From Octopus sinensis (Eukaryota), in the NCBI RefSeq assembly GCF_006345805.1, contig NC_043012.1:3534001-3598000 (forward strand): a DNA stretch of 64,000 nt, read 5' to 3'. Of the stretch, positions 1-64,000 are shown piece after piece. The first letter of the stretch is position 1; each line of letters starts with the position of its first letter. The notes under the pieces are model-generated. The model searched no databases, was not told the origin of the DNA, and saw only the letters and a program-made list of their open reading frames with translations. The position numbers and the translations under genes are program-made.

Positions 1-962
1 TCTGCAGCCCGTGAAACTTTCTGAAAATTACCTTGAATCTTTTTTTTTTTAATAGTGTGGCCCACCTCATGACGGACCATGACTCATGCGGACCGGTTCT
101 CTAAAAAGTTTGCCAATGCTTGGTTTAAACAGATTGAGTGGTGTGGCTAGGATTTTAGGTAACAGGGAAGGAAAATATTTTGGGGGTGATCAATTCAATC
201 AATAGGTAGATAGACTAAAGAAAATTTTGTCTACAGAATAATTTTTATCCTTTTGCAACGTCTCTGATCAAATGTAAATGAATTTTCACTCACCTGCTGC
301 ACAATACGATGTATTTTGTCGGAAAATGTTCTACAGAAATTAACTCAGGTGCTAGGAATGTAAGAGCAGATAACTCTTCATATATAAATTAGAGCTTTAA
401 ACTTAGGCGTAAGGACAGCAATTTTAAGGGCATTGGTATGTTGATTACATCGACCTCAGTATTCAACTGCTATTTATTTTATCATTTCCTGAAGGATGAA
501 AGGTAAAGTCGACCTCGGTAGAATTTGAACCCAAAACATGATGAGCTGGAAGTATTTTGTCCGATTCACTAGCGAATCTACCAACTCGCTTTATATAAAT
601 TCTTTCTCCTGTAGGCATAAACATGAAATTTTGTGGGGAAGAGGACAGCCAATTATACTGACCTCAGTGCTCAACTCGTGCTTATTTTGTCGACCCCGAA
701 AGAATGATAAAGTCAACTTAGGTGGAATTTGTACTCAGAAAGTAGAAAACCAGAAGAAATGCCGTTAAGTATTTTATTCTACACGCTAACGAGTCTATAT
801 ATACAATTATGTGAGTGCATACAAATATATACAGGGTTGGCCAAAAGTCACCTGATAATAAATCAAAACCATTTAATTGCAAGATTTATCTATGTTCAAC
901 AACTGAAGGAATTTAATAAAAGCATCTAAATATGAAACATCATGAAAATTGTTCAAACATAT

Positions 963-1365
963 GCGCAGGAGTGGCTGTGTGGTAAATAGCTTGCTTACCA
1001 ACCACATAGTTCCGGGTTCAGTCCCACTGCGGGGCACTTTGGGCAAGTGTCTTCTACTATAGCCTCGGGCCGACTAAAGCCTTGTGGGTGGATTTTGTAG
1101 ACGGAAACTGAAAGAAGCCCGTCGTATATATGTAAATGTATACATATATGTGTGCGTGTGTGTGTGTGTCTGTTTTTGTCCCCCAACATCGCTTGACAAC
1201 CGATCTGGAGTGTTTACGTAACTTAGCGGTTCGGCAAGAGAGGCTGATAGAATAAGTACTAGGCTTACAAAGAATAAGTCCTGGGGTCGATTTACTCAAC
1301 TAAAAGGCGGTGCTCCAGCATGGCCGCAGTCAAATGATTAAAACAAGTAAAAGAGTAAAGAGTAA
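963..1365 (+). mobile_element. tRNA-derived SINE, family A (central TA/TG microsatellite, aagtaaaagag tail)
   Basis: Head gcgcaggagtggctgtgtggt...ggttccgggttcagtccc with A/B-box-like motifs; many near-identical copies in the window. Confidence 0.85.
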
Positions 1366-1464
1366 ACTGAAGTCCTTCTTGCAAGCATTTATAATTGGAA
1401 TGAATAAATAAAACTGAATGCAGATGGTTGTACTTTCTACAGAAGGGGAACTTCTCACATATCG

Positions 1465-1665
1465 TAATGATGTATTGAGACGTCGGGCGGAACATTTAAA
1501 AGATGTGCTCGATAGAGATACAAATATAGACATAAACTCAATAAATAATATCCTCAATAACCAGTAATTGACAATCTTGGATGAAGTGGAAATGATTATA
1601 AAACAACTGACAAATTGGAAAGCACCAGGAGAGGATATGTTCCCGGAATAATTTTCAAAAGATGC
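1465..1665 (+). mobile_element. RTE-clade LINE ORF2 fragment (degenerate)
   Basis: Translates to VLRRRAEHLKDVL...DEVEMIIKQLTNWKAPGEDMFPE*, the EV..AIK.L..KAPG.DG.PAE motif found upstream of LINE reverse transcriptase. Confidence 0.7.
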
Positions 1666-3335
1666 TGGAAAGTTCCGGGGATTTAGGAACTTCCTGGAAG
1701 TTTCCAAGAATTTTAGAATTTCCTGGAAATTTCCGAGGACCAAGAAACTTTCTGGAAAGTTCAGAGGACCGAGCACTTCCTGAAAAGTTCCGAGGATTTG
1801 AGAACTAACTGGATAGTTCCGAGGACTTAGGAACTTTCTTGACAGTTCCGATGATTTATGAACTTCCTGGAAAGTACCGAGGATCAAGCACTTCATGGAA
1901 AATTCTGAAGATCGAGCACTTCCAGAAAATTCCGAAGACTCGAAAACTTTCTGGATAGTTCCGAGGATTTAGGAACTTCATGGCAAGTTCTAAGTATATA
2001 GGAACTCCCTGGAAAGTTCCTAGGATTTAGGAGCTTCCTGGGACGTTCGCGGAATTTAGGAACTTCCTGGAAAATTCCTAGAATATGGGAACTTCCTGGA
2101 AAATCGTGAGGATTTAAGAACTTCCTGGAAAGTTCCGAGGATGAAGGAGCTTCCTGGAAATTTCTGAGGATCGAGCACACCCAGGAAAGTTCCGAGGATT
2201 TAGGAACTTCATGCAATGTTCCGTAGTTGTCGGAACTTTCTGAAAAGTTCCGAGTATAGAGCACTTCTTGGAAGGTTCCGAGTTTCGAGCACTTCCTGGA
2301 TATGTCCGAGAATTTGAGAATTTCTAGGAAAGTTCTGAGGATTTAGGAACTTCTTGGAAACTTCCGAGGATTTAGGAATTTCCTGGAAGGTGCCGAGGAT
2401 TTACGAACTTCTTGGAAAAGACTGAGGAGGGGTTAACGGGAGTTCCTGGAAAAATCCAAAAAGGTGAGAGCGGGAATCCTTGAAATTCTGAAGAGGAGGA
2501 GCAGGACTTGCTGGAAATTCCAAGGAGTGGAGCGGAACTTCCTGGAAAAGTCTGAGGAGGGGGAGGAGGGACTTCCTGCAAAAGTCTGTGGAGGGTGATC
2601 GGGACTTCCTGGAAAGGTCTGAGGTGAGAACAGGAGGGTGGCTTCCATGGAAAAGTCTGAGGTGGTGGAGCGGGACTTCCTAGAAATGTCCAAGGAGGGG
2701 GGACTTCCTGGAAAATCAGAAGGGTGACCAGGACTTTCTGGAAGGTCTCGAGGGAGAAAGGGGGAGGAAAGGAAGAGGATGGACTTCCTGGAAAAGTCCA
2801 AGGAATAAGAGGGAGAATGGGAAGGACTTTCTGGCAAATTTCGAGGAGTGGGGAGCAGGAAAGTACGAGGAGAGGGAAGGACCTCCTAGAAATGTCCCAG
2901 AGGGATAAGTGGGACTTCCTGGAAAAGTCCTAGGAGGGGAGAAAGGATTTCCTGAAAAGGTCTGAGAGGGGGGTAGGAAACTTCCTAGAAAAGTTCAAGG
3001 GGGGAAGGGATTCCTGGAAAAATCTGAGTTGGGGTGAGATTTCCTGGAAAATTCCGAGGAGTGGGGAAAGGACTTCCTGGAAATGTTCTAGCAGGGGAGG
3101 AAGGACGTCTTGGAAATGTCCCAGTTGGGGTGAGCAGGACTTCCTGGAAAAGTCCAAGGAGAGGGAAGGGTAGGATGAGGTGAGCGGTACTTCCTGAAAA
3201 GGGGTTTTCCAGGAGGTACACCCTCCCCTTCCTTGGAATGTTTCACGAAGTTCCTCCCTCTTTACCCCCATCTGACTTTTCCTCCCCTCCTTGGACTTTT
3301 TTAGGATGTCCTCATCTTCCCCCTCCACTGATTTT
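1665..3335. repeat. Satellite/minisatellite with a TTCCTGGAA core
   Basis: 28-29 bp units (ttcctggaaagttccgaggatttaggaac and ...gatcgagcac) to about 2420, then GGACTTCCTGGAAAAGTC separated by variable G/A spacers. The last about 130 bp are inverted. Confidence 0.9.
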
Positions 3336-4998
3336 ATGCAGGAAATCCTTCCTCTCTTTCGTTCCCACTAATGCTGCGAAAAGCACAGTTAGTTTTTGTT
3401 TGGATTTGCAGTGACTTTGTGGGCTTCGGTTGTGTGTTGTTGGTGTTATTGCCATCATTTTGACATTCGCCTTTCCATGCTTGCACGAGTTGGACAAAGT
3501 TTATTGAGGTAGATTTACTTCAGTCAGTTGTCCTTCCTACCACCAACTCACACCTGTTTCCAAGTAAGATATTTTCCCATGGCTAGACATATTTTCAAAG
3601 AATTTTGGAAATGCATAGCACTGCTTGTATGACAGTGACACTCCTTTATAACTATCACATGATGTCAATACAAGGAGACAAAAGCACACACAATGGGCTT
3701 CTTTCAGTTTCCATCTACCAAATTCACTCACAGGGGTTTGGTTAACCCAAGGTGCCACATAGAGGGACTGAACCTGAATCTATGTGGTTGGGAAGCAAAC
3801 TTTTTAACTATACACTTGTGATTGCAATACAGGTCCATTGATATCTAAAATGCTTGAGCCCTGGTTCTGTTGAAAAGAGCCCAGGATGTTATATCAGCAC
3901 TGAAAAATGCAAGGAAAAAGGCACTTGAAGCTACTGGATTCATCTATATTACATATTCAATTACTGCATGCAATGATGTGTTGGAATTTCTGCCAATTTT
4001 CAATTTTAAGAAGTTTAAATACACCTATTTTCTAATGCAAATATTGACCATAGAAAGATTTGAATGCAGCATCGTTTTACAAAACAGTGTGAACAATGGA
4101 ATGGATGTTCAGATTGTCTTTTGATGTTTATGGCAGATACCCATATGTTTACGTTGTATCAAGATGAAATAGCAATCAAAGAAAATTAAGTTTCTGTATG
4201 AAGATAACAAATGATTCTTCAAACATTTTATATAAGAATAATTATTTTTACCAATTTGGTACACTATTATCTATATCCTGGCTTTTGAGCTGTTATGCCA
4301 TGTTTTTTTTTTGTGTCTCCCGTGTGAGGTATCTAAAAGGGTTGACGAAGGGAAGGGCATCAAGCTATAAAATACTATGGAAATCCCATCCAATCTATAC
4401 CAACATAGGAAGGTTGATGCCAGATGATAATGAATGATTTGGTACAGTTGTGAAACCTGAATTCTTGAGGCTATTTCGAAGCAAGAAAAAAATAATACAT
4501 CATGCATTAAAATATTTCAAATTAACTTATTTTTGTGCTAAATGTTACAGTTTACATTCATCATTCTTGCACATGTTCAGTCCACTTCTGGATGAAGGCC
4601 TCAATATCATCTCTCCACCAACCAAGGTCTGATGGTTTCCTCATCCATGTTTGAGTACTGAAGCATTTAACAAAATCTTCATTCCAGCTTCTGCATGATG
4701 TTTCCCTCCGTTTTCTGGACATGGTGTCCACTCTCTCAGTTTGCTACTCCATTTATTATCCTTTCTTCTGAACACGTCCCGTGGAAGACCATTTCAGAAA
4801 TTTATTTTCCAGATAATATCCATTAAACCTATTGCCACATTTACCCTGTGGTTTTGCCATTTATCCATTTTGTTAATCTTCAGCATTCTTTTTTCCATGA
4901 TTCCCTGTACTCTTTTTTATACTCTTTTACTTGTTTCAGTCATTTGACTGTGGCCATGCTGGAGCACCGCCTTTGTTGATCTTAAATGTTTTTCAAAA

Positions 4999-5097
4999 CA
5001 GTTTACATTAACAAATCGGAAACAAGAATAAAAATTAGATTAAGAACCTCCTCATTTATCTTTATTGACATTAAGAGATTGATAAGTATTATTTATT
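4999..5097 (-). terminator. Candidate polyadenylation signals with a downstream U/GU-rich element
   Basis: Minus-strand AATAAA at 5061-5066 and 5092-5097, followed by a U/GU-rich tract (about 4999-5030) at the edge of the repeat-free zone. Confidence 0.5.
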
Positions 5098-8000
5098 GTT
5101 ACATAAAAAGGAAAATATAATCAGATTTTATATTCACTGGTTAGTTTCAGTAACATTGTGAATAAAATAAAATAAAAATATATGAAGCCATGCTCACTGG
5201 CATATAAATGATATAGACCTACTAGCAGACACTAGATTTAAATTCACCTAAACTGGCTGTCATGCACACAAATCTGCATGCTGAATGAGCAGAAAATCTT
5301 GCAAACATTTAGAATAAATCAGAAGACTTACATTTACCAGAGAAAAAAATTGAAGAAGGCAAAAAAAAGAAAAAAGAAATTGTACTGGAAAATGTAAGTG
5401 TTAACTTTAACTACACAACAAGGGCTGTCTATCCAATGATAATACAAATAATCACAGGATTTGAATTTCAGTAGAACAAAGTAATTTTGGTTTTTATTTA
5501 TTGAAAAGAATGAGTAATGAAGAAGAAGGCGGAGCTTGTGTCTATACCAATTGATTAAAAAAAAAACAAACAAAAAAAAAATGGTAATTCATTTACATAT
5601 TGAAACAGTTAAACGTTTTCAGAACAAACCCAACTTGTTCTATTTTCTCTTAAAACCATGATCCATATTAGATGAAACAGCCTTCAAGAATCAACAAGTG
5701 AAAGTTTTACTTCTTTTCAGCTGAATAGTTCTGTCTTGCAAGACTTCTGTTGTTGTATACTCCTGTTCATTAATGCTTTCATTCTTGAATACCTCCATTC
5801 TACAATGAATGTAAACTCCTTTCATTTTTTGAAATCATATCTTCCAATTTCATGCTGATATTAAATTATTGAAAAACACTACCTTTGTTGGAATTAATTT
5901 TGAAAATAATAATTTAGCCAAATTACTTCTCATGATTAATCTGGTGTTTGGAACGTAAATTGATATGAAATCATGATGGAAGGTTTTAATTTAATTCACT
6001 TTAACAGGAAGTTTTGTATTATAGAAGGAGGAACAATATCAGGCAGGTTGATATCAAAAGGGCTGAAAAGAATAAATGGCAGTCAGGGTGAAATGAAGGG
6101 ATCCCAGTAAAATAAATACCTGTACAAGTATCAGTTTGATTTTTCAACCGAAACAACATTTGAAAACTTAGATGTCTTCCTAAACCATATCAGTGTGAGA
6201 TGACATCTATATCAGAAAAATTGTCCAGTAATTCAAAATAAAAATCACTATCTACATACTGATTCTCTTAAAGCTAGCAGTAATGTACTATTGGACTGGT
6301 CAAAATTATTGCTGCTTTTTTTCAACAAATTTTAATTCAACAAAAACAATAACAATATTTAACAAAAACATTTTAAAATGATGGTCTGACCGTCTGCTTC
6401 CGGAATAATTATTTAAAGATGTTTTTGTTACATGTTGTTATTGTTTTTGTTGAATAAAATTTGTTGAAAAAACCCACAATAATTATGCACCAACCGAATA
6501 ATTTTAGTTTCAGAAGTAAATGAGAGAGAAAAAAAACAAACTAGAAGAAAAGAAAGGAAAAAAAAAAATCTTATTCCAGATTATTTTAGTAAGAAAGAGA
6601 AAAAGAAAAAAAACAGGTAATTTTGAATAGGTGTACACTGCTTTTCTTTTGTTTAAAAGGTATGACACTTACCTATTAGCAACAAAGCAATGATAACTTA
6701 TAAATAACATCTTTTTGTTTTTTGTACTTTAGTAGAATCTTAATATGAATTGTAAATGGAATAAAATCTACAAATAACAATGTTTTAATCACTATTGTCC
6801 ATTGCTGTATTAATTGAGCAAACTATAATTAATTTAGTGTCTTGAGAAATCTTAATTAAAATTCTACCCATAATGAGATGAATCAAGAGCTAATCATTGT
6901 CTGAATAATTAACTGATGAAGAGCAAGGCTGACAAACCTGGAATTTCAATTTATTAAATTTGGGTGGAACATGGTTTTTATAATTTGCTTCAGGTCTTCA
7001 ATCAAGCTTTGTTAAAAGCTATTCACATTATAAACAGAATTCTTCTTTTAAACACTCAGACAGAATATTTTTTAAAAAAAGGGATGACGGGGGTGGGGCA
7101 AACTGAAGTATAAGCAATAGCACATGCAAACACACACACACGTACATATATATTTATGAGAGGACATTTTTCTACAGGTGAAAAAGTAGACAAAAAGTAT
7201 TCTGTGTTAGGAAAGAGAATTGATGGAATTAATTTTCTTCTACCCTATCTTTGATTATAAAATCTGTCATCACAATATCATCTGTGAGTGTCAAGAAATC
7301 ATCTCCAAATATTGATAATTAGCAAATAATTTTGGAACAATTCATAATTAAATTTGTGGGTTAATCAATGATTATAATCTAAAAGTAGTTAGATGTAATA
7401 TTCTAGTAGAATATGACATACATTTTGTTCTGTGCCTAAAATAATGATTCTATTGAAATCAGTTGGCATTCGGGGTCAGAAAGGAAGGATTTAGGTTAAT
7501 AATATCAGCAGATTACAAGACACCAGCCACCAACTGAAATGCAACATTAGGAGTTCGAATCCTTGAGGTTTCAGTTGCTGGCACAGTTAATCTTCTTATA
7601 ATGTTTAAGAACAGATTTCCTTATAAGACTATTTTGTTAGCAATATCACAACCAAAGAAACAAAAACAGTTTTCTGAATTAAAGACACAAAGAACCATCA
7701 CTATATTTGTACCATATGTATTATGAAAAGAAGTTGGTAGTGGCTGCTTTCAATGTTCAATAGAGAAGAGGAAGTGTAAATCAAATATTTACTTACTGAC
7801 ATGATTTAATGAAGCAGAACTAAAAGAAACGGGGCTAAAATTAGTCCACAGAACTAACTTTCAATATTTTGTATTCAGTATTGGGTATATTGTATAATGA
7901 AATACAGAATGAAAACCCATTGTTACAAATATCCAGAGCATTCCATATGTCGGTCAGGTATGCAGTTTCTGCAAAGGGGAGATGTGTAGAAAATAAAATA

Positions 8001-8718
8001 TGTAACCAAATATTGTATGTCAGAATAGAGAACATAAGAACAGGCTAATATCTGATTGACAGTGAGGAGAGGCAGATTCAGTTTTTAGTCAAAACAAGCC
8101 AATAGCTTATATTCAATGTAATTCTGGAGAAAGACAGTTTGAAAGAAAAGAGGACTGGACTGAGTCTTGAATAATTTTGTTGTTTTTTTTTTTTTTTTTT
8201 TTGCATTTTGTAAGTTTTAAAATTGATTGTTAAATAAGAATGGTAATCAGTCAGAATCTCCAATTTAAACTTTTCCTTTAGTGTAATAAATGCTTTAGCA
8301 AGTTTTTCATTAGAGTTCTGGAATGATATTGTCAATACAGTGTCATGTTTGAGTTTAAGCAGTATATCAAAACTTCTGTGTTTATGGCTACTCCATAAAA
8401 CCGATACAATCTGAATGGATATATGCAATATTCTAAATTGAGTTGATTGTTTTGTTTTTAAATACTGTGGAGAATTCATGAGCAAAATCTGAGAGAACAT
8501 CTCTACAGTAAATTGCCATAGTTTATTTGTTTAATGTTTTATAAATCTTTCTCTATTTTGCTCTAAACACAACATAAGAGCGAGTTAATGCCCTTATTAC
8601 TTCTTAATCAGATCAATTATACATAACACTTTCTGTTTCCTTTGCATAACATGTAGCTTTCATGTTACACAATACTGAGTTGATGTTTGGGTGGACTATT
8701 GATGAGAACTCACTGGGG
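5040..8718 (-). other. Putative long ARNT 3' UTR (about 3.6 kb)
   Basis: AT-rich and free of the SINE/LINE copies that occur every 1-2 kb elsewhere. Bounded by AATAAA motifs. Confidence 0.6.
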
Positions 8719-8939
8719 TCATTCTCCAAAAGTATTGAACATGCCTGTAAGATCACTGAACTCTGGTGTGGTCTGGTCAAGCATTGGAAACATGTTATTG
8801 AATTCTTCTGGCTGCTGTTGCTGCTGCTGTTGTTGTTGTTGAGCTTGTTGTGCTCCTGCTGATGGATTGCCTTGAGAAGAACCTTGCTGAGCATGATCAC
8901 CTGTATTTCCAGACCACTGCTGCCATAGTGGTTGGTTAC
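8719..8939 (-). CDS. ARNT: ARNT terminal coding exon (Q-rich transactivation tail, TGA stop)
   Basis: tttgcag acceptor; NQPLWQQW...[14 protein letters not shown]...[14 protein letters not shown] resembles the ARNT C-terminal DL.MF motif. Confidence 0.9.
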
Positions 8940-11900
8940 CTGCAAAATATAATATTACCATTGAGAAAGCCATTTAATAGATCAATTTATTCTTCATATT
9001 TCAATCAACTACAGGCACCTTCAGCTGTAATTACAGGCCTTGTTATTCTAAGTGAAGGTGCATGGTTCAGTGGTTAGGGCATTGGACTCACAATCATGAG
9101 GTTGTGAGTTCGATTCCCAGACCAGGAAGTGTGTTGCATTCTTGAGCAAGACACTTTATTTTATGGCGCTCCAGTTCACTCAGCTGTAGAAAAAAAGTAG
9201 CAATGTCATTGGTGCCAAGCTGTATCGGCCTTTGCCTTTCTATTGAACATCGGTGGCATGGAGAGGGGAGGCTGGTATGCATGGGTGACTGCTAGTCTTC
9301 CACAAAAAAACCTTGCCTGGACTTGTGCCTCAGGGGGTCACTTTCTAGGTGCAATCTCATGGTCATTCATGACTGAAGGGAGTCTTTACTCTTTATGCTA
9401 AATCCCAGGAGGGGGCATAATAAAGAATGCACCATTTTAACACACAAAGTTGCAGTCACAGGCACAGATACTTTTCCATGGTCTTTGTAATTACTAGGTG
9501 GAAGAGAGAAGCCTGGTGCAGCCATCCAGTTTGCCAGACCTCAGTCATATCATCCAACCCATGCTAGCATGGAAAGCGGACATTAAATGATGATGAAGAT
9601 GAATTCAATGTGCTATACATGCACCTTTGATGAGTTGTAGTGCATCTGAGCACCATACGCAGTAATTTCATCATTGTCGCTATCGTCATCATTATCATTG
9701 TCATCATTTAATGTCCATTTTCCATGCTGGCATGGATTGGATGATTTGACAGGAGCTGGCACACCAGAGAGCTGCACCTGGCTCCAATTGTCTGCTTTGG
9801 CATCGTCTCTACAGCTGGATACCCTTCTTAATACCAACCACTTTACAAAGTATACTGGGTGCTTTTCACTTAGCAACGGCATGGGTGCTTAATATGTGGC
9901 ACCAGCACAGGTAATAACTAGCAGTAGTATTAGCATTCACAGTAGAATTAAAGAACTGATTGAAATTCGACTTACATTTGAAATCTGGTAAGTTGAAACC
10001 AACAGCTGGCAAATCTGGAAACCAAAATGCAAGAATTACTTTATGTACAGCATAACATTCCCAAATTATTTTTTTCCCCTTCATTTTGTTTTTGAAAATT
10101 ATATTCTCATTATCATAATCCTATAAATAAATGCTATTAGGCGCAGGAGTGGCTGTGTGGTAAGTAGCTTGCTAACCAACCACATGGTTCCGGGTTCAGT
10201 CCCACTGCGTGGCATCTTGGGCAAGTGTCTTCTGCTATAGCCCCGGGCCGACCAGTGCCTTGTGAGTGGATTTGGTAGACAGAAACTGAAAGAAGCCTGT
10301 CGTATATATGTATATATATATGTATGTGTGTGTGTTTGTGTGTCTGTGTTTGTTCCCGTAGCATTGCTTGACAACCGATGCTGGTGTGTTTACGTCCCCG
10401 TCACTTAGCGGTTCGGCAAAAGAGACCGATAGAATAAGTACTGGGCTTACAAGGAATAAGTCCCGGGGTCGAGTTGCTCGACTAAAGGCGGTGCTCCAGC
10501 ATGGCCGCAGTCGAATGACTGAAACAAGTAAAAGAGTAAAAGAGTATTACATAATTTATCTCAAGACTTGTATGTTAAACTGTGATGCTAGGTTTTCATT
10601 TCATTATTTCTTGTGGCTTGTTTTTGTACTATGTGACAGTAGTTTGGAACATGTAATTCCATTGAATTCATGTAAATTCTGTTAATGCATGTATGTGTGT
10701 TATTGGTGTTTTTGGAAAGTGATGTCAGTTCATTAACTACTTTAACCCTTTACTCAGATCACTCTGTCAAATAAAATGTTTGCTGGTTTATATTATATTA
10801 ATCTTGTTGTTTAGAGATTTCAGTAATGTGATAGTTTAATTTTAGAATGACATTGTAGGGTTGAGGTGAGAGGCCAGATCTGGCCAGTTTCAATATAAAA
10901 CAGGTGAAATATTCTGGCCGGATGTGGTCAGTTTGAATGCTAATGGGTTAAGAGTTGTTTCTGTGATTTCTAAATCTGAACTGTTTTATTAGTTTAATCA
11001 AATCCATTTCAAACTTCTCAAAGTACTTGAGAAGGGGACAGCGAGAGAACGAAGAAGAAGGAAGAGAGAGAAAGAGAAAAATAAAGGAGTGAAGGGAAAA
11101 GAGAGAGAGAGACGGAGATAGGAGTGATTAGCTAAAAAAAAACAAACACTTGCCAAGTTTTGTGATGCCTTTGAGACTATAAAATTATAAAATATCATTG
11201 GAGCTTACCTGGAGAACTGTTGTCTGGGCTCATTTGATTATAGCCTGGGTTTGTACTGTAGTCAGCAGTTGGCTAGAATGACAAGAGAATATAAAGTTTA
11301 CATTGTAACAAATAATTCTTGGAGGAGTTCAAAAGTGTACCTAAACATGTACACTTCTTTTATCTAATTACTTGTTTCAGTCATTAAACTGCAGCCATGC
11401 TGGGGTACTGCCATAATCAAACAGTAAAAATTTCCATCAAAACACAGCTTCTCAACATGTGCTTTCATGCAGATAAAAGAGTTCTTGGTTCCGCTTGTTA
11501 CTATGGAAACAGGCATGTATTTTCTCACCGACAAAAGGGTTCTCATGTTCTGCTTGTTACTATGGAAACAGGCATGAATGTTTCTGTGGCTTAAGATTGG
11601 TTAAAATCACCAAAATTTTTAACCTTTAACTGCTAATAACTCTTTATTTATTGATTTATAGCGAAAATGATTTTCACGTAATTCATTAGCCTATATAGGT
11701 GTATCATTACACTGAATATGAAATCAATTCGAACAGAACTGATGCTGGCAACCAAACAGACAAGATTCAGTTTTTCTTTTCTCTTTTTTTTCTTGCACAT
11801 ACATGCTTTCTAAAATAGTCACAAGGCCCCAGCATTAAGAAGGGTTGAATCAATCATATCAACCCTGGAAGAATGAAAATAAAGATCACTTGAGCAGGAC

Positions 11901-14900
11901 TTAAAACTCAGGATAGAAAGGGCTGTAACTAAATACCACAAGGCATTTTGCCCAATGTTCCACTAATTTCACCAACTTAATGATTAAGTAATGTGCAAAA
12001 TAATAAATAAAACGTATATACTATATATATCAATCCTCACATCATCATCGTTAACTCCGCTTTCCATGCTAGCATGGGTTGGACGGTTTCCACCATATAT
12101 ACAATGCAGATGTGATAGGTTTGAACCAATGACAAGTGGTCAGGAGTCTGAATTCCTAACTTTTGCAACCATTATAGCTTCATCACACCCAACTAAAATA
12201 TGAGAAAAGTGAAAAGGATACAAACCGGCTTTGTGCGTATGCTCTTGACTAGACCCGCATTACCGGCCTTTGAGAGGGACTTCGATAGGGGTGTTACCCA
12301 CGATGGCATGCAACGGCCACGCTCGGATGGTGTTTTCTTATGTGTCACCGACACAGGTGCTAGACGAGGCTGGCGGACGGCACGCTCGGATGGTGTTTGT
12401 TACGTGCCCTCAGCACGGAGGCCAGTCATTGCGGTACTGGCTACGGTCACGTTCGGATGGTTTTCTATGTGCCACCGGCACTGGTACCACAAGATACAAA
12501 TAGTTTGATTTGATACGATTCGATCTCACTTGCCTCACAGGTCTTCACAAGTGTCACAAGAAGGAAGGTATGCCACAGGTGGACTGACTACGTCCCAGGT
12601 AGGGGCCACGGATTATGGCTTCACTATCTTGCCGGGTCTTCTCACGGCACAGCATACTTCCATAGGCTCGGTCTCTATCATTTCCATGGTGAGACCTAAC
12701 GTCCGAAGGTCGTGCTTCACCACCTCGTCCCAGGTTTTCCTGGGTCTATTAGTAAGCCTTAAAAACAAATAAGGATTTTGTCCTTGCCTCAGTTTTATAG
12801 AGATATAAGCCTATAAATGAGGTAAATTACAATGGAACAAGTACAATATCACAACATATATACAAATGCAGCTGTAGATAAGGTTTGAACCTATGACCAA
12901 GTGGTCAGTAGTCTGCATCCCTAACTTTTGCAACCATATAGCTTCATCACAACCAAACTAAAATATGAGAAAAGTGAAAAGGATACAAACCTGGCTTTGT
13001 GCGTATGCTCCTTGACTAGACCAAGCATTACCAGCCATTTGAGAGGGACTCTGATTAGGGTGTCTGACCAAAGATGGCATTGTTGTGGCAGGAGATACCT
13101 GAGGAAGTGACATGGCAGCAGAGACACTGTGACTGGGGTATTTCATTGTAGACTGAGAATTGTAGCCGTACAAATCTTGTTGGGTAAGGTTACGATTAGT
13201 GCTTAACATACTGCGGCTGTAAACATCGGCTGTAGAATAAGGATCACGGTAATCTGTTTTCACATTAGCTGTTCGTAAACCTAATGAGTCTGTAGGTAGG
13301 CCCCGAGGAGTCGCATATGTATTTATAGTCGGCGTTGGCTCTGAACTTTGATCAGTTGGATTCTGCATAGTTGGGGCTGTAGAATTACCTTGCTGGACAC
13401 TTCTAGAACAAAATTTGGGGATTAAATTCTCAAGAAAATTTGGACTGCAAAATTGAATATGGTAACAATTAAAAAAGCATAAATAAAAATGAAAAATGGT
13501 TTTGTTATATTAATTCAAATAGTACTGAATTAATCCAACTAAAACTTAACTAATTTTAACTCAGATTCCAGACAAACATAACAACTTCATAGGGAATATA
13601 TATACGTACATGTATATATATAAACAAGTTACATTTGAATTAATATGACTTGGCAATATGTATCAAGATTTCCCTGTTTGCATTAGATGCCAGGTAGTCA
13701 CTCTTGGTCCTCTAATTCCTTGACCTAGTGAAACATTGAAGATGTGACAGAAGAAGAAAGGGATGCACCAGCATTAGGCTTGTACACATTTTCTGCTAAG
13801 TAGAGATGACTAACGTGAATGTAAGTGCTTTGCTCAGGGATACAATGCACAACCTAGTCTAAGAATTGAACTCACAGCCATATGATTGTGACCCCAACAC
13901 CCTTCACATATACACTTGATAATCACTGAAAAAATATCAACTGGCTCATGAGGCCCAAGCCCAGTGATGTGTCCCCAACAATTTTTGATAACACCTAAGC
14001 CAGCAATGTAGGTCAGCTAATATATTAGTGTTTGAGCCAACCTGAAATGCCTCTATGTGGTCACTCGATTTGCTAGAAACAATGGTGTGATTTTTTTGGA
14101 TTACACTCCACTGTCTTAGTAAAAAAACATACTGGATAATGTAGTCTTGAATTCCCTGAATATAGAGAAAAAGAAAAACCAGGTTGGTCATGGTAGGAAA
14201 GCTTATACATCTGCTCAGTCAGGGTCGATCTCAGCTCAGGCAAAAACAACCACTAAACTACAACAACCCTACTGTTTTAGAAACAAAGAAGGACACATTG
14301 GATACAACAGTCTTGGACATATAAAAATACACGACATTCAAGGTTAGAACATCTCTGATCAAAGATCTGCTTGATCAAGGCTGACCTGGGGTTAAACAAC
14401 AACATATTAACCTTCAATTGTATACTGACTGACGCAAAGCATAAGCTCTAGGCCTAAGTGTCGAGCCACACTCCACATTATTACTGTTTACTCATTGCAT
14501 AATAAGTGCACAGAGTGGTTTCAGGCCTATTTGAAGTAATATGGCATATCTGATGTCATCATCATCATCATCATTTAACATCCGTTTTCCATGCTAGCAT
14601 GGATTGGATGATTCGACTGGAGTCTGGGAAGCCAGGAGGCTGCACCAGGCTATAGTCTGATCTGGTAGTGTTTCTACAGCTGGATGCCCTTCCTAACGCC
14701 AACCACTCCGTGAGTGTAGTGGGTGCTTTTTACATGCCACTGGCACAGGTGCCAGGGGAGGCTGGCGACGGCCACGATCAGTTGGTGCTTTTTACGTGCC
14801 ACTGGCATGGAAGCCAGTCAAGGCAGTGCTGCCATCGGCCACGTTTGGATGGTGCTTTTTATGTGCCACTGGCATGGGTATCACAACTACAATTTCCATT

Positions 14901-17900
14901 TGATTTTTATTTTGATTATTGATGTACTTGACTCAATAGGTCTCCTCAAGCACAGCCGGTTCAAGGTACTTTTGATGGGCTGGGGCTGCTATGTGAAGCC
15001 GGTGCATGAAACAGCCATGAACTCACGTTGAAGAACCATTATTGGTTTGCTTCTAAGGATTCACTTTGTTACCTTTGTGTCACAGACTGATGAGGGCAAA
15101 ACTACAACAGCAGCAACCGTTACTGCCAATGTCACCCATGATGTCATATTTCTACAGTTTTGAGGTAGATTATTACTAAAGTGCAATTAACACTAATCTT
15201 GTGATTTCATTTACACAATGTCGTAAAATGCACTCATGCCAGTGCCACATAAAATGTGCTAGTGCTGGTGCCACATAATCTGCACTCATATGCCGATACT
15301 ACATATAGTGTATTTGTGCTGGTGCCAAGTAAAAGCATCCATACTGGTAGCACACTGTAAAGTGGTTGGCATTAGGAAGGGCATCCAGCCATAGAAACGA
15401 TGCCAAAACAGACAATTGGAGTCTGATGCAGCTCTCCAACTTGCCAGCTCCTGTCAAATCATTCAACCCATTCCAGCATGGAAAATGGACATTGAATGAT
15501 GATGATGATGATGATGATGATGAATGCTTCAGTCAGTATATTCCCGGACCATCTTTGAATGTAATATGTTTATGTAAATATTTATTGGGTTGTCAGATAA
15601 ATTTCAATTCATTTCCCCCCCCCCCCCATTCATTTTAATCCTTTCTAATGCTATTTGAATTAACATGCAAAATATTTTTATCATAATGTTTTGTGGGATT
15701 TTTGTAGCTCCATTCTTCCTCTACAACTTTTGTTTATCATTTCTGAAACTTTCATAAATTTTATCACTTTTCAGGCATTTGGAAGTAAATAAACAAATTT
15801 ATCTGACAATGGCTGGCTTGGAATTGAAACTACAAATCTCTCTACCTCCACTGTCACAATATCAACATATGTGATATGATTCCTATGTTTCAAAAGTTTA
15901 ATACATTGTCCTAAATGGAGTAAAGATTATTTGCCAACATAACATGGCAGTCCTGGTTTAGGATGAATGTTGCTGTAATTTAGCCCCAGAAGATATCGTC
16001 TCAGGGTCACTATATGACACGATCTGTGTCCTTATATTTTCGAACAAGGGAATCCTAAATATTTCCAAAAGTAAAAATAATTTTGATGTGTTTAAAGTGT
16101 TTTTCTTATTTTCTTATGTTGGTATGAAGCTGAAATGGGTAATCCATTTTCAAAAAGCATTCATGGCTTAAGCAAAACAAAATGAAGTGAAGTGATATTA
16201 TTCTAACTGGAAATAAAAACTGAGATCACTAAAAACTTATCCAGTGTTTAGAAGTGTGCTGATGAGAGAGCCTTTATGTGGCTGCTTGGCATATGAAATA
16301 GCAACCAAATCTCCTTCATATTACACATTCTATCATTGTAATTGGAGAAAGGATACATTGGATAAATGTAGTCTGAGATACACAATGCATGAGAAGATAC
16401 AACAATCATGGTTGAAATGCTTTAGATCATAGATCTACTGAGTTAGGACTGACTTGTGTCTAAACTCAGCACACACACATACATACAAAATACACATATG
16501 CATATTCTTAAGTTTCTGTTACTTACTTAGCAGAACTGTTGTTACAAACTATGTATTCCACTTCGTCTGTGTAAGGGTTTTGGAAACTAAAACTGCTTGT
16601 TCTCAGCCACATCCATTCCCGATTCGATGCTCTAAAACGGTACATAATGGACATCACCTGGCCTTTCAGTTTTAATACTGCAAAATAAACAATAAAGATT
16701 CTTAGACCATTCGGTAATCCACCCCATAGATAGATGACTTAATGCATAAATATATCGGCCCATTGCTTCACCTGCCAAGGTATTGCACCATCACATCAGA
16801 TGTCAAGATCAACAGGGAAATTGACAACAGACCAGAAAAAGTGAACAGTGCATTTGGTAGACTGTACAAATGCATGTGGAAAAACAAACACCCGAAAAAG
16901 GACACCAAGATCAGTGTGTACAGTGCCATAGTCCTTACCACTCTCTTAAATAGCTCAGAGTCATGGGTCACTTATCGTCATCATCTACACTGCAAATGCT
17001 TCTGCCAACACTGCCTCCACACCATTCTCAACATCCACTAGAGTGACTTCATCATCAATGTTGGAGACCTTAATCCGGCAGAAGTTACCAGCATTGAAGC
17101 CATGCTGCTGAAGTCAAAGCTATGCTGGGCAGGGCATGGCATGTCTCCAGGATGAAGGAACATCACCTTTCTAAGACTCTCCACTGGCCATTGCAACAGA
17201 ATAGCATCAAAGAAGCCATACAAGGACTGTTTGTAAAAATCCCTTGATGCATGTCGCATCAACCATCACCAGTGGTCCACCCTAATTGAGGACTGTGATG
17301 CTTGGCACTTCACCATCAGTTAGATAACATAGTCTTAGGCACATGTTTATATATGAAAGAAAAAGAAAAATTACAAGATGAGCAAGGCTGGAAAGCCAGA
17401 AGGCAGGAATCAGAGCTGATCAGAGGTGTGAACAGCAACTAAGTGGCACTCCTTTGGTTGACGTGTGTTCCATTTGATCCAATCCAAAGAACAACCTGCT
17501 TGTGAAATCAATGTACAAGTGGCTGAGCACTCCACAGATACATGTTCCCGTAACATAGTTCTCAGTGAGATTCAGTATGACACAGAATGGGACAAGGCTG
17601 GCCCTCTGAATTACTAGTAAGACTCATTTTTGCCAGCCGAGTAAACTAGGGCAATGTGAAATAAAGTGTCTTGCAGGGACACAATGCCGGGGATTGAACT
17701 TATGACCTTATGATCAAGAGCTGAATACTTGAACCACTAAGCCATGTGCATTCATTGAACAACAACTACAATAACAACAGCAACAATAACAATTAAAATA
17801 AAAGCAAAAGATAGAAACCAACAGCATACCTTGTTCAAAGCTATCTTTCATATGGGCTTGGTCTTCCGGATGATAAAAATCAAATGCAGATTTACCAAGA

Positions 17901-18133
17901 AGTTCCTGAGGTTGGTAGCCTAGTACTGCTGTCACTCTACACAAAACAAAATGAAGTAATGTAATACAGTTTCCTTTTGTCAGCATATATTCGACATATA
18001 CCTTGTTATTTACTGTAGTTGTATGCCACTGTTCCATTATGAAACCATTCCAAGCTACTAAAACTTGGGGTTGCCACTGCTGCACCTCCTCCTCCTCATC
18101 ATCATCATTTAACAACGTCCATTTTCCATGCTA

Positions 18134-18179
<46 letters not shown>

Positions 18180-21100
18180 CATCATCATCATTTAACGTCC
18201 ACTTTCCATGCTAGCATGTGTTGGACGATTTGACTGAGGTCTGGCGAACCAGATGGCTGCACAAGGCTCCAGTCTTTAGCTGGCAGAGTTTCTACAGCTG
18301 GATGTCCTTCCTAACGCCAATCACTCTAAGAGTGTAGTGTGTACTTTTACATGCCACCGGCACGAGGGCCAGTCAGGCAGTATTGGCAACAGCCACGCTC
18401 AAATGGTGTTTTTTACGTGCCCCCTGCACAGGAGCCAGTCCAGTGGCACTCGCAATGACCTCGCTCAAATGTTTTTCATGTGCCAGTAAGGCGACGCTGG
18501 TAACAATCACGCTCGAATGGTGCTTTTTACATGCCACTGGCATGGAAGCCAGTTAGCTGCTCTGGCAATGATCATGCTCGGATGGTGCTCTTAGCACTCC
18601 ACTAGCACAGATGCCAGTCATCGAATTTTATTTCGATTTCAATTTATATATATATGTGTGTGTAGAAGGTACCTGTGGAAGGGGTAGATCCAGGAAGACA
18701 CAGGACAAAGTTGTGAGAAAAGACCTTTGGACGCTACGCCTCAGTGAGGAAATGACAAGAGGCTGGGAGATGCGGTGATTTGCTGTACTTGATAAGATAT
18801 GTCGGGCTAAGTGAAATCGTTGTCTTCCACACATACAGGCCTGTCCTTTCAGGTGCTGGTGCCACATAAAAAGCACCTGTGCCGGTGCTGCATGAATGCA
18901 CTTGTCCTGATGCTGTGTAAATACACAGCATGTAAAATGCACCCAGTACACTCTGTTAAGTGGTTGGCATTAGGAAGGGCATCCAGCCATAGAAACCATG
19001 CAACAACATACAATTAGAGTCTGGCCAGCTCCATGTTACACTGCCCAACCCATGCCAGCATAGAAAGAGGATGTTAAACAATGATGATGATGACACACAC
19101 ACATACATACATACAATACGATTCTTTAAGTTTTCTACTATCAAATCTACTCACAAGGCTTCCTCTTGTCAAACTGGGATCAGAGTAGAAGGTATTTGCC
19201 TAGGGTACTGTGCAGTAAGATTGAACCTGGCATCAATTTCTTCAACTAAGAGCAGTGCTCCAGCATGGCCGCAGTCAAATGACTGATACAAATAAAAGAG
19301 TGAAAGTATATATATGCAGGCACAATGATTTTGTGATGAAGAAATTTGCTTCACAAGAAATTGATGCCAGAACTTATTCTTTGCAAGCATAGTACTTATT
19401 CTATTGGTCTCTTTTTGCCGAACCGCTAATTTACAGGGATGTAAACATACCAGCATCAGTCATCAAGCGATGGTGGGGGGTCAAACATACACACTGGGCT
19501 TCATACAGTTTCCGTCTATCAAATCCACTCACAAGGCTTTGGTTGGCCCGAGGTTATAGTAGAAGACACTTGCCCATGGTGCCATGCAAAGGGACTGAAC
19601 CTGGAACCATGTGGTTGGTAAGCAAGCTACTTACCACATAGCCACTGCTGCACCTATGTACATATCAAATATACAGTTCCCCCACTCACACTCTCACTCA
19701 TGTGTGTGTTCCTATTCCATGCTAACATGGAAAAATGGGTGTAACGCAATGATGAAAAAGGAAAAGCCAGTCTTGCCAGTAGATTTCAGAAAAGTTCCCT
19801 TCACTTTTTGTGACATGTTAGCAGGCATCTGTTGGTCTTGAGAGACGATGGATCTGAGCCTAGAGAATTTGTGTCAGCTACTGATGGTGGTGTAGCATCT
19901 GTGGCCATACAGGCCCACACAGGAGTGGTAGTCACACATAAAGCGACTGCATTTGAAGAAGCCCTCTACTGGCAAGATTGGCTTTTCCTTTTTCATTATC
20001 ATTGCCTTTCACCCATTTTTCCATGTTGGCATAGAATAGGAACACACACACACATATGAGTGTGAGTGTGAGTGGGGGTAACTGCGTATTGGTGTAATTG
20101 GAAACCACATGGAAGCTCAGTGTGTGCATGCATATGATGATGATGATGATATATATATATGTATATAAACACACACACACAAACACATAAATATACATAT
20201 ATTATTAATAATAATAATACGACAACAAAAGAATGAATGAGACCTTGATATTATGTAAAATAGAGGAATTTATCTATAAACTAACAGCATAGCCCGGCGT
20301 TGCCCGGGTATGTAAGAGCCCCTAGTAGGCAACGACTAATCCCAATCTAGTCCTTTCCCTCTAGGGAACGAAGGCGCACGTGTAGGTTGCAATGTCTTCT
20401 CTTCACTCCCAAATAACTATCAAACAGCTATCGATAATTCAACCCAACCAATTCCTACCAGGAAGAAATTACATTCGAGACTTTACCCCCAATTTGGGGA
20501 AAATTTTCGGTGAAAATTTTTGAAAAATTTTTGGGGAAAATTTTCGGTGTAAATTTTCGAAAAATTTTGGTGTAAAATTTTTGAAAAATTTTTGGGTAAA
20601 ATTTTTGGTGAAAATTTTGGAAAAATTTTTGGGGTGATTTCGGCACCGCTAGGTTTCCATACTTTGTTATTTTGGCACCGCTGGCTTTCCATACATTGTG
20701 ATTTTGGCACCGCTGGCTTTCCATACTTTGTGATTTTGTTACCGCTGGTTTTCCATACTTTGGGGAAAATTTTCGTAAAATTTTTGGGAAAAATTTTTGG
20801 GTAAATTTTTCGAGAAAATTTTCGAAAAATTTTTGATGAAACTGTTCGAAAAATTTTGGGGGAAAATTTTCGAAAAATCAATCCCAGGACTTATTCTTAA
20901 TAAGCTTAGTAATTATTCTATTGGTCTATTTTGCTGAATCACTAAGTTACAGTGACGTAAAGACACCAACGTCAGTGTCAAGCAATGGCAGGGGGGGGGG
21001 CAGAGACAAACACAAACACACAAATACACACACACATATATACATACAAACATACATATATATACACACACGATGGTCATCTTTCAGTTTCTCTCTACCA

Positions 21101-24100
21101 AATTCACTAACAAGGCTTTGCTCGGCATGAAGCTATAGTAGTAGACACCCAAGGTGCAATGCAGTGGGACTGAACCCAGAACCATGTGGTTGGGAAGCAA
21201 GCTTCTTACCACACAGCCACGTCTGAGCCTATTTAAATTTCGGAAGAAATATATCTTTTTGCTAAAGCAAACATAAGTGAATCTTACCGCTGGTCAACAA
21301 ATGTAAACTTTCCGTCTATGCTGTGTCGGGTAATAAATTCTGAGGAAGCGTTTTGTCCCATGAGATCATTGCAGTTTGTTGCACTGGTCACCTGCAGTCG
21401 ACCTATACCAACCAGGCAGCAGTGGCTGTGGGGCTCCTCTCCATCTTGACGCTCTATCTGTTGCACTCCTACAAAGGAAACAAATCCATTTTCAAGGTCT
21501 GAAAGTAAGTAATACAGACGTTAGCACTGTGTTGATATGGAACACGGTGAAGAACAACATAGCTACATAGAAGAACTGGAAAAGGCACACAGAGACTAAA
21601 TGCATAAGGAGAAGGGTGTTTAACAACTATTATTATTATTAATAATAATAAAAATAACAGCAGCAATAGTACTTATCATGTTGTCAGTAATATAGATTTC
21701 GAATTTTGGCACAAGGCCAGCAATTTTGGGGAGAGGGGATAAGTTGATTCCATTGACCCCAGTGTTCAACTGGTACTTATTTTATTGACCCTGAAAGGAT
21801 GAAAGGCAAAGTTGGCTTCAGTGAAATTTGAACCAGTATCTCACTGGTACTTGTTTTATCAACCCAAAATGATGAAAAGCAAAGTCGCAGAACATGAAGC
21901 CCGAAGAAATGCTGCTTAGCAGTTTGTCCAGAAAAATAACGATTCTGTCAGCCTTCCACCTTTGATCAATGATATTATGAAACCAGTTTTAATTCATGCA
22001 GTGCATTGAAATTACGTAGGCATATCCATGTGATTAAGAAGTTCACTGTGCAATCATGTAACTTCAGGTTCAATCCCCCTACATGGCACATTATGCAAAT
22101 GTCTACCTTCCATAGCCTTGGTCAACCTAAGCCTTGAGAGTGACATTAGGTAGACAAAAACTGTGCTGAAGCTCATCAAATGGACTGTAACTCTTAGCAT
22201 TCAGATTATTCAGTCAAATGTAATGCTTATTTATATTTACATCGTTTAGAATTAACCATGTCATTATCTTGTAGCTTTGAGAGCTTTATAGGATTGTATA
22301 TTTTTAGAATGACATTGTAGGGTAGTGTGACAGGCTAGAACTGGGTGGTTTGAACATAAAAGAGGTTCAATAATTGGGCCTGATAGGGCCATTGGAATGC
22401 CTTTAGTAGAGTACACTCTTTTGCAAACACTCAGACTAAATTAAATAATCTGAAGATAATTCCTGACTCATTATTTCTTCCTTCATCCCTGCTTTGGAGG
22501 CATCACTAAAAGAAATCACATATGAAAGACTTTCTCTTCTGACAAAACAGTTTCAAATCATACCCCCACCCCAAATATATTTAAAAATGATAAACTGATT
22601 TTTCCCAAATTCTTTCCGACTCACTTTACTCATTTCCTCCTTTTCCAGTAAATTTTGAAGTATCACACATTTTAAACAGTGGTAGAAGACCTACCTGGAT
22701 CCAGCAAATTGACTATTCTTCATAGATTTCTTTGCTTATATGAATGTACATGATTTTTCTGGCAATAATTTGTCCTTCACATTAAGTTAAAAATCAAAAT
22801 AATTTTCTTACCAGTTTAAAAAAACCCAACAAATCTTTAAATCATTAAAGTTCTGATGATGATTCAATGAGAGTTTCTACAATGTCACTCAACCTGCTAG
22901 AAATAGCAGCTAAATCTCCCACAAAACACACCTTATTGTCCAGAAAATGAAGAGACACATTGGATAGTGCAGTTCTAAATAAACAGCACTTGAGACAAGG
23001 ACCAGATGATCATGGTTGGAAAACTGCTTTTGATCATGTCTGCTAGCTCAGACCGGGGCCTGGAGCTATACAACACCATTTCTTATGAGTTAACCGACCA
23101 TGGAAACCTTTACTAATATTCTCTATGTGGTCTAGCAATAATCATGTATTGTCAATGTTCAATGTTTGAAGTAGTTGTTCGGACCAAGTCAGTTTGATAG
23201 AATAGACCTAATGATTCAGGACACTCCAGCAATGACTATCTCATTTGGGACTACAGTATCCAATGTGTTGTTCTATTTTCAAGACGCTAGTGTATGATTA
23301 CAGGGATATTTGGCAGTCATTTCAAAAGAGTCAAGCTGCCACAGAGGCTCCCTTGTTGGTTTGTAATATTCAAGCCATGACTAGTCTCCATGCAGCCAGA
23401 AACTGGTCTCCACCATTTTGCTGGCTTTGGTTTTCAAGTTGGAAAATCAATAATTTGGCTTTGGTGCTTTTGAACCTCTTGGATAGAGCAGCTGAAGTAG
23501 TAATGAGCTGCTGATAGATATCATAAAAAATACAATATTCTCATGACATTGTAATCATTATATCTTAAATGACACTGTAATGGATTTTCTATGTTTTTTT
23601 ATTTTTTTTTTATTTCAAGGTGCCTTACCTCTGTTTGATGGAGGCCAGTTCTTTATATAACCTGTAACATGGACAACTGAATAGCTATTGCCATCAGAGG
23701 ATGGACCAAATGCGTTTCTCTGACGGACTCGAATTGTATGGTTGGCAGTCACAGGATCGACTTGGACGTTACCCATCTTCATGCGGCAAATGAAACCACG
23801 CCGAGAACCCATGCACAAACGTATGGATGCTATCAGGGAGGAAAGAAAAGGATGTAGAAAATGTAAGTTAAAAAATCAACAATAAAAGCAATAAAAAACA
23901 ATAAAAAGCAAAAAGTAAACAATAAAATAAAGAATTTCCATTGATGTTGCCGCTGGACTGGCTCCTGTACAGGTGGCACATAAAAAGCACCATTTGAGCA
24001 TGGCCGTTGCCAGTACCGCCTGACTGGCCCTCGTGCTGGTAGCACGTAAAAGCACCCACTGCACTCTCAGAGTGGTTGGTGTTAGGAAGGGCATCCAGCT

Positions 24101-27100
24101 GTAGAAACTCTGCCAGATCAGATTGGAGCCTGGTGCAGCCATCTGGTTCGCCAGTCCTCAGTCAAATTGTCCAACCCACGATGATGATGATATTAGAATC
24201 ATTTGACTTTGTGTCAATGGAACCAGCTGGTTATATTGGTTGCCTAGTAACTGTCCTGGAAACTATTAGAAGGTGTACTTCAAACAAAGACATGTTAGCA
24301 ATGGGGTAGAAAGGTTCACTTAACACCCATGAGGTCCCAGGTTTGATTTCACAACACAGTGTTTTTTTTACTATAACCTGGGGTTGACCAATGCCTTGTG
24401 AATGAAATTTGGCAAATAGACACTGGGTGAAAGCCTATCATGTGTGTGTGTGTGTGTGTGTGTGTGTATCATCAGCTTTATCAACATTTTAACATTCACT
24501 TTTTCATGGTTGCACGGGCAGAATACGGACAGAATATACCAGGGCAGATATTCTATATAGCCAGAGGCCCTTCCTACCACCAACCCACACCTGTTCCCAA
24601 GTAAAGTAATTTCTCCCTTTGGCCAGACATGTTTTCATGGAAGATTGAGAATGGCCACCATGTGCATAATGGTGACACTCATTTACAACAAGCATGGGAT
24701 GTCAAGACAAGAAAGCGACACATAGACACAAACAAATATCCATATATGATAAGTTTTTTTCAGTTTCCGTCTACCAAATTTACCAACAAGGTTTTGACAG
24801 TTCAGGGCTATAGCTGAAGACATTTGCTCAAGGTACTATGCAGAGGGACTGAACCCAGAACTAAGTGGTTCAGAAGCAAAGTTCTTAATCAGACAGCCCT
24901 GCCTATATGTCTGTATGTCAGGGTGTACCTGGCTCAAACAGTGCTAGGATCGATATGATTGACTAAGATCCCTTTAAAGTGATAGACGGATAATTCATCG
25001 ACAAACAGTTGGCCAACAGACAACTTACAGATACTCCATGATCGATACTTCCAGCCAATTGTCCAATCGGCGAATTGTCTGCACACGTTTAAAGCAACGC
25101 CCGACTCGGGCTGCAGTCTAATGATTGAACACAGGAAAAGAATATGAAGAAAGAAAAAAATGTGGGGAAAAGAAAAAATAAAGATACTTTCTCAACTTAC
25201 ATTGATGACCTTCTTTCTTAACAGTTCCAGCTGAAAAATAATTTATAGAAAAAAACCAATGAGTAATTAGAACTAATGGCAGTGGTGATCAGTTAATTAA
25301 TGATTTCAATTTTTTGCCACAAGGGCAGCTTGGGGGAGGGGATTAAGTCGATTACATTGACCCCAGTGTTTCACTGGTACTTAATTTATCAACCCCGAAA
25401 GGATGAAAGGTAGAGCCGACCGTGGCAGAATTTGAACTCAGAACATAGCGACGGGCAAAATACCGCTAAGCAATTTGTCCAGCATGCTAATGAATCTGCC
25501 AGCTTGTCACCTTATATTATACAGTTAATTAATAGGCTATAACAATATGAGTTAACGATAGAGTCTCTCTATCAACATTAGACTTGATAGAAATAGCAAT
25601 TAAATCCTTTTTAAATTAGACACTACTGCATTAGGTTACCCAATCAGGGCTGACTTGAGGCTAAACAACTACTATTGCTGCTGCTACTACTACTGCTACT
25701 ACAACTACTACTAATACTACCACTACTACTTGCATTATGAGCTAAAAACAGCAACCAAATTTCTCTCATATCACTCTATCAGCCCTGCTGTCTTTTAAAA
25801 CAGAGACTAAACATTGGATAGTGATTTCCTAGTTTCAACGTCATACAAAATAAGAAGGGATGGTCACCACACAAACATCTTTGATTGGAGTTGAAGGCAA
25901 ACAGCAAAATCTGGTGCATGCCACTACTTGCACTAACGTTGCAATATGTTTAGAATAAGACAAAGTGATACAATTTCTGAAATTAAACACACATTGGATA
26001 ACATAGTTCTAGATATACTATGTATGAAAAATAAAGATGAAATGGTCACATTTGGAACAAATTTGATCACAGAACTGCTTGATCAAATTAACCTAGGGCT
26101 AAAGAAGAAGAAGAAGAAGAACAACAACAAATGTTACTGTTGCTGCTGCTGTTATTATTACTACCCACACACACATTATGTTATGCCTCAATCAAATTCG
26201 ATGACTGGCATCTGTGCTAGTGGAGTGCTAAGAGCACCACCTGAGTGTGATCGTTGCCAGAGCAGCAGACTGGCTTCTGTGCCGGTGGCACATAAAAGGC
26301 ACCATTCGAGCGTGATTGTTACCAGCATCGCCTTACTGGCACTTGTGCCGGTGGCACGTGAAAAAACATTCGAGCGAGGTCGTTGCCAGTGCCACTGGAC
26401 TGGCCCTCGTGCCAGTGGCATGTAAAAGCACCCACTACACTCTCAGAGTGGTTGGCGTTAGGAAGGGCATCCAGCAGTAGAAACTCTGCCAGATCAGATT
26501 GGAGTCTGGTGCAGCCATCTCGTTTGCCAGTCGTCAGTCAAACTGTCCAACCCATGCTAGCATGGAAAGCGGACGTTAAACAATGATGATGATGAGTCAG
26601 TGATCATCAGACTGCTATAATTCAGTGAGTGTATATATTCAGAAAGCACTGTTCCTATATACAATCAGTGTATATAATAAGAAAGTACCATTTATATATA
26701 TATATAAAATATTTTCTACAGTGTATACATAGTATACTAGCAAGTCAATGTGAGACCTTTATGTCTTCACTTAACCTGCTAGAAATAGCAGCCAAATCTC
26801 CCTTGGATTATATCTTACCACCTTCTTAAAAAAAAAGAGGGCCAAACTATACAATGTAGTCCTAGATATACTATGTCTGCAAAGAGGTGGAATGGACATG
26901 GCTGGAATGCCTTCAATCAGAGGCCTTCTAAAGCTCACGGTAATCCCCAGATAACTATATAGTCCAGAAATATATATATATTCAGAATGTATGACCGTTA
27001 CCTCAAAATATTTCTTTTTATTTTCCATGAGCATATAAACATAGCACACCTTCAAATAAACATGCGATATATATTTTACATAATGGAGTACAAGTTTATC

Positions 27101-28804
27101 TCAGAGTACAGACAGCTATTGTTTCATTATTCGCAGTAAATTGTTGAGAAGAAATATATTGGTTCATTACTCACTTTTCAAATCAAGAATACGTCCAGTG
27201 TTTTGGGATTCAGTAGTTGATAACTGTTCTCGGACTTTCTCAAGGTCGTCAGGATGCACCATATCGTAAATAGTATTTCCAAACCAGTCAGACTATGAAT
27301 AAATAAATAAATATATAGATAATGATTAAAAAAAAAAAAAAATTATTAAGAAGATTAGAATTAATTTTTTAAAATAATTATCTCTGTTTATTTTTTGAAC
27401 AGTGGATCTCGAAGCACCTAAAGCTGTAAATAAACATTTCTACTATAGCTACAAGGTGTGAAATTTTAGGGGAGGAGTTGAGTAGATTATATTGACCCCA
27501 CTACTCAAGCTTCTTACCACACAGCCATGCTTGTCTGTTTATTGTTTATCTTTAACTTATTTTAGCCTTTGGATGGGGGTCATACTAGGGCAATACCTTG
27601 AAGGGTTCAGTTGAACAAATGAACTCCAGCCTGTCAAAATGCTAAGTTATGGGGACATAAACAAACCAATGCCAATTGTCAAGTAGTGGTAGGAGATGGA
27701 CACAAACACACACACGATAGGCTTCTTTCAGTTTCCACCCAACAAATCCACTCACAAGGTTTTGATTGACCTGGGACTTATAATAGAAGACACTTGCCCA
27801 AGGTGCCATGCAGTCCAACTGAACCCGGAACCATGTGGTTGGAAAGCAGACTTCTTACCACATGACATAAAAATTTACCATGTGATTAGTCATCCTAGTA
27901 GTAAATGTTGTATTGAATTGGCAGTTAAGGCAAAAGTCACCGACACAAAGATGTATCAGTGACTTTTCTCACTACAAAATGTCATTCCTTACTCGTAAGC
28001 AGTTGACATTATGTAATTAATTGTTTGTATCAATGATCTTTACCTTAACAACCGCATAAGAAGTGACATTATGTTATTAACTGCTTGCATCAACAACCTT
28101 TACCTCTCAGCCATTTCAACAGAACGTTTATTACACGGCTGACTAATCACAAATCGCACAGTAATTTCCTCCTTCCGTCCTCACTTTTCTTTACTGCTTT
28201 TCTTTACCCACCACCTCTACGCTATACTCAAAGTTACTACTGTACTATAAACAAGGAAAATTTGATCATACCAAACTCTGTTTTGAGGAGTTAATATTGA
28301 TAAAACTTAGAAAGAAACAATCACTCATGACAATACTGTGTGTGTGTGTGTGCGCATGTGCACATGTCTAAAAACTGGTGCGCTTCATGTTGTGTCTCTT
28401 TATGCCTTGTAATTTAGCGGTTTAACAAAATAAGTAACAGACTGAAATATGTATTAGTTTGATATATATTTCTTTATTGCCCACAAGGGGCTAAACACAG
28501 AGAGGACAAACAAGGACAGACAAAGGGATTAAGCAGATTAGATCGACCCCAGTGCGTAATTGGTACTTTATTTATTGATCCCGAAAGGATGAAAGGCAAA
28601 GTCAACCTCGGCGGAATTTGAACTCAGAACGTAACGGCAGACGAAATACTGCAAAGCATTTTGCCTGGCGCGCTAATGTTTCTGCCAGCTCACAGCCTTA
28701 TATTAGTTTTATATTAGTATTAGTTTGATATAATCAACTAAACTCTTCAAGATGGTTTACCAGTATAGCTGAAGACTAAAGGCAGAAACCAGTAAAAGAG
28801 TACA

Positions 28805-28840
<36 letters not shown>

Positions 28841-31800
28841 AATGTATACCAACAAAGCAATCTACGTACCTGAGATTGATTAAGAACTGGGCATACAGAG
28901 TCGGATACATAAATAATTCTTCCAGTATCACATTGGACCACAAACAGAAAACCATCTGCTGCCTGGAATTGAATAAAGAGGAACACATTGAATGAAAAAA
29001 TATTTATGTCAACAGAGACAATCAATATACTGTAAAGTGATTTGATGGTTAAAAAAAAAACAAGAATTATAATTGGTTCATTCTTTAAACATTTTCTAAC
29101 ACAAATTGAACATTCTTTTTAAGGCTGACCTTCAAAGCTAGATTCAACTACTTTGTCTGAAGTATTACAATTTATACCTCTCTTTCAACACTCATCTGCA
29201 CAAGATCTCACTTCCCACCCACTGCACTAAATATTTTCTCCAATACACTCTGTACAAATATTTTCCATCTAATACCTGTAACATTTCAAACTGAATATGA
29301 AATATGTTACCATCATCAAAATTAACTATCAGTTTAAGGAAGTATAAAATGGCTATGAGCATTGTGCTTCCTCGTTAGATAAACGAATAAAGACATTGAA
29401 TAGCTCGGAGATCAGAGAGACTCGCCTGGTCAAGCTGCTACTTCTTCGCATTGAGTGGCCACAGCTCAAGGACTATGGACATGTGGTTAGAATGTTGCTG
29501 GAAAAAATTGCAAGACAGACTCTTCAAGCCAAGCCAACAGGCAGGAGACCAAGAATGGGATGGGTGGGTAATATCCAGTCTCAGTTGGTCATGGTAAAGG
29601 ATCCAGCCAGAAAGTCTAATGATGGTTGCTTCTGATAGGACCCTATGGTGGAGGTGCCTGTGGGCTTTACCAACATGGTTCTCCCAGGAATAGTGGGCAG
29701 AGAAGATAAATGGATAGGCAGATGACATAAAGACAGAGTACAGTTTAACATGATCATCATCCAGAATACATTTAAGAAGTCAACACTTCTTAATCACTTA
29801 ACTAATGTGAGCAAGTCTGTATGTAGACATATACTGTCTACAGAATGTGCATTTTTATTTGTTATGTAATAAGTATTTGACACAGACATCTGAAGAATAC
29901 TGACCTCAAGTATCAAATGTTTCAGCTCCTGGTCTGTGAGAAAGGAAGGTTTATAGGATCCATCATTACTTGTATTTCCAGTTCCTGGAAGAATATAAAA
30001 ATGAAATTTACCAACCTGAAATTTGATACAATGTTCAAAGAAAAATAACAAAAGAAAAACACCATTTTACAAAATAATATAAGTAAAATTTGATGAGTTG
30101 TAGTGCATCTGAGCACTATACACAATAATTTCATTATTATTATTATTTTTTTTTCTTTTTAATAAAAATAAAAGCACCACCTGAACGTGGTTGATGTCAG
30201 TACCCACTGACTGGCACCCATGCCGGTGGCACATAAGAAGCACCATCTGAAAGTGGCCGATGCCAGTACCTCCTGTGCTGGTGACACGTAAAAAGCACTA
30301 TCTGAATGTGATTGATGCCAGGCCCACCTGACTGGCTCCTGTGCTGGTGGCGTATAAAAAGCACCCACTACACTCTCGGAGTGGTTGGCAGCTGTAGAAA
30401 CATTGTCAGATCAGATTGGAGTCTGGTGCAGCCACTGGCTCTCCAGACCTCAGTCAAACCATCCAACCCATGCCAGCATAGAAAACGGACGTTAAACAAT
30501 GATGATGATTGATTAAGCACTATTTTATAGTTTGGTATAAATAGAATTGTTTACAGGTTTACAGCTTATTTCAAAGTACTGCTTTAATTGTTCACGTTTG
30601 GATGTCAGGATACTTTGAAATGATAGCAGGGGGTATCTTTTATCTTTCCTTTTACTTCGTTTCTGTAATTATACCTTAGACATACTGGGCCCTGTAAATC
30701 TATATAGTTTTGGAAGTTGCATTTAAAATGTTTACATGCTGCATTAACTGTGAATGTCTAGACTGTTCCTAGACTAATTAAGGTTTCAATGTTAACAACA
30801 AATCTTATAATCTTCCAGCTTGAGGTTATGTTAGGAAAAAAAAAAAAAAGAAAGCAATCAAGATTCTTACCTCTTAATGTTTTCATGTGGGACACAGCCA
30901 TACGTAATATTGTTAGTTTGTCTGGTTTGCGAGCAAGGGTGCTGCAGGTTGGTACCATATCACACAGCTCATTTATATAAGCAGTCATCTTGTTCCGACG
31001 CCGCCTTTCAATTTCACAGTGACTTTCCCTGAGGGATGACAAACAAAAGCAAATACTTACACATTTCTTATACACAGCCATACAAAAGAGAGAGTTCATT
31101 TTAATCTCTCTCTTTATACTTCAACATTAATTAAAACTGCTATTGTGACTAAACACAGGTGAGATGAAGCAAACAACAAGACAGAACAAAGGTAGACCTT
31201 CAGAAGTGTTAATAATTTAGCTATGTAGCATAAAATTACCAGAAATTCTTCATAGCAAAAGTTATTTACATAAGTTATAGACATGGCTGCATGGTTTCAG
31301 GTTCAGTTTTAAAGAGATGTCTTGGTTAAGTGACTTCAAGTATTGCCATGAGTTGACCAAATTCTTGTGAGACAATTTTGTTAGAAACTGTATGAAAGCT
31401 TACCATCTCTCTCTCTCTCACACACACACACACAAAGCCTACTAAATAGTCCATAGGAGAAAATAGGAATACTGGAAATGGTGAATGAGTGCATTGTAAA
31501 AACAATCTGAGAGTGATGGTCACTTAGTTCTAATCACCTACATTGCTCCCTCAAAATCCAAACCATGTCTACTCCAGAACCTAGCAGCTACTGGTGGTCT
31601 TAATCTCTAACTCTGTAGGTCTCAGACAGTAACCTGGACTTAAACCAATTGTGCATTATCTCGTATAGTTTGGAAATTTACTTGATATATTTAGCTGATA
31701 TATTTTAGACAAAGAATCCAAACGCCAGAACGATATCATAATGCTGTTGTGGCTAAGCAAATATATACATACTTTAAAAATGTGAAATTCTAAAAAAAAA

Positions 31801-34800
31801 AAAGTCTTATTTTAGTAAACTATTTCAGAGTTCTTCCCCTTGGATTAAGAAGCGAAAAACAAACCCGTCTTTAAATGAAACGCTTTTACTCCCAAGTTGC
31901 CAGGATGGGATGACGTTTCACTGGCTGGATTACATATAGCAGAGCTTCGACACTTATTACAAGAGTTGTAATAGTAAGGACTGAACTAATGATCATGAAA
32001 TTTGTAGACCAGATCCTTTACCTCAGAATACTGTTCCTCTGGGTTTTTTAAAAAATTTTGCATACATACACAAGACCTATATTTTTAGGGAAAGGAATAT
32101 GAAAAGTGTGGCATTCATGTCTTTCCCCAGAGCATTAGAGGCATAAGAAAATGGTTTTAACAAGGAATAGAAACCATGTTGGGGAAGCAGGGATGGGGAT
32201 TCGCTTACTGAAACTACATTACATTTTATGATACTTGCTTTAAACTAGTAAAAACCATAAATTTCCTATTACATGTGGCAAATATTAACATATGCCACAA
32301 AGGAATAAAAAGTACTTGTGCTGGTACCAAATGTGTGAGCCTAGGTAAACTGAGGCAGGGAGAATTTGACTCCAGCCCAAAACACAATAATCAAATAAAT
32401 TGGTTGCTTCGTCTGTTAAATACAGCAGCCAACACACCTTCATATCAGACTCTATGATCTAAGAAATAAACTTAAAAAAAGAATAAATAAAATAAAATAA
32501 AGGGTACAGAGAATTATGTACTTTTAAATACACTATGCTGAGAACACAAGATGATTATGGTGGGAAAACCTTTAATTTTGGGTCTGATATATGCTCAAGA
32601 AAAACAACAATAACAAGAACATTAGTAATAACAATACAGACTTACTTGATTGAACTCACAACTCATTAATCACTTGGGTATTGCAACTCATTTTGTGTTT
32701 ATGTAACAACTATTTATAAATCAAACACACCAAGAGATGTAGGAATAAAGTGTATTTGTTTGGAAACTGAGGTGGTAGAAGGAAACACATCCAGACATAA
32801 AACACTGTCTCATAAAGGGGACCATAATAAGTACAATTAGACTGTTGTGGAATCCGTAAGGTTCATCCATGATTTAGCAGGGAAAATGGCCTAAAACGTT
32901 TTGATGTGCAACAGGACAAAATATGTAATTTTGCTGATTAAGAAATATATAAGAGAATCTATCTACTCTCTATTCCAGTCAACAGAATACTCTTTTCATC
33001 TTTTCCCCAAATATTCTATGTATTATTCAGTAAGAGGCAACAGATCTTATCTAGGCATATAACTGACTGCAAGAACATGTCATTGCCAAGGCCCAGCAAA
33101 GGCAAAATGCATCAGGCATTCTCCATGAATGCCGCTGGGAGGATTTTTTCCCCTTTCTCTCTCCAATATATATTGTTTTTAAACAGCACATGCATTACAG
33201 ATATTACATATTGGAAGAAAACTATAGTAACTTGATACTAACTTGTCTATCAAAGGTGTATATACATTAAGTATGATACACAGATAGCTATTCTGTTATT
33301 TAAAAAAATTCTTTTACTGCTTTCAGTCGATGGAGTGTGGCTATACTGGAGCACTACCTTCATGCTTAGTATTGATTATATTAAGCTCAGTACTTTGACA
33401 AATGTTTTATTTAATTTGGAAGGATGAAAGAACCAGGGTAAGATTTGAAATTAGAATATAATGGAATGCAATGAAATCACTGAGAGGTTTTAATTAAAAT
33501 CATTAAAGCAGTTCCCTAATAATCAGCAAATCAAGCATATTTTTAATTTGAGGTATTATCGGTTTTTTAATCAGTACAAATATTTAAAGTTTAAATGAAT
33601 GGGAGAAATGGAATTATATGATGTTCATATGTTTCTTCAAGGCATTAATAAATGAAATGAAATAAGACAGCAGCTGGAAATCCAAAATTAAATTCCCATT
33701 TCACATAGTAAATGTCCATATGAATTATGAGAGAGAGAGAGAGTATGCCTGTAGTACCTTTCTCTGGGTACTTAATGTGTGGGTCCAGTTAAACTGAGAC
33801 AAGATGAATTTGGTACTTCAACCAAAAACAATGAAATACATTGGTTGCTTGATCTGTTAGATACAGCAGCGAAAAACACCCTCAAATTCCACCTAACAAT
33901 CTTTGTCTTTTATCTTTTACTTGTTTCAGTCATTAGAGTGCGACCATGCTGGGGCACTGCCTTGATGAATTTTTAGTCGAATGTATCAACCAAAGTACTT
34001 GTTTTTTTTAAAGCATGGTACTTATATTATCAGTCTCTTTTGTTGAACTTCTAAGTTATGTGGATGTAAACATACCAACACTGATTGTCAAGTGGTGGTG
34101 GTAGGGACAAACAGACACAAAGACACACACACACACACACACACATGTCTACCAAATCCAGATTTACTCACAAAGATTTGGTCACCCTGAGGCTATAGTA
34201 GAAGACACTTGCCCAAAGTGCCATGCAGTGGGACTGAACCTGGAACCATGTGGTTGGGAAGCAAGCTTCTTACCACACAGCTACATCTGTACCTATATAC
34301 ATATAAAAAAAAAATCAAGGGTCTAGAGACTCAGCTCTAATATTATTAAAATATAAAACAGTTACTAAAATTATCAAATGAAATTATTTTTAAGACACAT
34401 TTAACTTTCGGACATCTAGTTTGCGCTCAAGTATCTTCTCACTCTTTCTCTTTCTCTCCCTCGGCTTCAGACACACATAATTCATTAGATTAGAATTAAA
34501 CTAATTATTCAATGAAACATGGCTTATATGAAAATAGTGTAGTTCTGTGATTCTAGGGTCATACGAAACTATTTAAAAACAAAATGCAAAGATTTTAGGT
34601 TTCAGTATGTTTTAAACATGTAAATTAAACTAAGAAATTACATGCTACACCTTACTCTTTTACTTGTTTCAGTCATTCGACTGAGGCCATGCTGGAACAC
34701 CGCCTTTAGTCGAGCAAATCGACCCCAGGACTTATTCTTTGTAAGCCTAGTACTTATTCTATCGGCCTCTTTTACCGAACCGTTAAGTTACGGGGACGTA

Positions 34801-37273
34801 AACACGCCAGCATCGGTTGTCAAGCGATGTTGGGGGGACAAACACAGACACACAAACACACACATATATATACACGACGGGCTTCTTTCAGTTTCCGTCT
34901 ACCAAATCCACTCACAAGGCTTTGGTCGGCCCGAGGCTATAGTAGAAGACACTTGCCCAAGGTGCCACGCAGTGGGATGAACCCGGAACCATATGATTCG
35001 TAAGCATGCTACTTACCACACAGCCACTCCTACACCTTATTGATTTTTATTTTATAATTCTTGTTAAATTTTCTTTTCCATGTTAACCTGGGCCAGAATG
35101 GTTTTGTAATACTCATGCGAGTATAATTGGGACAAGATATTTTCTTTAACATTGACTATAATTAGTGAGATTGGATGTAACTGATGAGATCTACAACCAT
35201 GACCACCATCAAAAAGAAGCAATGGATATTTCCTCTATTCTCTTTCTGATGAAGAGCCATGCTTGAAATATCAAAATTCCTCTTTTTCCCATTTTAAACT
35301 GAGCCTCAACCTAATACATTCACTGTGTATATTCTTGTTGTTTTGTTGTTTTTATTTTTATTTTTGCATTTATTTTTAATTTGCCTACACACACACACAC
35401 ACACACACACAGAAAAGCCACAGTACTGTCCATCCCTTCACAATCATTCATTACAATGATGACTAACCACAAAAGTGGTGATTTTTGTACACAAAAAAGA
35501 AAAAAAAAACAATGATGAAGGATTTTTAAAAATGCACAAATAAATGAAATTCAACAACAAAATAAATTTTTAAGAAGAGCAATGGGATATATGTCTTTTT
35601 TTTTAGGTTTTTTTTTTTGCTATTTGACATTTTAGTTTAAAGATTTACTGTATCATATTTTGGTCTTAATCATTTTCAGGCTATCATAATATCACTGGTG
35701 TTACTAACAAAACACATATTGAGATTAATAAAAAGAAAAAGAAATATAAAGTTCAGGTGTTCTATCTCTACTTTGCAGTAATGTTTGTAAACCTATAGGT
35801 TCATGGGGAGACTGTTTTAAACTTTGTATCTGCATATATTGTTTTCTCCACGATCACACGAATAAGAATTACATTTTTGCCCACTAATGAAATAATTATA
35901 AGTTACAGAGTGTTCCTGCTGTGTATAGATGTATCTATTCATGTCTGACTGAACAAGGCCATTAGAAGTGTTTCTCTGCAAAAGAAGCTATGCATTAATA
36001 AGACAAGAATAATTGCCCTCTGGCTTGTAGGCTGAACTCCTAATGATTTAACCAGCTGTGACTGTGTCTATGCGCTTTCTGTATTTTTCTGCTTGACTAT
36101 TCATAATCAGTGGCTTGCATCAATTAATGATTTATCCAATTAACTTCATGGCACGAAGAGATGTGAGTTGTTATGCTTACACCTATCCCAAGGAAGTTAG
36201 TAAACATCTGAAGTGAAACAGCCACAGTAAAAAATTGAAACTAGTCACTGGAAACTCATCTTCTACTTCATAGTGCTTACCTCTGTGTGTATGTGTGTGT
36301 GTGTATGTATGTGCGTGTGTGTGTGTTGTGTGTGGTGTGTATGCGTGCACGTGTGAACTTTCATATCTGTTTTACCAATGGTTGGTAGTGTCTTGCTACT
36401 AGATGTAATCTTTCATTATCTGGTGTACTCTCTTTCTCATTCTCTCTTGCCAGGTGGGCAAGCCATGTCTTCACATCTTCAGCAAGACACCTACTCCTCT
36501 CCTTCTATCATATCTATTGTAGTTTATTTCTCCAGTGTAAACGCCACCCAGCCGAGGGGGTCTCATCTTGTGCGTACTTGGTGACTTCAACAGTGCTGAT
36601 GCCACATAAGAATGCATGCCATACACTCTGTTAAGTGGTTGACCCGTTAGGAAGGTAGAAACTCTGCCAGAGCAGACACAGAACCTAGCACAGCACTCTG
36701 GCTTCTAGGTTCTTATCAAACCATTCAACCCATGCCAGCATGGGAAAAGAGACGATAAATGATGATGATGATGATGATGATGATGCTGATGTAACTTGAA
36801 GGAGATGGCTGTAGCTGATTGAATCAATTCAGTTTAAGACTGGTACTTATATCTAGGGAGAGGGCTGAAAGGTGAGGTTGACTTTGGCATGATTTACAAC
36901 TAGAACATAAGTAAAAGCTAACAGAAGACCTGCAATCTACCATTTCTGACACACACACACATGCACACACACACGTACCATCCCTTTACAAAAAAATGTT
37001 AATAACGATAATGTGTAACATGGAGATTATGTAGTTTGAAACGGAGTGAGACTAGGGCTAAATAGTGTCCTGGAGAACCACCTGAAGCTTTTTAAAACAA
37101 GAAGCATAGGTCTCTTTAACAGCATAAATAGTTGTTAAAAGCCAGTGAAATTTATTTTCATTTCATCTTCAGACAAACTAATAGATCTGGAGATTTACCT
37201 GGCAAACCTTTCTTTGTCAATTGCATCTTGGGAAGTGGAGAAAGAACCGTGCTGGCTGTCATCATCGTCAGAA
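8719..37273 (-). CDS. ARNT: ARNT / HIF-1beta (tango-like) bHLH-PAS transcription factor, spliced CDS, 5'-incomplete (14 exons traced)
   Basis: The hand-spliced exons give [60 protein letters not shown] (ARNT bHLH), then PAS-A (AADGFLFVV...SDWFG...VHPDD), PAS-B ([18 protein letters not shown]...YHPED), PAC ([22 protein letters not shown]) and a C-terminus [14 protein letters not shown]. All junctions are AG/GT with matching phases. Confidence 0.97.
9976..10014 (-). CDS. ARNT: Candidate ARNT 39-nt symmetric microexon [13 protein letters not shown]
   Basis: Strong ttttggtttccag acceptor and gtaagt donor, phase 1-1, no stops. Not needed for frame, so inclusion is inferred. Confidence 0.65.
10140..10544 (+). 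mobile_element. SINE family A, full length
   Basis: Same head, body and tail as 963-1365. Confidence 0.88.
11209..11272 (-). CDS. ARNT: ARNT exon (64 nt) [21 protein letters not shown]
   Basis: cattctag acceptor, CCAG|gtaagc donor, phase 0-1 fits both neighbours. Confidence 0.82.
12035..12765 (-). mobile_element. RTE family D element interrupted by duplicated ARNT sequence
   Basis: (CAT)n tail at 12035; [20 protein letters not shown]-coding segment at about 12660-12760. Other minus-strand copies lie near 9665-9900, 14560-15030, 18100-18640 and 44540-44830. Confidence 0.75.
12991..13402 (-). CDS. ARNT: ARNT S/T/Q-rich C-terminal exon (412 nt)
   Basis: Open frame joins the previous exon in phase (AA|A); ttctag acceptor; CAG|gtttgt donor gives phase 0, matching the next exon. 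Confidence 0.85.
16527..16677 (-). CDS. ARNT: ARNT PAC exon (151 nt) [50 protein letters not shown]
   Basis: Hand translation (absent from the ORF track); canonical ARNT PAC motif; cag acceptor, gtaagt donor. Confidence 0.97.
16765..17320 (+). mobile_element. RTE (BovB-like) LINE ORF2 C-terminal fragment
   Basis: Translates to [62 protein letters not shown]. Confidence 0.85.
17830..17936 (-). CDS. ARNT: ARNT PAS-B exon (107 nt) [35 protein letters not shown]
   Basis: [10 protein letters not shown]...HPED PAS-B motif; AG/GT boundaries. Confidence 0.97.
18670..19092 (+). mobile_element. RTE LINE 3' end with (GAT)n tail, family D
   Basis: Begins with a decayed GRGRPRKTWD.VVRKDL-coding segment and ends gttaaacaatgatgatgat. 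Plus-strand copies also lie near 15230-15520, 23940-24190, 26180-26595, 30160-30510, 55760-56063 and 57985-58390. Confidence 0.75.
19240..19650 (-). mobile_element. SINE family A, rearranged
   Basis: Reverse complement of the family A body and head. A plus-strand tail fragment lies at about 19250-19300. Confidence 0.7.
20280..20880 (+). mobile_element. Helitron/Helentron-like non-autonomous element carrying an internal satellite
   Basis: Starts ctaacagcatagcccggcgttgcccggg, a terminus style typical of invertebrate non-autonomous Helitrons. Contains an A/T-tract array (gaaaatttttgg) and four 32-bp repeats at 20642-20760. The other terminus was not recognised. Confidence 0.5.
21288..21468 (-). 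CDS. ARNT: ARNT exon (181 nt) ...[13 protein letters not shown]...[18 protein letters not shown]
   Basis: End of PAS-A and start of PAS-B; tag acceptor, gtaag donor. Confidence 0.96.
23629..23829 (-). CDS. ARNT: ARNT exon (201 nt) [20 protein letters not shown]...[16 protein letters not shown]
   Basis: Conserved CMGSRR.FICRM and VH.TGYIK.WPP motifs; AG/GT boundaries. Confidence 0.96.
25201..25230 (-). CDS. ARNT: ARNT 30-nt microexon [10 protein letters not shown]
   Basis: Continues DLK|TGTVKKEG as in ARNT orthologues; cag acceptor, gtaag donor; phase 1-1. Confidence 0.93.
27175..27292 (-). CDS. ARNT: ARNT PAS-A exon (118 nt) [39 protein letters not shown]
   Basis: Hand translation (absent from the ORF track) gives the ARNT HPDD...REQLS...GRILDLK motif; tag acceptor, gtgagt donor. 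Confidence 0.96.
28870..28962 (-). CDS. ARNT: ARNT PAS-A exon (93 nt) [31 protein letters not shown]
   Basis: PAS-A start motif; phase 0-0; AG/GT boundaries. Confidence 0.97.
29340..29720 (+). mobile_element. Degenerate RTE LINE 3' fragment
   Basis: [24 protein letters not shown] resembles the RTE C-terminal GHV.RM...P.G.R.RGRP region. Confidence 0.65.
29905..29984 (-). CDS. ARNT: ARNT exon (80 nt) [27 protein letters not shown]
   Basis: Matches the conserved ARNT linker [17 protein letters not shown]; ccag acceptor, gtcagt donor. Confidence 0.97.
30871..31028 (-). CDS. ARNT: ARNT bHLH exon (158 nt)
   Basis: [14 protein letters not shown]...[11 protein letters not shown]; cag acceptor, gtaag donor. 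Confidence 0.98.
34651..35036 (-). mobile_element. SINE family A, full length
   Basis: Reverse complement of the 10140-10544 element. Confidence 0.88.
35243..35275 (+). ncRNA. Minimal type I hammerhead motif (Penelope-like)
   Basis: TTT-CTGATGA-A-GAGC(CAT)GCTT-GAAA-TAT-C-AAA: intact core, 4-bp stem II, palindromic ATAT stem III, 3-bp stem I. Confidence 0.55.
37199..37273 (-). CDS. ARNT: ARNT exon, 75 nt, phase 2-2 ([25 protein letters not shown])
   Basis: Polypyrimidine tract plus tag acceptor and gtaaat donor. DKERFAR immediately precedes the basic region in ARNT proteins. Confidence 0.92.
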
Positions 37274-37659
37274 CTAGCAAGCAAAAAAAAAAAAATAACA
37301 ATAATAAATAAAAATAACAATGATGATAAAAAAAAGAGAAAACAAGTAGAAGACAAAAATAAGCAAAGGTTAATTTTACTGGCTGAAAATAACAAACAAT
37401 TAAAGCATTTACAGTAATAAGGCACAAGTCATTACATCATGACCAACAGATGTAGTAAAGTATAATAAAGTACACAATGTTGTATGACTAATGAATGCAG
37501 TAAAATATTTATCATATGACCGACGGATGATGTAAGGCTCTTCATGGCTGTAGGAAACATGTTAGAAACAGTAAAAGTAATCATCACATAACTAACAGAT
37601 GTACAAAAGTAGGAACCACACAACTAATAAACATTGTAAAAAAATTTGGTTTATAATTT

Positions 37660-38480
37660 TGGCGCAAGGCCAGCAATTTCGGGGGGGGGGTAAGTCGATT
37701 AGATTCCCTCTCCCAGTACACAACTGGTATTTATATTTTGAACACCGGAAGGCAAAGTCAGCCTTGGTGGCATTTTGAACCCAAAGTGTGAAACTGGAAG
37801 AAATGAAGTTAAGCATTTTCCTAGCATGGTAATGGCTTTAACATTGTAAAATATTCTTTTCTAATCTAGGCACAAGACCCGAAATTTTGGGGGAGGGGGC
37901 CAGTCAATTAGATTGACGCCAGTACGCAACTGGTACTTAATTTATCAACCCTGAAAGGATGAAAGGCAAAGTTGACCTCGAGGGAATTTGAACTCAGAAC
38001 ATAAAGACAGACGAAATACTTATTTCTTTACTACCCACAAGAGGCTAAACACAGAAGGGGACAAACAAGGACAGACAAAGGGATTAAGTCAATTACATCG
38101 ACCCCAGTACGTAACTGGTACTTAATTTATCGACCCCCAAAAAGATGAAAGGCAAAGTTGACCTTGGCGGAATTTGAACTCAGAACGTAACGGCAGACGA
38201 AATACAGCTACACATTTTGCCCGGCGTGCTAACATACTGCCAGCTCGTGCTTTATAATGAATTAATATTCTTTTCTATTCTAGGCACAAGGCCTGAAATT
38301 TTGTGGGAGGGACCAGTCGATTGGATCGACTCCAGCACACAACATGTACTTAATTTATCAACCCCGAAAGGATGAATGGCAAAGTTGACCTCAGCGGAAT
38401 TTGAACGTAAAGACAGACAAAATACCACGAAGCATTTTTTCTGGCGTGCTAACATTTCTGCCAGCTCACCGCCTTAACTC
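37660..38480 (-). mobile_element. Cluster of four tandem SINE family B copies
   Basis: Repeated aggcc.gaaattttgggggagggg...gaaaggatgaaaggcaaagttgacctcggcggaatttgaactcagaac. Other copies lie near 395-770, 21700-21960, 25310-25515, 28480-28700, 39735-39950, 52945-53145, 59825-60030 and 63160-63360. Confidence 0.85.
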
Positions 38481-40232
38481 TGTAAAATATTACCACACAA
38501 CTTAGAGTATTTTCACTTGACAAACATTGTAAAAGGCTGTCAAACAACCAACAGCAGATACACAATAGGTACTTATCCCTTTACATCATCTCATTACCAA
38601 AGAAAATACCAACAGCAGCACTTCATAACTATATGGTTTGAAGTTAAATTCCACTGTATATCACTTTCAGCAACAACATTATCAGTAACAAACATTCTTT
38701 GAGAATGGAATAGATAGGGAGATAGATAGACAGAGAGAGAGAGAGGGGGGGGGAGAGAGACAGAGAGAAAGAGAAAGAGAGCCAAAAGTGTGAAGTGAAG
38801 ACAGGTGTAGGTATGTGGTTAATGAAACTGATTTCATAGCTACATGGTCTTAGATTCCAATGTATATCACTTTTGGCAAAAGTTTTTTTGTCAAAGCCTT
38901 GGGTTGACCAAAGATTTATGAGTGAAATCTGATAAGCAAAACTGTGTGGAAGCCTACTGAAAGGACCGTTGCTGTTCTTGGGTGGTAGACTTAATACATC
39001 ACTTAGTGTAACACTAATGCCCAGATCTTGGATGTTTTCAGTAGAATCAACTTTATTGCAAGCAGTAGAGCCAGGCTTCAAGGATAACGCACTCCCTATA
39101 ATCCAGTCAATATAGCAAGCCCTGAAAAGGGTCAGGAACTTTGCCCTCCCTCTTCTGATTAAATCATTGATAAAAAAAAAACAACAAAAAAGTACCCAGC
39201 TGCAAATGACACAGAAAGAAAAAAATAAAGTAAATGAGAGGGAGACAGTATGAACAAACAAAAAGAGAGTACACATGAACCCCTACACCTATATGTATGT
39301 ATGTAATTACACATAAAGCACACACTAACTTCAGTAGACATACACTGATGTGCAAGCATCTAAGCAGAGCAGAAACCAAAAAAAAAAAAAAAAAATTTAT
39401 AAAAGGGTGGTTTTTCTATCCCCTCATGAATTCTCTCAACACCTGAGTATTTAATAAAGGTAAGAAGTGGACTGGATATCATTGTCTCAAACTGACACTT
39501 TGAATTAATTGTAATGAGTTACATTCTGTCTAAACTGATTACAAACAAACTAATATTTAGAAATTTAGAAGGTACCTTCAAACAGGTATCATAGATAAGC
39601 AAATAGAACAATAGATAGACAAAACAGACAGGCAGACAGAAAGACAGATAGGTAAACACACACATTACTGATTCAAATGTTCATATAAATAAGGTGCTTT
39701 TTTTGGAGGTAGGGTTGTTAGACATCTGCATATTCTTTTCTACTCAAGGCACAAGGCCTGAAATTTTGGGGGAGGGGACCAGTCGATTAGGTCGATCCCA
39801 GTACACAACTGGTACTTAATTTATTGACCTTGAAAGGATGATAGGCAAAGTTAACCTCAGTGGAATTTGAACTCAGAATGTAAAGACAGATGAACCACTG
39901 CTAAGCATTTCGCCTGGTGTGCTAACGTTTCTGCCAGCTTGCCGCCTTACATTTGTATATTACGGTAACACTGACACTCTTTATGCTCACAGCTACACAA
40001 CCATGATATAGATGTAGAAACTGTTATCAGTCAAGGAGATTCAAAGCAAATAGAGTTCTAGTTGTTCAGTGCATCCTGCTTTTAGAAGGTTGCAATGTAT
40101 CATAATACCAAAAGGGCTTGAAAATATATTCCATCAGTCCATTTGCATATGGCATCAAAACCTTTTTGGAGGTTGCCTTTGATATTTTGGTACCATCAGA
40201 TTAGCGACAAAGGGTTGTTTTTCTGATAAACA

Positions 40233-40690
40233 AGATATAGCTGAGAGAGTTGTTAGTCGCAATAATAGGATTAAGGCACTTTTTTTTATCTTTCCATTCA
40301 CGTTTTAGTTATTGGACTGCAACTATGCTAGGACACCACCTTGAAGGGCTTTAGTTGAACATATCAACTCTAGTACTTAGTTTTATTTCTTCTATTAAGA
40401 TCTTTTTTGCTGAACCACCAATTTCAATTGACAAGCAGTGGAGGACAAATCACAACACATAGATATAGCTGAGAGAGTTGTTAGTCGCAATAATAGGATT
40501 AAGGCACTTTTTATTTTCCATTCACGTTTTAGTTATTGGACTGCAACTATGCTAGGACACCACCTTGAAGGGCTTTAGTTGAACATATCAACTCTAGTAC
40601 TTAGTTTTATTTCTTCTATTAAGATCTTTTGCTGAACCACCAATTTCAATTGACAAGCAGTGGAGGACAAATCACAAACACATAGATATA
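40233..40690. repeat. 228-bp tandem duplication
   Basis: Copies start at 40233 and 40461 (agatatagctgagagag). They differ only by small indels. Confidence 0.93.
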
Positions 40691-40851
40691 TATTATACAT
40701 ATATTACATATACATATACGAGCTTCTTTCAGATTCCAGCTACTAAATCAAAACATGAGGCTTTGGTCAACCTGGGGCTGATAGTAGAAGACACTTACCA
40801 AAAGTTCCATGCAGTGGGACTGAACCTGAAACCATGTGGTTGGGAAACTTT

Positions 40852-41052
40852 TTAACCCTTTAGCATTTAAACTGGCCGCATCTAGCTCAAATATTCCACC
40901 TGTTTTATGCTTAAACCAACCACAATGTCATTCTAAAGATAAATAATCACCTCATCGAAATCATGAGGCTATGAGATAATGTGTGATTAATTCAAAACTG
41001 CGAATAAATAAGCATTAGATTTGACAGAATAATCTGAATGCTAAAGGATTAA
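40852..41052. mobile_element. piggyBac-type MITE (TTAA ends)
   Basis: ttaaccctttagcatt ... aatgctaaaggattaa. Related copies at 10742-10951, 47245-47468 and, degenerate, about 22190-22405. Confidence 0.7.
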
Positions 41053-41410
41053 ACAATATTTCCATCTAAAACTAAAATATTATCATACAACCACTCTTCC
41101 AGTTTTTCAACTCTGCCTAGATCACATAGGTGTTGACTTATCGTCAACCAACTTCACTGAAAGCCTTTGAAATATTTCTAATACATTTATGGTTGATTGA
41201 TTTGAATGTCTCTGAATGAATATCTACTTAAACACCTTGTTACAATTCTGCAGAAACTAGCTGTGTGAGGCAGCAGATAAATGGGTGGAAACTGTACTAT
41301 GACTCATCACTTAACAAATTCATTCTCTTCTAAGAATGTAATGAGATTTATTTTTGATTATAATCATGGAACAAATAATTATTTGTTCCATGATTTTACT
41401 AATATGTCAC

Positions 41411-41459
<49 letters not shown>

Positions 41460-42952
41460 AAAGAAAAAAAGAAAACTTTTAGCATCTGCTCTGCTTCTTT
41501 CCTTAAGAACTTCCAAATCACTTCAGGAAACCACCAGAGCCTGTCGTTGAGTTCAGACTTATCCTATCTACAGGAGAAATTCAATCTTCTTTATTTGTAC
41601 CAACGTAATTAAGGACAGCCTATTTCTTAAAGTTGCACTGCTGAAAGAATTCACTTGGTACAGCTATTCACACATATACTGGCAGCATAGTGAAAACACT
41701 GTGATGTTTCAAGTATTCTATGGGGACAAGTTGTAAGTGAGCTTATAACCCTTCAAACAATGGCCCTCTTTTGAGTGCAACAAATCATTTTTGCAGTTCT
41801 GTTCCCAAAAACTTTGGTTTCATCCCTCTCCCCTTTTCATGAGAGTATGTCATTTTATTTCTTAATGTATTTATTTGCTTGCATTGCTTCTTCATTTAAC
41901 TGATTTGCCATTTCTGTTCTTCATTGCAGAAAGTGCAGACATGGCTGTGTAATTGAGAAATCTGCTTTCAGCCACATGGTTTTCGGTTCAGCATGGCACC
42001 TTGGGCATCTTTTACTATAAGCCCTGGGCTGACCAAAACCTTGATTAGTTGTGGTTGTGTGGTAAGAAGTTTGCTTCTCAGGCACATGGTTCCAGGTCCA
42101 ATCCCTACTACTATAAACCTAGGCCAACCAAAGCCTTGTGAGTGGGTTTGGTAGATGGGAATTGAAGCTTGTCATAGGCGCGAGGCAAACCAAAGCCTTG
42201 TGAGTGGGTTTGGTAGATGGGAATTGAAGCTTGTCATAGGCGCAGAGTGGCTGTGTGGTAAGTGGCTTGCTTACCAACCACATGGTTCTGGGCAAGTGTC
42301 TTCTACTATAGCCTTACGCCAACCAAAGCCTTGTGAGTGGATTTGGTAGATGGAAACTGAATGAAGCACGTCATTCCCTTTCACAGTTCTCTGTTTGTCA
42401 CTCTCTCTCCCTCACTCTTCCTCCTTTCCTCACGTGACCATCGGCCATTTTTCTTTTTTCTCCTAACTTGTGTTTCTTTTTTTTCTCCCGTTGCTGCTGG
42501 ACAAGGAAGACATATTCTTGTCTGTCTCCTGTCCAAGCTTGTTTCTTTGTGTATGCCACCACAACTTTGTTTAGGCTTACCAGCCCTTCCTGTTTGTTTT
42601 CACTGTCTTATTTTTGTCACCAATTTTGGCCCTCTGCAAAATCCCAAATTTTATTTAATTTGCTTTGCAGGAGCAAATGTTTTATTGAAGGTGTATCTTG
42701 TTGTGAAATGCTCAAAATATGAATTAAAAAAACAGCTGACAACTGATGAAGGGTCTTCTTTGCGTTGTTTATCTTGTTTTCTATTTGTTTCTTTTGTTGC
42801 TCGCAAAAAAAGTTCATATTCCATGTCCTCATACTTAGAATTTTTTGCTGTTTACGTTTTGTGACGTCCTGTGCCCACATATGCATATGTATATACGTAT
42901 ACATGTAAGTATGTATGTATACATATGTATAAATGCATCTATATATATTATT

Positions 42953-43015
<63 letters not shown>

Positions 43016-44919
43016 GAGTATATGTTTGTGTGTCTGTGTTTGTACCCCAATATCACTTGACAACCGATGCTGGTGCCTCTATGTCCCCATAACTTAGCAG
43101 TTTGGCAAAAGAGACTGATAGAATAAGTACTAGGTTTACAAAGTCCTGAGGTTGATTTGCCTGACTAAAGGTGATGCTCCAGCATGACCACAGTCAAATG
43201 ACTGAAACAAGTAAAAAAATAAAAGAATATGTGGTGTGTGTGTGTTTGTGCATGTATGTACATATGTATGTATGCCTTCTTGTCTTGACATTATGTGATA
43301 GTCGTAAATGAGTGTCACTGTTATACAGGTGGTGTTACTCTTTCCAGTCTTCCATGAAAACATGTCTGGTCATGGGGAAATATTGCCTTGCTTTAGAAAG
43401 ATAATATTTAGCAACAGGGAGAGCATCCAGCTATTGAAAATCTCCTCACTGAATTCTGTTTGAACCCATGCAAGTATGGAAAAGTGGACATTCAAAACAA
43501 GTTCAAAATCCTGCTGAAACTGACAATGTTTCTCAACCTTCTGGGTTCAGGTTAATAAAACAAGTACCTGTAATATACTGGTCCCTATCTAATAAATCGT
43601 CAAGTCAAAGTCAATATATAGTATTCTGAAACAAAACAATAACCCCCCATAGAGGTGTTCATTATTTACGACTGTTTGGCATTTAAATGTTATGACATTT
43701 TAATAGTATTTACACTTCAATTCAAGCTTAAAATAGGAAATAAAATTTTTTTTAAACATTACCAAACTCTACCATCCTAAAATTTCTTTCAACACAAGAT
43801 TAATATCTCACTTTTTATCTTTTACTTGTTTCAGTCATTAGACTGCAGTTATGCTGGGACACCACCAACTTAAAGAACTTTTAGTCGAATGAATCAACCC
43901 CCGGACTTATTTTTATAAAGCATGGTACATATTCTATTGGTCTCTTTTGCTGAACTGCTAAATTATAGTAACATAAACACACACAGAGGCTGTCAAGTGG
44001 TGGTGGGGGACAAACACAGAAACACAGGCTTTGGTTGGCCTGAGACTTGGCCAAGGTATCATGTAGTGGGATTGAACTTGGAACCAGGTACTTGTGAAGT
44101 GAACTTCTTACCACACAGCTATGCCAGTGCATATATATATATATATATATTATTGAAGTAGATAAATGAATTATCTTATTACGGATAATTCAAATGATAA
44201 CTGATACCTGGGTAGCAAAAATCACAACAGAAAAGGCACTGTTGAGGTTACGACCATGGGGCCTAAAATCTGTGCCTTAGTGCGGAAATTTGAAGTTTTA
44301 TATATTTAGTGTAGGAAGAAATGGAGCTGAACGAAGATTTAACAAAATTCCTTTTTATTATTTCCTACATATGTTTCAAAGGCTGCAAAGTCCCTAATTC
44401 GGATTGAATAAGGAGTCCATTTTGCAGCCTTCTCTTCAGGAAAATCCAGGAACTTAATTCTCCAACAAAATGCACAGCAAGCTTTTCGACAAAACGCTCA
44501 CGAGGAGCCCATGGAATAAATGGCACATATATCATCATCATCATCATCATCATCATTTAATGTCTGCTTTTCATGCTGGCATTGGTTGGACAGTTTGACA
44601 GAAGCTGGCCAGACAGGAGCTTGCCACAGACTACTGTGTCTATTTTGGCAGGGTTTTTGTGGGTGGATGCCCTTCCTAACATCCAGCAGAGTGAACTGAG
44701 TGCTTTATACATGGTACAAGCACAGGCAAGGTCAGTTTTGGTAGGGTTTTTACAGCTGGATGCTCTTCCAAACACCAACCACTTTACAGTGTGGACTGGA
44801 TGCTTTTTATGTGGCATCAGGACTGGCAGGGTCACCAAGTACCTTGCAAGACAAGGATCCTTCGAGAGGGGAGGGACAGATGATTAACGGTTATAGTGAG
44901 ACAGAGAGACGTGGTTACT

Positions 44920-44963
<44 letters not shown>

Positions 44964-45147
44964 ATGCAACCCAAATATATATATATATATGTATATATTT
45001 ATTTATATCCAGGGCAAGTGAGTAAATACACAGGCCTAGCCACATGCTGAAGGAAGATGCCAAATGACTCTAAACTACTTTAAATATCACAATAAACACA
45101 CGCCGAACTCGGGGGAAATAAGCGCAAAAGATTCATGAAATGGTTCA

Positions 45148-45208
45148 ATTACATATCAATTGATTTCAGGATTACAGGGAAATTCCCCTTTTCCATCATC
45201 AGTGTAAT
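45148..45208 (-). ncRNA. Type I hammerhead ribozyme motif in a Penelope-like fragment
   Basis: Minus strand reads ATTACA-CTGATGA-[TGGAAAAGGGGAATTTCCCTGTAATCCT]-GAAA-TCAATTGAT-A-TGTAAT. Stem I is 6 bp, the core is intact, and stem III is palindromic (ATCAATTGAT) with an AUA triplet. Confidence 0.75.
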
Positions 45209-46486
45209 ATAACCCATATATATATATATATATATGCCAGGCTTCTTTCAGTTTCCATCTACCAAATTCACTCACAAGGCTTTGGTTGGTCCAAGGTAAC
45301 AGCAGTAGACACTTGCCCAAGGTGCTATGCAGAGGGACCAAAACTTGAAACCATGTAGCCGGGAAGCAAACTTCTTACCACAGAGCCATGCTTAATGTTT
45401 ACAAAGAAAAACTCAATGAATACAATTCAGGGTATAAACGGAAATTTAATAATTTAAACTTTTTTTGTTATTTTTTTTTATTTGATAACAATTGAAAATG
45501 ACTTCCAGTCAAAAACAGGAAGACAGTGTATGCATATTCACATTTACATATCAATGTGTGAGGTGGTTTTAGAGTAACTAAGGAAATTATTCTTTTGTTA
45601 GCACAGCAGAAGAAAGAATTGAATAACCAAGGAGCTATAAAAAGGAAAATAAAGAAAAAAAAAATACTTCTTAAATATATTACATACTATCACTGGGCTA
45701 TGAGGAGAAATTCAATGTGGTTGTGCAATCTGCTGGAAATAGCAGCAAAAAAAGATCTCCTTCAAAAATCACACTCTATTGTTTTAAAAGAGAAAGAGTG
45801 AGTGCATTGGATAATGTGATTTTAGATGTGCTATACTTGAAAAACAAAGACAAAGTGGTCACAGATGGATCGTCCTTGATCATAGGTTCGCTTGATCAGA
45901 GTTGACTTGGGGCTAAAAGTCAACAATGAATATCTACAAGGATTAGTGGTAGTGGGTGATGATGATGATGATGATGATGGTGATGATAGTGTTACTGTAT
46001 GCGCAAGTGTAGGCCTGTGCATGTAAATTGTGGTTATGCAAAGCATTCAGATACATTGAACATAAATAAAAAAATCTACAAGCTGGTCCCTTTCCACATA
46101 TTCAACAAAAGAGAAATGGAGAATGGCCGATGGGGAAGGGAGAGTTATTAAATGAAAAAGCAACTTGTTTGATGATATTGTTTTACTTACAAGGTGGGGT
46201 GGGGAGGAATCAAAGGCATGTCTTGTTTCCTACGATAACAATTGAAAACAAATCAAAGTTGGAAACAGGAAAAACGTACAAAATATCCATATTTACAAGG
46301 GATGGGGGTTTTTTAGAATAAATTGGAAACTAAAGAAATTATTCTTTTGTTAGCATTACAGAAGGAAGAACTAGAGAAATATGGAGTTATAGATGAGTGT
46401 TTATGAGTATATACACACATGTATGTATGTATAAACACAACCTCTGAAATCTGCATTGGATTGTTCACTATTATATTTCTAAGAAT

Positions 46487-46870
46487 TGGAGGCGCAATGG
46501 CCCAGTGGTTAGGGCAGCGGACTCGCGGTCATAGGATCGCGGTTTCGATTCCCAGACCGGGCGTTGTGAGTGTTTATTGAGCGAAAACACCTAAAGCTCC
46601 ACGAGGCTCCAGCAGGGATGGTGGTGATCCCTGCTGTACTCTTTCACCACAACTTTCTCTCACTCTTACTTCCTGTTTCTGTTGTACCTCTATTTCAAGG
46701 GGCTGGCCTTTTCACTCTCTGTGTCATGCTGAATATCCCCGAGAACTACGTTAAGGGTACACGTATCTGTGGAGTGCTCAGCCACTTACACGTTAATTTC
46801 ACGAGCAGGCTGTTCCGTTGATCGGATCAACTGGAACCCTCATCGTCGTAACCGACGGAGTGCTTCCACC
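46487..46870 (+). mobile_element. tRNA-derived SINE, family C, full length with 12-bp TSD
   Basis: tRNA-like head (TGGCCCAGTGGT A-box, GGTTTCGATTCC B-box). Flanked by the direct repeat atttctaagaat at 46475-46486 and 46871-46882. Confidence 0.9.
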
Positions 46871-47947
46871 ATTTCTAAGAATGATGTGGCAGCAGACTGT
46901 ATGAAATGACTAATAGTAATACATTTGGTCTTATAGTATACTAACTTCAAATTGATTGACTTTGTCTTTCATTTCCTTAGGGCATACATAAAATAGATAC
47001 CAGTCATTAACTGGAGAGGAAAATGGTAGATCTCTCTTTGCAAATGTATGGCTAAATGTCAGTGTAATAAATTTTTTATTACAACAGAAGACAGCCATCT
47101 ACACATAGGGAAATTAGTAAAATTAATGTAATCCCAAGTCAGCCCTAATCAAACAAATTATCATCAATAACATGCCTAGAACTATATTATCTGATGTGTT
47201 CTTATCCCTGCCACCCAAGCACCCCACCCACACCTTTTTTAAAGCCCTTTAGCATTCAGATTTCTATGTCAAATGTAATGCTTATTTATTCACATTATTT
47301 TGAATTAATCATGCATTATCTTGTAGCTTCAAGACTTTGATGATGCAAGTGTTTATTTTTAGAATGGCATCACAGGGTAAGTACAAGAGGCCAGATCTGG
47401 TTGGTTTGAACATAAAAGAGATAGAGCACTTGGGCCTGAGATGGCTGGTTTAAATGCTAAAGGGTTAAAGTTTGGTTTGATATCTGAGAAATTTGAATGT
47501 CATTTCATGTAGATCAAGCAACTTGGCTCAACACATTAACGGCTCTGTCGCTGTCTCAAAATATTTTAAAAGATAATGTTGCAGAATGCTGAATTAAATT
47601 GGTAGCAATGAATAAACAAAGATACTTCTACATGGTTGCTCACTCTTGAATCACACCCAAATGTCTTTAAAAAGAGATAGAGAAGGCATCTTTCAATAAA
47701 GTAAACTTTGATTCCCTATGTTTGGAAAACCTTAGACAGAATGATCACAACTAAATGTCTTCTAGTTTATAAGCCTGCTTGGTCAATAGACAATGTTACC
47801 CACTATATCCTACCTTATTTTAAAGGTAACAGTGTATGATTTGGGAGATCTGGCTGTCATTTCTTATAAAAGGTCTACAGGATCAGAACTGATATGGAAG
47901 CTAATCAATAACATAATTGTGTAAGGACTTTCTCTGTCCCTGTCTGA

Positions 47948-48006
<59 letters not shown>

Positions 48007-48563
48007 TCCAGGTGAAATACATACAAGCATTAATGATTATAGACCTTCATGATAAATTCTGAAGATTCATGATTTTCTTTTGAGAAAAACATTGCAATGG
48101 TTTATTTACAGTTTGCTAGTCACCTGCTCTTCTGAGCTTACCATTAAAGCACAGAACCTATTTAATTCTTAGACAATGGAACTGGTTCATGCAACACCAG
48201 GGCATGTCTACACACCAATGAGGATGGTGTGACACATGTCTAGGGGTCAGTCTGTAATGCTTTTGCCAAAGGATCAGTAACTGAGACCCCCGATAGGTAC
48301 TTCCAGCCTGGGCTAGAATGAACTTAAGAGTAATGGTGACCAAGGAGTAACTCCATCCTCTCTAAAACTCCTGAGCAGGAGTCTCACCACTGGTCGAAGT
48401 GTAATATCTTGCGCAGGACAGAACTAGGTTTAAAGGCAATGAATGTTAAAAACTGACCTAATGCACTTTATTTCAATCTAATCTAGAAATTGTTAAGTGT
48501 TATAGTAAATAACAGCTATCAATAAATTAACACTAATTTTCATGTTTAAATATGTGTATGTGT

Positions 48564-48669
<106 letters not shown>

Positions 48670-49031
48670 AACTTTTCAACAAAGTCAGTTAGCTGATTAA
48701 TATGGATGTTTAAGATAACAGAACACTAGGCTGTTTGACATTGTACTTGTTTAGTAATTAATACCTTACGGTTTTGAGTTAAAATGACTCCAGATTAAAT
48801 TGAATAAGTAGCTGTAACATATATATATATATATATATATATTAAGGTATGTAGAAAAATACAACATGGACAAGAACGTATAACTCTAGAAGACGACACA
48901 ATAAACATGGACAGGACATTCGAACCCCTCAGTCTTCAGTCAAGAACCGGATCATCGTATCGTATTTCGGCTGATATATATATATATATATATATAATAT
49001 ATATATATACATATATATATATATACATATA

Positions 49032-49755
49032 CAAAATATTACATTATATAAGGGCTTAGTAAAATAAATTACTTTGCCACATACTGAACTCATTAGAAAT
49101 AGCAGCTAAAGAAATTTCTTCAGCTATTTCTAATACTTAAAGAAGATCTCTCTCAGATAGTGTTTGCCTAACCAACTCACAAAAGTATGGGGGAAAAAAA
49201 AAAAAAACATTAAAAAATCAAGTGCAAAGGTTATTTGAGAACGTACGTTTCTAGATTAGTCAATTCGACATTTCTTTCTTCAGCTCAGAATTCCTTGAAT
49301 CGGATTTGGGAACACTGAAAGTCGGGAGCATACCCTTTCGGCTTCTAATCACCTCTAGAATTCTGCTCGAACTAAAAGTGCTATCAAATTCGAATATGCA
49401 AGCGAAGAATTTCTGCTCTCCCTTCCACCAGCGTGGGTTAAAATTGACAAACACCATGTATTAACGGTGAAAACCGCAGCATTAGCAGAGAGAGATGAAT
49501 TATAATTTCAACAATTGAGGGTAAAATTAATTAATTATTAATCATTTCACCAAGTATTCAGTATGTAAGGGGACCATTAAAGAAATTCTTTAGCTGCTAT
49601 TTCTAATGAGTTCAGTATGTGGCAAAGTAATTATTTTACTAAGCCCTTATATATAATGTAATATTTTGAATTCGCCTATAATGGTCCCTTTACATACTGA
49701 ATACTTGGTGAAATTGATTAATAATTAATTAATTTACCCTCAATTGTTGAAATAT
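49032..49755. mobile_element. Element with nested inverted repeats (A-body-B-A'-B'), possibly Penelope-derived
   Basis: 49032-49120 is inverted at 49580-49670 and 49506-49578 is inverted at 49681-49752. Flanked by (TA)n. Confidence 0.6.
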
Positions 49756-49756
49756 A

Positions 49757-49810
<54 letters not shown>

Positions 49811-50103
49811 TATGTATAAAGGGTTGACTCAGTCTGTTATACAGTTTCATTCTTACACACATGTGACAGTAATAATATCTAAGTAATACATTTCATGAAA
49901 TTTGCTATTAATATTAATTAATGTGTATGTGTAAGTGTGTGCGTTTGTAATCATTCAAAGCCACATGTTCATTCCATTACTACTCAGTTTTTGATCTCCA
50001 TATCGCATGAAGGAACACAGATAGCAAGGAAACTTTGAGTAGGCAATGGAGTGAATCAGCAGCTTTGAACAAATACATAGACTCTAATAACTATATATAT
50101 ACC

Positions 50104-50640
50104 CTTTTACTTGTTTCAGTCATTTGGCTGTGGCCATGCTGGAGCACCGCGTTTAGTCAAGCAAATTGACCCCCAGGACTTATTCTTTGTAAGCCTAGTA
50201 CTTATTCTATCGGTCTCTATTGCCGAACCGCTAAGTTAAGGGTATATATATATATATAGATATATATATATATATAGTTAATCCAAACATGAAAGCACAA
50301 AAAAAAACACAACAACGCAAGGACGTGGAACAAATATAGTATTATTGGACGCTCAGGAAAGAAGGGAAGAAGGAGGGTTTAACGTTTCGAGCAGAGCTCT
50401 TCGTCGGAAACATAGGAGAAGGAAAGATCCAGAGAAGGGAAGACAGAGGAAAAAAAAATCGCCAACAGTACACACGCGGTACAACGGGCTTCTCTCAGTT
50501 TCCATCTACCAAATCGCACTCTCAAGGCTTTGGTCGGCCCGAGTCTGTAGTAGAAGACACTTGCCCAAAGTGCCATGATGTGAGACTGAACCTAGAACCA
50601 TGTGGTTGGTAAGCAAGCTACTTACCACACAGCCACTCCT
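50104..50640 (-). mobile_element. SINE family A interrupted by a hammerhead-bearing insert
   Basis: Tail at 50104-50243, (TA)n plus a foreign insert at about 50244-50483, head at 50484-50640. Confidence 0.8.
50377..50411 (-). ncRNA. Minimal type I hammerhead motif with a core U-to-C substitution
   Basis: Minus strand reads GTTT-CCGACGA-A-GAGC(TCT)GCTC-GAAACGT-T-AAAC. Stems I-III are formed but CUGA has become CCGA. Confidence 0.6.
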
Positions 50641-51213
50641 TTTAAATTTTTAATGACAGTTTATATGGAATTTAAACCCTGGTGAGAATGCTTTATATTA
50701 TTTTTTTAGTCATCCAACTGTCTTACAAAAATAACACATAGGATAAAACAATCAAGGACTACAGTAAGTCTGGAAAAGAGATAGTAAGGCCATGGATGGA
50801 ATGCATTTGAACATAAGTTTGCTCTGTCAAGATTGACCTAAAAGCTAAACAACAACAATAATAACAAAGTTAAATGTTACAAAAAAAAAAATTATCACTT
50901 TTTCCAAGCCTCTGGTAATTGACTGGTATTTTATTTTAGTACCACCCATTATTTTTGAACTTGGAATAAACAAGGAATAAAGATGACCCAAGCAGGATTT
51001 AAACTCAGATACAAAGGTCTGCAAGCAAATATCAGAGGTACCTTGTCCAATGCTCTCAAATTTCTTGTATCCACAATTATTTTTTTTTTTTACTTTCATT
51101 CATTTTCAAATAGTAAATGAAATAAGGCCAGGTGGTGGATAAGAGAATCCACCTGAATCACTAGTAAAAGTGATCACAAGACAAGAGGTAAGTGAATTGT
51201 GGATACCCAAGAT

Positions 51214-52255
51214 CAGGGGTCCCCAATTGGTCATGGACCAATACTGAGCTGTGGATCATTTGGTACCAGGCTGCAAAGAATGAATAAATTATTTAATTCT
51301 CTTTCTATTTTATTGATTATTACAGCCTGCAGGGTGTTCTTGCACCATCTATGCATTCATTATCTTTATTTTTTTCTTCTTTAACTTGCTTCAGTCAGCT
51401 GACAGTGGCCATGCTGGGGCACTGCCTTGAAGAACCTTTAGTTGGTCAAATCAACTCCAGTACTTATTTTCTTAAAGTCTGGTATTTATTCTATTATTCT
51501 CTTTTGCTGAACTGTCAAGTGACAGGGACGTAAACACACCAACATTGGTGGTCAAGCAGTGATGGTAGAGACAAACATTGACACAAAGGCACACATACAG
51601 ATATATGGGAGTGCCACATAAAAGCACCTGTGTGGTGCCATGGTGGTTGGCATTAGGAAAGGCATTCAGCCATAGAAACCATGCCAAATCAGACTGGAGT
51701 CTAGTGCAGCTCTGGTCAAACCATCCAACCCATGCCATCATGGACAATGGATGTTAAATGATGATGATGATGAGATATATATATATACACACACACACAC
51801 AAACACATGCACACCCGATAGACTTCCTTCAGTTTCTATCTACTAAATCCACTCACAAGGCTTTGGCTGACCCGAGGCTATAGTAAGAAGGCACTTGTCC
51901 TAGGTGCTAAGCGGTGGGACTGAATTGAAACCATGAGTTTGTGTAGTAAGCTTCTTATCACACACAACCATGCCTGCACGTACAGATTACCATATTTTAA
52001 CATGTATAAGGAACCCCTTAATTTTGGGGGCTTAAAATTTAGAAAAATGTTTTTGTAAGGGATTACAATACTATCCATGTATAAGAAACTCCCATATCTT
52101 TTTAACCTAATTTTGACAAAAAAAGGGTTCCTTATACATGCTAAAATATGGTATTACGCACTTTATTGTGTGTTGTTATGCGCATGATCTGGTCAATGGA
52201 AAAATTGCCTTGCATGAAACAAGTCCATGATGCAAAAAAGGTTGGGGCCCCACTG
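51214..52255. mobile_element. hAT/Charlie-like MITE ends enclosing nested SINEs and a MITE
   Basis: Left end caggggtccccaa, right end ggttggggccccactg. No 8-bp TSD was recognised. Confidence 0.4.
51988..52153. mobile_element. Tc1/mariner-type MITE (166 bp)
   Basis: 29-bp TIRs taccatattttaacatgtataaggaaccc / gggttccttatacatgctaaaatatggta (1 mismatch) with TA at both ends. Confidence 0.85.
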
Positions 52256-53616
52256 TTGCTCTGATTGTCATAATAAGATCTGTAATGTAGTTGGTAAGAA
52301 AATGGGTTGTGATTGGGTTAAAGATCCTCCAGCTAATTAGTTGAATGGTGGTTGGGGGTAGTGGCGGTGGTGGTGGGTGATTGCTTACTTCATAGGTTGT
52401 TTCAGGAGTCTAGGTTAAATACTGAATAAATATCACTCCAACATTTTTTTTTTTTTAGTTGGGATGTCAGTTGATGACCTTTTAGCATACAAACATGGTG
52501 GTGCATACCATTTGTTTGCTAAGTTTGAAAATAGTTATAGTCATTAAAACAAGAAGACGAAGACAGCTGAGATTACAAACAGTCCAGAGGTAAGGAATGT
52601 GGCAAGTAAATGAAAGTGACACAGATACAGAAGAGAACACACTTTGCATACATACACATACATACATATACATACACACAGGTGAGATCTTTTAATAAGC
52701 CTCCCCTCCTCAGGGAAAAAAAAAATCAACTAGGTGTGGATGGTTCTTAAGACAGAAATGAAAGCCATAACTGATGAGTAATCCTTGCCATTGTGATGCA
52801 AATTTAATGGGCAGGTGAGAAGTAGATGTAGGAGAGAACTGGACTAAATACCAGATAGCAGTGGTTGTTGTTTAGTGTTAGGTGAACTTAGGGTTAACAG
52901 GCCCTTGATCAAAGGTATTCCAGGCATGACCATCCTATCTTTTCTACTCTAGGCACAAAGCCTGAAATTTTGGGGGAGGGGGCCAGTTGATTAGATCGAT
53001 TCCAGTACGCAACTGGTACTTAATTTATCGACCCTGAAACGATGAAAGGCAAAGTAGACCTCAGCAGAATTTGAACTCAGAATGTAAAGACAGACGAAAT
53101 ACTGCTAGCATTTTGCCCAGCGTGCTAACATTTCTGCCGCCTTATTCTGCCTAGGTCTACTTTGCCTTTCATTTCTTTTATAAGTTGACGAGATGTGATC
53201 TGGAGGAGATTTAGTTCCTTTTTCAAGCAGATCTAGTTTTCATGTAGAAGTTAATTCAAATTCTTGCACAGAACTATGTTCCTTTTTACCTCTAAATTTA
53301 TAGGGTATAATTCAAAGATGTTATGATTCCTACTTCTAGCAGCTCAAGCAACTAAGTCGAAGCTTTTGCAATATTTTGTACAGTAGTCAATTATTCATGT
53401 TTTAAGTTCAAACCTCAACAGAGTTGACTTTGCCTCCCATCCCTGCTAAGTTTGATAATAAGTGCTAAGCGTATACTGGTAGTGATTAAATCTATCATAT
53501 TCCTTCTCTATATATCTACAACATCAGTATATTTTTAGTGTTGATTAAATCTATTTTCTTTTGTGTTTGGATTTGGTTTGCAAGATTCTTCATGTGAGTT
53601 CGTATGTTGATTTTGT

Positions 53617-53840
53617 TGTGTCTGGGGAGAGTCATTCTCTTTTAGTGCTTTATTATTTAACACACTCACCAGTAAAGTTCCAACTCATTTACCTATTTAT
53701 CTTTTCCTAAAATTTTAGTTGCATCTTGCATTGAAAAGGTTGCAAGATGCAATGAAAATTTTAGGAAAAAATATGGAAACTTTACTGGTGAGTGTGTTAA
53801 ATAATAAGGCACTAAAAGAGAATGACTCTCCCCAGATACA
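53617..53840. repeat. Second, internally deleted copy of the fold-back element
   Basis: Same tgtgtctggggagagtcatt...aatgactctccccaga ends and the same unpaired left extension (gatttggtttgca.gattctt). Confidence 0.88.
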
Positions 53841-55720
53841 TTCATTCTCCATTAATTTATAACCTTTTGGCAATGTAATAAATCATTATGAGTTAGAAAA
53901 ATTTAAGAACTACACAGATTAAAAATTCTCTTGCAAAAAGTTCACAGCCCAAAAGCAATAAACACATCAAGAGCATAACATAAATTAACGATTATTATCA
54001 TTGTCATTATTATAACAAAATTCCAAGTGGGCCAAGTCTACAGTTATATCTTGAGACTGAGTGACTATGAATCTTCTCAACTCTCAAGTACTTTACAAAA
54101 AATTCTTACAAAATAGAAGATAGTTCTCTGTAACTATAATAATCTACGTTTCAGTTTCGACACATTTCTCTGTATGTTGAACAGCCCTTGCTTTGGCATT
54201 GTCCCTACTGCTCATGTGTGGATAATAGGGATAACTTTTACTGACTGCTCCATAGTTTTTTTCAGTTCACTGACTAAGTCCAGATACCTCATTTTTTTTT
54301 TTAACTTTATTTCCACTCTGATATTACTAGTTAGTCCACATTACAATGTAAGGAGCATACAACTGGTTTCTTGGTTTTTCTGGCAAATATATTCGTTCCT
54401 GGATGCGATGCCAGGATTACTCATTTTTTGCCCGCTGAGTGAACTACAGCAATGTGAAATGAAGTGTTTTGCTCAAGAACACAATGCATCGCCCAGTCCA
54501 GGAATCAAAACCACAATCTTACAATCATGAATCCAACACCCTAACCACTAAGCCATGTACCTCCACTCTGATATTACATGGTATAACAAAATAACCTTAC
54601 AAAATATCGTTTCTTTTTTCTCTCTATTACGATTACATCTGGTTTAAGTGCTTCTAATTACACGATCAGTTTATACAGTAAAGCTTCATGACATCTTCCA
54701 ACAGTAATGTACAATAACAGGTTCTGATGACTGGTTTTGGAACTATTTTTACTTCTACTTTAAATCCAGACTTATTACTAAGCCTCCTACTCTATCTTTA
54801 TATTTACCCTGTTGTCCTCTTTTCCATACTTTTTATATTATTTCACTACATTCATACAATTTACAGTTGTCAGTTTCAGTCTACTTCACTACACATCTGA
54901 CACTTTACTGTCTTTCAATTGATTTCTCTCTATTTTAACTTTAACAAGGATGTCTCGACCACTTGTTCTTGTTTGCTCTAAGAATAGAGTTCTTGGTTTC
55001 CAACTTAATCATCCACCTGTTGGCCAAGCCCTTGCTCTTTTCTTGCCATATTCTGTTTGTCTGAAACCTACTCTTCAACATTAATCATTTGTTTACCTTT
55101 ATCACGTTGGCACATTTGTCCTACCTCTTCTTCCTGTCATCTTTACCATATTTTCCCCCACTATTTCTTCCTCAGTAAAGTGATCTGGGATTCCCACTCC
55201 TTCCTCATTTTTTTCCAGTGGATGTTCAAGATGAATGTCAAATACATTAAGGTTAGAGGCACCACTTCTACTTTGACTAAGTTACTTAAAAAAAAAAATT
55301 ATCATCTGCTACTCATATATATATTGTTGTATTTTGGGATGGTCTTTTTTTCTTCAAAATAAACACATGCACTATATATTCATTCTTCACTCATTTATTA
55401 CTGGTCTTATTCTAACTCATGTCTATAGTCTCGGAATCTTTTGTCGCACACATGTGACCTCTTCAATGACATTTTCTGTCTCCATGTGTGCTCTTCATAC
55501 ACAAAGATGGAAAGTGTCGCTGAGGAGGTCACAGATGTATGACAATGGACATGAGCTAGACTAAGAACAGTAATAAATGAGTGAAGAACGAATATATAGT
55601 GCGTGTATTTATTTTGAAAAAAAACAAAAAAAACTACCATCCTGAAATTCAACAATATGTTTCAGCAATATGTTTCAACACACAACTTCACTTCAGGAAT
55701 CTTGCAACACAAATTCATTC

Positions 55721-55762
<42 letters not shown>

Positions 55763-56061
55763 TGGTGGCACATAAAATGCACCATCCGAACGTGGCTGAT
55801 GCCAGCGCCACCTTGACTGGCTTCCGTGCTGGTGGCACATAAAAAGCACCAATCGATCGTGGCTGTTGCCAGCCTCGCCTGGCACCTGTGCCGGTGGCAC
55901 GTAAAAAGCACCCACTACACTCATGGAGTGGTTGGCGTTAGGAAGGGCATCCAGCTGTAGAAACACTGCCAGATCAGACTGGAGCCTGGTGCAGCCTTCT
56001 GGCTTCCCAGACCCCGGTTGAACCGTGCATGGAAAACGGATGTTAATGATGATGATGATGA

Positions 56062-56112
<51 letters not shown>

Positions 56113-58429
56113 CACCACTGCTCTTCTTGGTTGCATCAACACATATAGGCAGCACTGGATTAACTATTAAGCAAAGTAGGCATGTGAAGGGAGGAGGGCA
56201 CCACAAAAATGGTAAGTGGTTTATGGCACAAGAGAAATCACTTTAAACTTGCTAAAATAATTGATTTAGAGGCTACAAACAACATGGCTAAACATAGCCA
56301 TATCAATAAGATCCAAGAAGAACAGAAGAGAAACAACACTGAGAAGGTCAAATTACATTTTATCAGTTGTAGTTATAGAAGAACCTGAAACTATAAAGTA
56401 CATTTTTCTCAGTGTTATGAACTCCACAACGACTTATTTAATTGCTATAAAATGGCAAAAAAAAAAAAAAACCCATTCCCTCGTTGGCTATATGAATATA
56501 ATGAAAATATACAGGCAAGAACTTTATCCAGAGCTAAATTATTTGAAGTCGAAACAATTACACCGATAAGCAACATTTGTGAAATGCAAGAGGTGGGTTG
56601 ATGGTTGTAATCTTATTCCCAAGTGTGAAGGGGGAACAAATAATGCTACATGAGTATTCTCCTATAACAAGGATGACACATATGACAACAGAAACAGATC
56701 AGACATCTACAGTTACCATTTTATGTTACCTCACTGTGAGGCTGACTATAGCACACACTAAATGTCAATGATTTATAGCAGCAGGAACTGCAATAAATGT
56801 ATTTATGAGCTGGAAGAGACAAGAATATAAACAACTAGTGAAGTGTTTCAAGAAAAGATTATTTTGCTTTTAAAGTAACCACTATAAAACAAACCATTGG
56901 GCTGATAAGAGACCTGCCAAGCTTGATGCTGACAATGATGAATGAAATTAGGAGTTGAGTGGGGGCGATTATTTACAGCAAAGCAATGTTCTTTGGAGAT
57001 ACAAATCTGTAAACAAAAGCAAAACTTAGCAGGACAATGCCATAATGGATTTGGGAAATGGGAAGAGTCTGCTATTTGGCACTGATGCATATCACATGCA
57101 AACAAATAACTACACTCATATGCACCCTCTAACCCAAATGAAAAATAAAATGTTGGGAGAGGCCTATGCTTCCTTCCAAACCATGTTGCCTCATGTTCAT
57201 TCTTACAATGTGGCACCTTGGGCAAGTGTCTTCTCCAGGCTGATCAAAGCCATGAGTGGTTCAGGTAGACAAAAGCTGAAAAAAGCTCATACCTCTCTCT
57301 CTCTGTTCTGGGTTCAGTCCTACTATGTGGTACCTTGAGGAAGTGTCTTCTGCTATAACCACAGGCTGACCAAAACCTTATGAGTAGATTTAGTTGATGA
57401 AAACTGAAGGAGCCACACACACACACCTTTGTGTCTATGTTTTCCCACAAACACCACTTGACAACTAGTATTGATGTGTTTACATCCCCATGACTAAGCA
57501 GTTCAGCAAAAGAATCTGATAGAATAAGTACCAGTTTTAAATAAAAAAAAATATGTACTGGGGTTGATTCATTCAACTAAAATTCTTCAAGACAGTGCCC
57601 CAGCATGGCTGCAGTCAGATGACGGAAACAAGTAAAAGATAAAAGATGTGTTTGTGTTTGACCCCTACCACTGCTTGACAATGAGTGTTCGTTTACGTCC
57701 CCATAACTTTGTAGTTCAGTGAAAGTGAGTGATAGAATAAATATCAGGCTTAAAAAACAAAAAACAAAGTACTGGTGTTGATTTGTTCAACTAAACCCTT
57801 CAAAGAGGGGTCCCAGTATGGCCACAGTCCAATGACTGAAACCAAAAAAAAACGACTACACATACACACACACATAACTAAGAGGCATCAGATGTTGTGT
57901 GCAAGATAGAAGCCTGCACTGCTTTGGTCATGTAATGCGTATGGAAGAGGACAGTTGCGTATAGAAGTGCTGAGCTCTAATTGTGGAGGGTACCTGTGGA
58001 AGGAGTAGACCCAGGAAGACATGGGATGAAGTGAGAAACGATCTTCAGATGCTGGGCTTCACTGAGGAAATCACAAGGAACTGAGACATGTGGTGATTTG
58101 CCATTCTTATAAGACATGTCAAGCTAAGTAAAATCGCTGTCTTCCACACATACAAGCTTGTCCTTTCAGGTGCTGGAGCTGCATTAAAAGCACCCGTGCC
58201 AGTGCTGCATAGGTGCACCTGTGCTAGTGGCATGTAAAAAGCAGCCAGCACACTCTGGGCATCCAGCCATAGATAGAAACGATGCCACCGCAGACAATTG
58301 GAGTCTGGACAGCTCCCAGCAGCCTGCTCCATGTCAAACTGTCCAACCCATGCCAACATGGGAAGTGGACGTTAAACAATGATGATGATCATGACTAATA
58401 ACTAAAAGAAATAAAGAATATATTTATGT

Positions 58430-58826
58430 GTAGTAAGTATCTTGCTTACCAACAACATGGTTCCGGGTTCAGTCCCACTGCGTGGCACCTTGGGCAAGTG
58501 TCTTCTACTATAGCCTCGGGCCGACCAAAGCCTTGTGAGTGGATTTGGTAGGCGGAAACTGAAAGAAGCCTGTCGTATATATGTATGTATATATATATGT
58601 ATGTGTGCGTGTATGTTTGTGTGTCTGTGTTTTTCCTCCTAGCATTGCTTGACAACCGATGCTGGTGTGTTTATGTCCCCGTCACTTAGCGGTTTGGCAA
58701 GGGAGATCGATAGAATAAGTACTGGGCTTACAAAAGAATAAGTCCCGGGGTTGAGTTGCTCGATTAAAGGCGGTGCTCCAGCATGGCCGCAGTCAAATGA
58801 CTGAAACAAGTAAAAGAGTAAAAGAG
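58430..58826 (+). mobile_element. SINE family A
   Basis: Near-identical to 10140-10544; 5' end slightly truncated. Confidence 0.85.
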
Positions 58827-61800
58827 ATACCCAACCAAGATATGTAGTTGGGAATGGAGATGGGTTAAAAGTTTCTTCTCATGCAGTTATATCACAAGTA
58901 CAACTAACACCTTAACACATCACTCTGCAATTTTCTGTGACTTTTCTTTGTGTAAATAAAAAAAAAGTAAATAAACAAATAACAAAGTATGCTTCAGCAT
59001 TCCACTGTGGCTGACAGACCTGATGAATTTTACACCAGCTTTAACGTAAAGGTGTAACTAATTTTTCGACATATAGCCATGTAACATTCAATGCTTTAGA
59101 TGCTATGTGCTTGGTGCTTGGGTTAGTGCAAAATGCACTGCAATGCCAATCACTTGATAAATTGTTTTATGACCTGACATACGAAACATGCATCTTTAAG
59201 TTTTCTTTTATGTTGTATATGAGTGCAAAGAGTTCAAACTTATTCCCCAAAATATTCCAGACATACTTCCTGCTTTTGAACTGAAGACAAAATCTAAAGG
59301 TGTTGTATGTATTACTATGAATGTGTAAATGATGTATTTGTAGAAACATACATATATAGATACATAGACACATACACTCACATATATACATGCATACAGA
59401 CACATACACTTCACATACATACATACATACAAACATAAGTGCATTTGTAAATATATACATAGTTGTACATGCACAAGCACAAACCTATATTGTATATGGT
59501 GTGACTGTATTATGCTTTTATATGTAGAAACCTGCTCACTACATGTTTATGGTAAAGGTGTGTAGAGATAATTTATGGACCTAGGATAATATTCTAGTTC
59601 TAGGCACATGTGTACAGAAATACACACACACACAGATACTAAATAAAAGGCACCCCTTTGTTGGGGTGAATGATTTATTAAGACACTTTAGTTAGGTATA
59701 GGATTCATACATGCCTCTTAGGTGAACGTATATATTTCTACATTCCTTTTTGGCATCTTAGAACAGTTGAACCAGGACATATTTTGATATTTTAAGTTTA
59801 CCATAGCAACATATTTTCCTTATAAGGTGGTGAGCTAGCAGAAACGTTAGCACACCGGGCGAAATGCTACATTCTGAGTTCAAATTCCACCAAGGTTGAC
59901 TTTGCCTTTCATCCTTTCGGGGTCGATTAAATAAGTACCAGTTACACACTGGGGGTCGATAATCGACTTAATCCGTTTATCTGTCCTTGTTTGTCCCCTC
60001 TGTGTGTAGCCCCTTGTGGGCAGTAAAGAAATATGATATTTTCCTTATATGTTGCCTTTTGTTAAAAGGATTACACAGACTGCATCCATCACTTTACTCT
60101 CATCTAAATATAATTCTTTTAGTGCAAATAATGATAGGCGCCAGTGACTTTTTTCAAAAGCTGTGCTACCAACAATGCCTAATGCATACCACACGATTGC
60201 CAGTGAAAATGCAAGAACTTCTATGTGGTTGCTTAACATGATAGAAATACCAGCTGAATTGCTATCAAATTACACCCTTTCATCTTATTAAGGAATACAC
60301 TGGATGATGTAGTGCTACATAAACAAATAGATGGAATGGTCACAATCAGAACACCTTTGGTTATAAGCTTGCTCAGTCAGGGATGACTTCTATCTAAACA
60401 ACAAAACTATCAAATAATCCAATCGACAGTGTAAGCTAATACAGGCTTTAGAATATATTGATAAAATGAAAACATACTATGAAAAAATTTTAAAACAAAA
60501 TTAAACAAGAGTGCTTGAGATTAAGATTCAGGTATATTCTAAATCAACATCCACTTTTAAGTGATGATAAATATTACCTTTTATTATCAATACTGCTTCT
60601 GTCACTATTAATTATTTTTTAATAAGCCACTGGCTGTTTGCAACACCAATGCCTGATTAGGCACTGAGATTCCATGTATATTGCTAGCGGAGGAATCACT
60701 GATATTTCCAGTTATCAGGCGTCTACCACTGACAAGGCCTAGGAAGGCTGAAATCACATGATCTGGAAGTCCTGGCAGCAGCAATAACAGCTGATTATCT
60801 CTTGCTAGTTGTGTAAACAAGAGTGCTTATACACACCAAAATTCCATATAAGAGGTTCTTTCATGGTAACTATCACAGATTTCTGTGTTCCAACACAACA
60901 ACCATTTTTAAGTGGTGATAAAAATTAACATTCATTTAATTTTATAAACTGCCATCCTGCTATGAGACCATTCTAGTAAGCACCATCTTGCTTCCACAGC
61001 CACCTAGTTTTATGCTAGCATAATAAAGAGTATCTCATTAGCCTAGATTTTCCAAGCAGTTACTATGCTACATGCCTAATTAATTTTTCATTCTTTTCAC
61101 ACTGATAATGTGTTTTTTAGTACTCAATGAATATAAAAAAAGACAAGTACACAAGCTTTTTAAAAATGAAAATTTGAGATTCTCATCTATTTTCCTGTTG
61201 TTGGCCTCTAGTAGGCAAAAATATTCTTTATTAGAGAAGACAATGAGATGCATGTTTTAATAATTTGAACAAATTATCAATGAGACCAATAAGATTTTTA
61301 TGGAAAAAAAAAAAAAAATCCCAAGGGTTAATTACTCAGAGACATCATTTGCATGAAAAACAATAGTTAAGTTAGTGTCAACATATTTAATGTAAAGAGA
61401 ATGAAAATTTTAATTAGAAATGTTTAGTTTACTAAGTATGGGAGACAACTTTGAACATGGTTTGGTCTTATTAGACCTCCTCAGCCAAACATAACATTCT
61501 CTATATTGCCAAAGTAGCAATAGGAGAAAAAATAAATAGATGTAGAATATTGCATACAAGCAGGTTTACTATCTTGATCCTGTGAAAGGAAACTTCTAAA
61601 CACTTGCTAAATTTACTTAATGTTGTAGCAACCAAAACCTCCCTCTACAATCTCCCTAATGTCTTTAGAATGGAGACCATGGGATTTCAAGCCTTAGATT
61701 GTAAGACAACAGTGCTTTACATTGCACATAGGATAGTTTTACGGCTAAAATGCCAAAACTGACTGTTGAAAATTGTCTTTTGTGTCTTAGTTTCATGACA

Positions 61801-62025
61801 AATGGTCTACTTTAGAAGATCTGACTGATATAGGAAAGATATGTTTTAAAAAAAAAAAAAAGAAAAAGAAAAGGAACAAGAGCAATAACAGCAGAGGAGC
61901 TTCTGAATGGGTAGGCCAACCTGTTTAGAAATAACAGCAACATTTCCCTTATTTCACAGCTCAATGTTTCGTTTTGGGATTTGGTTTGCATGATTCTTTA
62001 TATGAGTTTGTGTGTTGAAGCATAA

Positions 62026-62293
62026 TCTGTTGTGTCTGGGGAGAGTCATTTTCTTTTTGTGCCTTATAATGTAACACACTCACCGGTAAAATTTCCACTT
62101 ATTTCTTATTTTTATTTTCCTAAATCTTTCGTTGCGTCTTGCAACCTTTTCAATAGTCTTGACTATTGAAAAGGTTGCAAGACGCAACGAAAATTTTAGG
62201 AAAATAAAAATAAGAAATAAGTGGAAATTTTACCGGTGAGTGTGTTACATTATAAGGCACAAAAAGAAAATGACTCTCCCCAGACACAACAGA
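62026..62293. repeat. 268-bp near-perfect fold-back palindrome
   Basis: Arms of about 133 bp around a 2-nt loop (caatagtc-tt-gactattg at 62151-62168). Confidence 0.92.
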
Positions 62294-62893
62294 ACAACTC
62301 AATGTATTTAAAAGGATGTCTAAGACTAAATTAGGTAGACACATGACTCTGTAAGGAAAGGTAAAAAAAAAAAAAAAAGGACACTGTGGCTGGCCTGGCA
62401 TACTTTTGATCATAGGTCTTCTCAAATCAGGGCCAACCGAGGACTAAATAACAACAGCATTCTAATGGGTTTGCAGGTAATTAATGGGAACCCTTGCTTC
62501 AATGATAAAGTTTCCCTAGGGGTGAAACAGTTCGAAATAATTTATGCTGAATTGTTTCTAATCTCATTTCCTCCCCCCACAAATAACAGAAAGAAAAAAG
62601 ATAAAAAGAATACCCCATTCCAGATTCCACCAACACCCCTGCTATAGCTTTCTTCTTGCCTCTCCACCTTCTCTATTATAAATAACAGGCATTTTTACCT
62701 ACTTCCCTTTGTGCTGTCAAGGTTAGGCCACAGTTGACTAGTCAACCTTTATTTAGGGTTGCTTCAAATTTTTTTTGTACCTCATAGCCTTTTCCTATAC
62801 AGTAATGATACAAACTAAACATGTGTTAGATAAATGAATTCAAATTTGTTGCTATTATTATTATTATTATTATTATTATTATCATTATTATTA

Positions 62894-62930
<37 letters not shown>

Positions 62931-63505
62931 GACAGCAAGCTGGGCAAAGTGCTCAGCAGCATCTCATCTGTCTTGATGTTCTGAGTTCAAATTCTGCTGA
63001 AGTTAACTTCATCTTTTATTCTTTCGGGGTTAATAAAAATAAGCCCCAGCTGAGTACTGAGGTCAATGTCACCAAGTGGCCTTTTTCCCCAAACTTGCTG
63101 GTATTGTGCTAAAATTTAAAACTATCATCATCATCATCATCATTATTATTATTATTATTTAAGGCAACGAGCTGGCAGAATCGTTAGCATGCCGGATGAA
63201 ATGCTTAGCAGTATTTCATCAGCTGCTATGTTCTGAGTTCAAATTCTGTCGAGGTCGACACTGCCTTTCATCCTTTTGGGGTAGATTAAATAAGTACCAG
63301 TTACGCACTGGGTTCGATGTAATTGACTTAATCCCCACCCTCCAAGCAGCCCTTGTGGCAAAAATTTGAAATCATCATCATCATCGTTATTATAATTATT
63401 ATGTCAAGCTTGCAGAATTGTTAGCGTGTCTGAGAAAATGTACACTGGCATTTCCTCTGGCTTTTATGTTCAAATTCTGCTCGGTTGACTTTGGTTTTCA
63501 TTCTT

Positions 63506-63670
63506 TCAGTGGCTGTGTGGTAAGTAGCTTGCTTACCCACCACATAGTTCCAGGTTCAGTCCCACTGTGTGGTACCTTGGGCAAGTGTCTTCTACTATAG
63601 CCTCGGGCCGACCAAAGCCTTGTGAGTGGATTTGGTAGACGGAAACTGAAAGAAGACCGTCGTATATATG

Positions 63671-63703
<33 letters not shown>

Positions 63704-63885
63704 TTGTGTGACTGTGTTTGTCTCCCCAACATCACTTGACAACCGATGCTGGTGTGTTTACGTCCCCGTAACTTAGCGGTTCGGCGAAAGACACCAATAG
63801 AATAAGTCCTGGGGTCGATTTGCTCGACTAAAGGCAGTGCTCCAGCATGAACACAGTCAAATGACTGAAACAAGTAAAAGAGAGA
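63506..63885 (+). mobile_element. SINE family A
   Basis: Near-identical to 963-1365. Confidence 0.85.
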
Positions 63886-64000
63886 AAAAAAGAGAGTACA
63901 CCAATCAAGCGATGGGGTTGATGTAATTGATTAGCCCCCACCACCACTCTCAGAAATTCAGGCCTTATGCCTATAGTAGAAAGAATTATGATGATTATGA

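Follow-up and report, generated by a model that had tools for sequence, protein, structure and literature searches.

The 64-kb window considered here (the whole stretch of DNA that was analysed) contains the gene for the bHLH-PAS protein ARNT on its − strand. With an approximate human ARNT sequence as the tblastn query, used as a lead, exons were located from 37269 down to 8722, and the identity of the gene as bHLH-PAS ARNT was confirmed by a protein database search, in which the best identities were 78–92% and the closest proteins were lophotrochozoan. A hammerhead ribozyme motif, HHR1, lies 7.9 kb upstream of the most 5′ ARNT exon found, on the same strand; given that the ARNT exons are on the − strand, HHR1 is in the sense orientation. 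It is carried by a 219-nt insert, E1, within a tRNA-type SINE. Two further motifs, HHR2 and HHR3, lie on the same strand, the three falling within 5.3 kb, and each of the three is followed by (TA)n on its 3′ side. The motif, its insert, the repeat that flanks the insert, the surrounding SINE, and both of the neighbouring motifs can all be read directly from the DNA. Coordinates are collected in Table 1.

Table 1. Features of the ARNT locus and of the three hammerhead-bearing inserts. Positions are those of the 64-kb window.
Feature	Position	Strand	Basis or remark
Most 5′ ARNT coding exon found by homology	37275–37198	−	Polypyrimidine tract and AG before, GT after
ARNT coding exons	31030–30869, 30003–29899, ~28980–28870, 27292–27173, 25228–25190	−	
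ARNT coding exons	23830–23636, 21427–21287, ~17960–17831, 16678–16526, 8928–8722	−	
HHR1, type I hammerhead motif	45148–45208	−	Sequence reading, descriptor scan, shuffle controls
HHR1 helix I	45208–45203 with 45153–45148	−	AUUACA/UGUAAU, 6 bp
HHR1 core (C3–A9)	45202–45196	−	CUGAUGA
HHR1 helix II region	45195–45168	−	
HHR1 G12–A15.1	45167–45164	−	GAAA
HHR1 helix III	45163–45156	−	UCAAUUGA, perfect palindrome
HHR1 U16.1	45155	−	
HHR1 H17	45154	−	A
E1, 219-nt insert carrying HHR1	44992–45210	−	BLAST within window, alignment, sequence reading
Upstream flanking repeat of E1	45211–45236	−	C(AT)10GGGTT
Downstream flanking repeat of E1	44968–44991	−	C(AT)8TTGGGTT
tRNA-type SINE head; its internal (TA)n received E1	45237–45400	−	BLAST
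HHR2, second hammerhead-like motif	49236–49287	−	Descriptor scan
E2, element around HHR2	49050–49758	− (unit), + (inverted copy)	Unit 49582–49050 (~530 nt) and adjoining inverted partial copy
HHR3, minimal PLE-type hammerhead	50377–50411	−	Descriptor scan, one core mismatch allowed
E3, HHR3 insert (~200–230 nt)	Roughly 50277–50478	−	Boundaries approximate, 5′ ambiguous

Read on the − strand from 45208, the 5′ half of HHR1 is AUUACA / CUGAUGA / U-GG-AAAA-GGGGAAUUUCCC, and the 3′ half, which follows GGGGAAUUUCCC and runs down to 45148, is UGUAAU-CC-U / GAAA / UCAAUUGA / U / A^ / UGUAAU, where the caret marks the predicted cut, 45154/45153. Every base of the conserved type I core (C3 U4 G5 A6 N7 G8 A9...G12 A13 A14) is present, as is the A15.1–U16.1 pair (A at 45164, U at 45155); H17 is not G, and helix I is open and 6 bp long, with a possible distal extension of GGUU (45214–45211) on AACC (45145–45142) across a 2 × 2 internal loop. 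HHR1 also has two marks of the minimal hammerheads of Penelope-like elements (PLEs), an additional base after A9 (U at 45195) and a helix III that is a perfect palindrome, UCAAUUGA. What it lacks is the G10.1–C11.1 pair that closes helix II beside A9 and G12. A U follows A9 and a U precedes G12, so that 10.1/11.1 is U·U; the first Watson-Crick pairs, GG/CC, come one step further in and give way to a 4 × 6 internal loop. The tip of helix II (45177–45188, − strand) is GGGGAAUUUCCC, a near-palindrome for which a two-strand fold prefers intermolecular pairing, and this pairing would compete with the double-hammerhead fold.

The first-pass annotation of this DNA had described a near-intact type I hammerhead on the ARNT sense strand at 45148–45208, with a cut between 45154 and 45153, an insert of about 200 nt between (TA)n tracts, and a non-canonical stem II closing pair that left activity uncertain. 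Our reading recovers all of the core bases, both helices I and III, and the same cut coordinates, and the two tracts, (TA)10 at 45235–45216 and (TA)n at about 45000–44975, are about 216 nt apart. The non-canonical pair is the U·U at 10.1/11.1, and we likewise judge activity to be doubtful. The description as near-intact is generous. Position 10.1/11.1 has the U·U mismatch, helix II is broken after 2 bp, the window contains no second copy with which to form the dimer that such an architecture requires, and the thermodynamic model favours an inactive fold by 4.5 kcal/mol.

The 5′ end of E1 falls two bases before helix I of HHR1. The insert has a GC content of 36% and an A/T-rich 3′ end (..GGATATAAATAAATATATA). 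By BLAST and alignment, it is single-copy in the 64-kb window, and the tandem, head-to-tail repetition of units that characterizes retrozymes was not found there. The sequences on its two sides form a direct repeat of 24–26 nt with the appearance of a target-site duplication in which the microsatellite has slipped, since GGGTT, which is not microsatellite sequence, is common to both flanks. The flanking (TA)n itself could partly be microsatellite noise and not true target duplication. Upstream of E1 is the head of a tRNA-type SINE, for which BLAST gives about 30 full or partial matches at 70–95% identity elsewhere in the window. Copies lie, for example, at 972–1119, 10150–10299, 19497–19649, 34880–35026, 58429–58572, and 63510–63655, and this abundant family looks like the common octopus SINE. 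Canonical copies in the window consist of the head, then (TA)n, then (GT)n, and then a conserved tail. In the copy at HHR1, the head and (TA)n are followed by E1, and the canonical tail is not resumed after it. In the window, heads of this family occur with tails of more than one type. An exact-protein look-up of three open reading frames overlapping the hammerhead inserts returned no record.

The window contains other repeats as well. A second interspersed family, internally duplicated and with (GAT)n at its end, is found at 44500–44840 (− strand), immediately downstream of the HHR1 locus, and in about 20 other places (e.g. 15372–15521, 14556–14749, and 26419–26595). Two short tandem arrays, with units like ttttcgaaaattttcc and aaaatcacaaagtatggaaagccagcggtgcc, lie downstream of a SINE copy at about 20630–20900 (− strand).

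HHR2 reads UGAG/CUGAAGA/A-AGA-AAU-GUCGAAUUGAC-UAA-UCU-A/GAAA/CGUACG/U/U^/CUCA. Its core is intact, its helix III is the palindrome CGUACG, its predicted cut is at 49240/49239, and its helix I could be extended distally by AAGG/CCUU. It has the same oddity as HHR1, namely a symmetric mismatch beside the core (here A·A) followed by a short helix, an internal loop, and a distal hairpin. The element around it, E2, consists of a unit and an adjoining inverted partial copy: the segment 49120–49050 is repeated at 49580–49648 with 97% identity, and the segment 49582–49501 is repeated at 49676–49758 with 94% identity. Tracts of (TA)n are found on both sides of E2, at about 48975–49050 and at 49765–49806. 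The order of the two blocks is permuted in the + strand copy, which implies that E2 was copied from a head-to-tail or circular template.

HHR3 has the sequence GUUU/CCGACGA/A-GAGC-UCU-GCUC/GAAA/CG/U/U^/AAAC. One core base is changed (U4 to C), an A is bulged after A9, the G10.1–C11.1 pair is present, helix II has 4 bp, and helix III is a minimal palindrome; apart from the one core base, this is a near-textbook PLE minimal hammerhead. The predicted cut is at 50381/50380. Its insert, E3, is inside another copy of the tRNA-type SINE; a (TA)n tract comes next, at about 50276–50243, after which the canonical SINE tail resumes. Aligned with one another, E1, E2, and E3 have no sequence in common beyond the hammerhead motif, and a partner carrying the helix III palindrome of HHR1 was not found among the descriptor matches in the window, including those of the search that allowed one core mismatch. 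Of the three hammerhead-bearing inserts, two are located within SINE copies, and (TA)n borders every one of them, which indicates that the (TA)n tracts of this abundant SINE serve as landing pads.

The close association of E1 with a SINE head also invites a different explanation. The 219 nt could be a 3′ module native to a SINE subfamily that consists of a tRNA head, (TA)n, and a hammerhead-bearing tail and that has borrowed a PLE-like tail for its mobilisation. Such an element would be comparable to the hammerhead-bearing SINE-like elements of schistosomes, and it would account for the fact that the SINE head and E1 adjoin in the same orientation without return of the canonical tail; heads of the same family joined to different tails in the window point the same way. 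However, no SINE copy elsewhere in the window has the module, and the direct repeat on either side of E1 closes with GGGTT, which is not microsatellite sequence. Moreover, the SINE tail clearly resumes after E3, indicating that hammerhead-bearing elements do insert into the tRNA-type SINE. We therefore regard a native SINE module as unlikely.

How often such a motif would arise by chance was estimated with a descriptor consisting of CUGANGA, 6–45 nt, GAAA, 0–14 nt, U, and a non-G base, with a helix I of at least 4 bp. The real 64-kb window contains two matches, HHR1 and HHR2, both on the − strand. In 400 dinucleotide-preserving shuffles of the window, there were 0.65 matches per window and 0.0975 when helix I was at least 6 bp, and none of the 400 shuffled windows combined a helix I of at least 4 bp with a palindromic helix III of at least 4 nt. 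By extrapolation (0.0975 × ~1/15 × 1/256 for an 8-nt palindrome), a motif like HHR1 is expected about 3e-5 times per 64-kb window, or roughly once by chance in a genome of 2–3 Gb. At about one chance instance per few-Gb genome, the motif by itself is strong evidence without being conclusive, and it is the context and not the motif alone that decides for HHR1. A second shuffle run gave 0.013 intact-core matches per shuffled window versus 2 in the real window, and 0.033 relaxed matches with a helix II of at least 4 bp versus 1 in the real window. Metagenome contigs were also scanned with a pattern in which the core and helix III were fixed (CTGATGA-N20-36-GAAATCAATTGATA). Helix I was 0–2 bp long in 34 of the 35 matches and 4 bp long in the remaining one, so that with none of the 35 reaching 5 bp, no relatives were found in these public contigs. 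The 35 are chance matches and serve as an empirical control.

The first-pass annotation had proposed an Infernal search with the Rfam hammerhead models. HHR1 was matched by none of these covariance models (Hammerhead_1, _3, _II, HH9, and HH10): cmscan at the gathering score matched no hammerhead family anywhere in the window, and at E ≤ 10 no hammerhead match was obtained in 44900–45400 (501 nt), in the 86 nt around the motif, or in the regions of HHR2 and HHR3. Because the near-textbook HHR3 is missed too, this negative result weighs little against HHR1. The Rfam hammerhead models are evidently insensitive to the PLE-type class, and descriptor searches are consequently needed to annotate its members. 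An origin of HHR1 from short consensus boxes that came together by chance in AT-rich repeat DNA would agree with the missing Rfam match, with the extrapolated expectation for a few-Gb genome, and with the ease with which a fixed core and helix III turned up 35 times in metagenomes. It would leave unexplained the absence of comparable motifs from all 400 shuffles, the short helix I of every metagenome match, the flanking duplication of E1 in a target type known from the literature, and the occurrence within 5.3 kb of two more motifs with independent sequences and the same helices. Chance assembly is thus extremely improbable.

Whether HHR1 could still cleave is a separate question. In a hammerhead, G10.1 helps to bind the metal ion of the catalytic site. 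In HHR1, that position belongs to a U·U mismatch, and helix II has just two Watson-Crick pairs before the large 4 × 6 internal loop. Activity is doubtful because of this mismatch together with a short, interrupted helix II, and also because helix III of the monomer would have just 3 bp capped by an AAUU loop, with no partner palindrome in the window. A further reason is that the minimum-energy fold of HHR1 pairs U4–U7 with A15.1–A15.4 and thereby sequesters core bases; the predicted energy of the hammerhead fold is −14.8 kcal/mol versus −19.3 kcal/mol for the minimum-energy fold, a penalty of 4.5 kcal/mol. Finally, poor cleavage in vitro has been described for PLE-type hammerheads, dimers included (Cervera & de la Pena 2014, PMC4209133). 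We infer that HHR1 is most likely inert or, at best, very slow. The mismatch beside the core could nevertheless be a tolerated feature of a lineage and not damage, as HHR2 has the same design with A·A, although two motifs cannot decide the matter. It is highly improbable that HHR1 and HHR2 represent an undescribed functional variant in which a symmetric N·N mismatch replaces G10.1–C11.1 and helix II is in two parts. In such a variant, of a probably cephalopod lineage, the internal loop of helix II would contact the internal loop of helix I, and sense-oriented copies within a 5′ intron of ARNT would cleave its pre-mRNA.

The relation of HHR1 to ARNT depends on where transcription of the gene begins. 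The exon at 37275–37198 starts at a splice acceptor, and at least one ARNT exon must therefore lie further upstream. With the N-termini of relatives as queries, tblastn placed no upstream exon in the window, and the CpG profile shows no promoter-like CpG island upstream of the ARNT exons. The sole shared tblastn match, 51153–51109, was rejected as a candidate exon; it runs into a stop codon and has no splice donor. The earlier suggestion that HHR1 is inside the ARNT pre-mRNA is accordingly borne out as to the sense strand and the existence of at least one exon upstream of 37275, whereas no such exon has been placed beyond 45208.

If HHR1 is intronic, it might be an active sense-strand ribozyme that cleaves ARNT pre-mRNA co-transcriptionally and lowers or tunes its output, as has been proposed for amniotes. 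Its complete set of core bases, A at H17, and 6-bp helix I with a possible 4-bp distal extension are consistent with this idea, as are its position on the ARNT strand with at least one exon upstream of 37275 and the recurrence of the unusual helix II design in HHR2, which suggests tolerance. Several observations weigh more heavily. The U·U stands where G10.1–C11.1 is highly conserved (PMC4209133), and a 3-bp monomer helix III belongs to a design reported to need a dimer (PMC4209133, PMC7229834), for which the window offers no partner palindrome. In the predicted fold, core bases are sequestered, none of the Rfam hammerhead models gives a match, those of the intronic families HH9 and HH10 included, and PLE minimal hammerheads cleave poorly in vitro (PMC4209133). 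An active intronic ribozyme is therefore very unlikely, and HHR1 is probably not an active regulator of ARNT and probably of no matter for ARNT biology. Even an intronic position would be unexceptional, as intronic copies of hammerhead-bearing retroelements are commonplace (bioRxiv 10.64898/2026.07.22.740005).

The published properties of mobile hammerheads provide a framework for these observations. Metazoan type I hammerheads have a 6-bp helix I and a 1–2-bp helix III with a palindromic loop and act as dimers. In those of PLEs, a base separates positions 9 and 10.1, helix II is long, helix III is palindromic, and the G10.1–C11.1 pair is highly conserved, as it is in canonical hammerheads (PMC4209133). 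PLE hammerheads are extremely variable in sequence and mostly occur as single motifs from truncated elements (PMC4209133), and the lack of sequence common to E1, E2, and E3 fits this variability. In canonical PLEs, the hammerhead is found close to the 3′ end, inside pseudo-LTRs (pLTRs); their insertions are tandem or inverted, and (TA)n is a target that they prefer (Craig et al. 2021, PMC8557442). The non-LTR retrozymes, which are short, non-coding, and made of tandem units with type I hammerheads, derive from PLE pLTRs (PMC7229834; bioRxiv 10.64898/2026.07.22.740005). Retrozyme monomers are common and dispersed, and about 43% of them are intronic in Xenopus (Li et al. 2026, bioRxiv 10.64898/2026.07.22.740005). 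In Octopus vulgaris, 30 Penelope families have been recently active, and SINEs make up 11.6% of the genome (PMC13282606).

Taken against this background, HHR1 is in our view the hammerhead of a PLE or of a short non-coding derivative (a "non-LTR retrozyme"), present as a solitary 219-nt copy, a reading to which we assign a probability of roughly 0.78. The link to Penelope-like elements and retrozymes drawn in the first-pass annotation is strengthened by the short palindromic helix III and the extra base after A9, and the context adds to it, with a direct repeat that includes a (TA)n target and two more (TA)n-associated motifs nearby on the same strand. The insertion signature of PLEs recurs in all three inserts, as a flanking repeat containing (TA)n in E1, as an inverted partial copy with (TA)n at its borders in E2, and as a (TA)n tract after E3. 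No reverse transcriptase or GIY-YIG domain was detected by Pfam in the 10 scanned of the 19 open reading frames of at least 110 amino acids in the window, so the link to PLEs rests on architecture and published patterns and not on homology to a named element.

We propose that PLE machinery was the probable agent of insertion. The RNA of an element with its ribozyme about 150 nt from the 3′ end would have been reverse-transcribed at a nick in the (TA)n of an older SINE. Insertion would have left the 24–26-nt target duplication, and the copy would have been truncated at its 5′ end so as to start almost exactly at the ribozyme. A tandem origin is likewise plausible: in the parent element, tandem ribozymes would form a double hammerhead through their palindromic helix III arms and cut multimeric transcripts to unit length. 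The lone HHR1, left with no partner, with U·U instead of G–C beside its core and an interrupted helix II, would then be a passenger with respect to ARNT. What is new here is most likely a further relic of an established class, the PLE/retrozyme-type hammerhead. It adds an invertebrate, apparently cephalopod, case to the established pattern in which PLEs and their non-coding derivatives carry most of the type I hammerheads of animals as cargo.

The intronic hammerheads of amniotes, the subject of work by de la Pena together with Garcia-Robles in 2010, are reportedly stable monomers that are kept at orthologous sites and match Rfam models of their own. Like them (Hammerhead_HH9, RF02275; Hammerhead_HH10, RF02277), HHR1 is on the sense strand and possibly within a protein-coding pre-mRNA. 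Unlike them, it matches no Rfam model and is embedded in the insert of a transposon, where an intronic position is putative. HHR1 resembles PLE minimal hammerheads (PMC4209133) in being of type I topology, in carrying one base more after A9, and in combining an extended helix II with a helix III that is short and palindromic and so implies a dimer; it too is a solitary motif in a truncated copy, and variability between copies is high. HHR1 differs from that group in that helix II has one U too many on its 3′ side, such that U·U stands in place of the conserved G10.1–C11.1 that would directly abut G12, and in that helix II is broken by a 4 × 6 loop; moreover, no PLE reading frame or second pLTR was found nearby. 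With the Neptune and Naiad PLEs (PMC8557442), it shares a setting, as these elements prefer (TA)n targets and the HHR1 insert adjoins (TA)n.

Metazoan non-LTR retrozymes (PMC7229834) are built of head-to-tail units of about 170–400 bp, each with a type I hammerhead. E1, in contrast, is not tandemly repeated in the window, and its copy does not start at the ribozyme cut site; among the three inserts, a tandem or circular template is indirectly indicated for E2 alone, through the permuted order of its blocks. Monomeric, dispersed retrozyme copies are known, and many of them are intronic. E1 matches such copies in being about 220 nt long, low in GC, non-coding, and equipped with one type I hammerhead.
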